64,000 nt of DNA, taken from contig CAYOYV010000002.1 in the NCBI GenBank assembly GCA_964408285.1, positions 44,833 through 108,832 on the forward strand, given 5' to 3'. This document shows positions 1-64,000 of this stretch, in pieces. The DNA is from an uncultured Nitrososphaerota archaeon (lineage in GTDB: Archaea > Thermoproteota > EX4484-205 > JAAOZO01). The notes under the pieces were generated by a model. That model was not told where the DNA came from. It saw only the letters and a list, made by a program, of their open reading frames with translations, and did no database searches. The stretch's first letter is position 1, and each line of letters opens with the position of its first letter. The position numbers were made by a program, and so were the translations under genes.

Positions 1-282
1 GCAGAGAAAGAAAAGATTCACCTAGGTAATCCTTTCCTCTCAGGATTCACGTTGATCTTCTTTGCAGAATGGGGAGACAAGACACAGATAGCGTCTGGCG
101 TATTTGCGACTAGGTATGATGCGATCTTAGTCCTGTCTGGAACGCTCGCAGCCTTGACATTGCTTTCCGTTGCGGCCGTCTATCTAGGTAAGCTAATCTC
201 GGACAGGATCGACAGGCGACTCGTGACTTTGACAGCTGGAATCTACTTTATAGTGATTGGCATTTCATTTCTTATTATGTAG
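1..282 (+). CDS. GDT1/TMEM165 (UPF0016) family Ca2+/Mn2+ transporter, 3' part (runs off the window start)
   Basis: Family motif E-x-G-D-K-T (FFAEWGDKTQIA) followed by hydrophobic helices; frame is open back to base 1. Confidence 0.88.
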   Translation, partial: AEKEKIHLGNPFLSGFTLIFFAEWGDKTQIASGVFATRYDAILVLSGTLAALTLLSVAAVYLGKLISDRIDRRLVTLTAGIYFIVIGISFLIM

Positions 283-342
283 CATCGGCGATTCTTTGGG
301 AACTTGCTTGAGATACCAAGGGCTTCGTACCGGTTTCCGACT

Positions 343-1665
343 CTATGTAGAGGCCAATTTCCCGGCCCTTTCGATGAGTTCTTTCCTTTTCCACTCGATA
401 TCCTTCGGTATCAAAATCGAAGTGACCCCCAGGAGAACAGCGCATAGGAACCAAGTCACGGTTACTATGACTAAAATAGCACTTTCAAGACCAATGGTGT
501 CTGCAAGATAGCCCGTTAGTAAGGGGGCTAATGCGGATCCAACATTCTCGAAGAAGACTAACGTGGATAGTCCAGAACTTCTCACCTCCGGGAGTGAGAC
601 GTCTTGGACAGAAGCCGACACTGAAGGTCCCGCCATTGGTATGAAAAACCCTGTCAGGCCTCCGAGTACCAGAAACACTAGCATTCCCCCCTTCACGAGA
701 ATTGTCAGATCGAAGAGAATCAAACCGACTGCAACCGTTATGGATGCGAATATCATCCTCCCCTTCAATGATCTCCGGAAGGACCAATCCCCCATTATCC
801 CCGCAGCTATGTTGCCCAATGCCATGGCGATCAACGCCACGAACATCACCAACATCCTTTCATCTGGGTTGAATCCCCTAGCCAATTCCATGTATAGGAG
901 CAGCCAATATGAGAGAATCTGCCAAGGAAAGACCCCGAAGAAGCCCTGGGCGAACAAGAGAATCGCTGATTTCCTCTCGAATAGCTTCTTGATCGAATCC
1001 CTTGAGAACGTCTCTCTCAACTTGTCCTTCACTTCGGCAAGCTCCGGTTCAGTTCCACCTCTAGGCTTGTCCTTCACGGTTAGCAGAATCACTGCTGCTA
1101 GAATCAACCCGGGGACAGCAGTTATTATGAACGCCCCTCGCCAACCGAGGATGCCGCCCGCAATCGTCCCGACCAAGACTCCAATCAGAGTTCCGAAGGC
1201 ATTCGAAGTGTTAACTAGGCCTATCGCCGTTGCCCTTCTCTCTGGAGGAAAATAATCCCCCAAGAACGAAATTATGCCACTTGTCGCCTCATTGTCTATT
1301 CCTGTAGTGGCTCTAGTGAGCAGTAGCTGCAAATAGCTTGTCGAGAATGCTGAGAGGACGGTCGTAACTCCCCAGATCGCACTCGCCATGGAAACCATGA
1401 AAGGCCTCGCATAACGATCAAACACATATCCCCAGAAGGGCATGAACGCCACGGCAACAAAGATGGAACCCGTCTGTATTGCTCCCAATTCCGTAAACGA
1501 AAGACCAAACTCTGACTGGATCAATGTAAGAAGAGGCGAGATCAGGAACTTGTCCGCGTTGTGTAGCAACATGAAAAGGAAGAACATGAATGCAACATAC
1601 CAAGATTCCCTAGGGATTCTCGATTCGCGATTGCCTTCAGGCATGGCTCCGGAACTGATAACCAT
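343..1665 (-). CDS. MFS transporter (spinster-like/sugar-acid type)
   Basis: About 12 hydrophobic segments; motif-A-like GYVFDRYAR; DYFPPERRATAIG. Confidence 0.9.
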   Translation of the reverse strand: MVISSGAMPEGNRESRIPRESWYVAFMFFLFMLLHNADKFLISPLLTLIQSEFGLSFTELGAIQTGSIFVAVAFMPFWGYVFDRYARPFMVSMASAIWGVTTVLSAFSTSYLQLLLTRATTGIDNEATSGIISFLGDYFPPERRATAIGLVNTSNAFGTLIGVLVGTIAGGILGWRGAFIITAVPGLILAAVILLTVKDKPRGGTEPELAEVKDKLRETFSRDSIKKLFERKSAILLFAQGFFGVFPWQILSYWLLLYMELARGFNPDERMLVMFVALIAMALGNIAAGIMGDWSFRRSLKGRMIFASITVAVGLILFDLTILVKGGMLVFLVLGGLTGFFIPMAGPSVSASVQDVSLPEVRSSGLSTLVFFENVGSALAPLLTGYLADTIGLESAILVIVTVTWFLCAVLLGVTSILIPKDIEWKRKELIERAGKLAST

Positions 1666-1781
1666 GATGCAAATATAAATTACTCGTCAGGAGCATGCAA
1701 AATTGCAGAAAATGGACGTTGTTTCACATGAGTATCTGAACGATCAGGAGCCTTCAAATGTTGAGGATACGTCTCAAGCCT

Positions 1782-2603
1782 TCAGCAGAGCGGCTCAAGA
1801 ATGGCTTTTGCACTTTCGATGTCCTTGATCTGCTGAGGGCCAGCGATTTCCCGTTCAATTGTGAGAGCCCCGTCGAAGCCGCATGACTTCAATTTGGGGA
1901 TGAGGGCAGGGAAATTAACCTTGCCTTGCCCCAAGGGCTTTTCCATGCCCAATCTCCTTCCATCCGTCGGATATTCACCATCTTTCGCATGCACTCCACG
2001 AACGTATCTGCCAATTGCATCTAAGGCGTCAACAGGATTCGCCTTGCCATACATTATAAGATTCGCAGGATCGAGATTTATCCCAAGATTATCTGCTCCT
2101 ACATCCTGTATCGTCCTCAGGAGAGTCACTGGCGTCTCTTGACCACTCTCGAACCAGAAGCTCTCACTATTCTCTGAACAAAACTGCGATATCTCCTTCA
2201 GAAGGGGAACGAGGCTGACATATAGACTATCCTGTGGATTCTCGGGTATGAAGCCGACGTGTGTTGTGATACTCTCGACGCCGACCATCTTTGCAAAACT
2301 TGCCCCCTTCTTGAGAGCTGCGAGTCGGATTTCCCTTGTGTCAAATGGAACAAGCCCTATTGTAGCCGGTCCTTCCAAGAAGTCCCAAACATAAGTCCCT
2401 GGGAGACCAGTCCAGATAGTTGTGATCTCGACGTTGTTCTGCTCCGCCGAAATCCTCAGGTCGTTTGCCACTTCCCTCGTCAGTAAGTCGGGATTCCAGC
2501 ATGAAACTTGGCAAGTCGGGAAGCCGAACTCACTAACCTTCTTCATCTCCTCCATTGGGCCGCTTTCCAAGGGGACTATCACTCCAAGTCTTAGTTTTGT
2601 CAT
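1782..2603 (-). CDS. Sugar phosphate isomerase/epimerase (xylose-isomerase-like TIM barrel)
   Basis: FESGQE, NLDPANL, VHAKDG and TIERE metal-ligand motifs; start moved to MTKLRLG (2603) because the upstream part of the ORF does not look like this family. Confidence 0.88.
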   Translation of the reverse strand: MTKLRLGVIVPLESGPMEEMKKVSEFGFPTCQVSCWNPDLLTREVANDLRISAEQNNVEITTIWTGLPGTYVWDFLEGPATIGLVPFDTREIRLAALKKGASFAKMVGVESITTHVGFIPENPQDSLYVSLVPLLKEISQFCSENSESFWFESGQETPVTLLRTIQDVGADNLGINLDPANLIMYGKANPVDALDAIGRYVRGVHAKDGEYPTDGRRLGMEKPLGQGKVNFPALIPKLKSCGFDGALTIEREIAGPQQIKDIESAKAILEPLC

Positions 2604-2779
2604 GCACATGGCGAAGCAACACGCAGTATTTATGTTATGTAACGCATATCGAGTCAAAAGCATTTCAATACATAACCGAAAAGGGGATATCTTCACGAGA
2701 GCCATGACCGAGACCAACATCATTGAGTTGCTATTTTATATAGAAGTTGTGAGGCCTTGAACTCGAGGCTTCCGGCGGG

Positions 2780-3457
2780 ATGTTTGGCCCAACGCATGCG
2801 CTCCTGGGATATCTTGTTGCCTATTTCGCTGTGAGGAATTCCAAATCAATTGATTTCAGAGATGGTGTCTTTGCTTTGGCTTGTGGAATCGCACCGGACA
2901 TTGATTTCCTATCTCCTCTTCCTTTCGGAACTCCCTTTGGTCATCACGGTCTGGCTCATTCGCCTCTACTATTACTCACGATCTCGAGTCCGTTTCTCGT
3001 GAAACGCAGATCAAACGCATTACCATATTTTTTGGCTTTGGTGTCGCACGTGGTGTCCGATTTCGTTGACAACACAATCCCACTGTTCGGTCCCCTCTCC
3101 TGGGGAGAATTCGGTCTTCGCCTTTCTTATCAGGAGCAATTGGTGCCATTGGCTCTCTCCATAGAGCTGATCATCTGTTTTGCTTTCATATGTCTCGTTA
3201 TCAGAAGGCCTAACGATCTTCCGATATCAATTCCAGAAAAATATGACAAGCTTGCCACATCTTCGTTGATGATGATGCTTCTTGCTGGTCCCATAGTATC
3301 TTGGTACCTTGCCTCTTCATTCCAGATTTCTGTTACTCTCCCTCAGGCCTTTGTCTGGGCCTCGTCATCGGTACTTGTTCTGTATTCTATAGCCTGTAAC
3401 AGCTATCTTATCTTGGGAGCGATTTCGTCAGGAGTCAAAGAAAGAAAGCGGTCCTGA
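2780..3457 (+). CDS. YdjM-like membrane-bound metal-dependent hydrolase
   Basis: THALLG...APDID...HHGLAHS...SHVVSD His/Asp pattern plus TM helices. Confidence 0.8.
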   Translation: MFGPTHALLGYLVAYFAVRNSKSIDFRDGVFALACGIAPDIDFLSPLPFGTPFGHHGLAHSPLLLLTISSPFLVKRRSNALPYFLALVSHVVSDFVDNTIPLFGPLSWGEFGLRLSYQEQLVPLALSIELIICFAFICLVIRRPNDLPISIPEKYDKLATSSLMMMLLAGPIVSWYLASSFQISVTLPQAFVWASSSVLVLYSIACNSYLILGAISSGVKERKRS

Positions 3458-3546
3458 GGAAGGAAATCCGCATGATTGGGACAAGCGTCGATTGACCATC
3501 GAGAGGAAAAGCATTCATATTCTCTTGATTGGTGTGGATTCGCCAT

Positions 3547-4842
3547 ATGAAACGGAAAGTAATCCTGATCATAATCGATGGCTGCAGACAGGACTACCTC
3601 CAGATGGGAGGCATTGATACAATCAGGCAACTCATGGATGAGGGAGCGTGTGCGCAGGATTGCAGGACGGTTTTCCCTTCCATGACGCATCCAGCACATA
3701 CCAGCATCGTGACCGGGCTCTACCCCTCTGGCCATGGCATTCTAGCGCATCATTACTTTGATAGGCGATGTGGAAGATTGAGGGATTTCCTTTCATATAA
3801 CAAATTCAGCGGGAATTCAATAGCGGAATTAGTCAAGTCAGCTGGAGGAAGGGTTGTTTCGATCGACGAATTCACAGCCCTTGGACGAGGATCGGATCTT
3901 TACGTGAACGTGCCATCCCATGACCCTCAGGAAGTTGCCTATTGGGCAGTTGATGCGATTTCGAGAAAAAGCCCTGACTTGTTGATCATGACGTTCTTCG
4001 ACTCCGACAACATCGGAACGCGATACGGACCGCAGAGCGCCGAAGTGAAGACTTGCATGAGAAACATAGACGATCACATTGGCACCATACTCGGAAAGGC
4101 CAAGCAGTGCTACAAAGACGACGAATTGCTTGTTGTGTTGACCTCAGATCACGGAATGGCAAGCACCGGAAAATGTATACTCCCTGATGTTAGGAAGATG
4201 GCGCAGGCATCCTTGGGAGATTCTACAATCCTTGCCGAAGGACTCTATGCCCAGGTCTATTTCGATGAGATTCAAGCAAGACATATCGCCGAATTTGCCG
4301 AGATCCCTGGAGTAGATGTGATGCTGGAGGACAGAGAACTGCTGGCGTTGAACTGCCTAAATGAGAGTATCGGTGATCTCGTTGTCTCATGCAAGGAGGG
4401 ATACAACTTGATAGAGCAGGATGGCGGGGGACCTCAGGGCCTGCATGGCAGCCTAGTTGACGAGTGCATGAGGGTTCCCCTCGTTCTATGGGGGGCCGGA
4501 GTGGTTCCTGGGAGGATGACCTTTTGCGAGGTGGTTGACATTGCCCCCACCATAGCACATTTCATGGGCATCAAATACCCACATTTCGATGGCAGATGGT
4601 TGGCCGAGTGCTTCACCGAATCACTCAAGATCACAACCGATAAGGTAACCGGAGCAGTCCGGGAGCTTCGGCTAGAGTACAGAACCAGAATTCAGATTAT
4701 TCGGGAAATGATGGATGTCAGAAAAGCCGAGGCTGAAGGTAGGCTGAGCGAGAAAGAATGCTCAAGCATCATTGGCGAATCAAAACAATCGCTACTGAAA
4801 GCCGTGTCAGAATACGAAAGGATAAAGAAACCATTGAAATGA
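3547..4842 (+). CDS. Alkaline phosphatase superfamily protein (nucleotide pyrophosphatase/phosphodiesterase-like) with helical C-terminal extension
   Basis: IIIDG, FPSMTHPAHTSIVTG (Thr nucleophile), TSDHGM, GLHG and VDIAPT motifs. Confidence 0.87.
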   Translation: MKRKVILIIIDGCRQDYLQMGGIDTIRQLMDEGACAQDCRTVFPSMTHPAHTSIVTGLYPSGHGILAHHYFDRRCGRLRDFLSYNKFSGNSIAELVKSAGGRVVSIDEFTALGRGSDLYVNVPSHDPQEVAYWAVDAISRKSPDLLIMTFFDSDNIGTRYGPQSAEVKTCMRNIDDHIGTILGKAKQCYKDDELLVVLTSDHGMASTGKCILPDVRKMAQASLGDSTILAEGLYAQVYFDEIQARHIAEFAEIPGVDVMLEDRELLALNCLNESIGDLVVSCKEGYNLIEQDGGGPQGLHGSLVDECMRVPLVLWGAGVVPGRMTFCEVVDIAPTIAHFMGIKYPHFDGRWLAECFTESLKITTDKVTGAVRELRLEYRTRIQIIREMMDVRKAEAEGRLSEKECSSIIGESKQSLLKAVSEYERIKKPLK

Positions 4843-4923
4843 AAACCGACCTTCGGTCTGTCTTTGAAGCGGCTTGAGACGCTCAGATTTAAATCCAGTT
4901 GGCTGGTTCAATGAACCATACTG

Positions 4924-6546
4924 ATGTCAGAAAGCGCTTGGTGGAAGGAAGGAGGGAGGTTGATTTTTGCCATCGTCATTTTGGTCATATTAGCATCCAT
5001 AGTGGCAACGGCATACACGATCTTTTCACCGTTTACCCAGCCCATCATAGCCACGGTTAGTATAGATTACTACATAGAGAGTGCCAGCGCCAGGAACTAT
5101 GTCATGAACATGATTGACTATGCAATGAAAAACGACTCGATAAAAGCAGTTGTTGTAAAACTGGATTGCCCCGGCGGCTGGGCTGACGCAGTCGAGGAGA
5201 TATATCTGGGGCTAGTCAGATTGAAAAGCAAGAAACCTGTCGTGGCCTCTGTAATAGGCTACGCGCTTTCTGGGGGATACTACATCGCCGTGTCATCCAA
5301 CTACATATACGCAGTTCCAACTTCGTTCGTCGGAAACATAGGCGTTATAGGATTCGCACCCTCAAAGGGATACCCAAGCGAGCAAATCGTTGAGACTGGT
5401 CCAAATAAGGTCAGAGGTTTCTCCGAGAGAGGCTTCATATATATGCTTCAGGGCGCTCTGGAGAATTTCGTGGGCGCGGTAGTTGCTCAGAGGGGAGCCA
5501 AGCTTCTTGTGAACAAGACAGAACTATGCACAGGATCGATATATCTTGGCAGCCTAGCTGTTCGCAACGGGATGGTTGATTCAGTGGGTTCATCGGAACA
5601 TGCGATCGAGAAGGCCGCTTCTCTCGCCGGGATAACGCAATATGAGTTGGTTGACCTGAACAAAATAACACAGGCGCCATCAGGTCTCATGACAATGAGC
5701 GGCAATGAATCAAAGGCAAGTGAGTTCAGCATCTCAAAACTCAGGGAACTGAGGCCGGCCCCAATATTCTATTACGTTTACCTGCCCCCGCAGTTGGGTA
5801 ACATTTCAGGAGCGGAACTACTGAGGACTTGGGAGGCTGGAACGGAGACACCGACAGCGCCAATGACAGATGCTGGAGGGAAGAAAGTCGTCCTTATCGA
5901 TCTCTCTCACCAGAACGCGTTCCTTAGGGACGAGCTTGTCATGCTGGTGTCGGAGATCGTGTCTAGGGATGCCGTTGTTAGATATCTCAGCTCATCTATG
6001 GACTTCAGGTTCGCTTTGCAGGAGGCCACTTCGCTTCTGATAATCTCTCCGACTCGCGAATTCTCCAACGATGAATTGACCGCTATCAGGGACTTCGTGA
6101 AGAAAGGAAAAAGACTGCTTATCATGAATGAGCCAACAAGGGCATTTCCTACCGCTGCAAACGGGTTATCTGGCGATTTCGGCATAACATTCGGGAACGA
6201 CTATCTCTACAGCTTGAATGAGTACGACGGGATATACAGGAATATATACGTGACTCATTTCGGGGCCTCAGAGCTCACTGATGGCCTGAATAAGATTGTC
6301 CTGTATACCGCTTCGAGCGTTTACTCAAAAACTGGCAGAATCGCGTTCACAGACAATGAAACGTTCTCCTCAGAAGCCGAGAAGCCAAGCGAATACGCGA
6401 TCATGGTGTTCAAGGAGGGTGAAGGGATCGCTGCAATAGGGGATATGACCTTCCTTACGGAGCCTTATTGCTACGTAGAGGATAATTACAGGCTACTGAC
6501 CAACGTTGCCGCATTCCTGACGGGTCGTGGCGGATCCCCAGGATGA
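4924..6546 (+). CDS. S49 (SppA-like) peptidase fused to a C-terminal GldG/DUF4350-like domain
   Basis: N-terminal TM; LDCPGG, ALSGGYYIA, VGNIGV and GPNK motifs; C-terminal VLIDLSHQN...LTAIRDFVKKG...NYRLLTN. Confidence 0.82.
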   Translation: MSESAWWKEGGRLIFAIVILVILASIVATAYTIFSPFTQPIIATVSIDYYIESASARNYVMNMIDYAMKNDSIKAVVVKLDCPGGWADAVEEIYLGLVRLKSKKPVVASVIGYALSGGYYIAVSSNYIYAVPTSFVGNIGVIGFAPSKGYPSEQIVETGPNKVRGFSERGFIYMLQGALENFVGAVVAQRGAKLLVNKTELCTGSIYLGSLAVRNGMVDSVGSSEHAIEKAASLAGITQYELVDLNKITQAPSGLMTMSGNESKASEFSISKLRELRPAPIFYYVYLPPQLGNISGAELLRTWEAGTETPTAPMTDAGGKKVVLIDLSHQNAFLRDELVMLVSEIVSRDAVVRYLSSSMDFRFALQEATSLLIISPTREFSNDELTAIRDFVKKGKRLLIMNEPTRAFPTAANGLSGDFGITFGNDYLYSLNEYDGIYRNIYVTHFGASELTDGLNKIVLYTASSVYSKTGRIAFTDNETFSSEAEKPSEYAIMVFKEGEGIAAIGDMTFLTEPYCYVEDNYRLLTNVAAFLTGRGGSPG

Positions 6547-6799
6547 TGCCAACCAGAACGAGATAGGCACCTTCTATGACGGAACTGCTTCTCGGAGGGG
6601 TGCATCATGACGAAACAAAGCGAGAGCACATATTGGTCACATGACTTGTTCCTAGAAGAATCTAAACAAGATCCGTAGCAACAAGCATGAGATTGGTCTC
6701 TGGAATTCCGAGATTGAATTACTCTCATCCTAGCGTTGTCTGAGAGTGAGCAGTCACTAACTAAATTTATCTAGAGGTAGTATCAATCAAGGGAGCAAT

Positions 6800-7603
6800 A
6801 TGTGCAGGATGTTAGGTCTCTTGTCGACTAGGCCGGTTCCGGCCTCGAAGTACCTGAGGGATGCTGACTGTTCACTGTACAGACTCGCCGTACTAGGGCA
6901 ACAAGGGGACGGATGGGGCATCGGCCACTATGTGAACGGAAAGCTAAGCATCTTCAAGAGTGAGAAACCAGTCTATGAGGAGGAGCCACTCTTCCGAGAC
7001 ATGATTGACCAGATCAAATCCGTGGCCATCGTGGCTCATGTCAGAAAGGCGAGTAATCCTAGGAACTTACCGAGGACTTCGTTAATCTCAAAGGAGAATT
7101 CCCAACCCTTCTATCACATGGATATTGTATTTGTCCACAACGGTACACTTTTCATTCCAGATCAAGTGATGAATGAACTTGGCGAGTATAGGGGTCTTGT
7201 GCAAGGCGCCAACGACAGTGAGGTGCTTTTCGCGTATCTTCTTCTTAATCTGAAGAAGGAAGAAACATTCGAGGAAGCCCTTAAGGGCCTAGAGAAGGGT
7301 TTGAGAGATATAAAGGAAAGAAGTGGATATCAGAGACAGCATCCGTATAGCAGTCTTAACCTCATATTCAGCGACGGCAGAGAGCTCCATGCGTACGAGA
7401 AATATCTCATAGAACCGGGAATCACCTCGTACTGCAGTCCAGCACCCTATTTCCAGATGCACTATTTTGCGGAGGACAACGGGATCGTTGTAGCTTCTGA
7501 GAAAATGAGTTCCACAAACTGGAAACCTCTAGGGAACGGGGAACTGCTAAGTGCAAGGGCAATTGATGACAAGGTCGTATATGACATTCGCAGAATAAGC
7601 TGA
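6800..7603 (+). CDS. Class II glutamine amidotransferase (YafJ/EgtC-like Ntn hydrolase)
   Basis: N-terminal MCRM (Cys2 nucleophile); DGWGI, AHVRKAS, FVHNG, DSE and VASE motifs. Confidence 0.9.
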   Translation: MCRMLGLLSTRPVPASKYLRDADCSLYRLAVLGQQGDGWGIGHYVNGKLSIFKSEKPVYEEEPLFRDMIDQIKSVAIVAHVRKASNPRNLPRTSLISKENSQPFYHMDIVFVHNGTLFIPDQVMNELGEYRGLVQGANDSEVLFAYLLLNLKKEETFEEALKGLEKGLRDIKERSGYQRQHPYSSLNLIFSDGRELHAYEKYLIEPGITSYCSPAPYFQMHYFAEDNGIVVASEKMSSTNWKPLGNGELLSARAIDDKVVYDIRRIS

Positions 7604-7701
7604 ATCTGAACAGTCCGAGGATGAAACGCGCTCTGATCTAGCACTTGTTATCCATGTACAGCTATAGAGCTTAAATCGCTCTGGACTTCCCCAAGCCATG
7701 G

Positions 7702-7806
7702 GATGCACGAAAATTCGTGAATGAAATCGAAGAAAGATTGAAGGTTCCAGTCACATTAATATCAACTGGACCAGAGATGGAAAGCACTATAGATAGAAGG
7801 GCCTAG
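7702..7806 (+). pseudogene. purA: 3'-terminal remnant of adenylosuccinate synthetase
   Basis: Translates as [34 protein letters not shown], matching the PurA C-terminal pattern (F/Y-I-E-E-x-x-x-V-P-V-x-x-I-S-T-G-P); in-frame TAA at 7672-7674 and no start codon before the fragment. Confidence 0.75.
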
Positions 7807-7980
7807 TCGAGACCCCACAGTTCGGCGAGAAAGCCAGTAGAAGATGGTGTTCGTGCTTGATTCATCACCCATGGCGAATCTGTGCGATACAACGAATAGT
7901 GAAGCAATATCACAGGCGGCATTTTGATGATGTAGGTTAGGCAATATCTATATTAATTCAAGACACCTGCCCTTTCAAAC

Positions 7981-9267
7981 ATGCTCGACATCAAGCTGAT
8001 CAGGGAAAGTCCTGATAGGGTTAGAGAGAACCTCTCTCGGAGAAACGACAGTACTATCTTGGATTTGCTTGACAGGGTCATCGTGGCAGACAAGAAATGG
8101 CGCCAATTGCAGACCGATTTGAATACGTTGAGGCATGATAGGAACGAGATTTCATTGAAGATATCCGATCTGAAGAAGCATGGAAAGGACGCTTCGAGTG
8201 AGCTACTCGAGGCAGAGAGAATCTCAAAGACGATATCGGGTCTGGAAGGCGAGTCTGACGAATTATCGGGGTCAATTCACTATTGCTTGATGAGGCTCCC
8301 GAATCTTCTGGACGAGGGCGTTCCATATGGGAAGGACGAGACGCAGAATGTCGTGATCAGGGCCTGGGGGAGGCCCCCGAAGTTTGATTTCGCCCCCAAA
8401 GACCATCTTTCAATATTGCTTGATCTAGGATTAATAGACGTAGAGAGGGGTGCGAAAACAGCCGGCGAGAGATTCTACTATTTGAAGAAGGATCTTGTCC
8501 TTTTGGATTATGCGATATTGGACTTTGGATTGAGGTTCATGATAGACAAGGGCCACATACCAATAGAGCCGCCCTACATGATGAACAGAAAGGCCTACGA
8601 AGGCGCAACAGATTTGGCCGATTTCGAGAATGTGATGTACAAAATAGACGGAGAGGATCTATACATGATAGCTACAAGCGAGCATCCGATGTTGGCGATG
8701 TTCATGGATGAGGTGCTTCTGAAGGATGCCCTTCCGATGAGATTCGTCGGAATCAGTCCTTGTTTCAGAAAGGAAGTGGGAGCGCATGGGAAATACACAA
8801 AGGGACTTTTCAGGATGCATCAGTTTCATAAGGTGGAGCAATTCATATTTTGCGTCCCCGAGGAGTCTAGAAGATTCCATGAGGAGTTGCAGCAGAATAG
8901 TGAGCAGATGTATCAGAAACTCGGCATCCACTACAGGGTCTCATTGGCTTGCACTGGGGACATAGGAACAATCGCTTCAAAGAGGTATGATGTCGAGATG
9001 TGGATGGCTGATGGCAATTATAGGGAGATAGGGTCGAACTCTAACTGCACTGACTATCAGGCCAGAAGGTCAAACATAAAATATAGGGAGAAGGAAGGGC
9101 AACCTCCTGTCGGATTTGTGCACACCTTGAATAATACGGCGCTTGCGACCAGCAGGACACTCATCGCGATGCTGGAACAAAATCAGAATGCTGATGGTTC
9201 AGTGACCATACCAGAGCCCTTGAGGGATTACATGGGAAAGGATAAGCTCGCTAGATCAGAAAAATAA
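7981..9267 (+). CDS. serS: Seryl-tRNA synthetase
   Basis: MLDIKLIRE start, coiled-coil arm, ATSEH, FRKE...GLFRMHQFHKVEQF, SNCTDYQARR and HTLNNT motifs. Confidence 0.98.
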   Translation: MLDIKLIRESPDRVRENLSRRNDSTILDLLDRVIVADKKWRQLQTDLNTLRHDRNEISLKISDLKKHGKDASSELLEAERISKTISGLEGESDELSGSIHYCLMRLPNLLDEGVPYGKDETQNVVIRAWGRPPKFDFAPKDHLSILLDLGLIDVERGAKTAGERFYYLKKDLVLLDYAILDFGLRFMIDKGHIPIEPPYMMNRKAYEGATDLADFENVMYKIDGEDLYMIATSEHPMLAMFMDEVLLKDALPMRFVGISPCFRKEVGAHGKYTKGLFRMHQFHKVEQFIFCVPEESRRFHEELQQNSEQMYQKLGIHYRVSLACTGDIGTIASKRYDVEMWMADGNYREIGSNSNCTDYQARRSNIKYREKEGQPPVGFVHTLNNTALATSRTLIAMLEQNQNADGSVTIPEPLRDYMGKDKLARSEK

Positions 9268-9306
9268 GGCGGCAGTCGAATCAGCGCTATAGTCAGATGG
9301 CCTAGT

Positions 9307-10323
9307 TCATTCCAGTGAGATTGGATGACCTGACTCGGCAGATTTTATTATCGAACTGATGACCTTGGTTACTGCAAGACCATCTTCTCCGAGCACAGGA
9401 GGTTCAACGCCTTCCGCAACAGATCGAACAAAGCTTTGAAGACCCTCTCGAACAAAGCCACTTACACCTTCATCAGGAAGGACATAGACATCCGGGAATT
9501 CTGCTTTGCCCTCGCCAATAATCTTGAGACTCCCATGGTGGGATCTATCAATCCTTATGGCCGCTCTTTCCCCAAATACGTCCATCTTGAAATCGACAAC
9601 AAACGGTTCCCCCCTCGGTAAGATCCAACTATTTTCCATGACTGCAACACCTCCTCCTCGGAACTCTATGAGGCTTTCATAGAAGTCCTGGACCGGGATG
9701 CCCATTGATTCCAATACGGTTGATCTTGAAACTCCAAACACCTTCTTGGCCTCATCGTTGAAGAACCACCTTAGCAGATCAAAGACATGGCTACCGAGGA
9801 ACCAGAGGACACTTGTCTGCCTCGACCATTTTATCATCTCCGTTGGAACAAAAATCGTGTCGCTTAGTCTTGCATATGCATGTATGAGCTTCCCCGTTTT
9901 CCCTTCCTCTATCGTTTTCCTAGCCAATCTGAAGGGGGGACTCCACCTATTGCTGAAATTCAACATTAGCTTGACTCCATGTTTTCTTGCCTCGCTCACA
10001 ATTCGCTCGGCTTCTGATACCTCAGTTGCAAGGGGTTTCTCCACCAACAGGTGTTTTCCATTCTCAATTGCTGAAATAGATGGTTCGAAATGCAGATGAT
10101 CCGGCGTACAAACTGAAACCAGTTCTATCTCTGGATCTGCAGCAAGGTCGTGATAGTCTCCGTAAGTCTTTGGAACGTGATATTCTTCAGCAATCTTTTT
10201 GGCTCTTTCGACGTTACGATCAGAGACCGCAACTAGATCAGCGTTCGTAATGCTCCTGAAGCATTTTACCTGATGTTCTCCTTGGATGCCAACCCCGATC
10301 ACGCCGATGTTGACCTTCTTCAT
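9307..10323 (-). CDS. Gfo/Idh/MocA family oxidoreductase
   Basis: GVIGVGIQG Rossmann motif, TPDHLH, LVEKP; start at MKKVNIG. Confidence 0.9.
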   Translation of the reverse strand: MKKVNIGVIGVGIQGEHQVKCFRSITNADLVAVSDRNVERAKKIAEEYHVPKTYGDYHDLAADPEIELVSVCTPDHLHFEPSISAIENGKHLLVEKPLATEVSEAERIVSEARKHGVKLMLNFSNRWSPPFRLARKTIEEGKTGKLIHAYARLSDTIFVPTEMIKWSRQTSVLWFLGSHVFDLLRWFFNDEAKKVFGVSRSTVLESMGIPVQDFYESLIEFRGGGVAVMENSWILPRGEPFVVDFKMDVFGERAAIRIDRSHHGSLKIIGEGKAEFPDVYVLPDEGVSGFVREGLQSFVRSVAEGVEPPVLGEDGLAVTKVISSIIKSAESGHPISLE

Positions 10324-10452
10324 GTAGCAAGCGCCGGCCTCGAAAATTATAAGTCTGAGCTGGCAGGCATCCAACGAAACCGAATTCGACTATACTTCTG
10401 GTGCGCAGTCCCATAACTCTAATTAGGGGTCTGCTGCCACTTCAATACAGGG

Positions 10453-11589
10453 TTGAACTCTCGGGAAAGGGTCGTGCGAGCACTCGATCTGGGGGAAGCT
10501 GACAGGGTGCCGCTTTTCGAGATGCATATACCACCGAAGATATCCTCGAGGATCCTAGGCAGAGACGAAGTATTTGTCGGGAATACAGATCTTGTGCATG
10601 ACCTGATTGCCAGAGGATACGACATCGATAGGTTGAATGAGAAGATATCCGATGAACTGGTTGAGGTCCACGCAAGGGCAGGACTTGATTGCATTAGGGT
10701 TCCGGGGGCATATGGGAAAGTAGGGGAGATCCGCAGAGAAGGAGACGGTATCTGGGTGATAGATGGAAAGCATTACAGATATTCAGCTGACTCGCTTTGG
10801 GACCTAGATGAGCCCAAGAGCTATGATCCTGATGAAGTGTTAAGTGAAAGTCACGAAATGGCAAACAGCCACTTCACAGATGGAGCGATATTCTCCATTC
10901 TCGAGAGAATCGCGAAAGAAGTAAAGGGATCTTCGTTCCTTTCTTTTGACGCCGACGGGTCTTGGGGGCCGATTGTCTCGAAACCATATCTTCTGCTGAG
11001 TGTCATGGGTTGGGTATATACTAGGCCAGATGTCGTGGAAGCCCTTATTGATGTTTTCACTCGGCAAGCCATAGAAAGAGGAAGGACGGCCATAGATCTC
11101 GGAGCCGATGCCATATTGATGTGCGTGGATTACGGTCATAGCAGTGGTCCATGGATTTCTCCCGAGATGTTCAGAAGATTCGTTAAGCCTGCCCTGATCA
11201 GACAGGTCAACGCGTTCAATGATAAGGGAGCCTACGCAGTTCTTCACTCAGATGGCAACATCGCAAAGATTCTGCCAGATGTGGTAGACGCAGGAATAGA
11301 TGCCTATCAGGGTATAGACGTGATGGCTGGAATGGATCTGAAGACAGTGAAGGAGCAATATGGAAAGAGGACATGTCTCATAGGTAACGTCAATCCAAGC
11401 ATAATCGAGTTCGGAACCAAGGAACAAGTATGTTTGGAGGTATCAAGGTGCATTCGGGACGGAGCTCGAGAGGGCGGTTTCATTCTTTCTGCTTCTGCGA
11501 ATGTCTCGATCAATACGAACTTCGAGAACTTCAAGCTTATGTTGGACTATGCCAAGAAGATAGGAAGATACCCCTTGTCTCTCAGTTGA
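10453..11589 (+). CDS. Uroporphyrinogen decarboxylase family protein (MtaA/CmuA-like methyltransferase fold)
   Basis: MNSRERV...DRVP start; DYG...ISPEMFRRFVKP, LHSDGN, LIGNV and GGFILS motifs. Confidence 0.85.
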   Translation: MNSRERVVRALDLGEADRVPLFEMHIPPKISSRILGRDEVFVGNTDLVHDLIARGYDIDRLNEKISDELVEVHARAGLDCIRVPGAYGKVGEIRREGDGIWVIDGKHYRYSADSLWDLDEPKSYDPDEVLSESHEMANSHFTDGAIFSILERIAKEVKGSSFLSFDADGSWGPIVSKPYLLLSVMGWVYTRPDVVEALIDVFTRQAIERGRTAIDLGADAILMCVDYGHSSGPWISPEMFRRFVKPALIRQVNAFNDKGAYAVLHSDGNIAKILPDVVDAGIDAYQGIDVMAGMDLKTVKEQYGKRTCLIGNVNPSIIEFGTKEQVCLEVSRCIRDGAREGGFILSASANVSINTNFENFKLMLDYAKKIGRYPLSLS

Positions 11590-11726
11590 TGGTGCGATTC
11601 CATGTTCTCCATTGGTTTGTCAAACGCCGGGGATCGAAAGTCCAGTATCGATCGTAGAGAGAATCAATTTTAGATCCGGAATAACCTTGAAGAATCCTTT
11701 AATCCAACCGAAATTGCTCACTACAT

Positions 11727-12626
11727 GTGAAGGTACTAGTAACTGGAGCCAACGGCTTCGTGGGAAGGAACATAGTTCCTTACCTCAGGAAAATGGGCCA
11801 TGTAATCCTCACCACTGATCTTGATTCAGGGGGAGCTAGAGGTGACATAACCGATAAGGGCTTCGTTCTTCAGACCCTGATGAGACATGATTTCGATTCC
11901 ATAGTCCACCTTTCAGCTGTAGCAGACGTTAGGAGATGTATAGAGGATGCCCATAGATGTTATGAGGTCAACTCATTTGGAACTCTGAATCTCTTGGAAT
12001 TGGCAATCAGAAAGCGAGTCAGGAGGTTTATCTATAGCTCGAGCGCCAATGTCTATGGCGTGCCTCTGGAACTCCCGGTGCACGAGACAACTCCATTCAA
12101 CCCAAGAACCCCCTATGATGATTCCAAAGTCATAAGCGAGAATCTCATCAGAAGCTACGGCAAGCACAAGGGTTTGCGATTCGTGATATTGAGGTCGTGG
12201 AAGCTGTTTGGTGAGTATGACATCCCAACCACTGCAGTCAGCAGATTCATTCTTGCCTGTCTCAGAGGTAATCGGATCGAATTGTACAACGGGGGAAAAG
12301 ATACTACCGATCCATACCACATTGAGAATTATTGCATGGCAATTCAATTGTGTCTAGAGAAGGATGAAGCAGTGGGTCAAGCATTCAATGTTGGAACGGG
12401 AAACGAGGTATCTATAAGACAACTCGCGGAGCTCATAAAAAGTCTAACGAAATCCGGTTCAGAAGTCGTTGACCTGCCGCCAAGGAGCGTTGCTGAGTCA
12501 CAGCCAATGAGGAGCTATCCCTCGATAGACAAGATCAGGAAGACTCTTGGCTATAAACCAATGATAGGTATTGAGGAAGGCCTCAGGAGAACCATCAGAT
12601 ATCACATTGACCATCCCAACTCATAA
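11727..12626 (+). CDS. NAD-dependent epimerase/dehydratase (extended SDR)
   Basis: VTGANGFVG, YSSSANVYG and YxxxK (YDDSK) motifs. Confidence 0.92.
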   Translation: MKVLVTGANGFVGRNIVPYLRKMGHVILTTDLDSGGARGDITDKGFVLQTLMRHDFDSIVHLSAVADVRRCIEDAHRCYEVNSFGTLNLLELAIRKRVRRFIYSSSANVYGVPLELPVHETTPFNPRTPYDDSKVISENLIRSYGKHKGLRFVILRSWKLFGEYDIPTTAVSRFILACLRGNRIELYNGGKDTTDPYHIENYCMAIQLCLEKDEAVGQAFNVGTGNEVSIRQLAELIKSLTKSGSEVVDLPPRSVAESQPMRSYPSIDKIRKTLGYKPMIGIEEGLRRTIRYHIDHPNS

Positions 12627-12654
12627 GCATCGAATCCCCTGGGGCGTCCGTGGC

Positions 12655-13338
12655 TCATGCCAAGAGGACAGCCATGATTCCGCTCAGGAATACACCGTCG
12701 AATGTTCCAGCTCCACCTATGCTCGCCATCCTTGCACCAATGCTGGGTATGGCAGGCAAATTGGTCAGATCAGCTCCTATCAGCGTGCCTAGAACGCCCG
12801 ATACGTAGGCTATTGCATAGGGTGCGTTTGAAGGAATAAGGATGGCCGTAAGAGCTGCGACAATCGGAGGCACAAAAGCAGGCGTAACTATCCCGACGCC
12901 ACGCGTTGGCCTAGCAACCAAGTGGGCCACGATAGCAACGATGAATATTCCAAGAACGGCCTGAGGCAAAATGGAGATGTAACTGTATAGGACATAGAAT
13001 GACAGGAGCGAGGGAACCAGAGCTCCTCCTACGTTTATGGCAATTATCGTGGTTTGGACTTTAGTTGTGGTGCGCGGAACCCTGTAAAGTACGCCAAAAA
13101 CCTTCACGTATTCATCAACGACATCATAATGCTCAGCCGGAATCCGTGCTATAGGTATGTTGACATAGCTTCCCAAGAGACTGGATCCTATTATCAGGAT
13201 AGCGCTCAGAGGACTCAGCCCGATTTCTCTAAGGGCGGCTCCAACGAAACCAAGAAGAAGAAAAACAAGAGCTATTGTTGCGATGACCCCAAGCAGGAAG
13301 AGGAAGGAAGGATGGACTGGCGAATGCAGGGATTTCAT
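12655..13338 (-). CDS. DUF1614 family membrane protein
   Basis: GSYVNIP, AINVGGA, GTLIGADL and SIGGAGTFDGVF motifs. Confidence 0.88.
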   Translation of the reverse strand: MKSLHSPVHPSFLFLLGVIATIALVFLLLGFVGAALREIGLSPLSAILIIGSSLLGSYVNIPIARIPAEHYDVVDEYVKVFGVLYRVPRTTTKVQTTIIAINVGGALVPSLLSFYVLYSYISILPQAVLGIFIVAIVAHLVARPTRGVGIVTPAFVPPIVAALTAILIPSNAPYAIAYVSGVLGTLIGADLTNLPAIPSIGARMASIGGAGTFDGVFLSGIMAVLLA

Positions 13339-13638
13339 GATCTAGAGGCATCACCTTGTTTGGTCTTTGCATTTAATTGTTTCCGGGTCATTTCAATATG
13401 AGTCGGTGTACTCTTTCATTGGCCGGGCGCTCTGACAGCCAATAGACCGAGACCTCTATTGTATCATCCAATCGCGCCCGTCTTGTTCGTGGGTCTGGCA
13501 GACTCCCTAGGATCGGCCGCAACGAATGGCGAGCCCGTTCCGCCTATAGTACGGATTGCCGTGTTAACTGATGCTAGTCCTATTTGCCGGCATTGAGGAA
13601 ACCTCTCACACTTAAATTCATGTCCGATAGAAATACTG

Positions 13639-14616
13639 GTGTTGGCCAAGGACCACATTGTCCGCGTAGGAATAGTCGGGTATGGTGGTATGGGAAAGCT
13701 GCATGCCGACAACGCAAGAAAGCTCGGCCTTTTTGGGATAGAAGCAATAGCTGACATATTGGCTGAGAGAAGGAAGGAAGCTAAGGCCGAATTGGGGGTA
13801 GCAACTTACGGGGACTATCGGAGAATGCTGGATTTAGAGGAAATCGAAGCGGTCTTTGTCACAACCCAACCCAACACTCACGCCGAGATTAGCATCGAAG
13901 CGGCACGAAGAGGAAAGCACATCTTCTGTGAAAAACCTTTCACTCCCTCTCTTGTTGAGGCTAAGGATGCCCTGAAAGTGATCAAGAAAAGAAAGGTAGT
14001 TTTCCAACTTGGGTTGGTTCTGCGATATACGGAATGCTACGGTCTCCTGAGGAGAGTCATCTCAAATGGAGAACTCGGGGACATCTTTGGTGCTCAGGCC
14101 AGATATGGAGGATATATGTTGAGTTACAAGCCCCACTTCGACAGGGGACATGACAGGGGGATGGTCAATGGCAACACGATTCACATGATAGACATGTTAC
14201 GGTTTCTATTCGGGCCGGTGAAGGAGGTGTGGGCAAGATTCGACAGAGGTTTCCCAAAGGGAACTGAACTCGCTGGAGTGATTTCGTTCAGTCACCTGAA
14301 CGGAGTCATGAGTGATCTCTACGCCTCAGGAGCGATGAGGGTTGGTTCATTCCTGTTCGTAAACGGCTCAGACGCAGATGCCGTCATTGAGAACAATACT
14401 GAATTGACCAAATTGAATAAGGAAGGATCACACAAGCTACTGCGGGCGAACGTTGGATTCCAAGAGGAATTAGAGGCCTTTTGGAGGAATATTGTACTCG
14501 GAGAGCAGAACTTGGCTGGGCAGTCCGAAGCCTTGGAACTATCCAATCTGATGGAGTCGATATATCTGGCCGCTATCAAAAGAGCCGCGGTGCGGGTTCC
14601 TAGAGCTACCCTGTAG
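13639..14616 (+). CDS. Gfo/Idh/MocA family oxidoreductase
   Basis: GIVGYGGMG, FCEKP and IHMID motifs; TATA-like cttaaatt at 13611. Confidence 0.9.
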   Translation: MLAKDHIVRVGIVGYGGMGKLHADNARKLGLFGIEAIADILAERRKEAKAELGVATYGDYRRMLDLEEIEAVFVTTQPNTHAEISIEAARRGKHIFCEKPFTPSLVEAKDALKVIKKRKVVFQLGLVLRYTECYGLLRRVISNGELGDIFGAQARYGGYMLSYKPHFDRGHDRGMVNGNTIHMIDMLRFLFGPVKEVWARFDRGFPKGTELAGVISFSHLNGVMSDLYASGAMRVGSFLFVNGSDADAVIENNTELTKLNKEGSHKLLRANVGFQEELEAFWRNIVLGEQNLAGQSEALELSNLMESIYLAAIKRAAVRVPRATL

Positions 14617-14678
14617 ATGACTGGACGAGATCCCGCGGAAACGAATCAGGCTTATTAGAGAGCCAGATCATAGATGCG

Positions 14679-15182
14679 ATGGGAATGAGCGAGGAGGCAA
14701 GATATCGAATCAGAGTGAGGTTCGGCACAACTGAGATAGAGGTCCAGGGAGACAAGGAGTTCGTGGAGAAGAAATACAGCGAGCTATTCGAGAAGCTTTC
14801 AACAGAAAGCCCAATGGCAAGACCGTCTGCCCCGACTAAGTTAGAGGCCCCAGTTGGAAAAACACCGTTCCCAGAGTTCATAGCGGAGAAGTCTAGGAGC
14901 GTGAACAAAGATCCAGACGATCTAACTGGCTCGCAGAAAATGATGGTAATCGCATACTATGAGTACAGGTACAGGGGAAAGGACTTCTCATACGATGATG
15001 TCGCGGCGAGCGCTTCTGAGGCAAGGCTGAGTGGTTTGACTAATCCTAGACAATACACATCCGACCTAATCAAGAAGGGTTACCTACAGGAAGTTCAATG
15101 CCCGCAGGAAGAGAAGAAGAAATGTTTTAGGATATTGAGGAGAGGAATCCAATACGTGGAAAGCGACTTCCAGATCGAATAA
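14679..15182 (+). CDS. Hypothetical protein, probable C-terminal winged helix
   Basis: N-terminal RIRVRFGTTEIEVQGDKEFV; C-terminal DLIKKGYL...FRILRRGIQYV resembles a wHTH wing. Confidence 0.6.
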   Translation: MGMSEEARYRIRVRFGTTEIEVQGDKEFVEKKYSELFEKLSTESPMARPSAPTKLEAPVGKTPFPEFIAEKSRSVNKDPDDLTGSQKMMVIAYYEYRYRGKDFSYDDVAASASEARLSGLTNPRQYTSDLIKKGYLQEVQCPQEEKKKCFRILRRGIQYVESDFQIE

Positions 15183-15284
15183 GTCTGAAAATGATGGAGA
15201 GTTGAGATGACTGGCATCACGACGAGATAGATGCCTGTCGAATTTCCAGATAACATTAAAAACGGGACCAGATATTCCTTGTTC

Positions 15285-16094
15285 ATGAAAGTGTATGTTG
15301 TGACTGATTTGGAGGGAGTTGACTGCGTCGTTCTTCCCAGGCAAGTCGGTCTCAGTGGTACAGAGGACCCCATGTACCAAAAAGCTAAGCACCTCCTTAC
15401 ACAGGAGGTGAATGCGGCCGTAGAAGGAGCATTCAGCGCAGGGGCGGAACAAGTACTGGTTCTCGACGGACATGGGGCAAACTCCGCATACAATCTGGTC
15501 GTTGAGGAGCTCTCAGAGAAAGCGCACTATGTCCTCGGTTCTCCATGGGACAAATACCTGCCTCAGTTCGACAGGACGATAGATGCCGTCTTCATTGTTG
15601 GTCAGCACCCCATGGCAGGGACTAGGAATGGCGTGCTGGATCATACCATGTCTTCGGAAACTTGGGTCAACGCCTATATCAACAATGTGAAAGTGGGGGA
15701 GATAGGTTTCATAGCATATTATGCCGGATACTACGGAGTGCCTGTGGTACTTGTCACAGGGGATCATGCCGCCTGTGAGGAAGCTAAGACTTTGATAGGG
15801 CCTGAGGTGGAAGTCGCACCTGTGAAGTTCGGCCTGAGTCGCACAAGTGCGAGATGTCTATCCCCAGCAAAGGCCAGGAGCCTCATACGGGAAAAGGCAG
15901 AAGCGGCTCTGCAGAATCCAAAGTCCGTGAGGCCACTTCAGACAAGCTCTCCTGTTGAAGTAAGAATTGAGCTTCTGAACACGGCAGCAGCGAAAGGATT
16001 TCTCTCTAGGAAGTCCTCAAAACTGATTGATGAAAGAATTGTGGTCTTCACCGGGGACAGCATAGCTCAAGTATACGAATTCATGTTCGGTTGA
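15285..16094 (+). CDS. dppA: M55 family D-aminopeptidase
   Basis: MKVYVVTDLEG (DxEG), DGHG, GQH, LDHT, GE and VTGD motifs. Confidence 0.9.
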   Translation: MKVYVVTDLEGVDCVVLPRQVGLSGTEDPMYQKAKHLLTQEVNAAVEGAFSAGAEQVLVLDGHGANSAYNLVVEELSEKAHYVLGSPWDKYLPQFDRTIDAVFIVGQHPMAGTRNGVLDHTMSSETWVNAYINNVKVGEIGFIAYYAGYYGVPVVLVTGDHAACEEAKTLIGPEVEVAPVKFGLSRTSARCLSPAKARSLIREKAEAALQNPKSVRPLQTSSPVEVRIELLNTAAAKGFLSRKSSKLIDERIVVFTGDSIAQVYEFMFG

Positions 16095-16299
16095 GCCCTT
16101 AACATTTCTTGTTTATCGAGGACTGCATCGCAAAAGGACGTTACGAATGTCTCCTATGTAATCCTTCTAGTTGCTGCAAGGAGCATGACCTGAGTGCTCT
16201 TGAAGCGAATTCAGTAGTCGGTGAGTGCCTTGTGGACCCCTCACTCTAGCAATGCCAACAAAGAATACATAGAACCATCCAACCCCTAGTTTAGGGAGA

Positions 16300-19176
16300 A
16301 TGGTCACAGACGAACCTGGCCCGGACTCTGCCATTCTTGGGCTCCTACCCAAGCCAATGAGACATTCGCTCAAGGTCTTGGGGATCAAGGAATTGACCGA
16401 ACCTCAGAGGAGAGCAATCCCTTCAATCATGAGGGGTGAAAACACGCTCTTGATAGCCCCGACCGGAAGCGGGAAAACAGAGGCTGCCATGATGCCAATA
16501 CTCAGCACCATGATGGAGTCAAAGAAGGGAGGGGGGATATCATTGCTCTACATTACTCCACTGAGAGCACTCAACAGGGACATGTTGAGGAGATTGATCA
16601 GTTGGACCAGCAGATTCAGTCTGACCGTTGAGGTAAGACATGGCGATACTCCTACCAAAGAAAGAAGGAGGCAGGCACTCAAGCCCCCGGACATCCTGAT
16701 AACGACCCCGGAAACCCTGCAGGCCATCCTCCCTGGAAAGAGAATGCAGAGGAACCTGAAGCGCCTGAAATGGGTTGTCATTGATGAAGTGCATGAGATA
16801 GCCGAAAGCAAGAGGGGCAGCCAACTCTCAATTGCGCTGGAGAGACTTCAAAAGGTAGTCGGAAAGGAATTTCAACGCATAGGCCTTTCTGCCACTGTCG
16901 GAACTCCGGAAAAAGTAGCTGAGCTTCTTGTCGGCAACGGGAGAAGAGTCAAGACAATTCATGTCCACACGAAAAAGGGGTATAGATACTGGATAAGGTG
17001 GCCTCAACCTTCTGAGGAGGACTTTGAACTTTCAACGACGCTATGCACCTCACCAGAGGCCGCTGCAAGGATAAGCACAATCAAGGAGCTTTCTGACCTG
17101 CATCTGTCCACCCTAATCTTCGTCAATAGTAGGCAAATCGCAGAGATGATGTCGCTCAGGCTGAATACGATTGACCCGAGGATAGGTATTCACCATGGTT
17201 CACTTTCAAGACAGGAAAGGGAGAACATAGAAGATAGTTTCAAGAAAGGAGGTACAAAGGCCATCGTTTGCACCTCAACTCTCGAATTGGGCATAGACAT
17301 TGGAACGGTTGACCTCGTCATACAGTACCTCTCGCCACGCCAAGTCGGACCCCTTATACAACGGGTAGGTCGATCCGGACATAAGCTGGGGTTGACGTCC
17401 GAAGGAGTGATAATAACGGCCTTCACGGATGATGCGATTGAGGCCATTGCAGTTGTCGAAAGGGCGGAAAAGGAATTGGTGGAACCGACTAGAATACACG
17501 AGATGGCCCTCGATGTCTTGGCTCACCAGACAGTAGGGCTTGCCCTTGACCAAGGCGGGATCAGGATTCACGATGCATTCCGGGTCATCTCGAGGGCCTA
17601 TCCGTTCAGATTTCTGAAGGCCAGGAAATTCAGACAATTCCTAGATTTCCTTTCTGGCCTCTGGCTTGTCAGGATCCGCGGTGACATCATAATGCCAACC
17701 AGGAGATCGAGGCAATTCTACTTCACCAACCTATCCATGATACCAGACGAGAGGAGATACCCGGTAGTTGATCTCACATCCGACAGGGTGATAGGAATTG
17801 TGGGGGAGGAGTTCGTATCGATTAGGGCTAGGTTAGGGCTTCACTTCATCTGTAGGGGAAGAGTGTGGAACATCGAGCAAATCTCAGACGATGGTCAAAT
17901 CTATGTGACTCCTATTGAGGATCCTAGAGCGGCTCTGCCCGGTTGGGATGGAGAGATACTCCCGATTCCATTCGATCTAGCCAATGAGGTGGGAGGTCTA
18001 AGACGCGAGATCGCGGATCGCCTCAAGATGGAAGAAGCGGAGAAGGTCGCGGAATACCTCAGAGAGAGGTTCCATCTGGAGAATTATGCCGCGAAGAGCA
18101 TAATTCAAGAGATACAGGAGCAAACGAGATCAGGTGCCGCGATCCCAACGGACAAGACCGTCCTGATCGAAGGTTTTGACAGATATCTGATCATCAATTG
18201 CTGTCTGGGTGAGTTGGCAAATCGTGCTCTTGGATACATAATAGATCAGAGGCTTTCAGAAAGAGGTCTGATAAGGAATTGGTGGGCTGACGGATATAGG
18301 ATCCTCTTGGAGCTCCCAATCGAGGTAACTGAACTGGACTTCGACCATCTCGCCAAAGGAATACTTCCATCGAGTCCAGAAGAGGCAGAACGGGACTTCG
18401 CCTCAAGGATGGCTGCGAGATTTCCATTTGGCTATTACATGAAGTTCATTGCTGAGAGGTTTGGTGTCATTCAGAGAGGGTTGGCGATGAGTGAGGACAG
18501 ATTGCTTGATTTGTATAGAAGGTACAATAAGACTCCAATATACGACGAGACGATACGTGAGGTGCTCCAAGAGAAAGTGGACCTCGAAGCAGTCAAATGC
18601 CTGATAGAAGCGGCACAAGAGAAAAGGATTCGTGTTGTGACGCATATATCCAAAGAGAAGCCGACCCCAATATCCTATCACATATTGAACAGATTCGCTG
18701 AGCTGCCTGAGATCATTTCTCCCGAGGGCATGCAAGGGGATTCGCTGGAAAGGATCAGGAACACAATTTTGCATTCGGAGGTCGAGTTGCTCTGCATGAA
18801 TTGTGGCAAGAGGTCTGAGCAAAAACACATCTGCGATCTATCTGAAAGGCCAAGTTGTTCATCCTGTGGTTCAACCCTCCTTGGGATCTTGCCAAGATAC
18901 AAGAAGTACGTTGAGAGTATTGTCGAAAAAAGGCTGAAGGGAGAGCGCCTTGTGGGCGCGGAACCAAATCTCCTTGCTGAGCTCAGAAGGAGTGCGGACA
19001 TCGTTCATTCATATGGTAGGGATGGGATATTCGCATTGTCCGTCTACGGCATCGGGCCTCAGACTGCTTCCCGAATACTCTCAAGGATGCATTACAGTCA
19101 GGAAGAACTCCTGAAGGATCTGATGGAAGCGAAGCTGAAATTCATTCAAACCAGGCCATATTGGGATTCCAGATGA
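16300..19176 (+). CDS. lhr: Archaeal Lhr-type SF2 helicase with C-terminal Cys4 zinc site
   Basis: APTGSGKT, TPLRAL, DEVH, SAT, TSTLELGID and QRVGRSGH motifs; CMNC...CSSC; GIGPQTASRIL. Confidence 0.93.
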   Translation: MVTDEPGPDSAILGLLPKPMRHSLKVLGIKELTEPQRRAIPSIMRGENTLLIAPTGSGKTEAAMMPILSTMMESKKGGGISLLYITPLRALNRDMLRRLISWTSRFSLTVEVRHGDTPTKERRRQALKPPDILITTPETLQAILPGKRMQRNLKRLKWVVIDEVHEIAESKRGSQLSIALERLQKVVGKEFQRIGLSATVGTPEKVAELLVGNGRRVKTIHVHTKKGYRYWIRWPQPSEEDFELSTTLCTSPEAAARISTIKELSDLHLSTLIFVNSRQIAEMMSLRLNTIDPRIGIHHGSLSRQERENIEDSFKKGGTKAIVCTSTLELGIDIGTVDLVIQYLSPRQVGPLIQRVGRSGHKLGLTSEGVIITAFTDDAIEAIAVVERAEKELVEPTRIHEMALDVLAHQTVGLALDQGGIRIHDAFRVISRAYPFRFLKARKFRQFLDFLSGLWLVRIRGDIIMPTRRSRQFYFTNLSMIPDERRYPVVDLTSDRVIGIVGEEFVSIRARLGLHFICRGRVWNIEQISDDGQIYVTPIEDPRAALPGWDGEILPIPFDLANEVGGLRREIADRLKMEEAEKVAEYLRERFHLENYAAKSIIQEIQEQTRSGAAIPTDKTVLIEGFDRYLIINCCLGELANRALGYIIDQRLSERGLIRNWWADGYRILLELPIEVTELDFDHLAKGILPSSPEEAERDFASRMAARFPFGYYMKFIAERFGVIQRGLAMSEDRLLDLYRRYNKTPIYDETIREVLQEKVDLEAVKCLIEAAQEKRIRVVTHISKEKPTPISYHILNRFAELPEIISPEGMQGDSLERIRNTILHSEVELLCMNCGKRSEQKHICDLSERPSCSSCGSTLLGILPRYKKYVESIVEKRLKGERLVGAEPNLLAELRRSADIVHSYGRDGIFALSVYGIGPQTASRILSRMHYSQEELLKDLMEAKLKFIQTRPYWDSR

Positions 19177-19225
19177 GGAACCGTTCACCTTTTTAAGCCG
19201 TTCGCTAATTCTAGAAGTTGTAATC

Positions 19226-20686
19226 ATGTCGGTCTCCGGTTTGGAAAGGGTTGGCATTGTTGCCAGTGATTCAAGTGAGGCAAAGGCCAGGCTTCTCCTT
19301 GAGGAATCAAGGGAACTGACCGTGAGAGCGGAGGAATTGGTTGTGATTGAGACTCAGAAAGGCGAAGTCTTGGGAGTGCTCCGAATAGGGAGTGGAATCA
19401 ACGAGGCACTCAACCCCAATGCTTACAGGCCAAGCATTGCATACGCCAAGAAGGGAGGAATCCCCTCTGGAGCCAGGGAGATATATACATTCGACATTCA
19501 TGTAATGGGCGTAATAACTGAGAAAGGGCTGGAACAGAATCGTCTGATCATTCCCCCAAGGAGCAATGTCTACATCTTCCCGGAAGCTGCTCGCAATCCC
19601 CTGGAACATGTTGCCGTGGGCAAGGAGGTGGTCTGGAACGCCCATCTGGATAGGCATGAGAATTGGAAGATCCCGTTCGACAAGACATTCCTAGCATACC
19701 ACATAGGCGTCTTTGGAGCTACAGGTAGCGGGAAGTCATGGTTGACCCGATATGTCATAGTTCCTGTACTTCTCGAAGCAGGGATGAAGGTCTTGATGCT
19801 TGACTGGGGAGGAGCCGACTATGTACCGCATTACGGAAAGAAAGCTATCTCCATGTCTGATCTCAAACTGGACGATGAAGCAATTGTGAGATATCTACTT
19901 CAGAAGGCAGAGCACTTCGGCTACACCGGGCAGATGAGGGATTCCAATCCAGTGAGGGAGGCCTTGGAAGATTTTGTCTCAAAACAATGGGAAGAGGAGT
20001 GCAGGAAGGAACCTGAGATGATATACATCGACATGAAGAACTACCTCAGGAATCACATTGATGAGGCTGTCACCAGAGATGATTTCAGGAGGGCAGCTAG
20101 GCGACGCATGGATTATGGCTTCAAGAAACTGGATGCATTTGACTTGGGGGCAGTACGGGGCACTTTGGCACTGGAGGATCTCATCTCAGACCTGAGGAAT
20201 GAGGAAGGAGGTCTGAGGGTGATAGATATGAGCTTGGTTGGAAGCGACGAGAAGCTGTCGCTGTTCAATTCCCTTGCCAGGTTCTTGGAAGATGAGATGG
20301 AAATCGGGAAATCGCTCAACATGGCTCTGATTGTGGATGAAGCCCCCCAATACGCTCCTTGGGAACCGAGGGGGATTCAGGGTGAGGCGACAGAACACAT
20401 AAAGAACCTTTGTGCTCTTGGAAGAAAACACAACCTTTGCATGTCACTGATCTCCCAGGGAATAGCGGGAGACATAGGAATCAACGCAGCAGTGAGGAGG
20501 AATCTGAATACTCAATTCTTTGGGGCTCTACATCCGCTTGACATGATGGAGGCTGACAACTGGCTCAAGCCCTATGGCATTCAGAAGGAATATCTCCTAT
20601 CCCTTAGGCCAGGTCAATTCTATTTTGTCGGGAAGGCAAATCCCTCTCCAATTCCTCTCCTGATAACCTTCAGGCCGGAGACCTGA
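19226..20686 (+). CDS. herA: HerA-like ATPase (HAS barrel + DUF87)
   Basis: N-terminal beta-barrel; HIGVFGATGSGKS Walker A; LIVDEA Walker B; GRK...ISQ. Confidence 0.85.
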   Translation: MSVSGLERVGIVASDSSEAKARLLLEESRELTVRAEELVVIETQKGEVLGVLRIGSGINEALNPNAYRPSIAYAKKGGIPSGAREIYTFDIHVMGVITEKGLEQNRLIIPPRSNVYIFPEAARNPLEHVAVGKEVVWNAHLDRHENWKIPFDKTFLAYHIGVFGATGSGKSWLTRYVIVPVLLEAGMKVLMLDWGGADYVPHYGKKAISMSDLKLDDEAIVRYLLQKAEHFGYTGQMRDSNPVREALEDFVSKQWEEECRKEPEMIYIDMKNYLRNHIDEAVTRDDFRRAARRRMDYGFKKLDAFDLGAVRGTLALEDLISDLRNEEGGLRVIDMSLVGSDEKLSLFNSLARFLEDEMEIGKSLNMALIVDEAPQYAPWEPRGIQGEATEHIKNLCALGRKHNLCMSLISQGIAGDIGINAAVRRNLNTQFFGALHPLDMMEADNWLKPYGIQKEYLLSLRPGQFYFVGKANPSPIPLLITFRPET

Positions 20687-20692
20687 TCCCTC

Positions 20693-21892
20693 ATGTCGGA
20701 GGACTCACACTCTGCCTGGAGCAAACTGCCCATAGATCTTCAAGAGCAGTTCTACGGCAAAGTGGAGCAGGAAGCCAGGAGCCTGATAAAGGTCCTACAA
20801 GAGAGTGGAGTCGCCCTTGAGGAGGCAAAGCCAAAGATAAGGCCATACATACATGCCTCCACATTCGGAACCGACACGAATACGAAGATAGGGGCTGTGG
20901 ATGGGTCATTCTCCCCTAGGGCAAGTGAGAGGATTGGGGGTAGATTCGCGGTGTACTCTGCAGGATTTCTGATGCTAAAGGACAAAGAGATTACAGATGA
21001 AGGCTATTGGGGAGACGATTTCAGACAAGATCAATCATATCCTCATCCTCTATTCACAGCAGGGTTGCAGGTCATCGAGTCCGAAATCGAGAAGGAAGCT
21101 TCACTGCGAGCGTTGGAAAAAAACCCAGACCTGCTTCTCGTCGATGGCGGCTTCCTTGGATTCGCATATTCTTTATTCAAGATCAGAAAAGAAACAAGCG
21201 TTCCGGATTGGCTGGAGAAAAGAGCCCAACATGCTCTGGAGATGACGTATAGATTGCTGGACTCCGGAAAGTGCGCAGGAGTTGTCAAGAGGGGAAGAAG
21301 CAGAGCAATAGGAGGGTGGCTGTCGATGTTGGCAAGAAGAAGGAGCCCTCTTGTTAGATATCTTGACAAACAGATATTGTACGCCATGATGTCACCCCCT
21401 TCGGTTCTAGATTACGCTGAGATCCTAGGACGGCCGGGTTTCCACAGAACACATACAAGAATCAGTGAGCTTCTAGACAGTGGAAGAACAACGGACCCAA
21501 TCGAGGCAATGGAAGAGGCTAAGTTCTGGGCTGTGAACTCAATGGCAAAAGCTCTCGGAACCACCGACGAGAGAAAGATCAGGGATTTGGAATCACGCAT
21601 TAACAGGATTCAAATCAGGGTCAGCGAAGATGCTCCTCCCTTTGAACTGGAGCTGGCAGCAGGTTCCGAAGACCGAATCATGAGAGCTTTGTTCTCAAGC
21701 TCGGATAACTTCAATCGGGCAACTGGACTCCCTATCGCGATAGATCTTGTCGATGAATATGTGTCCCTCCCCATGGAGTTCACAAAGGAATTCGTGACAG
21801 AGGTCGAGGCTAGATTGGCACAAATGTACGAAGGGGATCTAAACGACGTAAAAGGATTTTTCTCGAATATGAATCCTCAGAAAGAGTCGTAG
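20693..21892 (+). CDS. nurA: NurA-family nuclease
   Basis: GAVDGS, E..A, LLLVDG, GVVKR and GLPIAIDLVD motifs; 6 bp downstream of herA. Confidence 0.82.
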   Translation: MSEDSHSAWSKLPIDLQEQFYGKVEQEARSLIKVLQESGVALEEAKPKIRPYIHASTFGTDTNTKIGAVDGSFSPRASERIGGRFAVYSAGFLMLKDKEITDEGYWGDDFRQDQSYPHPLFTAGLQVIESEIEKEASLRALEKNPDLLLVDGGFLGFAYSLFKIRKETSVPDWLEKRAQHALEMTYRLLDSGKCAGVVKRGRSRAIGGWLSMLARRRSPLVRYLDKQILYAMMSPPSVLDYAEILGRPGFHRTHTRISELLDSGRTTDPIEAMEEAKFWAVNSMAKALGTTDERKIRDLESRINRIQIRVSEDAPPFELELAAGSEDRIMRALFSSSDNFNRATGLPIAIDLVDEYVSLPMEFTKEFVTEVEARLAQMYEGDLNDVKGFFSNMNPQKES

Positions 21893-21993
21893 GTGGTGTC
21901 AGGATAAGCAGATAATACAAGCAAATGTGAGACCAGAGATCGGAATTACGAATCTCTTATATAGCTTTGGGGCTCTGCCTTAATAGCAGAAAA

Positions 21994-24624
21994 ATGAGAA
22001 GAGAAGAAATGGGATTAGTAGGCCTCTCGTTCTTGATTCTCTTACTGTTATCGTATGTCACTCCAAGCATGCTCTATATGGCATCAGCTCCTGTGTCCGA
22101 ACTCGCTAGGACATTTTGGCCAACTGATGATGCCCAAATCTATCAGAAATACCCAGATTCCAACTACGGTGGTCTTACATGGGTGGCCGTCCAGAGCGCG
22201 ACTTCTGAGAATTGTCGCGGCTTGCTACGCTTTGACCTGAGCAACATCCCGCCCGGTGCCAAGGTGATTTCAGCAAGGGTGTATCTGTTCAAATACATCG
22301 CACCTTCGGTATCGAGAACGTACTACTGCCATCCCGCCAGTAGTTCCTGGTCAGAAAGCTCACTAACCTGGAACAATCAGCCAGGAATATACACAACAGG
22401 ATCAACCACGGTTATAGGTACGACTCCAAGCACATGGTCAAGCTGGGATGTGGCTTCATCGGTTCAGAAGTTCGCGGCGAGAGATGCTGCCAGTGCCGCA
22501 TCAAACTACGGATGGAAGATAGGGGATAATAGTGAAGGTTCGGTCACTACTTATCAATCCTTCTTCTATTCGAAAGAACACAGCGATGCTGCATATCGAC
22601 CCTATCTGAGACTGACATATTATCCCCCTCATCTTGAACTCCAAACATATGGCTCGTCATTCGTTGCCGGGAATTGGGTCAAGATGACAGTGAATAGGAA
22701 GGATTACGATAACAACCCAATAACCAGGGGTAATCTCAATGTCAAGATGACCTCAACTTCAACTTCACTGAACAAGAAATTCTCTCTGTCAGAGGGAGGA
22801 GCAGCTATTACAAGCTTGGTTATTCCAGACGGTTCAAGCTCCAAGGACTTCTGGTATTATGATGACAAGGCAGGGACTTGGACAATCCAGGCATTCACTG
22901 ACGATTACATGTACTACGTGAGCGGAGTTCCCCCGTACATGATATTTGAGATGAACTACGGCGATGATAAGGCGCAGCAGACTGTGAATCCGGCCGCTCT
23001 GGATCGTTTCGTCCTGAATACGATATCGTCTCCCAAGACTGCTGGGGAAGCCTTTATGATAACTATCACAGCAAAGGATGTCTACGGCAACACTGTAACA
23101 ACCTATACCGGCACGAATTCGCTTTCAGACACGACTGGAACAATGGCGCCACCGTTGACGGGTGCCTTCGTGTCTGGTGTGTGGTCCGGGAATGTAATCA
23201 TCAATAAGGTCGCTTCCGCAGTTAGGATTTCAACGTCAGGGGGAGGGAAGACAGGGCAAAGTAACGCTTTCGATGTGAAGGCTGGCCCCCCAGCGAAAAT
23301 TGCCATAAAGCCAGCGACATTGACTGCTGCTGCAGCAGTCCAATATTCTTCAATCACACTTTCTATTAGGGACAGTCACGACTTCAATACTTCAAGTGCC
23401 TCGGCGATAGTCATCGCGCTATCTACAACATCCCCTGACGGGGAGTTCAGGAATCCAGGAACTACGACGAGGATAACCAGCATCACCGTGCCTCCCGGCG
23501 CGACTTACGTGCTTGTTGACTATTTTGACATAAGAGGTGGGACTTGGATACTCACCGCCTCTGCTGCGGGCTTGAGTTCTGGAACAGCAACGGTCACTGT
23601 AATCCCTGATACTAGGCCACCGGAAACCAGCATTAATGCCGGTTCTCCCAAGTATCAGACCAGCACAACTCTATATGTTACAGATCTCACAGCATTTACG
23701 CTCTCTGCTATTGACGACGCTAGCGGAGTAAAGGAGACCAAATACAGGATAGACACCGGGCCCTGGACTCTATATTCAGGAGATTTCAATCTGGGTACGT
23801 ACTCCGAAGGGACTCACACCATCGGATTTTACAGTGTTGACAGGGCAGGCAATTCAGAGCCTGAGAGAACTCTATCCGCTTTCATCGACAAGACACCTCC
23901 CCGGGTCCAGATCATAGAGCCAGTGGGATCGGTCGTGGCCAAGACAGCTTCTGTCAGATTTAGGGCCTCAGTTGTGGAAACAGGTTCTGGCATTGCCACT
24001 ATTGAGTGCATACTTGATGGAACATCAAAGGGCCCGATGGCAAAGGAAGGAGAGGCATATGCAATTACCTTGGATGTTGTGCCTGGAATGCATAGATGGA
24101 GTGTTGACGCAGTAGACAATATTGGAAACACCTTGGGGGCAACTGCTGAGACTCAATTCATCCTGACAATCGATACTGATCCCCCAGTCATATCAAACGT
24201 TGCTCTCTCCCCTCCGTCACCTGTTTGGATGGAGCAAATCAAGGTGTCTGCCTCGATAACAGATGCGGCATCGGGCCTGAAGCAAGCCACCCTATATTAC
24301 TCAACCGATAGTGGTGCAACTTGGAGCAAGATCACCATGACTCCGACCGCAGGAGCCTTCGAGGCCACAATTCCCGCCCAAGGACCAATGGCGAAGGTAC
24401 AATACTACATCGAGGCCTCGGACCTGCTTGCGAATACAACCAGAAACTCCACTCAGGAGATCTCAATAGGAATACCGATCTGGGGTTATGGCGCTGGAGG
24501 CCTGATCATCGTGCTGATTCTTATATTCCTACTGACAAGGCTCACGGGTAAGCCTGCTCAGGTGCCCTCGCCCACTTACCCACCACCCCCTCAGCCCCAA
24601 CCTCCTCCGCCGCCACCTCCCTAG
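21994..24624 (+). CDS. Cell-surface protein: DNRLRE domain, several Ig-like domains, C-terminal TM anchor and poly-Pro tail
   Basis: Signal/TM; DAQI...PDSNYG...RGLLRFDLS...FYSKE...RPYL; DTRPP/DKTPP/DTDPP Ig-repeat junctions; YSVDRAGN; TM then PPPPQPQPPPPPPP. Confidence 0.8.
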   Translation: MRREEMGLVGLSFLILLLLSYVTPSMLYMASAPVSELARTFWPTDDAQIYQKYPDSNYGGLTWVAVQSATSENCRGLLRFDLSNIPPGAKVISARVYLFKYIAPSVSRTYYCHPASSSWSESSLTWNNQPGIYTTGSTTVIGTTPSTWSSWDVASSVQKFAARDAASAASNYGWKIGDNSEGSVTTYQSFFYSKEHSDAAYRPYLRLTYYPPHLELQTYGSSFVAGNWVKMTVNRKDYDNNPITRGNLNVKMTSTSTSLNKKFSLSEGGAAITSLVIPDGSSSKDFWYYDDKAGTWTIQAFTDDYMYYVSGVPPYMIFEMNYGDDKAQQTVNPAALDRFVLNTISSPKTAGEAFMITITAKDVYGNTVTTYTGTNSLSDTTGTMAPPLTGAFVSGVWSGNVIINKVASAVRISTSGGGKTGQSNAFDVKAGPPAKIAIKPATLTAAAAVQYSSITLSIRDSHDFNTSSASAIVIALSTTSPDGEFRNPGTTTRITSITVPPGATYVLVDYFDIRGGTWILTASAAGLSSGTATVTVIPDTRPPETSINAGSPKYQTSTTLYVTDLTAFTLSAIDDASGVKETKYRIDTGPWTLYSGDFNLGTYSEGTHTIGFYSVDRAGNSEPERTLSAFIDKTPPRVQIIEPVGSVVAKTASVRFRASVVETGSGIATIECILDGTSKGPMAKEGEAYAITLDVVPGMHRWSVDAVDNIGNTLGATAETQFILTIDTDPPVISNVALSPPSPVWMEQIKVSASITDAASGLKQATLYYSTDSGATWSKITMTPTAGAFEATIPAQGPMAKVQYYIEASDLLANTTRNSTQEISIGIPIWGYGAGGLIIVLILIFLLTRLTGKPAQVPSPTYPPPPQPQPPPPPPP

Positions 24625-24721
24625 ACCCTCTGAGGTCTAGGCAGCGCGCACGCATACCGAGAGAAGCTCAAGGTCACACCATATACTTAATATCCAATAA
24701 GGAGATTTTCAACGGAATAGG

Positions 24722-25453
24722 ATGAAATACCGTCTGCTTTGCGAGATAGGACCAGATGGTTCCACTCAGATACTTGTTCAGGATTTACCTGGATGCTATA
24801 GCAGAGCCCCGACATTCGACGAGGCAGTCAGGAAGGTGCCAAACAAGATACGAGAATTCCTTGACTGGTTGAGGATACATGGGGAATCGATTGAGGAAAC
24901 CCAATATGATGTTGAGACGGAGATATCAGAGACAATAAGAGGATGCTGGCCAGTGAATCTAGGTGACAGCCAAGCGTTGTTCAATGCAGATCTAAAGCCG
25001 CTGAACCAAGAAGAAGTGGATCGTTATCTCAATTATATGAGCTATGCTCGCGAGGACCTAATCGATCTTTATCTGAGAGTCCCGAAGGATGCGTTGGAAT
25101 GGAAGCCAGACGATTCAACTCCTAGGAACATAAAACGCATTGCAGAACATGTGGGGGAAGTTGATTTGTTCTATATCGAGAGACTCAGAGGAAGAAGACA
25201 CGAAGAATGGCCTCTGAATTTCCTGGAGACGACAGAGGAGACAAGGAAATTGAGGATGCTTGCTCTCTCGAAAGATGAGAGGAATTGCAGCGTGAGCTAT
25301 CACCAGCCGGGAGGTTGGACCGGAACAACAAGCCCAGAAGGTTGGACGGCCAGAAAGGTTCTGAGGAGATTCATATGGCATGAGAGACTCCACACCGCCA
25401 CCATGAAGAGGCTCCTCAACCTGTTTGCTCAGCCAAAACAGGGAAAGCCATGA
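24722..25453 (+). CDS. HicB-like N-terminal domain fused to a DinB-like four-helix domain
   Basis: VQDLPGCYSRAPTFDEAV (HicB-like); IAEHVGEVD and WTARKVLRRFIWHERLH (DinB His triad). Confidence 0.75.
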   Translation: MKYRLLCEIGPDGSTQILVQDLPGCYSRAPTFDEAVRKVPNKIREFLDWLRIHGESIEETQYDVETEISETIRGCWPVNLGDSQALFNADLKPLNQEEVDRYLNYMSYAREDLIDLYLRVPKDALEWKPDDSTPRNIKRIAEHVGEVDLFYIERLRGRRHEEWPLNFLETTEETRKLRMLALSKDERNCSVSYHQPGGWTGTTSPEGWTARKVLRRFIWHERLHTATMKRLLNLFAQPKQGKP

Positions 25454-25609
25454 TCTGTCCAACATATTTCGGAAGCAGTTCATGGGAATTGACAGGACCG
25501 CGATGAGCTCACAACGCTAATGTACAATGCGCCGGAAAGGATTCTGCCTTCTGATATTTCTCTGTATGGACACAGTTTTAAATGAAGCCCCGGGGTGTGA
25601 CATGATGCG

Positions 25610-27145
25610 ATGAGTGGGATTAGGTTCAGATATTCCGGCATCGTCGCATTCTCTGCCAATATCCTTTCGGTCCTCACGGGTCTTATCTTCTCGGTTGTGG
25701 TGACAAGGAGGTTATCGGTGCAGGAGTTTGGCACTTGGCAATTCTACTCGAGCTCATTAGCATATTTCGCCTTGCCCTCATATATAGTGAATTACTGGCT
25801 CACAAGGAACATTGGCCGTGGCAAGAGTGCTGTGAATTCAGCTCTGACGTTCAATGCCGTTTTCTCTTGGCTGGCGACGATCCTTTTCTTCGCAACATCG
25901 ATTGTTCTGACGAACTACGCTTATGCTTCCAATGAGGTGATTATAGTCTTCGGGATTTGGCTCCTAACGTCATATCTCTCTTCCACAACTGACGCCGCTG
26001 CCTCCGGTTCGCTTCCACACTTGTACGGATACGGGGTAGCGGTGTTTGAACTGGCCAAGGTCATCTCTGGCGCGATTCTAGTTGCTTGGCTAAGACTGGG
26101 GCTTGCAGGAGCCGTGATTTCCGTCGATATCGCACTATTACTGAGGTTCGTCCTTCTGTATTTCCTTGTTCCAGAGTCTCTAAAAGGGAGGATTGGGTTC
26201 TCAGAGGCATTTGGCTGGCTCAGGAGATTCTGGATTCCGCTAACCAGTGTTTTGCCGGGTCTGATATTCTCCCTAGATGTAATTCTTGTAACCATAATAA
26301 CGGGCAATCCAACTTCCGCTGCGTATGTCAGAGCCTCCACGACCTTTTCGATGGTGATTCTATTCTCCAACTCCCTTTCCATCGCACTGTATCCGAAGCT
26401 TCTATCTGGAGGTGGTAGAAAGGAAATCGAGGACTCCCTAAAAATGGTAATGATGTTTGCGATTCCGATGTTCTTGGGCATTTTCTTCCTTGCCGAACCA
26501 TTGCTCTATCTTCTAAGGGCTCAGTATGCCACCGCGGTATGGGTATTGAGAGCCTACGCAACTCTACATTTCCTGGGAACGATCAAGGCGATTCTTATCA
26601 CGATTCTTCTTGGCACAGAGAAAGTCGACATTGACGAAACGGCAACATACAAGGAATTCTCGTCTTCATCGTTGATGAAGGTGCCAATGGCCGACATTCT
26701 CAATTCATCGATATATATCGGCGTGATTCTAGTTTCGTCCTTCTGGCTGAATTCTATTGGAACCGAACCTGTGATGCTCTCACTGAGTCTGGCAGTTATC
26801 TACATTGTGGCAATGCTGCCATTTCTCCTATACTATTGGAGGGCCTCGAAGAGAAGAGTGGAGTATTCGTTCCCGGTTGGGAGTCTCGCAAGATACCTCG
26901 CAGCAGGTTCAGTGATGGTTTGCTTCCTGTTGTTCTTCTTCCCAACTGGAGCTATGAGCGAGCAGATATTCAACGTCATGGTGTCCCTACTTCCAGTGAT
27001 CGGGGTAAGTGCCATCCTATACTTCTCAGTTCTGATCGCAATAGATGGAGAAACAAGGCAGCTCGTCGTATTGGTGCTAGCGAGAATTGAGAAAATCATC
27101 AAAGACCTCCAGTCTCCCATTACTCAATCCGACAAGGGGCAATAG
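25610..27145 (+). CDS. Wzx/MOP-superfamily oligosaccharide flippase
   Basis: About 14 TM helices; VTRRLSVQEFGTW N-terminal pattern and ALYPKL motif of polysaccharide exporters. Confidence 0.78.
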   Translation: MSGIRFRYSGIVAFSANILSVLTGLIFSVVVTRRLSVQEFGTWQFYSSSLAYFALPSYIVNYWLTRNIGRGKSAVNSALTFNAVFSWLATILFFATSIVLTNYAYASNEVIIVFGIWLLTSYLSSTTDAAASGSLPHLYGYGVAVFELAKVISGAILVAWLRLGLAGAVISVDIALLLRFVLLYFLVPESLKGRIGFSEAFGWLRRFWIPLTSVLPGLIFSLDVILVTIITGNPTSAAYVRASTTFSMVILFSNSLSIALYPKLLSGGGRKEIEDSLKMVMMFAIPMFLGIFFLAEPLLYLLRAQYATAVWVLRAYATLHFLGTIKAILITILLGTEKVDIDETATYKEFSSSSLMKVPMADILNSSIYIGVILVSSFWLNSIGTEPVMLSLSLAVIYIVAMLPFLLYYWRASKRRVEYSFPVGSLARYLAAGSVMVCFLLFFFPTGAMSEQIFNVMVSLLPVIGVSAILYFSVLIAIDGETRQLVVLVLARIEKIIKDLQSPITQSDKGQ

Positions 27146-27147
27146 AG

Positions 27148-30100
27148 TTATCTCGTTTCTACTCCCTCGGCTGGTTGTTCGTATGTCAAGAGTAGCTTTT
27201 CAGCTTGGACTTCTGTGTATTTGCTGCCCGAGATTATCGCGACGTTCTTTTTCAGGATGATGCTGGCCAAAGTCATCGCAGAGCTGATGGCCCCGTCGTC
27301 TGAGTCTATTGTGACCGTGTCCACATCCCTGAGTTCCTCCACGAGTCTGGATACAGTGCCCTGTGGATTCTCCACCGATATCTTCCTGACTTCTATAGCA
27401 GGCGGCCAAATGCCCTCCCTCCACAATTTCCTCTTCAGCTCATTCATTTTCTGAGTCGTTTCTCCTCTTGAATAGACTATGAGAAGCTGCGGATGATATA
27501 CCCTAACTAGAGAGAGGAGGGGCTCAATTGAACTTCCGAATGGAGCAGCAACCCTTGCCTTCGAGGCGGTCCACTCGAATACCAGCCTCCTTATGTGAGA
27601 AGCGACTTCGTGGACCTGTGTCTCTGCCATCTTGGGGTATGCGGAGTCTGGGTTTACCCTGAGTGAGACCTGAAATCCAGTTCCTTCTCCGCTTTTGACT
27701 TCTATTGTATTATTCGAGGTGAATCCCTTGTTTCCGCTTCTGCTGTACTTGAACCTAACAGAGTGAAGAGGCCTACCATATTCGTCAACAGTGGACTTCT
27801 TTGAGACTTCGCCTATCAGTATCTCTAGTTGCTTCCCGCTTGCCGGCAACCTTTCGGCCAGATAATCGACCAGAATATTCACCTTCTCTTGGGGAACTCG
27901 GGCAGGTATTTGCAGGATCCATTCATTTCCTATCTTCGCATGTTCCTCAAGCTTCCACTTAATCCTGAGAGAAGGCGTTGCAATTCTCGATGCGGTAAAT
28001 GCAGGGATTGCTGCGCCTATCACGGAGACCAATACAGAGATCCCGACTATTGAGAGCATGTCGCCTGTTGATGTCTTGACGTCGACGGGTATTGAAACGC
28101 CTCCTAGAGAGAAAAGACGGAATGCGGCGAAACTCAGCAGATAACCGATTCCTCCACCTATTATTCCAAGCATAGCTCCCTCCGCCACATGGAGAAGGAA
28201 TATGTGCGTTGGATTCAGGCCCACAGCGGAAAATGCGAATATCTCCGACCTTCTCTCTTGGACCGATGAGAGCAAAACCACTAGTATGTTGAGGACGATT
28301 ATGACAAGTGGGATAATTGCTGAAACTCCCGTCAGCTCATTGACGGAACCCCTGAAGAAGAAAACCGGATTCCCACCACTGGGAAGTGCGAGGGCATAGA
28401 AATTAGCGAGCAAAGACAGCCTTTCTCCCGCAGAAAGAATGTCCTCGCTACGGACTTCACAATACAGTTTTGACACCCTTGCTCCAAGTTTCATTGAGGT
28501 GGTGTCAGACGCAAGCAATAGGAATTCCGGGTCAACAGTAGTGTTCAACGCTGCCGGGCCTGCGACGATCTGTATTGGCAGCCATTCCGCTCCATCTGGG
28601 TCCTTTAGACTCCTCAGTCTTGAACCATCGAAAACTCCAACAATCAACAGCTTGACATTCTTGAACACCAATGACATGCCGACTTCCAGTCCCTGTGATC
28701 TTGCAACGTAGTCACTTATGAGAACGGAATTTCCCTCCAAGAATAATCTGTCTGTTGCGTTTCGAGGATTGGTTGATGCCTTGATAACATCAATGTTTGG
28801 ATCGCCTTTCGCTATTCCTCTCACGGCCATTATCGTAACTGAGCCTATCTCCCCTATGCCAGACTGGGATGGGGGCGATTCAGCCTTCGCATAGGCCCCT
28901 ATTAGGCCCGACTGGCTTGAGACAAAGTCCAAATCAATCCGAGTGAAGAATCCAGTGGGTTTTGACACCAGAATAAGACTTGGGCTTTCGAGTGGCCACC
29001 TGGAATTCATAACGAATTGGCTAGCCCCAATAGTTGTCCTCATCGCGCTGAAAGTCGATAATCCCAACACAAACGTGGTAAGGGATATCAGGGATAGCAG
29101 TGTCCTTGTCTTCCTTTTCTTCATGTTCCCTGACGAGTAAGAAATGGCCAACATTATGGCGGGGACTAGGCTGACCCCTCCCTCACTCCTATAGTTGCTC
29201 ATCAGCCTCGGCAAGAGGAAGAAAAGAATCAAAGCCACGAACAGGAAATAGGATCCGATTATGGCCTCCCCGAAGGAGAATTGAGCAAATCCAGGATATG
29301 TCTGATACACGATCGTCATCACCACTGCGAATGAGATAACAAGGAAGACTACTTCATCGCTGATCTTCTCAAACAACGAACCTGCCAAAGCAACGCAGAC
29401 CAAGATCACAAGAGCGAAGATGGCCACTTGGCTGGTCGTCGCGCCCTTGTATATTGTATTCATAGCACCCAGTATGTTCATGCTGACCAAGTACGCCCTC
29501 TTCTGGGCTTCTGCACCAACAGCAGGATTCACTGTTGAGTTGAATAGGATCAAGGCTCTGTCTATTTCTTCTAGCCTTTGGGATTCCAGGCCAAGATAGA
29601 ACCCCTGCAAGCTCTGCTTCTCCACCGCCTTCTTGGCCTGTTCCACCATTCTATCGACCAGCATTTGATTCCTAGCAACCAACATTGAGGCGAGTGAGGT
29701 GGAATTCACCGTCTCGCTTTCCTCCGCAATCAGAGGCATCGAAGCATTCCCCAACGAGCCATAGATTATCTCATTGCCGATCCTTGCCTTCAGGGTGATT
29801 GCCAGAGGGATGTCAGAGGGAATTACAATGCTGCTGGGGTCTATGTTGAGAAGCCTGAGGTAAACGGCGTTCGTACTGGTGTAGTTCGTAACGAGGCTGG
29901 TTCCTTTTGGCAAAGCATAGACCTTCTCGAAAAGGACTCCGATTGCTTTGAATGATAGCTCGATGTCCGGGATTCTGTCTTGAGATATCTCAGTGACGAA
30001 GTTTGCTATTTTGACAATGGAACCTGGGATTAGGGTCAGATTAGCCGATTTCCTGTCGCCCGGGTTCGCATTGCCAAGACTCGCAATGACAGGAACATAT

Positions 30101-32595
30101 ACGCGATCTGACTCAATCACGGGGCCCCATAGCTCCAATCTACTTGTGCTCGGCATGCAAGTATAGGCCGAGCCGTTACGGACTTCCAAGAACCTGTAGG
30201 AATCACCCAGGACTAGCAGGAACAGAGAACGCGAAGGCATTTCGGCCCCAGTCAAAGAAACCTGCAAAGCAGCTGCCGCCCTGACGGAGAAGTCAAAGTG
30301 ATTTACATCCTGAATGGAACCGTTGTTTGACTCGATGTACGTTTCGAATCTCAGACGATGACTCGAGTCCAAAAACGCTGGCATACGCAATGGAAAATGC
30401 CCAGCAAGAAAGGGCACCGAGTCGCTGCTTGGGATTGTTACGTTGAAAATGCCTGAATCCATGATTGAAGAGGTTGTCAGATCCAAGAGCCTCCAACTAA
30501 GCCTAGCGTTCTTCGCAGCATTCGGATCGTCATTGACTATCCAAACGTTGAGTCTGACAAGGGTTTCGAGGTCGCAGCTTAGCTCGGTACGCTTTGTGAT
30601 GAAATCCCCTGCCCATTCTATGATCGCATGAGTCGGCCTAAACGCCTCGGAGACAATAAGACTGGAGGACTTCTGCGTCCCATAGTAGTCCAATAGAGAG
30701 CCGGATACGGAGGGAAGGTAGTCCCTGAATAATCCTACAGTGATCCCTTCGGTATAGTTCCCCTTCAACAACCTTGCCCTTTCAATTGCCGTCTTCAATA
30801 TGGTGGCCTGATATCCCTGGCTCTCGTTCACGTAGTCAGAAAGGCTCTTGTATTCCTCAGGATTACCAAGATAGGAATACCATAGATTTGCTGAATAGCC
30901 ATAGCCCTCCAACGAACGAATTAATCCGGAGGAGATCTGGTTTCCTTGGAACATAGACCAGAAGATAGACTGAGCTGAAGGAAGGGATTGAGATCCCAAT
31001 ACGACCGGGAATGCCGACAAGTAGGATCTATAATTCTCCCAAGTCCGAGAACCCCATCCGAAATTCAGGAATTCATTCTCACTGCCAGAACCTTCTATGG
31101 TATGTCTATCGTGGTCCAACTCGCCCAACAACTCGGACAGAGACGCATCTGCCATCCTGTTGGCTCCTAATCTGAATAGATCTCCTGCACTTTCATCTGT
31201 CCAAGGGGGGAGTGTGTGAATACACCAGAGGACAACGCTCGGGCTGTTGTAGAGCATAAGTACCAACCTGATCAGTTGTCTCTGTGCCTCCCTCAAGGCC
31301 TCTTTGTCTGTGTCCAAAGACTTGGCATATCCGATCAAAGGCAGATCGCCCTGGACCATGAAGCCGTGGGCGTCAGCGTATTCATAGAAAGCAAGGGGTT
31401 CAACATGTGCGATTGGTCTAAGGAAATTCACATTCATCTTGCGAAGTAGCTCATAGTCCGCGGCCAGATTGGCTGTTGAAGATGTGAAATTGTATGGATC
31501 CGATACATACGTTGTCCCCCTTAGGAAAATTCGTCTTCCGTTAATCGAGAACCTGGATCCAGTGTTACCAAAAGCTGCCACGAAATCTCTGAAGCCAAAT
31601 GCTCCGCTTATAGAGCCCTGACTTTTCGAGCCAACGAGCAGCTCGACCTTGAACTGATAGAGGTTCGGAGAGCCAAGATCCCAAGTTGACCAAGGAAGTG
31701 GATTTCCCGCTGCCAGATTCGCTTCCACCCACTTTGCCTCACCTGGATCAAGATCTGCCTTAATCCAGGACATCAAGGGTGATTCCTTCGAGCCGTCTAG
31801 ACTCACCGACAAGGAGATGTCTGTTGAAGCCTTTGCTGTACCGGTGTTCTTTACGAACAAACGGAAGTTTGCACTTGCGCTGCCCCCTAGGGTCCCAGCA
31901 ACAAGCGCGAGTTGAACGACAGTGCTGCCCGTTGTTGCCAGTTCGACATCATTCCACAGACCGATAGGCATTGCCGGATCTGTGCCAATTGGACCAATGC
32001 TTTGCCCAATGGGTCCGCTTGTTCCGTAGAGGCCAGTTAGGAGCCCGATCGACTCCTTATCTACAAGTGAATCAACGAACACCGTCAGCAGATTGTCAGA
32101 ACCATGAACAAGGACATTAGTCACATCGAAAAAGAAGGGAGAAAAATATCCTGTGTGAGAACCTAGGTACCTACCATTGAGCCAAACATCTGCCTTTGCC
32201 CAAACGCCCTTGAAGACGATAATGTATCTCTCCCCCTTCAATTCAGTAGGCGGCGTGAAGGTCCTCCTAAGCCAGAGCGTGGAATTATGTCTCGTAGACT
32301 TGAATTCAAAGGGGACGACAACCTTGTTCCAAGAGCCATCATCATAGGATTCTTCGTAATATAATTCATAGTTGCCCCGCTCGAATGTGTCGTAGACATA
32401 TTTCCATTCTCCGCTAAGTGAGATCTTAGTAATCGCGAAATAGTTGGGTTGTATGAAGGTTTGGAGCACCTCTTCCGTTATCCCCTTCTCAGCCGGAACT
32501 ATGATGTATTGTAGAATTGGAAGGAAGGCGATCCAAATCGTGAACAATGCGATTAGGACCGAAGACAACAAGCGCAGCCTCGTCCTATTCACCAA
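27148..32595 (-). CDS. 1815-aa fusion: N-terminal TM, GH2 (beta-mannosidase-like) module with degenerate active site, MacB/FtsX-type permease, C-terminal CARF-like domain
   Basis: GH2: SLSGEWKY, VWLNGRYLGSHTGYFSPF, WSTWDLGSPNLY, FGFR, INGRRIFLRG. FtsX: KRKTRTLLSLIS, SVQERRSEIFAFSAVGLNP, EGAMLGIIGG. Tail: VAAPFGSSIEPLL...PQLLIVYS...VTIDSDDGAISSAMTLAS. Confidence 0.85.
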   Translation of the reverse strand: MVNRTRLRLLSSVLIALFTIWIAFLPILQYIIVPAEKGITEEVLQTFIQPNYFAITKISLSGEWKYVYDTFERGNYELYYEESYDDGSWNKVVVPFEFKSTRHNSTLWLRRTFTPPTELKGERYIIVFKGVWAKADVWLNGRYLGSHTGYFSPFFFDVTNVLVHGSDNLLTVFVDSLVDKESIGLLTGLYGTSGPIGQSIGPIGTDPAMPIGLWNDVELATTGSTVVQLALVAGTLGGSASANFRLFVKNTGTAKASTDISLSVSLDGSKESPLMSWIKADLDPGEAKWVEANLAAGNPLPWSTWDLGSPNLYQFKVELLVGSKSQGSISGAFGFRDFVAAFGNTGSRFSINGRRIFLRGTTYVSDPYNFTSSTANLAADYELLRKMNVNFLRPIAHVEPLAFYEYADAHGFMVQGDLPLIGYAKSLDTDKEALREAQRQLIRLVLMLYNSPSVVLWCIHTLPPWTDESAGDLFRLGANRMADASLSELLGELDHDRHTIEGSGSENEFLNFGWGSRTWENYRSYLSAFPVVLGSQSLPSAQSIFWSMFQGNQISSGLIRSLEGYGYSANLWYSYLGNPEEYKSLSDYVNESQGYQATILKTAIERARLLKGNYTEGITVGLFRDYLPSVSGSLLDYYGTQKSSSLIVSEAFRPTHAIIEWAGDFITKRTELSCDLETLVRLNVWIVNDDPNAAKNARLSWRLLDLTTSSIMDSGIFNVTIPSSDSVPFLAGHFPLRMPAFLDSSHRLRFETYIESNNGSIQDVNHFDFSVRAAAALQVSLTGAEMPSRSLFLLVLGDSYRFLEVRNGSAYTCMPSTSRLELWGPVIESDRVYVPVIASLGNANPGDRKSANLTLIPGSIVKIANFVTEISQDRIPDIELSFKAIGVLFEKVYALPKGTSLVTNYTSTNAVYLRLLNIDPSSIVIPSDIPLAITLKARIGNEIIYGSLGNASMPLIAEESETVNSTSLASMLVARNQMLVDRMVEQAKKAVEKQSLQGFYLGLESQRLEEIDRALILFNSTVNPAVGAEAQKRAYLVSMNILGAMNTIYKGATTSQVAIFALVILVCVALAGSLFEKISDEVVFLVISFAVVMTIVYQTYPGFAQFSFGEAIIGSYFLFVALILFFLLPRLMSNYRSEGGVSLVPAIMLAISYSSGNMKKRKTRTLLSLISLTTFVLGLSTFSAMRTTIGASQFVMNSRWPLESPSLILVSKPTGFFTRIDLDFVSSQSGLIGAYAKAESPPSQSGIGEIGSVTIMAVRGIAKGDPNIDVIKASTNPRNATDRLFLEGNSVLISDYVARSQGLEVGMSLVFKNVKLLIVGVFDGSRLRSLKDPDGAEWLPIQIVAGPAALNTTVDPEFLLLASDTTSMKLGARVSKLYCEVRSEDILSAGERLSLLANFYALALPSGGNPVFFFRGSVNELTGVSAIIPLVIIVLNILVVLLSSVQERRSEIFAFSAVGLNPTHIFLLHVAEGAMLGIIGGGIGYLLSFAAFRLFSLGGVSIPVDVKTSTGDMLSIVGISVLVSVIGAAIPAFTASRIATPSLRIKWKLEEHAKIGNEWILQIPARVPQEKVNILVDYLAERLPASGKQLEILIGEVSKKSTVDEYGRPLHSVRFKYSRSGNKGFTSNNTIEVKSGEGTGFQVSLRVNPDSAYPKMAETQVHEVASHIRRLVFEWTASKARVAAPFGSSIEPLLSLVRVYHPQLLIVYSRGETTQKMNELKRKLWREGIWPPAIEVRKISVENPQGTVSRLVEELRDVDTVTIDSDDGAISSAMTLASIILKKNVAIISGSKYTEVQAEKLLLTYEQPAEGVETR

Positions 32596-32619
32596 ACTGG
32601 CCTTGTACTTTTTTGCAAC

Positions 32620-32627
32620 TTTATAAA
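32620..32627. promoter_or_regulatory. Palindromic TATA box TTTATAAA, probably shared by two divergent genes
   Basis: Perfect palindrome in a 58-bp spacer, 24 nt from the minus-strand start (32595) and 26 nt from the plus-strand start (32654). Confidence 0.65.
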
Positions 32628-32653
32628 CGCTTCAATGTTGTCTGGAAATTGGA

Positions 32654-35062
32654 TTGGATAGCTCGCAGAGGATTTCTTTGGCGTCTCAGGTCTTCAGTGC
32701 TTTGAAGGCAAGGATCATCTTGATCTTGATGATCGCAATTTTGGTCTTTGCCCTTGCGTCCATAAAAACACTGTTCAGGGAAGGCATGATCCTTGGTCGG
32801 GACCATCCATTCCACATGCTTAATTGCTACTTCACAACGCTCTATATGTTACCGTCATTCAACATTCTTGGTTGGGATCCATACAACAACTATGGCTTGG
32901 TCTTCAATCAATACTACGATGCCGGGACGAACATCCTCATATCTCTGATCTACTACGCCTCCCTGGAACAGCTGAATATATTCGATTCCTACAAGGTTGC
33001 CTTCGCACTTGCCTATGTTCTCATGGCACCGGTTACCTACCTCTTCATTTATTCGATTTCGAAGGATAAAATGGCCGGGTTGGTGGGAGCACTGCTTTCC
33101 ATAATCGTGTTCCCAGCCGAGTCTTCCTTGTTCGATGCCGGTTTAAGACAAATGTACGAGACAGGAATGTGGCCTGAGAGATTCGGCAACGTACTCTGCT
33201 TTTTCGGTCTTGCTCTACTGATTCTGTCCTTTGAGGAGAAAAGCCTCTCGAAGAGGCTGCTGACAACGGCATGGACTTCTGTGATTTTCGCCTGGACCGT
33301 CTTGACTCACGTTGTCGCAGGCCTATCTTTGGCTTCACTGGCAGCAGTCGGATGGCTCCTGCCAAGTCTCCATGACATCAAGTCCGCCATTACCGAAAGC
33401 AAAGACGGAATTCCTGGAATGGTCACGACAATTCTGCATCAGAACCGGAGGAAAACGTTCTCCTATCTCTCGGTTTGGGCCCTTTCCATCGGCCTGTGTG
33501 CTTTCTGGACTATTCCCCTCCTGGAGACTTTAGAGAAGTTTTACAGCTTCCCCGCTATCTCCTCATCGGGGGGGACAGACATGCTTGTCCAGGTATTCCA
33601 GAGCCTCCCATGGTATGTGTTGGGTTTCTATGTCATAGGGGCCGCAACACCTTTTCTCGACAGGAGACAGATAAGGAATCCTCTTGCGATTGTGTCCCTT
33701 GCATCAGTCCTACTTCTTCAGATCCTGTCGTTGGTCAACCCAAACGACAAGTTCGTTGGGACAAGGTTGGTCTTCTCCGCATTGTTCTCCCTCATCTACT
33801 ACCTGACAACTGATGATTACGCTGTTGGTTTTTCCCTCACCGGGACCTCACTTCTCCTTCTTCTTTCCACGGGTCCAAGCACGCATGTGATCGATTTGCT
33901 CATCTTCAGACTGGACCTTTCGAACGCATTCTCCGTCGTTGCCTCTTTCGGGTATTCCAAGTTCGCCTCGGTGGCGCGGCTTGTGATTGTCATACTGTCT
34001 TCGATCGGATTCTCAAGATTGGCCAGCTTCCTTTATGCTCATGCTAGAACCGCTGGCTCCAAGAGGGAATTCGTCCCTGTCGTCTATTCAATCGTGCTTG
34101 GATTCATGATCTTCCTATTCCTCAACTTCCAGATCAGCACTCAGATGGAGAATACTGATCTGAACTATCCCTGGTCCCAGCAGATCAACCTGAAGCTCTC
34201 ATCCGATTTTCGACTTGTGAGTCAAGCCGATTCGCTGATCTCATGGATCAAGCAGAACGGGGATAGCAATTCCTACATCTTGATGCAGGACATCCTTGAT
34301 ATCGGAGACTGGATGGGTTTCCCGAAATCCCATTATCTGTACCTTACACCGGTTTTCACTGGAAAACCCATCGTGGGAGGAGTAGAGGGCAGCAACTATA
34401 TCACCAATCCGATCTCCACTACCGACGGGGGCCAAATTCTGTCAATGCCAATCTCCAGGATAGTTGGGGAACTGGGCACATTCGACAGGCTGCTGGGAGA
34501 ATTGGGAATAGGCCATGTTGTGGTCTTCGATATTAGATTGATCAAAGCCATGAATGCCAGCAGCCTGTTCCGCCTCTCGTACTATGACGGGTTATTTGCC
34601 GTCTTCAGAAGAGCAGAGCCCGCGTACATAGCCAGCGTTCAGAACGCCGGGGAAATCCTTGAAGCGACCTACGAGATAAATGCGATGTCCTTCAAGGTCT
34701 CTGGGGCTGAAGGCAACTCGTCACTTCGTATAAGAGCTGTCGATTATCCGGGATGGTCTGCCAAGGTGAACGGAGAAAGCACAGAGATTCATCAGTATCG
34801 CCCTAAGATACAATCAGTGATGAATTGGAAGGGGGTCGTCGTTCCGGACTATGAAGTCCCATTCATTGAAATCTCATTGCCCGCCGGTCAATCACGAGTA
34901 GTTCTTGATTACCATAGGTCAACGGCCGGGGACTCGATCACAGGTGTCTCGCTTGTGCTGTTTGCCGCCTTCAACCTGCTTGGATCAGCCGTAATCGTGA
35001 AAGATCTCTATGCTAAGAGTGGTTCATCTGTCAAACATGCTGCGTTGAAGGGATTTCAGTGA
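32654..35062 (+). CDS. GT-C-type multi-pass membrane glycosyltransferase (PTPS-related/YfhO-like)
   Basis: GRDHPFH after the first TM; GWDPYNNYG...FNQYY; many TMs; C-terminal DYPGWSAKVNG (YfhO-like) and a final TM. Confidence 0.75.
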   Translation: MDSSQRISLASQVFSALKARIILILMIAILVFALASIKTLFREGMILGRDHPFHMLNCYFTTLYMLPSFNILGWDPYNNYGLVFNQYYDAGTNILISLIYYASLEQLNIFDSYKVAFALAYVLMAPVTYLFIYSISKDKMAGLVGALLSIIVFPAESSLFDAGLRQMYETGMWPERFGNVLCFFGLALLILSFEEKSLSKRLLTTAWTSVIFAWTVLTHVVAGLSLASLAAVGWLLPSLHDIKSAITESKDGIPGMVTTILHQNRRKTFSYLSVWALSIGLCAFWTIPLLETLEKFYSFPAISSSGGTDMLVQVFQSLPWYVLGFYVIGAATPFLDRRQIRNPLAIVSLASVLLLQILSLVNPNDKFVGTRLVFSALFSLIYYLTTDDYAVGFSLTGTSLLLLLSTGPSTHVIDLLIFRLDLSNAFSVVASFGYSKFASVARLVIVILSSIGFSRLASFLYAHARTAGSKREFVPVVYSIVLGFMIFLFLNFQISTQMENTDLNYPWSQQINLKLSSDFRLVSQADSLISWIKQNGDSNSYILMQDILDIGDWMGFPKSHYLYLTPVFTGKPIVGGVEGSNYITNPISTTDGGQILSMPISRIVGELGTFDRLLGELGIGHVVVFDIRLIKAMNASSLFRLSYYDGLFAVFRRAEPAYIASVQNAGEILEATYEINAMSFKVSGAEGNSSLRIRAVDYPGWSAKVNGESTEIHQYRPKIQSVMNWKGVVVPDYEVPFIEISLPAGQSRVVLDYHRSTAGDSITGVSLVLFAAFNLLGSAVIVKDLYAKSGSSVKHAALKGFQ

Positions 35063-35453
35063 AGGGAACCAACTGTCAATAATCGCATATGGAAATCGCC
35101 ACCTGTTCAGAGCACGACTCCGAGCAGCACAATCAGAGCTCACAGAAGATGAGCTCGCGTTAAATGTGATTCCAACTAATACCAAGCTAAGTGAAAGACA
35201 AATGGAGATATGAGGCAGAATAGGCAAATGGGGAAGATCCAGAATCAGCAAAGAAATCGATTGGAAGGAAATGGCCAAAGACCTTAGGGCTGACCTCGGT
35301 AGATCAGCATTCGCCTCCAGAACCACATATTACTTCAGCTGAAGAAGGGAGGTGGCGCACTAGGTTGAGAGGCTTTCTAAGACAACTATTCCTAACATAT
35401 CGTGAGCTTGCCTTAAATACGGTTGTGAGAAGGAACTAAACAAGGTGAGAAAC

Positions 35454-36680
35454 ATGGCAGAGAAGATCGTCGTCGAACCTGGAAGAACTGCGGATTTGGA
35501 CACCTTCGATGGAGATTTGGTGGCAGGTGGAAATTCGGTCATCAAATCCAAGTCAGGAGGCCCAATCGTGGTGACGGGCACGGCTAAATTCAAGGGAGAT
35601 TGCAACATTCATTCCAATTTCCAAGCCAAGAACGTAAGGGGAGAAGACGGGAGAATCCATGTGCTTGGTGATCTTACGGTCGATGAATCAATTGATGTCC
35701 GAGAGGGGGAAGTCTTGGTTGATGGCCAAGCAAAAGCCAAGGAAATAGATGTCGAGAGGAGGCTGACGGTCAAAGGAGACCTGCATTCAGAGAGGGTGGA
35801 CGTCGGGGGAAGTCTAGAGGTCGGGCGAGACTCCAATGTTACAAGAGTCAATGTGGGAGGAACCATGTCAATGAATGGCAATCTGAAGGGATCACAGCTG
35901 GATGTAGGTGGGTCGGCTGATGTAAGAGGAACAGTTGAACTTGAGAAGCTCTCTGTAGGCGGAAGCGCGAAGGTGGGATCAGGAACAATAAACTACATAT
36001 CAGTGGGTGGATTCCTTGAGTCAACCGGGAAGCTCAGGTTTCGAGAAATTGATGTAGGAGGCGCAGTAAGATTGGCCTCTGGGGAAGGGGAAGGAATAAT
36101 CAATGTCGGCGGAAAGGTGGATGTTGATGGAGACATCGAATTCAAGGAAATCGACGTTGGAGGGATGGCAACGATCAGAGGCAATGCAAAGGGCAAGAAG
36201 GTAGAGGTAGGAGGGAAGCTCAGAGTGGACAAGAGCGCGAAGATAGATGATAGTCTCGAAGTCGGTGGATCAGTCGACGTCCATGATGACCTCAGCGGAG
36301 GCGACATTGAAGTGGGAGGCTCTCTTCGAAGCAACATATGCATAGCACGCAAGGTGAGAGTTGGCGGAAGGGTCGAGACGGAAAAAGGAACCAAGGCGGA
36401 TGTCTTCGAGATAGGAAAGCGTGGGAATGTGAGAGGCCCTATCGTCGCAACCCGCGTAAGGATTGCAGATGGAGCCCAGGTCGAGGACATCTATGCAGAC
36501 GAAGTGGAAATTCGCAGGAATTCCTCCGCTCGAAATGTGTTCGCAAGAGCAGCAAGGATTGAAGGTGGATGTGAAATCTCGGGGGAGGTGTTGTACACGG
36601 ATAGGTTGGATTCCGACAGGGATGTTCAGTTCGGTTCAGAGCCCAAAAAAGTAGAAAAACTGCCGGGCCCCCCCGTTTAG
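35454..36680 (+). CDS. Long bactofilin-like (polymer-forming cytoskeletal) beta-helix protein
   Basis: 12 xxVGG repeats spaced about 16-18 aa apart; TATA-like cttaaata near 35412. Confidence 0.72.
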   Translation: MAEKIVVEPGRTADLDTFDGDLVAGGNSVIKSKSGGPIVVTGTAKFKGDCNIHSNFQAKNVRGEDGRIHVLGDLTVDESIDVREGEVLVDGQAKAKEIDVERRLTVKGDLHSERVDVGGSLEVGRDSNVTRVNVGGTMSMNGNLKGSQLDVGGSADVRGTVELEKLSVGGSAKVGSGTINYISVGGFLESTGKLRFREIDVGGAVRLASGEGEGIINVGGKVDVDGDIEFKEIDVGGMATIRGNAKGKKVEVGGKLRVDKSAKIDDSLEVGGSVDVHDDLSGGDIEVGGSLRSNICIARKVRVGGRVETEKGTKADVFEIGKRGNVRGPIVATRVRIADGAQVEDIYADEVEIRRNSSARNVFARAARIEGGCEISGEVLYTDRLDSDRDVQFGSEPKKVEKLPGPPV

Positions 36681-36700
36681 GGGGAACCCGGCGATCCTAG

Positions 36701-36961
36701 ATGAGCAAATCCAAGAGATCGAGAATAGAGATCTATGTGGATGTGCTGAGGACGCTACGCACCTATGACGGTGGTTGCAGGATAACCCGGTTGGCCTATG
36801 GATCAAACATGCCGTTGGACAGGATGAGGAAAACAGCCAGTGACTTGATGTCCCATGGCTTGATCGGCGTAAGCGTTGAGGATCCTGGGATTTATTTCAT
36901 CACCGCGAGGGGCATGGAGTTCTTGGAAGCTTACAAGAAGCTGTCGATGATCCTAGAATGA
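36701..36961 (+). CDS. Small winged-helix transcriptional regulator (archaeal HTH_45-like)
   Basis: KRSRIEIYVDVL...ITRLAYGSNM...YFITARGMEFL. Confidence 0.85.
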   Translation: MSKSKRSRIEIYVDVLRTLRTYDGGCRITRLAYGSNMPLDRMRKTASDLMSHGLIGVSVEDPGIYFITARGMEFLEAYKKLSMILE

Positions 36962-37137
36962 CCTGCGCACAGCCGAAAAGCAATTACTGAGGGAATCGAT
37001 GTTCCATCCGCCAGAGAATCCTTCGCACCCGGGGCTTATATAGGGTGCTTCAGCGAGCCAAAACCGGCTCAGAATCCTGAATATTCTTGTCTAACGAAAT
37101 AGAAGATTTTATAAAACATGCCCTCACGGGGGCGGTT

Positions 37138-38502
37138 ATGGCAGAAAAAACTACATCTGAAACCAGCTCAAAACCATCTTCATCGAGTTCGCTTCTCACA
37201 AGATTCGCTGCCATCGCAGTGATCGCGCTACTAGTAGGGGCGGCGGTCGGCTATCTTGTGGCATCCTCTCAACTCAGCCCTCAACTGAAGGGCCTACAGG
37301 ATCAGGTGAGTACGTTACAGACACAAGCGAACAACCTCACGAGCACGGTGAACGCACTCAAAGCCAAGTATGAGACTGTGAAGGAATACACCATAGGCGG
37401 TGCTTTAGGACTGAGCGGAGATCTTGCGCCGATTGGCCAGGTCCTCAAAGAGGTCGTGACATGGGCAGTGAAGGACTTGAACCAGCAGCTAGCGGATCAA
37501 GGAATCAAGATCAAATTCAATACGGTAATTGCCGATACGAAGACAAATCCGACCGAGGCCCTGAAAGCGGTGCAGACCCTGGCAGCGGCTGGAGTGCGAG
37601 TCATAGTTGGTCCATTAGCGAGTTCAGAAATCGCGGCTGTCAAGGCATACGCGGACGAGAACAAGATAGTCATAGTTTCTCCCTCCTCAACTGCGGCAAG
37701 CCTAGCGATTCCTGGAGACTTCATATTCAGAGACGTCTTCTCCGATGTCGCACAGGCTGCTGCCCTGGCAAGCTTGGCGAAATCCCTCAAACTGACGAAA
37801 GTCGTAGTATTCCACAGGGACGATCCGTATGGCATAGGCCTCGCGCAATTCTTCAAGAAGGATTTCGAGGCCCTTGGGGGGAAGGTGACAACCTTGAAGT
37901 ATGCGACCGGCTTGGCGGACTACGCAAGCGACGTAGCAGCCCTCAGTAGCACTGTCAAAAGCTTTGGAGCCGACGCCGTGTTATCGGTGACCTTTGACAC
38001 AGACGGCGTGAACATCCTCACCCACGCAAAAGACGATGCGACACTCAGGACGATAACACTGCTGACAAGCGAAGGAATTCACGGAACCCCTCAGCTTAAG
38101 GAACCAGCGATAGCGGCCTATCTTCAGCTAGTGAAGTATATCGGGACGAGACCTACTCCTGCGGCCAATCCCCTTGCTGATACTCTTCTTGAAGCATTCA
38201 AGCAAAGAATGAAGAAGGAGACCGGTAGGGACTTCACGGTCTTCTCCGAATATATCTATGACGCCGTCTTCCTAGTGGGTAGAGCAATAGTGGCAGCAGG
38301 AAAGTACGACGGAGCGGCAATCGCCCAATGGTTGCCCAAAGTTGGCGCGAACTACTTCGGCTTGACCGGCTGGTGCATATTCGATGAAAATGGAGATAGA
38401 CCCAGTCAGGGCTATGCAATATGGACCATTGCTCCCACAGATGGGGCATACGACTTCAAGGACATAGGGTCTTATGCGGCTGGCACTATAACCTGGGGAT
38501 AG
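37138..38502 (+). CDS. livK: Branched-chain amino acid ABC transporter substrate-binding protein (membrane-anchored, coiled-coil stalk)
   Basis: TM plus coiled coil; IVGPLASS, SPSSTA, DDPYG, YDAV and FDENGDR motifs; TATA ttttataaaa at 37107 supports ATG 37138. Confidence 0.88.
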   Translation: MAEKTTSETSSKPSSSSSLLTRFAAIAVIALLVGAAVGYLVASSQLSPQLKGLQDQVSTLQTQANNLTSTVNALKAKYETVKEYTIGGALGLSGDLAPIGQVLKEVVTWAVKDLNQQLADQGIKIKFNTVIADTKTNPTEALKAVQTLAAAGVRVIVGPLASSEIAAVKAYADENKIVIVSPSSTAASLAIPGDFIFRDVFSDVAQAAALASLAKSLKLTKVVVFHRDDPYGIGLAQFFKKDFEALGGKVTTLKYATGLADYASDVAALSSTVKSFGADAVLSVTFDTDGVNILTHAKDDATLRTITLLTSEGIHGTPQLKEPAIAAYLQLVKYIGTRPTPAANPLADTLLEAFKQRMKKETGRDFTVFSEYIYDAVFLVGRAIVAAGKYDGAAIAQWLPKVGANYFGLTGWCIFDENGDRPSQGYAIWTIAPTDGAYDFKDIGSYAAGTITWG

Positions 38503-38558
38503 AGTGCCTATCCCCTTTTTACAATTCTTTATCAAGCTAGCTAATTGGTGGGTGAGGG

Positions 38559-39500
38559 TTGATCCCATTCCTTTCAGAAATCATCAATGCCGTGGTGATA
38601 GGTAGCCTATACAGCCTCATGGCTTTGCCCCTTACTCTTAGCTACAGGATTGTCAAGTTCCCCAACTTCGCACACACTTTCCTGATAACAATGGGTGCAT
38701 ACGCAGCCATTTTCGTCTCTCTTCCCTTCTCAACAAGCGTTTTCGTTCTGGTTCCCGTTTCGTTCGCAGCAGGAGCGATACTCGCTACCTTCAACCACCT
38801 CCTAGTCTACGCCCCACTCATCAGAAGAGGAGCCACCCCCCTGACCCTTATGATAGCTTCGCTGGGCAGTTCTACGCTCCTAAAGTACGTCCTTTACTCA
38901 GTCATTGATGTATCTAGGAGACTCTGGAAGGTAGAGCTCTACTATCTATTGCCGAATGTTCCCATGGGAGAACCCTTCGTGATAGGAGACTTCTATGTGA
39001 GTCAGATCTTCGTTCTATCGGTTGCAATTGCCATCACACTCTTCGTCTCGCTGCAGTTGTTTCTCCTGAAGTCAAGGATTGGAAGAGCCATCAGGGCAGT
39101 TGCTGACAACGCGGATCTCGCTGAGCTCTCGGGAATCTCCAAGGACAGAATGATGATAGTCATGTGGATCATAGCAGGGGGCATAACGGCCATAGCTGGT
39201 TTGTTCTGGTGTTTCTTCACCCGGTCCAGCCCGGAAATGGGAGATGCCGTCATACTGTCGGTCTTCGCTTCATCTGTGATTGGAGGGCTACAGAGTTTTC
39301 TCGGAACAGTATCGGGGGCATACATAATCGCGTTCTCAGAGAACGTACTGATCGCTGCATTGCACAACGTTCTCGGACTTGACGTGAGTTTCAGGCCCTT
39401 CATTTCATTCTTGACGCTTGTGGTGGTTCTTCTCGTAAGACCTCCTGCCGGGGTTAGCCTCACCGCGCGGACAGTGTTTGGGAGGAAGAGAAAGAAATGA
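38559..39500 (+). CDS. livH: Branched-chain amino acid ABC permease
   Basis: NFAH, GRAIRAVADNADLAELSGI and IGGL motifs. Confidence 0.9.
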   Translation: MIPFLSEIINAVVIGSLYSLMALPLTLSYRIVKFPNFAHTFLITMGAYAAIFVSLPFSTSVFVLVPVSFAAGAILATFNHLLVYAPLIRRGATPLTLMIASLGSSTLLKYVLYSVIDVSRRLWKVELYYLLPNVPMGEPFVIGDFYVSQIFVLSVAIAITLFVSLQLFLLKSRIGRAIRAVADNADLAELSGISKDRMMIVMWIIAGGITAIAGLFWCFFTRSSPEMGDAVILSVFASSVIGGLQSFLGTVSGAYIIAFSENVLIAALHNVLGLDVSFRPFISFLTLVVVLLVRPPAGVSLTARTVFGRKRKK

Positions 39501-40618
39501 TAGACATATTGGGCTTCTTGTTGTCCTGGCTGACCTTCCTGGCGATATACACAATACTTTCATTGAGCCTGAATCTTGAGTACGGTTTTGCTGGCCAAGC
39601 CAATTTCGGAAAGGTCGCTTTCTACGCGATTGGAGGCTACACAGCTTCTGTTTTCTCTATTTCGCTGTTCCTCAGAGTATACGGACTAGGGTATGCGCTT
39701 CATGAACTCGATACGTTGATAGTGATGGGCAAGCTTGTGCCGAAGGATCCCGTCCTTGATGTCGTATCCTTCGTGGCTTCCCTAGTCCTTGCCTTTGTGA
39801 TATCAGGAGCTATCGGATACCTGATCGCATATCCCACGCTTAGAGTTGGGCCGGAATTTGTTGGAATAACAATCCTGAGTTTTGGAGAGCTACTTAGGGT
39901 ATTTCTAAGTAACTATCAGACCCTTGGTGGCCCTTACGGTTTGGGGGGCATTCCTAACCCGTTCTCTTGGATCAATGATGTGGTCACCAAGAATGTCTGC
40001 TATACAGTGACGGTGATTGTCCTATCGGCCTTGATTTACTTATTCCTCCAGAGATTGGTTAACTCTCCATATGGTAGGGCCTTGAAGGCCGTTAGAGAAG
40101 ATGAGTCGGCCTCTCTCTCTTTTGGAAAGAATGTCCAGAAACTGAGGTCTCAAGTCTTCTTCATAGGCTCTGGACTGGCCGGCATAGCAGGAGCACTCTA
40201 CGCGCATTACGCCACCTTCGTCAGCCCCGATAACTTCATCCCGTCGGTAACATTCGATGTCTGGACCATAGTCATTCTTGGGGGAAAGGGAAATAACAAG
40301 GGGGTTGTCGTGGGGGCCATTCTGTTAACCCTTGTCGATAGATTGACGAGTGTCTTGTATTTCCTGTTCCCTGGATTTCCGATCGATCCTAACTTCATTA
40401 GGTGGATGCTAATGGGGTTAATACTTGTTGTGGCATTGATATTCAGGCCAGAAGGGCTACTCCGTGAAGGGTCAACCGAGACAATCGCGTGGAAGGTGCT
40501 CGCGAAATTCGAGGGACCAGAAGAGAGAAAGAGGCCTTCCCTCTTGAATAAGGTTGAGGGATTCCTTAAGGGGGCCATCACTCGAATAATCAAGTGGTTC
40601 ACAATGGAGGGCGGATGA
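39497..40618 (+). CDS. livM: Branched-chain amino acid ABC permease
   Basis: SLNLEYGFAGQANFG, SPYGRALKAVREDE, ILGG and RPEGL motifs. Confidence 0.9.
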   Translation: MIDILGFLLSWLTFLAIYTILSLSLNLEYGFAGQANFGKVAFYAIGGYTASVFSISLFLRVYGLGYALHELDTLIVMGKLVPKDPVLDVVSFVASLVLAFVISGAIGYLIAYPTLRVGPEFVGITILSFGELLRVFLSNYQTLGGPYGLGGIPNPFSWINDVVTKNVCYTVTVIVLSALIYLFLQRLVNSPYGRALKAVREDESASLSFGKNVQKLRSQVFFIGSGLAGIAGALYAHYATFVSPDNFIPSVTFDVWTIVILGGKGNNKGVVVGAILLTLVDRLTSVLYFLFPGFPIDPNFIRWMLMGLILVVALIFRPEGLLREGSTETIAWKVLAKFEGPEERKRPSLLNKVEGFLKGAITRIIKWFTMEGG

Positions 40619-41385
40619 TTAGGTTGCCGGAAGAGATTCTAAAGGTCGTTGATGTGGTGAAAACCTTCGGTGGCATCAGGGCCGTAGATGGCGTCAGCCT
40701 AACCGTTGAGAAATCCGGCATAGTGGGGTTGATAGGGCCGAATGGAAGCGGGAAGACGACACTTTTCAATGCGATAACAGGCTTCTATCCCCCCGACTCT
40801 GGCGAGATATACTTCGATGGAAAACGCATAGACGGGCTTTCCCCGAATGAAACATATGGACTTGGCTTGGTCAGGACTTTTCAGAATCCGAGGTTATTCA
40901 AGGAAATGACTGTTCTGGAGAATCTGTTAATTCCCCCAAAGGAACAAAAAGGCGAAGAGCTCCTGACCGCTCCCTTCGAAAGATGGTGGGACGCGGAAGA
41001 AGAACAGCTGACCAGGAGAGCTCTGAGCCTTTCTGAAATCTTCATGTTGAGGGGTTTGGAGCGCGGATCTACCTCTGACCTATCAGGCGGCCATATGAAA
41101 CTTCTTGAAACTTCCAGGGGATTGATGGGAAATCCGAGAATGCTGCTCTTGGACGAACCTGCCGCAGGAGTCACCTATTCCCTAGCAAGGCAGATCTTCG
41201 ACCATGTCACTGAATTGAGAGCGCGCTTGGGACTGACTTTCCTAATTGTTGAACACCGAATTGACATCTTACTGAATTACGTTGACCGGGTCTATGTGCT
41301 TCACCTTGGCAAGGTGATTTTCGAAGGAAGCCCGAAAGATGCAAGAAGTGATCGTGGGGTGATAAAGGCCTACCTTGGCGACTGA
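40615..41385 (+). CDS. livG: Branched-chain amino acid ABC ATPase
   Basis: GPNGSGKT, RTFQ, LSGG, LLLDEPAAG, VEH and AYLG motifs; ATGA overlap with livM. Confidence 0.92.
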   Translation: MIRLPEEILKVVDVVKTFGGIRAVDGVSLTVEKSGIVGLIGPNGSGKTTLFNAITGFYPPDSGEIYFDGKRIDGLSPNETYGLGLVRTFQNPRLFKEMTVLENLLIPPKEQKGEELLTAPFERWWDAEEEQLTRRALSLSEIFMLRGLERGSTSDLSGGHMKLLETSRGLMGNPRMLLLDEPAAGVTYSLARQIFDHVTELRARLGLTFLIVEHRIDILLNYVDRVYVLHLGKVIFEGSPKDARSDRGVIKAYLGD

Positions 41386-42094
41386 TGGTGTTCTACTCGA
41401 GATAAGCGATCTCTCTTCGGGATATGGAAAGATGTTGGTGGTTCAGCACAGCAATGTTAGGGTGGACAAGGGTGAGATAGTCTGCTTGCTCGGACCCAAT
41501 GGGAGCGGCAAGACCACACTTCTTAACACGATATGTGGACTGGCGAACAGATTTGAAGGCAAAATTATGTTCGACGGAATCGACATAACCAACTGCAAAC
41601 CAAATGACGCAGTAAGAATGGGAATAGGATATTCCCCCCAGGTCTCGAATGTGTTCCCGTCTTTAACGGCAGAGGAGAACCTCGAAGTTGGAGCATACAC
41701 CAAGAAAGGATATCGTAGAGAAGACCTAGAATCCGTGCTGTCTCTATTCCCCGAGCTCGAGAAACGCAGGAAGAGCCTGGCTATCACTCTCAGTGGCGGA
41801 GAGCGGCAGATGCTTGCAGTAGCCCGTTCACTGATTTCTGAGCCCAAGCTCCTTCTCTTAGACGAGCCGACAGCCGGGCTTTCCCCAATAGCTTCGAGCA
41901 CCCTATTGAGAAAGGTAACGGAGATAAGGAAGAGGGGGAAGACGATATTGTTGGTTGAACAGAATGCGAGGAGGGCACTTGAGATATCAGACAGGGCTTA
42001 CGTCATGGTTGGAGGAACAATTGTCTTTGATGGAATAGCGCACGATGCTCTGAACGACCCTGAATTGGCACGACTATATTTTGGCACAACTTGA
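41375..42094 (+). CDS. livF: Branched-chain amino acid ABC ATPase
   Basis: GPNGSGKT, LSGGERQM, LDEPTAGL and VEQNA motifs. Confidence 0.92.
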   Translation: MATDGVLLEISDLSSGYGKMLVVQHSNVRVDKGEIVCLLGPNGSGKTTLLNTICGLANRFEGKIMFDGIDITNCKPNDAVRMGIGYSPQVSNVFPSLTAEENLEVGAYTKKGYRREDLESVLSLFPELEKRRKSLAITLSGGERQMLAVARSLISEPKLLLLDEPTAGLSPIASSTLLRKVTEIRKRGKTILLVEQNARRALEISDRAYVMVGGTIVFDGIAHDALNDPELARLYFGTT

Positions 42095-42142
42095 GCTTAG
42101 AGCGCTTGACCAACCAGTCGATTACGGCAGCTGGGTCTTGGA

Positions 42143-42574
42143 TTGTGGTTGAGTATCAGAGACCAGGGGATTTTCCTCAATGAAATCGAGGTCCCTTCGG
42201 TTCAAGTCGCTCGCGTTGCAGGAGTCGACAGATGTATCATGGGCGAGACGGTAAATGCGATAATCGCTGACGAAGAGTTGAGGAAGATGTTCGGGGCCTT
42301 AAGGTCGTCGGGGCACTCATTGAAGGAGATAGCCAGACATTTGGATTTGGGAGTAGTCGAGATAACCCCTGTCACCGCAAGGATACCGGGCATATTGGAG
42401 AATTCAGCCATGATCATTGCGAGAAGTGGACTGAGCATTAGACAGTCGATAGTGGACGATCCAGGGCTTTCACCCGAGCCAAAGCTTACTCTGATAGTGG
42501 AAAAAAAGATACCAGGGGAATTGATCTCGGAATTCCTGAAGATATCCGGCGTTGCCAAGGTTTCCATATACTGA
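42143..42574 (+). CDS. Archaeal ACT-domain amino-acid metabolism regulator (COG2150-like), apparently 5'-truncated
   Basis: EIEVP...ARVAGVDR, LGVVEI, PGIL, SIRQ..VDDP..PKLT; the usual N-terminal helix is missing (in-frame TGA at 42107). Confidence 0.7.
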   Translation: MWLSIRDQGIFLNEIEVPSVQVARVAGVDRCIMGETVNAIIADEELRKMFGALRSSGHSLKEIARHLDLGVVEITPVTARIPGILENSAMIIARSGLSIRQSIVDDPGLSPEPKLTLIVEKKIPGELISEFLKISGVAKVSIY

Positions 42575-42632
42575 GCTCTTCTTCCTAGAACGGCTCATCA
42601 ATCTAGGAATTAGCGGGACTTTGGATCTACCC

Positions 42633-43487
42633 TCAGAATATGGGCTCGAATCCCATTCTGGTCAGGCGGTCAATAAACGTCACTTGTTCCTTTTCACTCA
42701 ATCTCCTGTACCGTTCCGCAGCATCGATCACCTTGGGCCACAGTTTGGTATCTCCTGCAATGGAATAAGTTGCTACGCCCTTCTGAGAGAGAGTGAACCA
42801 GACTAGCCTGTCGATCTCCTTCTGAACATCGCTCGGTTCATACCAGGTGGAATATCTCTTCTCTCCTTTCCATTTTCCCTTGGCAATTGACTTGATTGCC
42901 ACAACTCCCAATCCCCTTTCGGACGCCGCTTTTAGAACTGGCCTGAAATCATTGGCCGGTGTGTGAGATACAAGGGCTGAGGCGCTGACGGGCAATAGGA
43001 TTGTGTCAAGGTCGAACATCTGAATTGCCCTCATGTGAACCCTGACATCGGCATGTCCTGTCAATCCTATGTACTTTGTCAGCCCGGTTTCCTTGGCCTC
43101 CTTGAGAGCTTCTATTGCTCCGTTCTCTTCTGATGCCCGACTGAGGTCCTCAAAATCCCTCACGGCATGCATCTGATACAGATCGAAGGATTTCACTCCC
43201 AGCCTCCCCAAGGACGCGTTCAACTCCTTCCACGCGCCCTGCCTGCTTCTTTCCAATGTCTTTTCGGCCAAAAAGAAGCGATCCCTGCATTTCTGAAGCC
43301 ATGGTCCCAGCCTGGCCTCTGCATCACCATAGCTCGGGGCAACGTCTATCATGTTCAGCCCATGATCAAGTGCGAACTGGATTGATTTGTCCGCCTCCTC
43401 TTGGTTCAAGTGGCCAATACCTGCGCCTCCCAGGGCGACCATGCTCACATGTCTGCCCGTTCGTCCAAGAATTCTCTTTCTGAGCAA
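42633..43487 (-). CDS. Aldo/keto reductase
   Basis: RILGRTG, IDVAPSYG, AEK, DLYQMH and IGLTGH motifs; TTG start placed about 32 nt downstream of minus-strand cttatata. Confidence 0.9.
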   Translation of the reverse strand: MLRKRILGRTGRHVSMVALGGAGIGHLNQEEADKSIQFALDHGLNMIDVAPSYGDAEARLGPWLQKCRDRFFLAEKTLERSRQGAWKELNASLGRLGVKSFDLYQMHAVRDFEDLSRASEENGAIEALKEAKETGLTKYIGLTGHADVRVHMRAIQMFDLDTILLPVSASALVSHTPANDFRPVLKAASERGLGVVAIKSIAKGKWKGEKRYSTWYEPSDVQKEIDRLVWFTLSQKGVATYSIAGDTKLWPKVIDAAERYRRLSEKEQVTFIDRLTRMGFEPIF

Positions 43488-43706
43488 TATGATTGGATCC
43501 CTCGTCCGAGGGACTGGGTATATAAGAATTAGAGAATAACGGTCACATAAGTGCGTTTCAATTGATCTCAGAACACCTTTCCCTGACATGTCGGCCATTG
43601 CTATTACCCGCTAAAGACGGATCGTAGGCGGTAGGGACATTCTATGTTTGCTGCATCCGATAAGCAGTTTTATATTAGCACAAGAAGCAGAACGTCGGGA
43701 ACGAAG

Positions 43707-44852
43707 ATGCAGCCAAGAAAACTTCCAATTGCTTTGGTGGGATGTGGTGGCATAATGGGCGCACATCTGGGTGGATATAGGGACCTCTACACAAGAGGTA
43801 TTCGGGTCTTTGATATCAGAGCGACCTGCGACACGGTAGAATCGATGGCGCGCGAGAAAGCCGAGGCTGTAGCAAACTTCCAGGAGTCGAGGCCGAAGGT
43901 ATACACGAATCTCGAAGAGGTGCTGAGGAACCAGAACATCGAGGCCGTTGATATCGGCCTTCCTCACAATATACACCACACTATCGCTTCGAAATGCCTT
44001 GAAGAAGGCCTCGATGTAATAATCGAAAAGCCATTGGCCATAACAATGAGGGCTGCCAAGGTCATCATAGAGAAGGCTCAAAGATCTGGGAGAACTCTTG
44101 CTGTAGCAGAGAATTACAGACGAAGTCCTGCAAATAGGGCGATATGGTGGGCCATAAGAGAAGGTCTACTTGGCGATCCGAGAATGATAATGTACACTTC
44201 TGCTGGATATAGTACCCAAGCATGGGGCTGGAGGGAATCCAGATTCTCTGCAGGCGGAAGCTGGGTATTCGATGGTGGGGTCCATATTGCGGATCTTGAC
44301 AGGTACCAGATCCACAGGGAAGCAATCGACGTATATGCGGTTCAGGACACGTTTGACCCGGTGAAGAATGGGATCAACGTGACAGTCGACGACATGACGA
44401 TGGCTATCATAAGATATGAGGGAAGGGTCTATTCACAATGGATCTGGACTAGAGCTGCACCGGGAAAATCGACCTACAGCAGAATAATCCATGGGTCGAA
44501 GGGCTCTGTAAACGAGGAGTCACTCATGATGCATAGGGAAGGGGGGCTTGAGGTTTACGGACTCAATAACCTCATCGAAAGGATGAACAAGGATTTGAGC
44601 CAAGAGGAGAAAGAGAGGATGTTTCCAGGTGGTGCTACGGACACGTTTTCGACAGAATTGCACGATTTCTACGATTCAATCGTAAACAAACGAAAACCGG
44701 AAGTGGATGGACATGAGGCATACAAGGACATGGCGATAACCCTCGGGTTCTACGAATCAGCAGTATCTGGGCGCCCCATCAGGGTATCGGATGTTGAGGA
44801 GCTGGTAATAGAGGAATACCAGAAGGAGATAAACGAGAAAGTAGGAATCTAG
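43707..44852 (+). CDS. Gfo/Idh/MocA family oxidoreductase
   Basis: VGCGGI, PHNIH, IEKP, AENYR and DGGVH motifs. Confidence 0.9.
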   Translation: MQPRKLPIALVGCGGIMGAHLGGYRDLYTRGIRVFDIRATCDTVESMAREKAEAVANFQESRPKVYTNLEEVLRNQNIEAVDIGLPHNIHHTIASKCLEEGLDVIIEKPLAITMRAAKVIIEKAQRSGRTLAVAENYRRSPANRAIWWAIREGLLGDPRMIMYTSAGYSTQAWGWRESRFSAGGSWVFDGGVHIADLDRYQIHREAIDVYAVQDTFDPVKNGINVTVDDMTMAIIRYEGRVYSQWIWTRAAPGKSTYSRIIHGSKGSVNEESLMMHREGGLEVYGLNNLIERMNKDLSQEEKERMFPGGATDTFSTELHDFYDSIVNKRKPEVDGHEAYKDMAITLGFYESAVSGRPIRVSDVEELVIEEYQKEINEKVGI

Positions 44853-44945
44853 GTGGAACCCAAGGCTCCATGGAGGCCAAGCTGATTTCATAGTTCCGAG
44901 CTCATAACGGATAGAAAGATGGTCTGATCATACTGATGAAATGAC

Positions 44946-45227
44946 CTATATCACATGGAGGATTACTGTGTCCCCATGACTGAATCCTTGGACATCTTCA
45001 CTTAGTCTCACGATCCTTTTTCCGAAGTCCTCGGGGTTCCCCTTGATGACCGCCAATTCCACTGCTCTTCCGATCGTCAAGCCGAGCAATTGACCTCTTG
45101 TCACCTGCACTTTGTCTCCTTCTTTCACGCCCAAGAGCTCCATTGCTACGGGGTCTAATGCAATAGCATTCTTCGTTTTCGACTGCTTGAGTGAAAATCC
45201 GACAACAAACGTCAGGGCACTTATCAT
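44946..45227 (-). CDS. Small stand-alone double-psi beta-barrel-like protein (CDC48/VAT N-domain-like)
   Basis: IALDPVAMELLGVKEGDKVQV and IVRLS...GDTVIL, i.e. two GD-box half-repeats. Confidence 0.6.
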   Translation of the reverse strand: MISALTFVVGFSLKQSKTKNAIALDPVAMELLGVKEGDKVQVTRGQLLGLTIGRAVELAVIKGNPEDFGKRIVRLSEDVQGFSHGDTVILHVI

Positions 45228-45234
45228 CTAGGTC

Positions 45235-45804
45235 TCAACCCCCCAACCTCTTAGCATAGCCCGCCATAATCAACTCTGCGACATCTTCGTCTTTCAGGCC
45301 TCCGGTATTGATGATGAGGTCATACATACTTGGATCCTTCCAGTCCACCCTGCAAATCTTCCTCGCCAGATTCTCTCTGTCTTGATCGCTTGCCCTTATT
45401 TCCTCGAAGGCTTTATCATAGCTCAAGCCTCTGAGACCTGCCACATGCTTGGCCCTCATGTGTTCTGGGGCCACCAGAAACACCTTCAGCGTTATTGGAG
45501 CCAATGTGACAAGAAAACTGGACCTGCCTTCAAGAATCACGTTCCCACGTTCTAGGACATCTAGTGCATGTGCGAAGAGCAACTGGTCGATCTCAACTTC
45601 ACCGGATACAGAACTCGTCGCCAGTTGCTCGAATGTCAGGTTCGAGGTTGCAGCAACATTCCTGAGAAGCTTATCGGTGTTATATACTTTCATGCCCAGC
45701 TTCTTGCCCACTATTTCTGCTATCTCTGTACTGCCTGTTCCCAGTTCTGAAAAGATGACTAAAGTCCCGCTTCCCATCGTAGTATCACTGGGTTCTGAGT
45801 TCAC
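45235..45804 (-). CDS. Cytidylate kinase-like family protein
   Basis: ELGTGSTEIA P-loop variant; ILEGR, KVFLVAP...RA, SDQDR and YDLIINT motifs. Confidence 0.8.
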   Translation of the reverse strand: MNSEPSDTTMGSGTLVIFSELGTGSTEIAEIVGKKLGMKVYNTDKLLRNVAATSNLTFEQLATSSVSGEVEIDQLLFAHALDVLERGNVILEGRSSFLVTLAPITLKVFLVAPEHMRAKHVAGLRGLSYDKAFEEIRASDQDRENLARKICRVDWKDPSMYDLIINTGGLKDEDVAELIMAGYAKRLGG

Positions 45805-46005
45805 TAGGGTTATTAAGCTTGTTTTCCGTTTGCGCGGTCAAAATCCGGACCAGTAGATCAACCTACAGTATGAATACGATTTAGAAATCAAGATCCTCAA
45901 CTCCATCGATCTTCCAATGGTGCCGTGTTTCGGACAAATGGGAGGTTGTGCCAATATCCTTGATCGATTGACGTTTCGCAGAAGTCTGCAGTCTCAGAAG
46001 ACGAA

Positions 46006-46935
46006 CTAGAAAAGCCCCAAAATCGTCGTGGCTGCCCCGACTATCCAGCAATAATAGGCAAATCTGTAGAGCTCACTTCTTAACACATATTTCACAACGA
46101 TTTTGAGGGCTACCAAACCGGTAATCGCCGAGATGGCCAATCCAAGAAGGAAGTAGAGGATGCCCTCTTGATATGAAGCGATTTCTCCTACCTTCACAAT
46201 GCTCGCCCCCAGAATGGCAAGTATGGAGAGAAGGAAGGAGAACCTGTATGCAATGTCTTTCCTTATCCCCCTCAACAATGCTGCCGAAACTGTCAAGCCG
46301 CTTCTTGATATGCCTGGCATGATCGAAATGGACTGAGCCGCCCCTACCACAAGTGAGTCGATAAGGTCAAGCTCCTTCTCGCCATTGCAATGCCGGGTGG
46401 CGTAAAGTGCTAATCCATTTCCAAGAAGCGCCAAGCCAGTTGCGGTGAGGTTTGAGAAGAGTGATTCGAAGAATTCTTTGAATAACAGGCCGATGACCGC
46501 AACTGGGATTGTTCCGGCAATGGAGTATCCAAGTAACTTGAGGTATGGGTCGGAGAAATCCAAACTCATCGCTGGTTTGATCATCGCTACAAGGTCATCC
46601 TTGAGCAAAATGATGATCGAGAGCAATGAGCCCAAGTGAAGCATGACATCGAAAGCCACGGATACCCGAATGCCCAAAAGACTTTGCAGAATCACAAGAT
46701 GCCCTGAGCTTGATATCGGCAACCATTCCGTGAAACCTTGCACCATCGCAAGTAGCAGGACTTCGCCAATGCCAATATTGCCCGAGTGAATTGGAAAGGA
46801 CTCCAACCGAGGAAGGACCGAATCGACTTGCCATCTCACCAAGATAAGAAAGGTGAATCCGAACGCAACCGCAAGAATAGTGGTGAACGGTATGGGCTTT
46901 GGGGACACATCCGCTTCTGTAGTGTTAGAGACCAC
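46006..46935 (-). CDS. uppP: Undecaprenyl/polyprenyl-diphosphate phosphatase (BacA family) with N-terminal extension
   Basis: QGFTEWLPISSSGH, LHLGS, PGISRSG and FSFLLS motifs. Confidence 0.92.
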   Translation of the reverse strand: MVSNTTEADVSPKPIPFTTILAVAFGFTFLILVRWQVDSVLPRLESFPIHSGNIGIGEVLLLAMVQGFTEWLPISSSGHLVILQSLLGIRVSVAFDVMLHLGSLLSIIILLKDDLVAMIKPAMSLDFSDPYLKLLGYSIAGTIPVAVIGLLFKEFFESLFSNLTATGLALLGNGLALYATRHCNGEKELDLIDSLVVGAAQSISIMPGISRSGLTVSAALLRGIRKDIAYRFSFLLSILAILGASIVKVGEIASYQEGILYFLLGLAISAITGLVALKIVVKYVLRSELYRFAYYCWIVGAATTILGLF

Positions 46936-47027
46936 GGACTCTCGAATCGTGGCTCAAGTGCTCATATATAACTCATCCCCGAAGCCGAGTAGATCCATCG
47001 ATCATTGAAAGGGGGAAGAGGTGCTAT

Positions 47028-48566
47028 TCAGGTGATGTGTTTGTTCAGAAAGCGCCTGTGTCTGCTGAACGTCTTTCTCAGACTCTTGCTGACTCCGTTC
47101 TGAATCTCCTGTAGTTCTCGATATATCTGGGCATTCAATGGCCTTGGGTGGATCCTCGTGCTTTCATCTAGCTTCACGTACCTTTCGCAAACTTCCTTGA
47201 TGTCCATTCTATCTCCGCGCTGATTTGTGTAACACCATGCTGCCTGCAAAGCTGCGCCATATGCGGCTCCCTCCTCTATCTGGATGCAGACCACTTGGGT
47301 ATTGAAAATGTCCGCTGCGATCTGTCTCCAAGCCCTGTTCTTTGAACCTCCCCCAGTGATCCTGATCTCGCCCGGTTCTATCCCGAGTTCCCTCATCCTA
47401 TTCAGACCATAATTCATCCCCAGCGTGACACCCTCCACGGCCGATCGAGCTAGGATGGCTTTGTCGAAAGTTCCGCTATTGAGGCCATAATACACACCTG
47501 TGCCATCAGGCACGTTAGGCGTTCTCTCCCCTTCGAAATACGGAACAAGTATCAGACCATTCGACCCGACAGGCGAGTGCTCAACTGATTCTGTAAGATC
47601 GTCATAAGACATCTTGAAAAGGTCACGGACGAACTCTGTGGCAACTGTGACATTCATCGTGCACAAGAGTGGGAGCCAAGCGTTCGTTGAATCGCAGAAT
47701 GCAGCTATTTCGCCGACAGGGTCTATTACGGGGTGTCTAGAGTAAGCATAGACGGTGCCCGATGTGCCGAAACTCGCTGTTACAATCCCTTCAGTCGTGT
47801 TGCCGGTTCCTATTGCACTCATCATGTTGTCTCCACCGCCAGCGCTCACGACAACGTCATCTTCAAGACCGAGCTGGTCTGCCACTTCTTTTCTCATCTT
47901 GCCGACGGGCTTATCAGAACCGTGGAGGGCAGGGAGTTTCTCCTCAAGTTTTGGATCAATAGAGTTCATCACTTTCTTTGACCAGATCCTCCTTCTCACG
48001 TCCATTATGGCTGTTCCAGAAGCGTCACCGAACTCCATAGTCATTCTCCCAGTCAAATGATAATTCAGATAGTCATGGGGCAACAGTATGAATCTAAGCC
48101 GGGCATAGTTCTGAGGTTCGTTTCTTTTTAGCCAAAGGATCTTAGGGGCAGTGTAGCCCGGCAGGAATTGGTTCCCTATTGTTCTGATTACTTGCTTGGC
48201 CCCCCCGAGTTTCCGAGTTAGAAGCAAGCACTCCTGAATCGTGCTAGTGTCATTCCAGAGCTTTGCCGGCCTTATGATTTTTCCATTTTCGTCAAGGGGC
48301 ACGAAGCCATGTTGTTGCCCGGATATTCCTATGGCCCTGACATGTCGGCCCTCGATCCTAGCCGTCTCCATCGAATTCCTCACCGTTTTGTAGAATGCGT
48401 CAATCCAGATAGAGGGATCCTGTTCCTTGTAACCAGGAGGTAGTCCCTCTATCAGCTCATAGCTCTGCGTTGCCTTTCCAGCTATATTTCCAGTCTCCTC
48501 GCTGAGTATGACAGCCTTCGTACTCTGCGTGCCAACGTCAACTCCAATGTAGTAATCCTTGCTCAG
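47028..48566 (-). CDS. xylB: Xylulokinase (FGGY family), probable CTG start
   Basis: Frame is open upstream of the ORF-track start and encodes (L)SKDYYIGVDVGTQSTK; also SGQQHG, LWND, DASGT, GGGDN, GTSG, GERTP and GGGSK. Confidence 0.88.
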   Translation of the reverse strand: MSKDYYIGVDVGTQSTKAVILSEETGNIAGKATQSYELIEGLPPGYKEQDPSIWIDAFYKTVRNSMETARIEGRHVRAIGISGQQHGFVPLDENGKIIRPAKLWNDTSTIQECLLLTRKLGGAKQVIRTIGNQFLPGYTAPKILWLKRNEPQNYARLRFILLPHDYLNYHLTGRMTMEFGDASGTAIMDVRRRIWSKKVMNSIDPKLEEKLPALHGSDKPVGKMRKEVADQLGLEDDVVVSAGGGDNMMSAIGTGNTTEGIVTASFGTSGTVYAYSRHPVIDPVGEIAAFCDSTNAWLPLLCTMNVTVATEFVRDLFKMSYDDLTESVEHSPVGSNGLILVPYFEGERTPNVPDGTGVYYGLNSGTFDKAILARSAVEGVTLGMNYGLNRMRELGIEPGEIRITGGGSKNRAWRQIAADIFNTQVVCIQIEEGAAYGAALQAAWCYTNQRGDRMDIKEVCERYVKLDESTRIHPRPLNAQIYRELQEIQNGVSKSLRKTFSRHRRFLNKHIT

Positions 48567-48630
48567 ATTGGCTCTCCGTTTGTGGTTGGAGTGTAAAATA
48601 TATTAAGATTTGGCAGACTGCTGATTCATA

Positions 48631-49383
48631 ATGGCGGTTGGAATATCGCTATCATTGCTAGAGTATGAATCGGAGCTTTCGAGAAACCAGGACAATCTGT
48701 TTCAATCAAGAAGCGCATATGATATAGAAAGACTCGTTAAAACAGGCTCGCTCTATGCCCTTCAGCTTGACATCATGAGGCCTCCCTTCATTGCGAGCAA
48801 ATATGCTTTCTCCATGTCACTTGTGAGCAAGCTATGTGCGGCATTCAGTAGCAGAATCGCCCTTGAGGCGCATCTAATGGCGCGTGATCCTTTGCATCTC
48901 GTTGAGCAGTTCAATGGTTTCATATCCCGTAGTGATCATGGCCGACTCACTGTTACGATGCACCGCGAGGCCTACGATTCTGAGAGGGAATTCCTAGAGG
49001 CATTGCGAGAAGTGAAAAGCTATGGGTATAGGGTTGGGGCAGCGCTTGATCTTCCCACTCCGACTTCTATGCTGACCGACGGCATTGCGGACATCGCTGA
49101 TGTGGTTCTCCTGATGTGCGTGCCGATGGGTAGGGGAGCGCAGCAATATGATGAAAGGTCAACTGAGAAAATCAGGGAAATAGCGAATAGATTTCCAAGT
49201 AAATCAATAGAAGTTGACGGAGGAATCAATGAAAAGACTGCAGGCCATGCAGTGGGGGCTGGAGCCAAAATCCTGACGGTGGGTTCATTCATTACGAAGA
49301 GCCAAGAGCCCTTGGAGGCTCTCAGGCAATTGCAAGGCATATTAGGTGTTGTCTCGGGGACGGAGGGAAGCTTGGGAAAATGA
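48631..49383 (+). CDS. rpe: Ribulose-phosphate 3-epimerase family protein (divergent)
   Basis: LQLDIM, EAHLM, LLMCV.MG.GAQ, IEVDGGIN and GA..L.VGS motifs. Confidence 0.75.
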   Translation: MAVGISLSLLEYESELSRNQDNLFQSRSAYDIERLVKTGSLYALQLDIMRPPFIASKYAFSMSLVSKLCAAFSSRIALEAHLMARDPLHLVEQFNGFISRSDHGRLTVTMHREAYDSEREFLEALREVKSYGYRVGAALDLPTPTSMLTDGIADIADVVLLMCVPMGRGAQQYDERSTEKIREIANRFPSKSIEVDGGINEKTAGHAVGAGAKILTVGSFITKSQEPLEALRQLQGILGVVSGTEGSLGK

Positions 49384-51308
49384 CAGCCGTGTGTTGCTTA
49401 GACATTCCTCCGATTGAAAGGACGAATTTGTTCTATGTCTCAAACAGACCTCCGCTGAAGTCCAATCCACTTATCAAGCTCCCACTTGGGACTGTGAAGC
49501 CAGAGGGGTGGATTCTCAATCAACTCACACTGATGGCAAGTGGATTGACCGGTCGAATCACTGAGGTGAGCCCGTGGTGCAGATTTGAAGAGAGCGCTTG
49601 GGCCAATCCTGAGGGGGAGGGAGATTGGTGGTGGGAGGAATTGCCCTATTGGTTCAGGGGTTTTCATGACCTTGGTCGCATCTTGGATGACAAACGCATC
49701 TTAGATGAATCGGGGAAATGGATGGAACGGGTTCTATCAAGTCAAGAAGCCGATGGATATTTCGGTACAAGAGAGAACAAGCGAAATCATGACCTCTGGC
49801 CAAATATGATGATGCTCTATGCCTTGCGATCCTACTTTGAAGCTACTGGGGATGAAAGAGTTATCCGCCTTATGACCAGATATTTCAGTTGGCAGATGCA
49901 ACTCCCTCTGGAATTCCTGCTCCCTGAGAGTTGGCAGAAATGGCGTGGTGGTGACCAACTTGACTCCATCTATTGGCTGTACAATAGGACCGGTGAATCT
50001 TGGCTCCTTGATCTGGCACGGATCACGCATGAACGTACAGCTGACTGGACGGGTGGAATACCAACATGGCATGGAGTCAACATCTGTCAGGCATTCCGAG
50101 AACCAGCCCAGTATTATCAGCAGACTGGAGATGATCGCTATCTAGCAGCGACTGAAAGGAACTACATGCAGGTTATGGGAACGTATGGACAAGTCCCTGG
50201 TGGGATGTTCGGGGCCGATGAGAATTGCAGGGAAGGGCACATTGACCCTCGCCAGGCGGCAGAGACATGTTCTATTGTTGAATTCATGCACAGCAATGAG
50301 ATCTTACTGTCACTGACCGGAGATCCCAAGTATGCAGATCGTTGCGAGGAAATAGCTCTTAATTCATTTCCAGCTTCGATGACTCCCGACCTGAAGGGAC
50401 TTCATTATTTGACTGCACCAAATATGATTCAGCTCGACCAGGGTGACAAGGCTCCAGCCCTGCAGAATAGCGGAACGATGCTTTCCTATGATCCTTTTGG
50501 GTACCGTTGCTGTCAGCATAATGTTTCACATGGCTGGCCATACTATTTGGAGCACCTTTGGATGGGAACTCATGGGAATGGTTTGGCCGCAGTTCTCTAT
50601 GGCCCCTGTACGGTGAAGGCGAAGGTCGGAGATGGAACGACCGTCTGCATTTCCGAGAACACGGAGTATCCATTTGCGGAAATCATAGATTTGAGATTTG
50701 CCCTACCGAACTCGGTTGAATTCCCCCTGCTTCTGAGAGTCCCGCGATGGTGTGACAGCCCAAAACTGTGCATCAATGGAGAATCAATTGACGCATCTGC
50801 AAAACCCACTTCATATCTTTCAATAGAACGAATATGGAATGATGGGGACGTTGTAAGACTTGAACTACCAATGAAGCTCCGCGTCCGTAAATGGGCTAAC
50901 AATGCGAATTCCGTCTCAATCGAATACGGCCCATTGACCTATTCGCTGAAGATAGGGGAAAAATGGGTAAGATATGGTGGGACGGACAAATGGCCAGCTT
51001 TTGAGGTCTATCCCACTTCTCCTTGGAATTACGGTCTTGTCATTGATCCGCAGAATCCCATGGCTTCCTTTGAAGTTTCAAGGAAGAAATCCCCAATCGC
51101 TCACCAGCCCTTCACATTGGAGAATGCTCCAATGGAGATCAGCACGAAGGGCAAGAGAATAGCAGATTGGAAAGCTGAGAATGGCATTACTCCTATTCTT
51201 CCGAAGAGCCCAGTTAGATCAGATGAACCGATCGAGAGGATAATCCTCGTTCCGATGGGCACTGCAAGACTTCGAATATCATCATTTCCCTTAATTGCTG
51301 AGGGTTAA
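49380..51308 (+). CDS. GH127-family beta-L-arabinofuranosidase-like glycoside hydrolase
   Basis: HGVN, AETC, YRCCQHN (Zn-Cys triad), TEYPF, LRVPRW and YGPL motifs; ATGA overlap with rpe. Confidence 0.87.
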   Translation: MTAVCCLDIPPIERTNLFYVSNRPPLKSNPLIKLPLGTVKPEGWILNQLTLMASGLTGRITEVSPWCRFEESAWANPEGEGDWWWEELPYWFRGFHDLGRILDDKRILDESGKWMERVLSSQEADGYFGTRENKRNHDLWPNMMMLYALRSYFEATGDERVIRLMTRYFSWQMQLPLEFLLPESWQKWRGGDQLDSIYWLYNRTGESWLLDLARITHERTADWTGGIPTWHGVNICQAFREPAQYYQQTGDDRYLAATERNYMQVMGTYGQVPGGMFGADENCREGHIDPRQAAETCSIVEFMHSNEILLSLTGDPKYADRCEEIALNSFPASMTPDLKGLHYLTAPNMIQLDQGDKAPALQNSGTMLSYDPFGYRCCQHNVSHGWPYYLEHLWMGTHGNGLAAVLYGPCTVKAKVGDGTTVCISENTEYPFAEIIDLRFALPNSVEFPLLLRVPRWCDSPKLCINGESIDASAKPTSYLSIERIWNDGDVVRLELPMKLRVRKWANNANSVSIEYGPLTYSLKIGEKWVRYGGTDKWPAFEVYPTSPWNYGLVIDPQNPMASFEVSRKKSPIAHQPFTLENAPMEISTKGKRIADWKAENGITPILPKSPVRSDEPIERIILVPMGTARLRISSFPLIAEG

Positions 51309-51414
51309 CGAAGGGCAAACATCAGACGTAGTATGAACGGATCAAGGTCGGGCTCCACCTTGCTTGTAAAAGGTCTAAATACTCGAGACTCTCTGAGTTT
51401 TCGCAGGACTGACC

Positions 51415-52140
51415 TTGCAGAGCAGAGCATCAAGAGCTCGGACAATTGCTTTGGTATCCTTGCTCGTTGCCCTCGTCTTTGCAGCGACATCATCGATGTC
51501 GGTTTACATTCCTGCCACAAGGGGTTACTTCAACCTTGGAGACTCCATGGTGTTCCTAGTGTCGTTGATATTCGGCCCAATCGTTGGGTCCCTAGCCGGG
51601 GGGGTCGGATCAGCTATCAGTGATGTCTTCTTGGGCTACATGGTGTATGCTCCAGCCACGCTTGTGATCAAGGCCCTTGAGGGATACTTGACAGGGTATA
51701 CCTTCCATGTCTTGACTGAAAGAAGGTCCAAAACTGCCTCGTTCCTTATGGTTTCATCTGCAATAGTGGCCATTGCAATTGCGAGCCTTCTCGCTTTGAA
51801 GATGGTCTCAAGTGAAGTTGAGATAACATTCGTCACAATAGGAACCATAACGCTGCTCCCACAGCCCATAGTCTTTGCACTGTTGGCGATCATAGCCGTT
51901 TCCGCGCTTTTCATCGTGAAATTCCATGAAAGGAATGTTCCTGCAACCATCTCATGCATGATAGGCGGCGCCGAAATGGTTGTTGGCTACTTCATCTACG
52001 AATTGTTGATCTTGGGAATTGCGGCATTGGCGGAAGTGCCCGCGAACATTGCCCAAGTATTCGTTGGAACACTCATAGCTGTAACGGTCTACAGCCTTAC
52101 CTGGAAGAGGCTCGAGAGGCATATCCAAGGATTTCGTTAG
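51415..52140 (+). CDS. ECF transporter S component
   Basis: IPATRGYFNLGDS, GGVGSAISD, APATLVIKALEG, MVVGYFIYE and PANIAQ motifs. Confidence 0.85.
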   Translation: MQSRASRARTIALVSLLVALVFAATSSMSVYIPATRGYFNLGDSMVFLVSLIFGPIVGSLAGGVGSAISDVFLGYMVYAPATLVIKALEGYLTGYTFHVLTERRSKTASFLMVSSAIVAIAIASLLALKMVSSEVEITFVTIGTITLLPQPIVFALLAIIAVSALFIVKFHERNVPATISCMIGGAEMVVGYFIYELLILGIAALAEVPANIAQVFVGTLIAVTVYSLTWKRLERHIQGFR

Positions 52141-52163
52141 GCGCGATACACCAGACAATAAGA

Positions 52164-53210
52164 CTATGTCGCAGTGGAATTAGCAGCCGTTCCCAATTGG
52201 GCCAAAGCTCTCCAAAGCTCATCTTGTGGAAGTTCGTCTATCGCCATCTCCTTCCCTCTTGATAGGCCGATCCTTCTTTTTCTATCTGCTATGATCTTTC
52301 CTATTACTTTCGCCTTGAAACCTGCCTTCCTCAGCTCCTTCATTAGCCTTTGGGAATATCGGCTCTTCGAGGTGGTCAGGAGGCAACCTGAACTAATGAG
52401 TTTCAGCGGATCCAATCCGAGTCTTCCGCATATCTCCCGGGTTTCCTGGTTGATCGGTATTGACGAAAGGTCAATTATACAGCCCTTCCTTGAGGCCTCA
52501 CATATTTCGTAGATACCTCCCAATATACCTCCTTCGGTTGGATCGTGCATGGCTGAAGCATAGTCAGCCGATATCAGGGAGGGTTTCACGATGCTGAGAC
52601 GGCTCACTAGTCTGGTCGCACGTTCTATCTTGGACGGGTTCATCCCTTTCTTCAGCAGCTTTTCCTTAAGGTCAGAGGCAAGAATCGATGTCCCCTCAAC
52701 TCCTGCTTCGCCAACGACTATGAGGTCGTCACCAGCTTTCGCTCCGGAGGAGCTGATGAGTCTCCTTCGTTTCGTCCAACCGATGGACGTTCCTATGAAG
52801 ATGGGATTCGTGACTCTGCTTGAGTATTCGGTGTGTCCTCCTATGATGCTGACTCCAAGCTTCCTGGCCTCCTTGCTGGCCTCGGCCATTATTCTTCCGA
52901 TGTCATCCTCTCGGGTTTTGGGTGGCAGTATGAGCACAATCGTTAGGAATTCTGGTCTGGCTCCTGTCAATGCAACATCATTAGTGGAAACAATCACACC
53001 GAGTCTCCCTAAGTTCTCCTTGGCACCTGTTATCGGATCACTGGAGACGATTACCTTTATTCCGTCAAGTGTGACCACGGCATTGTCTAAGCCAATCGCA
53101 GGCCCACAGATTATCCTCCTGTTCCTAGCGCCGAGATTCGAGAAGACGAATTCCTCAAGTATCCGTGGGGGGACTTTGCCAAGGAGGGCCTCCGAGCTCA
53201 TGCCTCTCAA
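52164..53210 (-). CDS. AIR synthase-related (PurM/HypE/ThiL fold) protein
   Basis: GLDNAV, SSDPITG, NDVA, IIGGHTE, MHDPTEGG and DPLKLISSG motifs. Confidence 0.88.
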   Translation of the reverse strand: MRGMSSEALLGKVPPRILEEFVFSNLGARNRRIICGPAIGLDNAVVTLDGIKVIVSSDPITGAKENLGRLGVIVSTNDVALTGARPEFLTIVLILPPKTREDDIGRIMAEASKEARKLGVSIIGGHTEYSSRVTNPIFIGTSIGWTKRRRLISSSGAKAGDDLIVVGEAGVEGTSILASDLKEKLLKKGMNPSKIERATRLVSRLSIVKPSLISADYASAMHDPTEGGILGGIYEICEASRKGCIIDLSSIPINQETREICGRLGLDPLKLISSGCLLTTSKSRYSQRLMKELRKAGFKAKVIGKIIADRKRRIGLSRGKEMAIDELPQDELWRALAQLGTAANSTAT

Positions 53211-53283
53211 GTTTACTTCGGGGATAAAAGCATTCGAACTATCTTACTGCGGTCCAATGGATTCCGAAGTGCTGTGGAGGATT

Positions 53284-54174
53284 TCATTTGGCCGTTGAGG
53301 TCTTCAGCCGCTTTTCCTCCCAGGCTCTCATCTTACCCTTCTTGAGGTATGATCTATCCGGAGGACGTGGGATTTTGGTTGAATCGAAACCCTCCCACCA
53401 GGGCTTCACAACGTAGGATTTCTCCATGAACTCCTCCTCTCCTTCTCCAGCCACAATATCACTGAACTGGACAAAGCCCCAGAAGTCCGGGATATGCATG
53501 TTGATCTCGCTCTGGCAACTCCAAGTCCAGTTATCGCAATATTTCCCTATCAACTGCCTTTCCCATTCTACTCTGCTGAGATTCATTCTCCATTGATCTC
53601 CCGGCCTGGGAGCACCTTTGGCACCCACCTTGCCAAGGCCCTTCCAAGGGATTGCGATTTCTATCGTCCAACATCTATCCACATCCAAAGGCCAGTTCAA
53701 CGTGCCTTCTATCCGCACAGCATGTTTCAATCCCTTGCAATCCCATGAGATATCTGCTTGCCCGCCTTGATAGTATGGCCTATCGAGATAGAGGTCCCAC
53801 GGCGTGTTAAGCACATTAAATTCGAACTCCACATACGAAGAGATGCGCGGCAATGGCTTGACGAAGACCTCGAAATCATTGTCGTTGTATATCACGCTGT
53901 CCCTTCCTGTCAATGTTCCCCATATGTCCGGTTCCTCCAAATAAGCCGCTACGTATAGATAGTCATTGTCCCATAGAATCTTCGCCTTCGTTTCGAAACG
54001 TGGACTGGGCCTTACATCGTCTCCTTCTATATCGATGAATGGCCTTGTCCATTTCGCATTCTGCCAGGGCTCCTTCTCAAGTATCCCATTTATCTCAATT
54101 GACTCGGTTGATCTATAGCAAACATAACTCTCTGGCTCTATCAACCTGCCATCGCGCGCGGGAATGAGCACCAA
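53284..54174 (-). CDS. Carbohydrate-binding family 9-like (DOMON-like) protein
   Basis: T.AKILWD..YLYV, DNDFEVF, WTIEIAIPW and WRMNLSRVEW motifs; no signal peptide. Confidence 0.8.
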   Translation of the reverse strand: MVLIPARDGRLIEPESYVCYRSTESIEINGILEKEPWQNAKWTRPFIDIEGDDVRPSPRFETKAKILWDNDYLYVAAYLEEPDIWGTLTGRDSVIYNDNDFEVFVKPLPRISSYVEFEFNVLNTPWDLYLDRPYYQGGQADISWDCKGLKHAVRIEGTLNWPLDVDRCWTIEIAIPWKGLGKVGAKGAPRPGDQWRMNLSRVEWERQLIGKYCDNWTWSCQSEINMHIPDFWGFVQFSDIVAGEGEEEFMEKSYVVKPWWEGFDSTKIPRPPDRSYLKKGKMRAWEEKRLKTSTAK

Positions 54175-54328
54175 GCAAACTCACGCCGAAGTTGTTATAG
54201 GGGAGCCTTTAAGAGTCTTAGCTCCATGTTTGGGCATAATGATGGTCATCGAACGGCTTGAGAGACAGAGAGCCGATGAGAAATCTTATAACGGATAGCG
54301 CAATAATAGCGTGCCAATGTGAGGCCAT

Positions 54329-55759
54329 TTGAAGAAATACGACCTTATATCAATAGGAACTGGATCGGCAATGACGATTGTTGATGTGCTGATCAAGGAG
54401 AATCCAAATATCAAGGTCGCGGTCATTGACAAGGATGAGCCGGGAGGAATATGCCTGACGCGTGGTTGCATTCCTTCAAAGATACTGCTCTACCCGGCCG
54501 AATTGGTAAGAGGAATTGAGAAGGCGCCAGAACTCGGGGTCGAAGCCGAGATCAAACACGTTAATTTCAGGAAGATCATGGAGAGGATGCGCGCCCTTAT
54601 TCAAACGGATATAGATGGAATTCGACAGGGGCTTTCGGAGTCAAAGAACATAGACTACTATCGAAGCGTGGCGGAGTTCGTGGCTCCTTATACTTTGAAG
54701 GTCGGGAATGAGATCATAACGTCACAGATGATATTGCTGTGTACCGGATCCAGACCCATAGTTCCGCGCGTAGATGGTCTGACTGAAGCAGGGTATCATA
54801 CGAGTGACACTATCCTGAAAATGGAACAACTTCCAAAGAGCATCGCCATCATTGGAGGAGGATACATAGCAGCAGAATACGGCCATTTCTTCTCCTCCAT
54901 GGGATCTAGGACAACGATATTGGGAAGGAATCCACAGTTTCTGCCTCAGGAGGAACCAGAGATATCGGCGCTTGCCCAGAGAGAATTGGGAAAGCATATG
55001 ACCATAATGACAAACTGTGAGGTCCGTCAGGCAAGAAAAGCCCCGGGTGGAGAGAGGATACTCTTCGCTTTTGACAAGCGAACACAGAACACTATTGAAA
55101 TCAAGGCAGAAGAAATACTTGTGGCTTCTGGGAGAGGACCAAACACGGACATCCTACACCCAGAAAAGGGCGGGATAAATACGGATAAGAATGGCTGGAT
55201 AGCCGTCAACGAATATCTGGAGACATCGCAACCGAATGTATGGGCTTTAGGTGATGCAGACGGCAAATATCTCTTCAAGCACGTTGCCAACTATGAGGCG
55301 CTAGTCGTTTACTACAATGCAGTCCTGAAGAGAAATATGAAGGCAGACTATCATGCTATTCCACACGCTATTTTCACGTATCCTGAAATAGCATCTGTGG
55401 GGTTGAGCGAGAAACATGCCGTTGAAGAATATAGCAAGGACGGAATATTGATTGGCGCATCAAGATATCAAGACACAGCAAAGGGAGAGGCAATGGGCCT
55501 GGAGGACTACTTTGTCAAGGTAATCGTACAAAGGGAAACTATGAAAATCTTGGGGGCCAGCATAATCGGTCCTTACGCATCAATCCTTATTCAAGAAGTG
55601 ATTACGCTTATGTACACGAAAGAACAGACCGCATTTCCGATATTGATTGGGATGCACATCCATCCGGCACTGAGCGAGGTAGTCGAGAATGCATTTCGTT
55701 CACTGATGACTCCTGACGAGTATCATCAGGTTTTAGAGCATCACTATGGTCTTTCTTGA
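54329..55759 (+). CDS. lpdA: Dihydrolipoamide dehydrogenase-like flavoprotein disulfide reductase
   Basis: IGTGS, GGICLTRGCIPSK redox disulfide, GGGYIAAE, LGD and HPALSE motifs; no E1/E2 or GcvH gene nearby, so the substrate is uncertain. Confidence 0.75.
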   Translation: MKKYDLISIGTGSAMTIVDVLIKENPNIKVAVIDKDEPGGICLTRGCIPSKILLYPAELVRGIEKAPELGVEAEIKHVNFRKIMERMRALIQTDIDGIRQGLSESKNIDYYRSVAEFVAPYTLKVGNEIITSQMILLCTGSRPIVPRVDGLTEAGYHTSDTILKMEQLPKSIAIIGGGYIAAEYGHFFSSMGSRTTILGRNPQFLPQEEPEISALAQRELGKHMTIMTNCEVRQARKAPGGERILFAFDKRTQNTIEIKAEEILVASGRGPNTDILHPEKGGINTDKNGWIAVNEYLETSQPNVWALGDADGKYLFKHVANYEALVVYYNAVLKRNMKADYHAIPHAIFTYPEIASVGLSEKHAVEEYSKDGILIGASRYQDTAKGEAMGLEDYFVKVIVQRETMKILGASIIGPYASILIQEVITLMYTKEQTAFPILIGMHIHPALSEVVENAFRSLMTPDEYHQVLEHHYGLS

Positions 55760-55966
55760 GATAGCATAAGCCTTGTTTCGTGCTGGTGAATTCTCGAAGG
55801 AGGGGCACAGTATGCCTCTAGTCTAACTTCCTCGGCTGCTCCAGAATCCTCGATCTATAGGATTCGAACGTGAATTTGGCTTGGTAGACCAGCGTCAAAC
55901 TCATGAGTATGAAATCGAGCCTGACTTGATTGGGAAGAAACGCCGCGACCCCCAAGCCTTCAAGGA

Positions 55967-56458
55967 TCAAGGTCGGGTGCAGGCAAGAACACAGTTCGGA
56001 TGAAATGGTCGTATTGAAGACTGAGAAGAATCACCCAGACTCCTCATTGAATAGATCGGTGATTTCATCCAAGCCCTCTGGAAAATGTCCAGGAGTACGT
56101 ACAGTAATGTCAAGAGAAAAGACAGAACGAGGGATACATGTCTGGCGCTTTCCAATATGGCCTTCGTGGGAAGATCGCTTTGTGCGAGGCCTGCGAAAAG
56201 GAAAATCAGTCCAACTGCGAATGTGGCGTCGATCCATCTTGAGCCACGCCTGAGCAGGAGTGAAAAAGCGAGGAGGCATATAACCATGAACCCAGCCGCT
56301 ATGCTTAGATACACTTGAGCTTGATAAGATATGAGAAGCGAAATGGCTCCAGAGAACAAAAACGTGATTCCATAAAGAGCGATGGTTCCAGGCTTCAATG
56401 GTTCCGAGAGGCTTCTCTTGAAATAGGCCAGGAAGAGATCATATACACGACTTCCCAA
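55967..56458 (-). CDS. Hypothetical membrane protein (about 4 TM)
   Basis: Four hydrophobic segments; no recognisable motif. Confidence 0.5.
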   Translation of the reverse strand: MGSRVYDLFLAYFKRSLSEPLKPGTIALYGITFLFSGAISLLISYQAQVYLSIAAGFMVICLLAFSLLLRRGSRWIDATFAVGLIFLFAGLAQSDLPTKAILESARHVSLVLSFLLTLLYVLLDIFQRAWMKSPIYSMRSLGDSSQSSIRPFHPNCVLACTRP

Positions 56459-56695
56459 GATTAAGGATCGCTTATAATCCCGTTATATGCTAGCACATAA
56501 ACGTAGTCTGGATCATCTAGATATGTTGCGTCGCCTGCTTCAGAGTATCGGTGTGAGGCTGACGCGGCGTTGCTATATGTCGAAGGATGTAAAGAAAGGC
56601 GACCTGATCTGAAAGGAGGGGCGCTATATTGCTTGCCAAGAAAAGGTTTGCCGGGGCAGTTCTGGGTGGTGCATCATGTAGGAGGAAAAAGCCGA

Positions 56696-57601
56696 TTAGA
56701 TGTGTGCGGCTATGTTGACTCCAAAGGAGGACATGTTGTTTAGAGTATCAGCCAGATTCTTTGCTGCTGCATATTGCCCGTTGTCATACAGATCGAGAAT
56801 GTATCTGATCGCTCCCTGTATTTCGCCTGCGAAGTCCCCACCCTGTCCAATATCTGGGAGGTATACGTGATGCACCTCGTTCTCGTTATTATACCCATAG
56901 TATTGTTCGCTCAGCAATAATCCGAGTATCTGGGCTTGAGCTTTATATCGCATTTCGCTGGAATCATCGACGCAAAGTATGCCATATGCATCATATAGGT
57001 CCAAGCCTTGGAGGAACCTGTCTTCTGTTGTTGCGCCGAATTCCTCACCTATTGCTGCCAGGTAGTCCCTCATCGTCATTTCGTTCACCTGCGGACGACC
57101 GCCTATTATGTACAACAGCTTTCCGATGTTGGTCTTCCAGAAACCTATCGTGTGCCCGGTTGGACCGATCGTTATGTAGGGACTCGGGGGCTGTAATGGA
57201 ACCGGGGTCCAGACTCCAAAGGCAGGTCCGCTCGCCGTTTCACCTTCGAAGACTATCGTCTGTAGTCCTGGCTCGGAAGTGGTAGTTAGAGTCCAATCTG
57301 ACATGAGAGGAAGGTCGACGGAAAATGCACCTGTGACACCAGTGAATACATAGAATCCCATTGCGTCTGTTGAGGTTAGAGTAATCTGTGTGCCGTATTC
57401 ATTCTCCAGCTGTACCTGCACACCCGAGAGTGTCCATTCGAAGCCTTGATCGAAAACCCCATTCTCATTGGCGTCGTAGAAGACAACACCTGCCACGCAT
57501 CCTTCCGGCAGTGCTAGATACGCCATGACCCTGAGCTCTGCCCCGGCTATACTGACGATGAGCAACATGATTGCCAATCTTAGGAGGAGGTCGTTTCTCA
57601 T
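56696..57601 (-). CDS. Secreted protein with SdrD-B/Cna-B-like domain and helical C-terminal domain
   Basis: Signal peptide; GVVFYDANENGVFD..E..LSGVQVQL...TDAMGFYVF; GHTIGFWK. Confidence 0.75.
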   Translation of the reverse strand: MRNDLLLRLAIMLLIVSIAGAELRVMAYLALPEGCVAGVVFYDANENGVFDQGFEWTLSGVQVQLENEYGTQITLTSTDAMGFYVFTGVTGAFSVDLPLMSDWTLTTTSEPGLQTIVFEGETASGPAFGVWTPVPLQPPSPYITIGPTGHTIGFWKTNIGKLLYIIGGRPQVNEMTMRDYLAAIGEEFGATTEDRFLQGLDLYDAYGILCVDDSSEMRYKAQAQILGLLLSEQYYGYNNENEVHHVYLPDIGQGGDFAGEIQGAIRYILDLYDNGQYAAAKNLADTLNNMSSFGVNIAAHI

Positions 57602-58124
57602 CTTTCCGATATTCTAGCCCCTAGGGTGACGATAATATCGTTCCTATGTCAAGATTCATACATAAACCGCCACGTAGTCGCTGCATGGATTCGATGGATT
57701 TTGGACAGACGCATTTCATCGTGCATAGTGAATTGGTTATCGTTGACTGATTGAAGGAAATGGAGCAACAAGAAGCACATTTCAGCAGAGCTACTTCGAA
57801 ACTGGCACATCCCGGCCGAAATCCACGCAACGAAATAAAGCAGACCCATAAGATGTCCCTAGCTCGCGGGTAACTTGATTTCCGGAGAGCAAAGCCGGAG
57901 ATGCGAAGAGAAAGGAAAAGGTATGCAGGAGGATGGCAGCTCAGGCTGATCAAAGGCAGTGCCAGGGATTAAGAATGGTCCTCTTCGGTCTCGGGCTTAC
58001 CTAACGTGGAGAGACATAGGCAACCTCCGGCTCACGATCCTTGGATTCATGAAGGGGTTGACTCTCCCGAAGATCAGTAAAGAAAAAGCTAAATCGCCCA
58101 TCATGAGGGACAGAGGAAAACGAG

Positions 58125-58379
58125 GTGAAGGCGATGTCGCTGAGCAGTGTCTTTGTCACGATGGCCGGACTAGCATTGGGACTTGCTGTGATAACAGCAG
58201 TATTCGTCGCGACTGCGTTGGTATTCGGCATCTTGGTTCTTCCCATTTTTCTCGTCGTTGGCTTGGTCATTATCCCGGTACTGCTACTGGGAGCAGTGAT
58301 CGGTCTAGGGAAGCTATTTGCCAAGCTCCTCCTAGCAGCCGTATTCGCAGGCGCCGTCATGGTACTCATGACGTTGTAA
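58125..58379 (+). CDS. Small, highly hydrophobic membrane protein
   Basis: 84 aa, almost entirely hydrophobic; SD-like gaggtga near the start. Confidence 0.55.
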   Translation: MKAMSLSSVFVTMAGLALGLAVITAVFVATALVFGILVLPIFLVVGLVIIPVLLLGAVIGLGKLFAKLLLAAVFAGAVMVLMTL

Positions 58380-58790
58380 TAGTATCCCCAACACTCTCTT
58401 CTTTTGATCTCTTTGAGTAGCCCTGTTAGGCTTCTCAGGCTGGCGGGCATATTCCTCCCGAAGGGGTGTTCTTATTCGTCCGCAAGGGGAAGCAGCATCG
58501 GCTGCAGGTAACAGTTGATGTCATGGAAGCCGTCTGGACGGAAACACACGTGCGTTGACATGTTGCAGCTTGAAGATCTGTGCCATTCGCCTGTTCGACA
58601 AAGGTAAGGTCATTTTGCCCGATGATCTCCATTCTCCTGCCAGACCAACCTTCATTCGACACCTGACCGGGATTCGATCCAGATCGCACGGAGGAAGTCC
58701 AAAAGGCACCCTAGCATCTCCAATAGAAATTGGACCAAGGTTCCGAGTATTTGGACAATGCTTAAATATCGAGTCCATATATGTTGGACC

Positions 58791-58997
58791 ATGGCAGAGG
58801 ATGCATGGGACGAAGACGTGGAAGCCTGGCAAGAATGGCTCGAAGGCCAGGATTCAGCAAGGAAGGTGAATCAGAATGCCCTAGATACGTTAGGCTTGCT
58901 CAGCGACATGACATATGGAGGCCAACTGAGGGAATTCCTTCCTGGCGCTGGCCGACTCTACAGTCAGGCTGCTAGTTGCTTCGACCGCTACTCGTAG
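58791..58997 (+). CDS. Small acidic hypothetical protein, first gene of the ArsR operon
   Basis: TATA cttaaata at 58761-58768, 30 nt before the ATG; ends 17 bp before the next gene. Confidence 0.45.
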   Translation: MAEDAWDEDVEAWQEWLEGQDSARKVNQNALDTLGLLSDMTYGGQLREFLPGAGRLYSQAASCFDRYS

Positions 58998-59014
58998 ATC
59001 TTGGGTGATAAACG

Positions 59015-59662
59015 ATGTCGGAAGAACCAACAGAACCATGGGAAGAGAAGTTCAGAGAGAAGATGAACGAGCTGGATCGCAAGATTAAGGAAATAGAGCA
59101 GTTGAAGGAGTCGCTTCAAAGGGAAGTCGAAGAAGAGAAAGTAGCAGAGGAAAAGGAACCGGGGCATAAGGTGTATACTTACGGTAGGCCAAGTTTCAGG
59201 GTTCTTGGAAAACCAGTCAGAATAAGGATCGCCGAGAACGAAGACGAGCCGGGGGTCGAAATAACCACCAACATCTCGAAGATGATCAAGGACAGCCTCA
59301 GAAAGAGCTTCGCTGATTTGGGCGAGGACACTATGAGTGAAATTATCGATGAAATGCCAGAGGAGATGGCTTCCGCTGCCATGAAGAATGTGTCGATACC
59401 TGATAGGGTAAAGATATTGAAATTACTTTACTATGGATCGAAGTCCTACGGTGAAATAGCTCAGGCGTTCCCTCCCGATTATGCTAAATCAAGCCTCCAG
59501 CATCATCTGCAGAAGCTCCGAAATGTCAGATTGATAGAACGAGGAGAGACTTCTGGAGACTATGAGATAACAAGTAGGGGCAGATCTCTGCTAAGACTGA
59601 TGGGCATATTCTATGGTGCATTGAAGGGTGGAGACCTTGGTGAAAGTGGTAGTGAAAGCTAG
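59015..59662 (+). CDS. ArsR-type winged-helix regulator with N-terminal coiled coil
   Basis: DRVKILKLL...SLQHHLQKL...YEITSRG; charged N-terminal heptads. Confidence 0.8.
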   Translation: MSEEPTEPWEEKFREKMNELDRKIKEIEQLKESLQREVEEEKVAEEKEPGHKVYTYGRPSFRVLGKPVRIRIAENEDEPGVEITTNISKMIKDSLRKSFADLGEDTMSEIIDEMPEEMASAAMKNVSIPDRVKILKLLYYGSKSYGEIAQAFPPDYAKSSLQHHLQKLRNVRLIERGETSGDYEITSRGRSLLRLMGIFYGALKGGDLGESGSES

Positions 59663-60929
59663 CCCAATAGATCAGCTTGGCATGGCCATTAGCGGGATCG
59701 CCCTGATCTTGGCATTGGCATGGATATTCAGGACAGCTCTCTTCATTTCTCAATACAGCATTGAGATAGTTTACGCATTCATCGTATGCGTATTCTTCAC
59801 GAACATAATACATGTTAAACTGAATCAAGGAGTGTTTGGCCTTGTCTCAAGTCTTGCTTCCAAACTCGGCTCCTTTGCTCTTGACACAAGTGTTGCTTTC
59901 TTCTTTGCTGGCTTCCTCGGACTGGAGCAGCAATTCACGAATTACACTCTGGCCCTTTTCATCGCATCCTTGCTCCTTTTCATAGCTTCCTTCATATTCT
60001 GGAGGCTTGTGGTTCCGAAGAGGGCCATCATAGGCAAGGAGATATTCTCATTTGGCAAGGGACAGATCCAACTAGCGGACGATCTGAAAGCAAAAACGGA
60101 CAACCTGACGGGAATGCCAATCAGGATCGGCAATAGGCAGCTCGGATGCATATCTCTCAACGATGTTGAATTCTCTGTGAATACCACACTGGGATATGTC
60201 AGGGTTCCAGTTAGTGCTCCCGTCCTCATAATGTCAGGCAGACTTCAGAAAGACGCAAGGGTCAGGGATGCAACGGAGGACGAATGGGAGAAAGCGGAGA
60301 GCTTGTATGCCAACAGGAGAAAGCAACTTTCAGGAAGCCTAATCAAAGTCCCCTTCGTGCGTGTCGAAACTTACGAAGACGACTCAACTGAAGTGGAAAT
60401 CGGGCCAATTAGGATCTCGGATACAGAAGAAGGGACGATGGTTGACGTTCCGCCCTTCATCCACTTTGTAGATGAAGAAAAGCCCACAAAAGGGAGGATT
60501 CTAATAGCTTCGGGCGATAGGGACAAAGCCACGATAGCTCTCGCAAGGGGCATTCTGAAGGCGAGTTGGGGCAGCTTCAGACTCAAGACGGATGGAAACA
60601 CATTTACGTCTGTCAGAAAGGGAGGTTCCTATGCCAAGGATAGAGCAGGCAGCATAGTAATAGGCTCACCCGGATACGAACTAACCGTGTCCGGAGACAA
60701 CGTCTCTCTTGAATTACCTGACATTGAACTTATGGCCACTCCTAGCACCTTGGTTGTCAAGGCCGGCGGGAAGACGCAGAGAATTGCCAATGAGAAGTTG
60801 AGCCGCAGACTCATAGATGCGATGGTTGACGTAGCAAAGAATCAGGTATCCGATCTCCTGGGTGGAGCCGAGATCGACCCTGCTGACGTTTATGTAGAGA
60901 TCGATTCGATCCTGCATGGAGTCGGCTAA
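59628..60929 (+). CDS. Membrane protein (about 4 N-terminal TM) with beta-rich soluble domain
   Basis: Hydrophobic first 130 aa then a beta-strand-rich region; overlaps the regulator's 3' end. Confidence 0.65.
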   Translation: METLVKVVVKASPIDQLGMAISGIALILALAWIFRTALFISQYSIEIVYAFIVCVFFTNIIHVKLNQGVFGLVSSLASKLGSFALDTSVAFFFAGFLGLEQQFTNYTLALFIASLLLFIASFIFWRLVVPKRAIIGKEIFSFGKGQIQLADDLKAKTDNLTGMPIRIGNRQLGCISLNDVEFSVNTTLGYVRVPVSAPVLIMSGRLQKDARVRDATEDEWEKAESLYANRRKQLSGSLIKVPFVRVETYEDDSTEVEIGPIRISDTEEGTMVDVPPFIHFVDEEKPTKGRILIASGDRDKATIALARGILKASWGSFRLKTDGNTFTSVRKGGSYAKDRAGSIVIGSPGYELTVSGDNVSLELPDIELMATPSTLVVKAGGKTQRIANEKLSRRLIDAMVDVAKNQVSDLLGGAEIDPADVYVEIDSILHGVG

Positions 60930-61061
60930 CATTATGGACCAAGGCACAGCGATTCAAGCTCAGACATTTCGCAAGATATACAGATGTGAAGGCAAGGATG
61001 ACGGAGATAGTCTGTCTGCTTGAACCAAATGGGGAGGGTCTTCCTCTACCGTAAGGGGTGA

Positions 61062-61988
61062 ATGGATGCCATGGATTACGTGATTGAAACCGAAGGTATA
61101 ACCAAGATCTATGGGGGCAAAAAGAAGGCACTTGACTCAGTTGACATGAAGATTCCGAGGGGAGGAATCTTCTGCCTCCTAGGAAGGAATGGAGCCGGAA
61201 AGACCACATTTCTCAGAATCATTGGAACACAACTTGAACCGACATCGGGCAGAGCGACCGTATTGGGCTATGACGTGATGAAAGAAGCGGATGAGATCAG
61301 ACCGCGCATAGCAGTTGTCCCTCAGGAGGCCAAAATATGGGGCTTCGCGACACCGTGGGACTACGTTTACTCATATGCAAGGCTCAGGGGGATGTCAGAT
61401 TCAGATGCCACCCAAGCCTCCGCGGATGCGCTAAAGAGACTGGATCTATATGACGTGAAGGACAAGGTCGGCATAGAGCTCTCGGGAGGAATGAAACAGA
61501 GGGTGTTGGTATCAATGATTCTCGTATCTGATGCTGAACTGCTCCTGCTAGATGAGCCCTCGATAGGATTAGACCCAGTTTCCAGAAGGCAACTCTGGTC
61601 ATACATAAAGGGTCTATCGGCGACCGGTCATACAATCCTGCTTACGACCCATTACATGGACGAAGCAGAGGTTCTTGCAGACAACATCTCAATCATACAT
61701 GAAGGAAAGGTGATAGTGAACGGCAATCTGCAACAGATACTTGAAAGGAACAATTCGAAGACCATCCTTGAGATAACGGGTAACGATCTCACCTGGACGA
61801 GAGCGTATAATGATGCCGACTCCAAGAACGGAAGGACAACCATAGAGCTGGAGGAAGAAGAGGACGAAATAGTGGCAGAGATCTTGAGGAAGGCGAGGCA
61901 GAATAACTCGAAGGTAGTATTCAGACGCTCGACTCTTGAGGATCTATTCGTCAAGCTCGTCGGAGGTGGAGAAGTTGAGTCTGCTTAA
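61062..61988 (+). CDS. ABC exporter ATP-binding protein (DrrA/CcmA-like)
   Basis: GRNGAGKT, LSGGMKQR, LDEPSIGLD, TTHYMDEA and TLEDLF motifs. Confidence 0.93.
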   Translation: MDAMDYVIETEGITKIYGGKKKALDSVDMKIPRGGIFCLLGRNGAGKTTFLRIIGTQLEPTSGRATVLGYDVMKEADEIRPRIAVVPQEAKIWGFATPWDYVYSYARLRGMSDSDATQASADALKRLDLYDVKDKVGIELSGGMKQRVLVSMILVSDAELLLLDEPSIGLDPVSRRQLWSYIKGLSATGHTILLTTHYMDEAEVLADNISIIHEGKVIVNGNLQQILERNNSKTILEITGNDLTWTRAYNDADSKNGRTTIELEEEEDEIVAEILRKARQNNSKVVFRRSTLEDLFVKLVGGGEVESA

Positions 61989-62718
61989 GCGGTTGGAGCA
62001 GATAGTTATCCTTGGCTGGGTTAACAGCCTACCCATGCTGAGACAGCCAATGCAGATGGTGACATTGATAATATTCGCTGCATTGCCTATTTTCTACATG
62101 TGGGCCTTGGGCGGGATGCATCTCCTTTCCGTCGGTCTGGCAGCTGCCATGATCTCTTTAGTATCGATGTCAGGAACCTTCGTATCTGGGGACATAATAT
62201 TCAACAGGATATGGACGAAGTATCAGGACATCTTGGTAGCATCTCCTGTTAGTCCAATCTGCTACATGCTCGGAATCGCAGTATCGAATTTCATCTCAGT
62301 TGGCTTTGGCCTAATCCCGTTTTCGGCATTGCTGCTGTTACAGGGAAAATTGACCGCCTCCAACGCTGCCTCCATATTCTTGCCGCTCGGTATCTGCTAT
62401 CTATCCAACCTCATGCTTGGGTTCTATCTGGGCACGGTCATCAATGACGTCAAGACCGGCAACTCTCTTGGAAACGTACTTATACTGGCACTCGTTTACC
62501 TCCCGCCCGTCTACTATCCCCTGACTGCCTTGCCGGATTTCCTCAGATTTCCGGCCTTGCTGATTCCGACCGTGAGCACTGCTCAAATAGTTAGCAGTGC
62601 GCTTGGTATGTCAACCGCCGTAGCGGAGTATGTTCCAATGGCCTGGGTAGTGCTTGTTCTTTCTTCGATAGTGTTCGGCACTCTTACTCTCAGGAACGTG
62701 AGATGGAGGGAGCGATAG
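61975..62718 (+). CDS. ABC-2 type permease
   Basis: About 6 TM; LVASPVS and PVYYPLTALP motifs; TTG start after ggaggtgg. Confidence 0.85.
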   Translation: MSLLKRLEQIVILGWVNSLPMLRQPMQMVTLIIFAALPIFYMWALGGMHLLSVGLAAAMISLVSMSGTFVSGDIIFNRIWTKYQDILVASPVSPICYMLGIAVSNFISVGFGLIPFSALLLLQGKLTASNAASIFLPLGICYLSNLMLGFYLGTVINDVKTGNSLGNVLILALVYLPPVYYPLTALPDFLRFPALLIPTVSTAQIVSSALGMSTAVAEYVPMAWVVLVLSSIVFGTLTLRNVRWRER

Positions 62719-62759
62719 CACCTTACGGGATCCTCTTTAATCGAATGTAGCCCATGGTC

Positions 62760-64000
62760 CTACCAATGGTCAATAGGGCATGTGAACCAACTTCTTTTGG
62801 GAAAAAGCGAGTCGATGACTGAAGTGACTCTTCCCGTTGGCTCTGATGTGTGTATGCGTACTGCCTCATCGCGCATGGACTCGCTTAGGGTCTCTATTCC
62901 GAAGAGCATTCCCGTGAAGGTATCCTCATCGAAGAATATCGTCGCCGAAGGTTCAGCTTCCACAACCCTGACCTCTCCTCCCTGAACGCCCAATGTCGTG
63001 TCTCCATACGGAGTGTCAAACTACAACGTCATGTTTGAGGCAATAGCCGGGGTATTATCTAACCTCCTCTCTAAGTCGCCCCTTACTTGCCGCAGCAGTT
63101 CGTCCATCAAGGGGATGTGAACCATATGCACTCCCTGACCCCTTGCGGCCTTCTTGAAGTTCTTGAAGATCAAGGGGTAAGTCTGATCATCCGGCGCGAA
63201 CACCTCGCAGATCTTAACATCTTCGGATATGATTGTGTCCATCACGGCGTCCACAAGCTTCATCAGCGATGCCATATGTCCTGGTTTGAAGACGATTTCC
63301 CTCACTGAGGCCACGTCCGCCGGTTTGAGAGGTCTCTGTTTGGTCTTCCAAAGGGTGGCGTAGGCATAAGCAGTTACCTTTTCGTCCTCTAGAGAAACAA
63401 AGACTTCCTTCGGATCCAATTCCTCGTAGAAGAATGTGTCCGAAGAGCTAACGTCAACCATCTTCTTCTCCCAGTAGAAGGCACTCCTCTCGGTAACACC
63501 GGTGAATCCGCCGCACCAATGCCTATAAACCTCCGCCATTTCGCTTTCGTCTCCTCTCTCGTAGTTCCTTATTCTAGGACCTGATGCCTCGTTGCAGAGC
63601 TCCTTAACCTTCCTGACTTCATCTCCGGCTCCGACCAACATGTCCGGCCATAAGATCGTGTTTCCGAATCCCACTCGCCTGTAGACCCTATGTGCCCCAC
63701 TGCCATATCCCGTGAAGAGACCACTCAGTGGAAATCCCTTCCTTCTGCAAAGGTCGACCGCATGGGTGATTAGGGTAGTGCTGATCCCTCTTCCGCGCAT
63801 CTGAGGTATGGTGGAGACATTGGCTATGCCCCCCATTGGAACGAACTTCGTATCGCCGGTCTTCACATTCCTTCTAATGATTTGAACATGCCCGACTACT
63901 TTGCCGGCATGCTCAGCCACTAGGGCGTTCTCCTTCTGGAATCCATCATCAATTGCTTCATACCCGAGCCAAGTCTGTTTGTTCATTCCGAATTCGCTAA
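62760..64000 (-). pseudogene. Eis-like GNAT acetyltransferase with SCP2-like C-terminal domain, interrupted by an in-frame TAG at 63021-63023 (5' end outside the window)
   Basis: GGIANVSTIPQMRGRG and VYRRVGF motifs; the frame continues across the TAG (NMTL*FDTPYGDTTLGVQGG...LFPK...DHW), joining two ORF-track entries. Confidence 0.7.

Follow-up and report, generated by a model that had tools for sequence, protein, structure and literature searches.

Three membrane genes lie side by side in the window (the whole stretch of DNA analysed, 64,000 nucleotides): a flippase candidate of 511 amino acids (25610-27145, + strand), a giant protein of 1815 amino acids (27148-32595, − strand) and a protein of 802 amino acids (32654-35062, + strand). 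All three are polytopic by hydropathy, and their ORF positions are exactly those given by an earlier sequence-only reading, which had also described the spacing correctly. A convergent gap of 2 bp separates the stop codon of the flippase (TAG, 27143-27145) from that of the giant (TTA on the + strand, 27148-27150). The giant and the 802-residue protein diverge from first TTG starts at 32595 and 32654, across a 58-bp spacer (32596-32653) that contains one palindromic TATA-like octamer, TTTATAAA. The self-complementary octamer (32620-32627) lies 24 and 26 nt from the two starts; it occurs twice in the window versus 0.61 times expected, a count reached in 18 of 100 shuffles, and at 8 of 12 related loci the corresponding spacer has it too. 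Spacers of the related loci are 21-103 bp long. The placement of the octamer is consistent with bidirectional, leaderless promoter use. Gene calls for near-identical database proteins start 9 (P0004, giant) and 8 (P0014, 802-residue protein) codons further in, so that the real spacer may be ~109 bp, with the two genes still divergent. As previously claimed, neither an ABC ATPase gene nor a cas gene adjoins the giant: a Pfam scan of the window ORFs found no ATPase next to it and no cas family among 47 ORFs, and an Rfam search of the window gave no matches. The closest ABC ATPase genes are of LIV type (40594-42094), part of a branched-chain amino-acid transporter operon, followed by another at 61062-61988. 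Sugar-catabolic genes are plentiful in the window (GH127, FGGY kinase, GFO/IDH/MocA oxidoreductases).

The giant opens with a signal-anchor transmembrane (TM) helix, recognized from hydropathy and sequence (residues 10-33; 32497-32568, − strand). Its basic N-terminus makes an N-in orientation likely under the positive-inside rule, which would place the GH2 module that follows (residues 55-660; 30616-32433, − strand) outside the cell. This module, composed of a sugar-binding jelly roll, an Ig domain and a TIM barrel, is defined by Pfam matches (Glyco_hydro_2_N, Glyco_hydro_2_N2 and Glyco_hydro_2; Glyco_hydro_2_C reaches 19.1 bits, under its cutoff of 21) and by 150 GH2 matches among PDB sequences, the best at 6.9e-21. 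Further β domains and a helical stalk, likewise probably extracellular (residues 661-1045; 29461-30615, − strand; Pfam and alignment), include a Mannosidase_ig-like domain at residues ~682-735 (PF17786, E 5.3e-5) and a conserved GFYxGLE motif in the stalk, whose G998 and Y1000 do not vary in any of 22 giants. The sugar-binding, Ig, TIM-barrel and Mannosidase_ig domains are those of GH2 enzymes of the β-mannosidase and exo-glucosaminidase type, and the NEP and SEFGxQS motifs are present in active giant orthologues as 'HNEPPW' and 'SEFGAQS'. Unlike such enzymes, the window giant has a GH2 domain tethered to the membrane at both ends and lacks both catalytic glutamates (NE→TL and E→L; its 'HTLPPW' lines up with 'GNENDW' of a β-glucuronidase), so the head had rightly been called dead. 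The same pair is missing at 11 other loci, and the NEP and SEFG motifs are intact in L011, L012, L014 and P0005. The barrel is nonetheless conserved, the TIM-barrel region of dead-clade giants being 63% identical versus 56-72% in other regions; by this comparison the dead head appears to be kept under constraint. Being catalytically dead in the window lineage, it would serve as a glycan-binding module.

Three extra TM helices followed by a basic cytoplasmic stretch (residues 1046-1160; 29116-29460, − strand; hydropathy) lead into the membrane core; this region holds an invariant Y-P-G, with P1101 invariant in alignments A2, A3 and A8. The core is an FtsX/MacB/LolE-type module (residues 1161-1542; 27970-29115, − strand), identified as FtsX from the first reading onward and matched by Pfam FtsX (49.5 bits; cutoff 25.5). 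It is ordered TM1, an extracytoplasmic MacB_PCD-like domain, then TM2-4; a domain scan found MacB_PCD itself in orthologues. A coupling-helix motif, ERRxEI...GLNP, is conserved at E1447, R1448, E1451, G1459, N1461 and P1462. With FtsEX-hydrolase regulators and other type VII ABC mechanotransmitters (MacB, LolCDE, BceAB) the giant shares the FtsX four-helix module, a MacB_PCD-like domain outside the cytoplasm, a conserved coupling helix and a tie to an extracytoplasmic domain of glycan-active type. Unlike these systems, it has no fused or adjacent ATPase. Its hydrolase-like domain belongs to the same polypeptide (fusion in cis) and has lost its activity in the window clade; in place of a nucleotide-binding domain it has the three extra helices and two further domains.

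The first of these, cyt1 (residues 1543-1678; 27562-27969, − strand), is a putative cytoplasmic α/β domain delimited in an AF2 model, with blocks mostly at pLDDT 80-94; neither Pfam nor Atlas gave a match or assigned its fold class. The giant's wider family has 1793 members, and phmmer found cyt1 in 73 of 150 representatives; it is common to most of the shorter members. The second, likewise putatively cytoplasmic, is a CARF-like Rossmann domain (residues 1679-1815; 27151-27561, − strand), modelled with six strands, the final two forming a hairpin. All ten GH2-headed proteins among the 150 representatives have both cyt1 and this tail. The earlier CARF-like call is supported by Foldseek matches to Csa3, Cam1, Can2 and Card1 (prob 1.00, rmsd 3.5-5.9 Å over 122-137 columns, E ~1e-4, with modest target-normalised TM-scores of 0.24-0.48), by Atlas leads that are CARF families throughout at scores of 0.78-0.82 (the tool counts a match as more than a lead above 0.9), and by the name of a PADLOC profile. 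Canonical CARF domains, according to PMC4012209, are marked by a basic pocket residue and a [DN]X[ST]XXX[RK] signature. The giant's pocket has neither. In contrast to Csa3, Cam1, Can2 and Card1, it has no K/R after strand 4 but a conserved acidic DSDDG loop, and the tail has no Pfam CARF match and no CRISPR context. Elsewhere in the family, cyt1 is followed by an ABC ATPase in one relative (P0121) and by a PMT_2 GT-C in another (P0032, putatively a single gene), each 1 of 81 scanned, so the cytoplasmic end appears, by these domain orders, to be modular. The PMT_2 part of P0032 is unrelated at family level to the 802-residue protein of the window (P0003; hhalign prob 1%).

The sequence-only reading considered the system a candidate for an undescribed one, which proved overstated: PADLOC-DB 2.0.0 already contains a profile, 'CARF_m8--CARF_Beta-galactosidase_LolE_TM' (PDLC01990), that matches the giant end-to-end at 1336.8 bits (residues 4-1802 against positions 3-1787 of 1791) and has the identical domain order of GH2/β-galactosidase, LolE/FtsX TM and CARF. 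A related profile is PDLC01991, 'CARF_LolE_TM'. CARF_m8 is a catalogue entry only, with no function, partner or catalytic state attached, and the name has no mention in the searchable literature; its naming scheme presumably resembles that of Makarova et al. 2020. What appears to be new is the conserved partnership with a GT-C protein, the constraint on a dead-GH2 clade and the absence of an ATPase.

The 802-residue protein has ~12-13 TM helices, one of them C-terminal, an extracytoplasmic α/β plus β-sandwich domain at ~505-757, and two aspartates in the first outer loop (D50 and D75) that are invariant in alignment columns. It had no sequence match in Pfam, NCBIfam or the PDB. Its AF2 model (pLDDT 83.3, pTM 0.87), however, bore out the proposed GT-C fold when compared with the PDB by Foldseek: among the matches listed, ranks 1-37, with E down to 0.012, were all GT-C proteins, the best being STT3/AglB (4e-8) and AftD (2e-7), followed by PglB, ArnT, DPY19, AftA, ALG12, Emb, ALG3 and Pmt4. 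On this model the protein is a predicted GT-C-fold glycosyltransferase.

An orthologue of the GT-C gene stands head-to-head with the giant at 12 of 15 archaeal loci, at 32-40% identity to P0003; two of the remaining three are cut at a contig edge, so that 12 of 13 testable loci keep the pair. The exception, L009, has 8.7 kb of upstream sequence with an epimerase and GalT in place of the GT-C gene. Pairs occur in five lineages (the window, A1, A2, L001 and L011/L012), between which the giants are at most 67% identical, and the pair is maintained across lineages at just 30-40% identity, although the genes around it differ. Over 78 pairwise comparisons, GT-C identity and giant identity correlate at r = 0.995, which shows co-inheritance only, because kin share history. 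Two MAGs each carry two paralogous whole cassettes (L004 and L008; L005 and L013). Most synteny beyond the pair is restricted to the A1/A2 clade, whose members are close relatives. In the scanned neighbourhoods of the window and the loci, no ATPase, cas or cyclase gene adjoins the giant.

At 10 loci, including the distant L001, a gene of the UbiA family begins within the end of the GT-C gene or otherwise overlaps it there. Among NCBIfam models the UbiA protein scores best with decaprenyl-phosphate phosphoribosyltransferase (221.7 bits in L001 and 169.4 in L007; cutoff 234), the next functionally distinct UbiA models (heme o synthase, prenyltransferases) reaching ≤66 bits, and of solved proteins M. 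tuberculosis DPPRS (8j8j) is the closest (7e-34, versus 4e-6 for DGGGP synthase). The 64-kb window has no PPPRS/UbiA homologue (tblastn E≤0.01; Pfam), so what can be said of the donor comes from relatives. At nine related loci, a BacA gene lies immediately downstream of the giant on the same strand, orthologous to the BacA/UppP polyprenyl-diphosphate phosphatase of the window (46006-46935, − strand; Pfam BacA 5.3e-65), which sits 11 kb away and is 45% identical to its L007 counterpart by tblastn. Linkage of BacA to the giant is restricted to the A1/A2 clade.

Together, the UbiA and BacA neighbours in relatives point to lipid-linked pentofuranose glycosylation on the pattern of the three-component system of bacteria. 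Kelly et al. 2024 (PMC11127046) show this to be a system for pentofuranose side chains, made up of PPPRS, a MATE flippase and a GT-C. A UbiA-family gene beside a GT-C gene is common to the 10 loci, to these bacterial PPPRS/MATE/GT136 systems and to the mycobacterial DPPRS/DPA-Emb/Aft pathway, whose AftD, AftA and Emb also came up as structural matches of the pair's GT-C, with its extra extracytoplasmic β-rich domain. A MOP-superfamily flippase also adjoins the pair in the window. The differences are that the hosts are archaeal, that the window lacks PPPRS, that its flippase is of Polysacc_synt rather than MATE type and is not conserved, that the GT-C matches no known GT family by its sequence, and that the giant is a fourth, very large conserved partner with no counterpart in either the three-component or the mycobacterial system.

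The 511-residue flippase candidate has about 10-12 hydrophobic segments and no direct match in Pfam, NCBIfam or PDB sequences. Its Wzx/MOP assignment was upheld through its 116 homologues, several of which bear the JGI name 'O-antigen/teichoic acid export membrane protein'; of 32 that were aligned, 6 matched PF01943 and 1 PF13440. It is a candidate divergent Wzx/MOP (Polysacc_synt-type) flippase. Could flippase, giant and GT-C then form one surface-glycan assembly or export machine, resembling those for Pel or cellulose, with the CARF-like domain as second-messenger receptor? The adjacency and family of the flippase favour this, as do the MOP-superfamily component of the bacterial system (PMC11127046) and a different MOP flippase ~8 kb downstream of the giant in L002. 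Against it, the flippase family (P0001) is missing at all 15 giant-bearing loci, its convergent orientation makes a transcript shared with the giant impossible, and the neighbours scanned include no conserved polymerase, synthase, exporter or cyclase. Thus the expectation that the three genes stay together held for giant and GT-C and failed for the flippase, which is a neighbour in the window only: the conserved unit is a divergent pair, not a trio. With a UbiA enzyme and BacA as conserved partners in relatives and no cyclase, the Pel/cellulose analogy gives way to one that points to lipid-linked side-chain glycosylation rather than polymer export, and we regard the three-gene machine as unlikely.

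Less probable still is an ordinary ABC-type system, in which a MacB/FtsE-like ATPase encoded elsewhere drives the FtsX core, the GH2 domain is a present or former nutritional exo-glycosidase anchored to the cell surface, and adjacency to GT-C is inherited synteny without functional coupling. The strong conservation of the coupling helix could mean that such an ATPase docks there, and P0121 with its fused ATPase, the lineages with intact catalytic motifs and the sugar-catabolic genes of the window all fit. However, the barrel is conserved despite loss of both glutamates in the window and 11 loci, the pair outlasts its other neighbours, and no scanned neighbourhood has an adjacent ATPase.

We give slightly less weight again to an antiviral effector, activated by cyclic oligoadenylates in type III CRISPR or related signalling, that damages or remodels the envelope upon infection. 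The end-to-end CARF_m8 match and the structural neighbours of the tail, which are cA4-/cA6-binding CARF proteins (among them Cam1, a membrane effector), are in its favour, and transmembrane CARF effectors form a recognized class (PMC9704534). On the other side, cas genes, cyclases and CRISPR elements are all missing from the window ORFs scanned and from the neighbours scanned at 8 of 15 loci (L001-L003, L007-L009, L011-L012; L014 in part); the basic residue with which canonical CARF domains bind ligand is lacking in the tail; the genes conserved nearby have to do with glycans and lipid carriers; and PADLOC matched none of the six other window proteins tested. BceAB-type FtsX transporters recognize undecaprenyl-diphosphate complexes, and the giant's FtsX/MacB-type core and the downstream BacA of nine loci would fit a giant that senses or frees polyprenyl-(di)phosphate at the outer leaflet, returning recycled carrier to the GT-C pathway with BacA, but the one-clade linkage, the distance of BacA in the window and the unexplained 1000-residue GH2 head make this the least probable reading.

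We therefore favour, with a probability of roughly one half, a reading in which GT-C and giant, possibly in physical contact, together modify or remodel a surface glycan on the extracytoplasmic side, the giant acting as an ATPase-less FtsX transducer that links a cytoplasmic ligand to a glycan-binding head. The GT-C would use a polyprenyl-phosphate-linked sugar at the membrane's outer face, in relatives most likely a pentofuranose on polyprenyl phosphate that the adjacent UbiA-type enzyme forms from PRPP, and would add it to the surface glycan; in the window the MOP flippase, adjacent in this one genome, could flip the lipid-linked donor, much as the MATE protein does in the three-component system. 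The giant's part would be to hold the acceptor glycan, or to trim it in lineages with an intact GH2 domain. FtsX modules are dimeric in known systems, and the CARF-like domain is attached to such a module; dimerized tails might, on binding ligand, impose a conformational change through the FtsX helices on the position or activity of the head. FtsEX control of wall hydrolases would be the model, except that a ligand bound by the CARF-like domain would take the place of ATP hydrolysis, and the target of the pair would be the S-layer glycoprotein or another envelope polymer.

The three open reading frames of the proposed unit lie where the sequence-only reading had placed them: a 511-aa flippase candidate at 25610-27145 on the plus strand, a giant protein of 1815 aa at 27148-32595 on the minus strand, and an 802-aa protein at 32654-35062 on the plus strand. 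The first two genes converge, with stop codons 2 bp apart; the giant and the 802-aa gene diverge over 58 bp, in which a single self-complementary TTTATAAA (32620-32627) is separated from the start codons by 24 nt on one side and 26 nt on the other. Database starts of near-identical proteins are 9 and 8 codons further in, so that the spacer may be about 109 bp. Taken alone, the number of octamers in the 64 kb is not significant (two against 0.61 expected, with at least two in 18 of 100 shuffles); the identical TTTATAAA is present in the matching spacer of eight of 12 related loci. The sole other copy in the window (37108-37115) is in a LIV-type binding-protein gene, 21 nt into its longest ORF (TTG at 37087); this gene probably starts downstream of that TTG. 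Again as proposed, there is no cas gene among the window ORFs and no ABC ATPase adjoining the trio in a Pfam scan of 47 window ORFs, the closest ATPases by Pfam being those of a LIV-type amino-acid transporter (40594-42094). Rfam and tRNA scans of the window gave no matches.

Comparative genomic evidence makes the 802-aa protein, a GT-C glycosyltransferase by fold, the conserved partner of the giant. One genome scan recovered 15 archaeal loci with full-length giants, in MAGs labeled Thermoprotei, Brockarchaeota, Thermofilaceae, Nitrososphaerota or Bathyarchaeia, plus four bacterial GH2-only loci; the scan was seeded by a five-giant alignment with patterns drawn from the GH2 head, and so sampled relatives that have this head and not the shorter FtsX-CARF forms. 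A GT-C orthologue is head-to-head with the giant in 12 of the 15 archaeal loci, which bears out the expected linkage. Two of the other three end at a contig edge, and the third (L009) has no GT-C orthologue in the 8.7 kb upstream. The pair was found in five of six testable giant lineages, which are 30-67% identical to one another, and GT-C and giant identities co-vary with r = 0.995, indicating co-inheritance rather than co-evolution.

ORF clustering with Pfam and NCBIfam annotation identified further neighbors. In 10 loci a UbiA-family gene overlaps the GT-C gene at its end; of the NCBIfam models, decaprenyl-phosphate phosphoribosyltransferase fits this UbiA gene best (in locus L001, 221.7 bits with a cutoff of 234), and the closest solved relative of its product is M. 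tuberculosis decaprenyl-phosphate phosphoribosyltransferase (DPPRS; 8j8j, 7e-34). BacA/UppP is directly downstream of the giant in nine loci. Two closely related giant lineages, A1 and A2, are also accompanied by DUF4432, a GFO/IDH/MocA oxidoreductase, a DHH-type protein, a sugar nucleotidyltransferase, a TrmB regulator and a GT4. In each of two MAGs there are two complete, paralogous cassettes (L004 and L008 in JAFNIX01, L005 and L013 in JAWCMB01) in the order GFO-DUF4432-UbiA-GT-C / giant-BacA-DHH, with giants about 66% identical between copies; these could reflect whole-cassette duplication or mixed-strain bins. In the Thermofilaceae loci (L011 2631-6085, L012 4113-7563), which lack the UbiA gene, a 671-675-aa protein follows the GT-C gene, its L011 copy having CarboxypepD_reg repeats and a weak match to the S-layer stalk protein SlaB (30 bits against a cutoff of 700), and a PRPP synthetase gene is two genes beyond. 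Downstream of the giant by about 8 kb, two loci have a conserved 443-458-aa protein (L003 17828-19156, L008 23998-25371) with about eight TM helices and no Pfam match, which could be a further membrane protein of the glycan pathway.

The window itself has no UbiA homologue within its 64 kb. The place that UbiA holds in relatives, directly downstream of the GT-C gene, is occupied by a gene (35445-36680) whose 411-aa product has a bactofilin-like beta-helix domain and matches 'choice-of-anchor A' weakly. The BacA orthologue (46006-46935) is 11 kb off, inside a pentose/sugar metabolism cluster (42633-51308) of aldo-keto reductase, GFO/IDH/MocA oxidoreductase, FGGY kinase, ribulose-phosphate 3-epimerase and GH127 beta-L-arabinofuranosidase genes.

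We put at about 0.5 the probability that the unit is an envelope-glycan modification module, comprising the GT-C and the giant under the control of a cytoplasmic ligand. A lipid-linked sugar would be attached by the GT-C, and the giant, as governed by the ligand, would either present the acceptor glycan or trim it; physical contact, the donor, the ligand and the direction of signaling are what we infer in this scheme. A much less likely rival is a guard of the lipid carrier, in the manner of BceAB: it would suit the BacA/UppP neighbor and an FtsX-type core, and would leave the large GH2 head unexplained.

In the giant, hydropathy and Pfam place an N-terminal anchor helix at residues 10-33, a GH2 module at about 55-660, a Mannosidase_ig-like domain at about 682-735, further beta domains and a helical stalk as far as about 1045, three extra TM helices within 1046-1160, an FtsX module (FtsX match at 1425-1538) and a cytoplasmic tail of 273 residues. 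Sequons number 11.9 per 1000 residues of the head and 3.7 per 1000 of the tail, a difference too small to be taken as support for this topology. The GH2 assignment of the head is solid at the sequence level: PF02837, PF22666 and PF00703 exceed their Pfam cutoffs, giving the sugar-binding, Ig and TIM-barrel domain set, PF02836 reaches 19.1 against a cutoff of 21, and PDB sequence matches of the head include 150 GH2 entries (lowest E 6.9e-21).

This head is predicted to be dead, as the sequence-only reading had it, since the acid/base Glu of the NEP motif and the nucleophile Glu are both absent; we take these two aligned positions to be the catalytic ones of GH2. At the acid/base site the window giant has H-T-L-P-P-W, versus G-N-E-N-D-W in the beta-glucuronidase 6d7j and H-N-E-P-P-W in active orthologues, which aligns with the N-E-P of other glucuronidases; at the nucleophile site it has V-V-L-G-S-Q-S versus S-E-F-G-A-Q-S in orthologues. 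Both motifs are kept in three loci (L011, L012, L014) and in the database homologue P0005, the nucleophile motif is kept in L001, and both are lost in the window and 11 loci (L002-L010, L013, L015). Within the dead clade, conservation of the TIM barrel matches that elsewhere in the protein (63% identity versus 56-72% for other giant regions), which argues for a retained non-catalytic function, most simply glycan binding. The split between active and dead heads provides a natural comparison for head function.

The FtsX call likewise stood (PF02687, 49.5 bits), and the giant has the arrangement that defines FtsX/MacB proteins, a module of four TM helices whose TM1 and TM2 are separated by an extracytoplasmic domain. 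MacB_PCD was not detected directly by Pfam in the window giant; it was detected in 21 of the 29 FtsX-bearing relatives that were scanned one by one and in 32 of a further 50. An exhaustive search with giant residues 1000-1815 gave 1793 representatives at E ≤ 1e-3 and 157 at E ≤ 1e-30, which disposes of the idea of a nearly unique protein that a word-index search (only two full-length relatives) might have suggested. In a Pfam census of 81 representatives, FtsX was present in 79, the other two (P0033 and P0062) being tail-only pieces; heads were GH2 in nine, CarboxypepD_reg in about 31 and M28 peptidase in one. Family members with a CarboxypepD_reg head are roughly 950-1100 aa long. All ten GH2-headed proteins among 150 representatives have, by phmmer, both the membrane-proximal tail domain (cyt1) and the CARF-like domain. 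Fusions C-terminal of cyt1 were found once each in the 81: an ABC ATPase (P0121, 1192 aa) and a PMT_2 GT-C (P0032, 1534 aa); these and the protein with an N-terminal M28 head (P0140, 1455 aa) are predicted genes with one representative per fusion. The PMT_2 part of P0032 was rejected as a member of the GT-C family of the window (hhalign probability 1%), so that this fusion is at most a weak Rosetta-stone hint.

The FtsX core and the single ABC ATPase fusion would also suit an ordinary ABC system, the giant being served by an ATPase encoded elsewhere. A cognate ABC ATPase, whether part of the giant or encoded in its operon, was seen neither in the window nor among the related-locus neighbors scanned; an unlinked ATPase may serve the giant, and we favor control of the glycan-modification module by a ligand of the tail.

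The AlphaFold model of the tail (residues 1543-1815, 37-sequence alignment; pLDDT 85.4, pTM 0.56) has two domains. The first, cyt1 (1543-1678), had no Pfam match, no Atlas match and no clean Foldseek match. The second (1679-1815) has six DSSP strands, at model positions 139-143, 162-167, 191-196, 218-220, 242-247 and 250-255, the final two forming a hairpin. Among PDB Foldseek matches at E ≤ 1e-3, the low-rmsd superpositions were with CARF proteins only, namely Csa3 (6wxq, 6w11, 2wte), Cam1 (8t65, 8t66), Can2 (7bdv) and Card1 (6wxw), at probability 1.00, rmsd 3.5-5.9 Å, 122-137 columns and target TM-scores of 0.24-0.48. An Atlas feature search scored 0.78-0.82, the level of a lead, and all the families it named were CARF. 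The PADLOC-DB 2.0.0 profile "CARF_m8--CARF_Beta-galactosidase_LolE_TM" covers the giant from one end to the other, at residues 4-1802 and with 1336.8 bits, and its sister "CARF_m8--CARF_LolE_TM" matches residues 983-1802. The model and the profiles thus support the CARF-like tail that had been proposed; the profiles also mean that the giant, thought to be undescribed, has an architecture already catalogued. The term "CARF_m8" is absent from the literature searched; its form presumably echoes the 2020 CARF classification of Makarova et al.

The six-strand layout with a terminal hairpin is that of the CARF core as Makarova et al. 2014 define it (PMC4012209). The S/T expected at the end of strand 1 is present (S1689, S in 25 of 37 sequences and T in one), and G1687 is conserved as G in 23 of 37. 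Strand 4 is followed by a loop with a conserved acidic D-S-D-D-G-L-L-S; a Toprim or receiver-domain reading of DSDDG was rejected because the Foldseek neighbors are CARF proteins. There is no basic residue in giant residues 1763-1775, and hence no counterpart of the K/R within the [DN]X[ST]XXX[RK] signature that the 2014 definition stresses, so that the domain, judged by its sequence, is not a canonical CARF. According to that paper, the signature K/R is likewise missing from the RV2818 and RtcR families, and CARF families without the signature may bind other ligands (PMC4012209). A defence effector activated by cyclic oligoadenylate (cOA) would accord with the CARF-like fold and the PADLOC profiles; it would fit poorly with the missing basic residue, the absence of cas genes from the window ORFs scanned and the GT-C pairing, and we consider it less likely than the glycan-modification module.

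The 802-aa protein had no Pfam or NCBIfam match even at E ≤ 10 and no PDB sequence match at E ≤ 10, and a word-index search found six homologues. A model built on a 17-sequence alignment including orthologues from related loci (pLDDT 83.3, pTM 0.87) agrees with the proposed GT-C fold: all PDB Foldseek matches listed to E 0.012 (ranks 1-37; TM 0.34-0.51) are GT-C enzymes, namely STT3/AglB (top, E 3.7e-8), AftD, PglB, ArnT, DPY19, AftA, ALG12, EmbA/B, ALG3 and Pmt4. D50 and D75, invariant in the 17 sequences and located in the first extracytoplasmic loop directly after TM1, may be catalytic. An alpha/beta plus beta-sandwich soluble domain (about residues 505-757) lies C-terminal of the core and is followed by a TM helix. 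The hallmark of STT3 is a WWDxG motif; no WWD motif was seen in the 802-aa sequence, which also lacks a sequence match to the STT3/AglB oligosaccharyltransferases (GT66), and membership of that family was rejected. The protein is thus a GT-C by predicted fold, not assignable to any sequence family.

The 511-aa protein had no direct Pfam family match. Among 32 aligned of its 116 homologues, PF01943 (Polysacc_synt) was detected in six and PF13440 in one, and several homologues are named O-antigen/teichoic acid export proteins by one source. Hydropathy gives about 10-12 hydrophobic segments, MOP/Wzx proteins having about 12-14 TM helices; the protein is a candidate divergent MOP/Wzx-type flippase. 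The three-gene machine of flippase, giant and GT-C in the sequence-only reading, whose giant/GT-C half is conserved, loses its third member because a homologue of this flippase is present in 0 of 15 giant loci.

Upstream of the flippase gene lie a gene for a 243-aa protein with a HicB-like antitoxin N-terminus and a DinB_2 domain (24722-25453), which had no PADLOC match, and one for an 885-aa predicted surface protein (21967-24624) with an N-terminal hydrophobic segment, CBM96/DNRLRE, an OmpL47-type beta-barrel domain and a C-terminal TM anchor. The latter is a possible glycoprotein substrate of the neighboring system, and is not conserved beside the giants of other genomes. Genes for an Lhr-type large helicase (958 aa), a HerA-like (DUF87) protein and a weak NurA-like protein (16300-21892) make up an archaeal cluster for DNA end resection; in six related loci, too, the cassette has the Lhr gene as a neighbor.

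The GT-C/UbiA part is similar to a pathway known from bacteria. On the GT-C side, the nearest known system is the three-component pentofuranose pathway described by Kelly et al. 2024 (PMC11127046), which combines a polyprenyl-phosphoribose synthase with a MATE flippase and a GT-C bearing a carbohydrate-binding domain, and which is like the mycobacterial DPPRS/DPA-Emb/Aft pathway. All three roles are seen beside giants across archaeal genomes, never together in one locus. The window has a flippase and a GT-C without the polyprenyl-phosphate phosphoribosyltransferase (PPPRS), and so lacks the full set; relatives have a PPPRS-like gene and a GT-C without a flippase of the window's type, one locus having a different MOP flippase 8 kb away. 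For the giant, the nearest analogue is FtsEX, which controls extracytoplasmic hydrolases. Unlike FtsEX, the giant has its hydrolase-like domain fused in cis, and cyt1 and the CARF-like domain replace the ATPase.

A more specific and rather improbable version of the glycan-modification module would make the giant an FtsX-type mechanotransmitter in which a CARF-like dimer stands in for the ABC ATPase. A small molecule bound in the cytoplasm would shift the extracellular (pseudo)glycosidase head and so gate GT-C pentofuranosylation of the archaeal surface; this would be housekeeping, non-defence CARF signaling and the first type VII ABC-like machine driven by a ligand, not by ATP. In the literature searched we found no description of the conserved CARF_m8/GT-C/lipid-carrier pairing, of the conserved dead-GH2 clade or of a non-defence context for a CARF_m8 protein, all of which appear to be new; the 2020 CARF classification, with its supplements, may affect how new they are. 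CARF domains have been studied almost wholly as antiviral second-messenger sensors, and FtsX/MacB proteins as ATP-driven mechanotransmitters. The giant family unites the two without an ATPase, and a conserved pairing of genes ties it to a GT-C and to enzymes of the lipid carrier. Should this coupling prove real, it would be a testable case of nucleotide-type signaling over archaeal envelope glycosylation, and the polyprenyl-phosphoribose pentofuranose pathway, so far known from bacteria, would reach Thermoproteota-related archaea.

Follow-up and report, generated by a model that had tools for sequence, protein, structure and literature searches.

The window, a stretch of 64,000 nucleotides from an uncultured Nitrososphaerota archaeon, contains a reverse-strand open reading frame that is free of stop codons over 1815 aa and encodes a large membrane protein (Table 1). 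The listed start codon is TTG, and a 99%-identical database protein has 1806 aa. An earlier note, made from the sequence alone, had placed a CARF-like Rossmann domain with no CRISPR context at the end of this protein. The interval 27190-27561 (-) that it pointed to corresponds exactly to aa 1679-1802, and the string KARVAAPFGSS...KNVAII was found in the translation. No tandem repeats were found in the window.

Table 1. Features of the 1815-aa protein gene and its divergent neighbour (positions in the window).
Feature	Positions	Strand	Residues (aa)	Basis or remark
Whole gene, 1815-aa membrane protein	27148..32595	-	1-1815	family CARF_m8 (GH2-like + FtsX/LolE + KA1-like + CARF)
N-terminal TM anchor	32491..32580	-	6-35	hydropathy scan
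Extracytoplasmic GH2-like region	30616..32433	-	55-660	sugar-binding, Ig-like, TIM barrel
Remaining ectodomain	29446..30615	-	661-1050	no Pfam or NCBIfam match
Three extra TM helices	29200..29430	-	1056-1132	hydropathy scan
FtsX/MacB-type module	27979..29103	-	TM1 1165-1185; extracytoplasmic 1186-1420; TM2-4 1424-1536 (PF02687)	Pfam/NCBIfam, hydropathy scan
KA1-like cytoplasmic alpha/beta domain	27565..27939	-	1553-1677	beta-alpha-beta4-alpha
CARF-fold domain	27178..27558	-	1680-1806	
PFGSS loop after strand 1	27529..27543	-	1685-1689	
DSDDG loop after strand 4	27292..27306	-	1764-1768	
Divergent 802-aa polytopic membrane protein	32654..35062	+		YfhO/PTPS_related-like (language-model features only)

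The Pfam FtsX domain (PF02687) was matched at aa 1425-1538 with an E-value of 5.5e-13 (49.5 bits, the cut-off being 25.5). The hydropathy scan gave the TM segments of this module as 1165-1185, 1424-1445, 1465-1492, and 1510-1536, which is the order TM1, large extracytoplasmic domain, TM2-4. Because the last TM helix is the one at aa 1510-1536, FtsX topology would place the CARF-bearing tail in the cytoplasm. The module resembles those of the type VII ABC systems FtsEX, MacB, and LolCDE: it has the PF02687 domain, a large extracytoplasmic domain separates TM1 from the other three TM helices, and the loop that joins TM2 to TM3 carries a conserved ER..EI. LolE is an FtsX-family permease. Unlike these systems, the 1815-aa protein has no fused ABC ATPase and its gene adjoins none; its GH2-like domain is present in cis and not recruited; and its C-terminus carries a KA1-like and a CARF domain. 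Among 14 homologue loci, no ABC ATPase consistently adjoined the gene. In the genome to which the window belongs, a LolD-like ATPase adjoins each of the four small FtsX genes and none of the five giant ones. A LolD-like ATPase gene at G000:C1:146885-147532 seems to be unpaired. An ATPase acting in trans on the 1815-aa protein is possible.

The ectodomain matched PF02837, PF00703, and, weakly, PF02836, giving the GH2 order of sugar-binding, Ig-like, and TIM-barrel domains, and it matched GH2 structures in the PDB at E-values down to 3.6e-21. The region is most like beta-mannosidase and beta-galactosidase, and the alignment with the beta-mannosidase 5n6u extends through aa 660. GH2 enzymes use an acid/base Glu (..NE..) and a nucleophile Glu (..EFG.Q..). 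Both positions are substituted in the window protein, by L462 (31210-31212) and V532 (31000-31002): it reads HTL against HNE in five homologues, and VVLGSQ against (T/S)EFG(A/S)Q. Among 11 long homologues, the Glu pair was kept in five and absent in four, including the 99% twin of the window protein; one has E plus D, and one could not be aligned. In others of these lineages, the GH2 module is probably an active enzyme. With both catalytic glutamates gone, the window lineage may have no enzymatic output to regulate.

The genes around the 1815-aa gene are housekeeping or glycan genes. Of the neighbours, the gene for the YfhO-like 802-aa protein alone is conserved across families, at 6 of 15 loci. 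Together with a DNRLRE/CBM96 surface protein and BacA, it forms a surface-glycan context.

The full-length protein was matched by the PADLOC-DB v2.0.0 (2023) profile PDLC01990, 'CARF_m8--CARF_Beta-galactosidase_LolE_TM', at E=0 and 1336.8 bits, with aa 4-1802 aligned to profile positions 3-1787 of 1791; since this is CARF_m8's own profile, the match shows membership, and the name is a computational label. The 271-aa tail (aa 1545-1815) matched both PDLC01990 and PDLC01991 ('CARF_m8--CARF_LolE_TM') at E<=1e-58. The architecture is identical to that of CARF_m8 from end to end, and the window protein is a member of the family with no structural difference. The fusion of CARF to an FtsX permease, which the earlier note did not know to have been described, was thus already catalogued as CARF_m8, and its discovery here is modest. 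The 'CARF_m' names presumably come from Makarova et al. 2020 (NAR 48:8828). In our literature searches, no paper paired CARF with FtsX or named CARF_m8, nothing relevant was found among the papers listed for CARF with LolE, MacB, an ABC permease, or mechanotransmission, and no experimental work on CARF_m8 was found.

An exhaustive HMMER search with aa 1545-1815 returned 48 cluster representatives at E<=1e-3, of which 34 were at E<=1e-10. Nearly all of them match with their extreme C-terminal end, whether the protein has about 1000-2100 aa or is a fragment. From these alignments, the tail is a conserved unit and no chance pattern. The KA1-like domain is also the last domain of many related FtsX proteins lacking CARF, and the CARF-fold domain is missing from L057, a close relative, and from 11 more of the relatives sampled. 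This distribution reads as a modular history in which CARF was placed onto an existing KA1-like tail. Four short matches (P0019, P0027, P0041, and P0050), considered as standalone CARF_m8 proteins, start inside the preceding domain; they are likely gene fragments and were not counted. A tblastn search of the window's own genome with the tail found no paralogue.

Pfam CARF families did not match the tail or the domain at E<=10, nor any of 12 members at E<=1. The sole Pfam result on the tail or domain was a chance-level match to TcdB_toxin_midC (E 0.21). NCBIfam gave nothing relevant on the tail, and searches of PDB sequences, run once with the single tail and once with a profile of 12 rows, gave chance-level matches only (E about 1). 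Alignment by hhalign to 18 Csa3 CARF domains had a probability of 35% (E 4e-4, 65 columns) and was used for register only. Homology to CARF therefore rests on structure and the PADLOC name.

The tail and the domain were modeled using AF2. The model of aa 1545-1815 had a pLDDT of 87.9, and that of the CARF-fold domain alone had a pLDDT of 89.4 and a pTM of 0.81. The predicted topology is four beta-alpha units followed by a beta5-beta6 hairpin, with strands at domain positions 6-10, 29-34, 58-63, 85-87, 109-114, and 117-122 and no helix between the last two. The CARF superfamily has a six-stranded Rossmann-like core in which strands 5 and 6 form a beta-hairpin (Makarova 2014, PMC4012209).

The fold was compared with 48,161 PDB representatives using VIA-align, which is independent of Foldseek. 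The top 16 rows were all CARF proteins, with Z scores from 13.8 down to 10.0. They included Csa3 (13.8; rmsd 2.6, 118 residues aligned), Can2 (13.7), VC1899 (12.5), Csm6' (11.4), Card1 (11.0), Crn1 (10.5), and Cam1 (10.2). The first non-CARF Rossmann fold was MurG at 8.2, so the CARF proteins were 2 to 5.6 Z units ahead. When Foldseek was given only the domain, CARF proteins again took ranks 1-9 (Csa3, E 3.4e-5 and TMq 0.60; Can2, TMq 0.65), with Cam1 at ranks 3, 5, and 6. When the two-domain model was used, the lowest E-values belonged to NAD enzymes of the ornithine cyclodeaminase type. These matches were dropped as a two-domain artefact because they superpose poorly (rmsd 13-17 A, TMq ~0.2). 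ESM Atlas scores were 0.76-0.79, under the level of 0.9 that counts, and the named clusters were mostly CARF families. The earlier assignment to CARF, rather than to USP, receiver, or PRTase folds, was borne out by these searches, and the domain almost certainly has the CARF fold and belongs to CARF_m8.

A CARF-type homodimer was also predicted. The CARF-fold domain paired with itself at an ipSAE of 0.58 (runs 0.54-0.59), against 0.00 for the best control. The runs shared at least 92% of contacts, and the partner pLDDT was at least 86. Of proteins solved as pairs, 20 of 30 passed this ipSAE mark, and of those solved as single chains, 1 of 23 did. The predicted interface comprises residues 88-105 (the loop after strand 4 and alpha4), 110-121 (beta5/beta6), 10, and 12, with alpha4-alpha4 contacts at 97:97 and 100:100. 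The P and G of the PFGSS loop fall within it, and the two DSDDG loops of the dimer come together on the predicted two-fold axis. The Csa3 paper (PMC8699464) describes a dimer with buried, parallel alpha4 helices lying across beta5/beta6, and the predicted alpha4-mediated interface agrees with that description. The dimer score may stem from likeness to solved CARF dimers instead of real binding.

The best structural match was the CARF domain of Sulfolobus solfataricus Csa3a (PDB 6wxq/6w11/2wte), which shares with the window domain the strand order, the beta5-beta6 hairpin, and the alpha4-buried dimer as predicted here. Csa3 combines CARF with a wHTH domain and is CRISPR-linked, whereas the window domain comes after an FtsX permease and appears to have no CRISPR link. 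Their ligand loops differ as well. As described in the same paper, Csa3 carries the motifs T-h-G-F-(N/D)-E-x4-R and L-x2-G-h-R, and its Gly96 and Arg98 hold the phosphates of cA4 (PMC8699464). In the hhalign register, IdSDDG of the window domain lies against LsGGmR of Csa3: DSDDG stands at the position of SGGMR, and the Arg position is Gly. The second motif is thus degenerate and acidic, as had been proposed. The column aligned to Arg98 is basic in a single row of 49 (P0038), and in P0048 a Lys occurs at a later position of the loop. K or R occurs anywhere in the 11 columns after strand 4 in those 2 of 49 rows only; the window protein reads IDSDDGAISSA there. A basic residue just after strand 4 belongs to the CARF signature [DN]X[ST]XXX[RK], and it is also missing from the accepted RtcR and Rv2818 families (Makarova 2014, PMC4012209).

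The CARF fold could be a ligand-free module that constitutively clamps the FtsX dimer together and whose former pocket has decayed. A pocket lost in this way would fit the basic residue gone from 47 of 49 rows and the wide differences between clades in the loop after strand 4, where DSDDG is the commonest form (exactly so in 16 of 49 rows) beside SSDDG, NSDDx, and SGG/SGE/TGG variants such as SGGSD, SGEPS, and TGGAT. The strong predicted dimer suits a clamp too, and the absence of the domain from L057 and the 11 other relatives makes it dispensable for the core architecture. However, few positions of the domain are better conserved than the loops that lie on the predicted two-fold axis, and D91 (of DSDDG) and E120 were conserved at 90% or more in a CARF-only alignment of 17 rows. 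An acidic loop kept at the place where CARF domains canonically bind their ligands is something that a pure clamp would not need. Equating E120 with E122 of Csa3 was considered and dropped, since it would call for a residue-level structural alignment. CARF domains carry a polar S/T residue at the end of strand 1. Among 48 rows of the family alignment, domain position 14 is Ser in 28 and position 9 is T/S in 12; the main conserved residue is Pro at position 10 (27 rows). We regard the ligand-free clamp as unlikely, though a serious contender. A ligand-gated regulator, rather than a passive dimeriser, is possible at somewhat less than even odds. Because the pocket loop is acidic, with one DSDDG per protomer, a bare cyclic oligoadenylate would be an unlikely ligand, if there is any. 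Judged from the loop residues, more likely candidates would be a cation, a nucleotide derivative bridged by a metal, or a basic partner.

The protein could instead be an ancillary effector of type III CRISPR, in which cyclic oligoadenylate made by Cas10 binds the CARF dimer and activates the membrane protein, as in Cam1, Cap1, and Chp1. Its likeness to these proteins is a CARF dimer at the cytoplasmic face of a membrane protein, predicted in the case of the window protein. The closest folds are those of the cA4-binding Csa3 and Can2, the CARF_m8 profile comes from a library of defence systems, and membrane CARF effectors are known. Cam1, Cap1, and Chp1 are reported to be small pore-forming proteins of type III CRISPR loci that are opened by cOA (PMC10808066; bioRxiv 10.1101/2025.11.13.688252; 10.64898/2026.08.05.743128). 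The membrane part of the window protein, by contrast, consists of an FtsX/MacB-type module and bears an ectodomain of about 1000 aa.

The genomic evidence argued against such an effector. In the window's own genome (93.7% complete), there was no match to Cas1, Cmr2, Csm1, or the Cas10 palm, a k-mer scan found no CRISPR-like array, and no DAC, SMODS, or GGDEF match was found, in line with the earlier view that CRISPR context was lacking. A Cas10 palm match occurred in 7 of 31 genomes with the CARF module and in 92 of 270 without it by hand tally, the genomes being incomplete, related MAGs that are not independent samples and in which a miss is not an absence. Cas10 was thus no commoner in carriers; 24 of the 31 had no match, and in all seven that have both, Cas10 and the CARF module are encoded on separate contigs. 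The near-total loss of the Arg98 equivalent, the acidic loop, and the housekeeping or glycan neighbours point the same way. We conclude that the 1815-aa protein is probably not a type III CRISPR effector, and cyclic oligoadenylate activation as in Cam1, Cap1, and Chp1 is very unlikely. RtcR is not known to be a CRISPR component; it is a soluble sigma-54 activator, unlike the membrane protein of the window.

The least probable reading, to which we give very little credence, is that the tail holds no CARF but a generic Rossmann-like domain (flavodoxin, SLOG, or NAD-binding-like) of convergent resemblance: the missing curated Pfam match, the 35% hhalign probability, the Atlas scores under 0.9, and the E-values of the two-domain Foldseek search would suit it, but the NAD enzymes superpose poorly, 16 CARF chains lead VIA-align, the CARF-specific beta5-beta6 hairpin and predicted alpha4-alpha4 dimer are present, and an existing profile labels the family CARF_m8.

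Overall, the best explanation is a divergent, non-CRISPR CARF dimer that acts as the sensor or latch of an FtsX mechanotransmission device, to which we assign a probability of about 0.6. The regulatory role of the CARF_m8 domain is purely what we infer. Two C-terminal CARF domains would pair beneath the membrane because FtsX/MacB-type permeases work as dimers, and the KA1-like domains would separate the CARF pair from the last TM helices. As a dimer, CARF could then serve as a cytoplasmic sensor or latch, and its state would be relayed via the FtsX TM scaffold to the large ectodomains. These ectodomains would act as a GH2-like carbohydrate-binding module in the window lineage and probably as an active GH2 enzyme in others. 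The cell would thereby control the handling of its surface glycans from the inside out, a role other than antiviral defence. In mechanotransmission as reported, a cytoplasmic event moves an external domain that controls a hydrolase (PMC5985334, PMC7668044). No ABC ATPase that might drive such a movement lies beside the gene or consistently beside its homologues.

A more specific version of the sensor or latch reading can be proposed, and we hold it to be rather doubtful. CARF_m8 might have left antiviral signalling, now sense a cue other than cOA, and switch surface glycan remodelling through an FtsX that has no ATPase. Candidates for the six-carboxylate DSDDG/DSDDG site would be a nucleotide sugar bridged by a divalent metal, a polyamine, or another cation. 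The surface GH2 module, beta-mannosidase-like, might cooperate with the YfhO-like protein as a GT-C glycosyltransferase.

CARF domains have mostly been studied as the cyclic-oligoadenylate receptors of type III CRISPR, and CARF_m8 sits on a very different machine. New here are the structural confirmation of the fold, the dimer prediction, the pocket analysis, and the lack of a Cas10 link, as well as the modular history by which CARF joined a KA1-like tail and the disappearance of GH2 catalytic residues from the window lineage. If CARF_m8 senses a ligand, the signalling roles of CARF would be widened beyond defence, and the family would offer a single-polypeptide model of how cytoplasmic events reach extracellular domains via FtsX-type scaffolds in archaea. 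If the inside-out switch is true, it would be the first case of CARF-driven mechanotransmission.

The protein encoded by the CARF_m8 gene was compared with PADLOC-DB v2.0.0. Two of its models are PDLC01990 ('CARF_m8--CARF_Beta-galactosidase_LolE_TM', 1791 positions) and PDLC01991 ('CARF_m8--CARF_LolE_TM', 810 positions). PDLC01990 matched aa 4-1802 (E=0, 1336.8 bits), and the tail alone (aa 1545-1815) matched both models, each at E<=1e-58. LolE is an FtsX-family permease, and with the PDLC01990 match this indicated that the CARF-FtsX fusion is a named minor CARF family; the earlier note's claim that the fusion was undescribed therefore failed. The CARF_m8 names presumably stem from Makarova et al. 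2020. A full-text literature search found no published experimental work on the family and no paper naming CARF_m8, or CARF together with FtsX; the papers listed for CARF plus LolE were irrelevant. The closest named relative was the NCBI entry 'FtsX-like permease family protein [Thermoproteota archaeon]'.

Translation placed the CARF-like string quoted in the earlier note, KARVAAPFGSSIEP...DSDDGAISSAMTLASIILKKNVAII, at window 27190-27561, exactly aa 1679-1802, as it had been given. NCBIfam agreed with Pfam in that it partially matched GH2 and ADOP/LolCE/MacB permease models. Given the usual FtsX topology, the final 275 residues would be cytoplasmic.

Features of the CARF_m8 protein and of nearby genes in the window
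Feature	Window position	Strand	Residues	Description and source
CARF_m8 gene	27148-32595	-		1815 codons, uninterrupted (translation)
N-terminal anchor			aa 6-35	Hydropathy scan
GH2 sugar-binding, Ig-like and weak TIM-barrel domains			aa 95-459	Pfam
GH2-like ectodomain	30616-32433	-		Similarity extends to aa ~660
Three helices			aa 1056-1132	Hydropathy scan
FtsX TM1			aa 1165-1185	Hydropathy scan
FtsX extracytoplasmic domain			~235 aa, between TM1 and TM2	Hydropathy scan
FtsX TM2-4			aa 1424-1536	Hydropathy scan
FtsX PF02687			aa 1425-1538	Pfam, E 5.5e-13
Tail domain 1 (KA1-like)	27565-27939	-	module residues 9-133	beta-beta-alpha-beta4-alpha (AlphaFold2)
Tail domain 2 (CARF fold)			module residues 137-262	beta-alpha x4, then beta-hairpin and short helix (AlphaFold2)
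DNA end-resection set, archaeal	16300-21892	+		Lhr-type helicase (958 aa), HerA-like ATPase (DUF87), weak NurA match
Surface protein	21967-24624	+	885 aa	CBM96/DNRLRE and OmpL47-type beta-barrel domains, C-terminal TM helix, proline-rich tail (PPPPQPQPPPPPPP)
Protein convergent with CARF_m8 gene	25610-27145	+	511 aa	~12-14 hydrophobic segments; looks flippase- or MATE-like, by eye only; no Pfam, NCBIfam or PADLOC family match
Polytopic membrane protein	32654-35062	+	802 aa	~12 TM helices, outside domain, final TM helix; no Pfam, NCBIfam or PADLOC match
Bactofilin-domain protein	35445-36680	+	411 aa	Bactofilin domain aa 291-382; N-terminal part long, repetitive, G/V/D-rich

The presumed catalytic sites of the GH2-like ectodomain were compared among long homologues. 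The window protein has HTL (key codon 31210-31212) and VVLGSQ (key codon 31000-31002), and five long homologues have HNE and (T/S)EFG(A/S)Q at the same sites, which we take to be the GH2 acid/base and nucleophile. Both glutamates were kept in 5 of the 11 long homologues, and one had E plus D. Four lacked both, one of them a 99% twin of the window protein, and one could not be aligned. Because five keep both glutamates, the family looks ancestrally enzymatic, with the window lineage a pseudo-glycosidase; its ectodomain is probably a binding module, not an enzyme.

The window and 14 homologue loci were compared. The sole neighbour conserved between families was the divergently transcribed polytopic membrane protein (~780-802 aa; 6 of 15 loci). 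Language-model features (Atlas) likened it to YfhO/PTPS_related (GT-C-like) membrane proteins, sharing 206-218 features with scores of 0.98-0.99, as a lead only. No ABC ATPase adjoined the CARF_m8 gene. In its own genome, all four small FtsX genes (~400 aa) adjoined a LolD-like ATPase gene; none of the five giant ones did. The four further giant FtsX ORFs (1045-1495 aa) were matched at C4:79522-79845, C4:90936-91259, C30:6007-6339 and C3:182731-183063. Another LolD-like ATPase gene, at C1:146885-147532, had no FtsX gene among those listed close to it.

The tail was used as query in an exhaustive HMMER search, which returned 48 representatives with E<=1e-3, of which 34 had E<=1e-10, nearly always at the extreme C-terminus of ~650-2100-aa proteins or of fragments. 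AlphaFold2, given a 49-row alignment, confidently modelled this conserved module as two domains (mean pLDDT 87.9). Domain 1 resembled KA1 (Kcc4, Z 9.8; MARK3, 9.5) in a PDB structural search, and also START/Bet v 1-like folds and the C-terminal domain of AMPK (Z 8-10); 'KA1-like' is a fold label only. Run on 301 genomes sampled evenly across the phylum, the tail profile matched 60. By hand count, 37 of the 117 listed places (31 genomes) covered the CARF half, 78 the KA1-like half alone, and two were weak partial matches; in this sample of the phylum the KA1-like domain is thus found far more often than the CARF domain. All 12 sampled first-half-only ORFs (loci L047-L058) stopped 1-18 residues past the KA1-like domain, indicating that the common architecture is FtsX with a KA1-like tail and that CARF was added to it in a subset. 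The ORF at L057, a close relative, ended directly after the KA1-like domain and may have lost CARF. One in-frame stop lay within the tail-profile match in G071, G006, G157 and G122 (TAA), G173, G138, G098, G159 and G248 (TAG), and G278 (TGA); these stops could be true gene ends with profile read-through, or mark broken genes.

Domain 2 was also modelled alone (pLDDT 89.4, pTM 0.81). In a structural search independent of Foldseek, against 48,161 PDB representatives, CARF proteins filled all top 16 rows, which covered module residues 134-258: Csa3 (6wxq; Z 13.8, rmsd 2.6 over 118), Can2 (7bdv, 13.7; 8bao, 12.3), VC1899 (12.5), Csm6' (11.4), Card1 (11.0), SiRe_0806 and Cad1 (both 10.7), Csm6 (10.6), Crn1 Sso2081 (10.5) and Cam1 (10.2), with Cdn1 and Can1 within the remaining rows. 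For domain 2 by itself, Foldseek ranked Csa3, Cam1, Card1 and Can2 at 1-9 (E 3.4e-5 to 1.8e-4, TMq 0.51-0.65). With the two-domain model, ornithine-cyclodeaminase-type enzymes gave the best Foldseek E-values and were discounted because their superposition rmsd was 13-17 A. The predicted model has the CARF core fold with its beta5-beta6 hairpin. On this model the CARF call is right, as the earlier note had proposed.

The CARF core of Makarova et al. 2014 (PMC4012209) includes this hairpin, an S/T residue ending strand 1 and a conserved basic residue (K/R) following strand 4, in the signature [DN]X[ST]XXX[RK]; the basic residue is mostly missing from the RtcR and Rv2818 families. For Csa3 with cA4, PMC8699464 describes a hairpin that removes a covering helix, a dimer with parallel alpha4 helices buried at the interface, and an L-x2-G-h-R motif whose Gly96 and Arg98 hold the cA4 phosphates. 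A homodimer of the CARF-fold domain was predicted with ipSAE 0.58 (0.54-0.59), whereas the best control gave 0.00; runs shared at least 92% of contacts, with partner pLDDT of at least 86. Of the proteins solved as pairs, 20 of 30 reached the dimer mark; among those solved as single chains, 1 of 23 did. The pass may be partly owed to likeness to solved CARF dimers. The predicted interface comprised the loop after strand 4, alpha4 (97:97, 100:100, 101:100), beta5/beta6, and residues P and G in the PFG loop, which is the canonical CARF mode.

FtsX dimerisation would bring two tails together. The CARF dimer would then serve as a cytoplasmic sensor or latch, and the ectodomains would receive its state via the FtsX helices, in a context of surface glycans. 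Alternatively, the CARF domain may be a dimerisation clamp without ligand, which the predicted dimer would suit as well; we consider this possible but rather unlikely.

A basic residue was largely missing after strand 4, as any K/R in 11 columns occurred in only 2 of 49 aligned rows. The loop was DSDDG in 16 rows of that alignment and SSDDG/NSDDx/ESDDG in others, with SGG/SGE/TGG-type loops in a more distant clade. Profile-profile alignment set I-d-S-D-D-G over Csa3 L-s-G-G-m-R, so that the window protein has Gly at the position of Csa3 Arg98. The motif is thus degenerate and acidic, as first read, which argues against bare cOA as ligand.

The lack of CRISPR context, also in the earlier note, was borne out. 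The own genome (1.82 Mb, 46 contigs, 93.7% complete) had no match to Cas1, Cmr2, Csm1 or the Cas10 palm domain, nor to DAC, SMODS or GGDEF cyclases, and a k-mer scan found no CRISPR-like array in it. The 48 main window ORFs scanned had housekeeping, transport and carbohydrate functions. A Cas10 palm domain occurred in 99 of the 301 sampled genomes, but in only 7 of 31 CARF-module carriers (G039, G095, G085, G122, G159, G248, G261) versus 92 of 270 others, most genomes being incomplete MAGs and related ones not independent samples. In all seven, the Cas10 match and the CARF gene lay on different contigs, giving no Cas10 link. A cOA-driven CRISPR effector like Cam1 is consequently very doubtful, given the acidic loop. 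Least probable is a non-CARF Rossmann fold for domain 2: no curated Pfam CARF model matched the domain or the family members searched, and comparison with 18 Csa3 CARF domains from related genomes gave 35% probability (E 4e-4, 65 columns), but the first non-CARF Rossmann-type structure, MurG, reached only Z 8.2.

In sum, the fusion represents a previously catalogued family for which no experimental work was found, and in which a CARF domain lacking its basic residue may act as a sensor on an FtsX scaffold.
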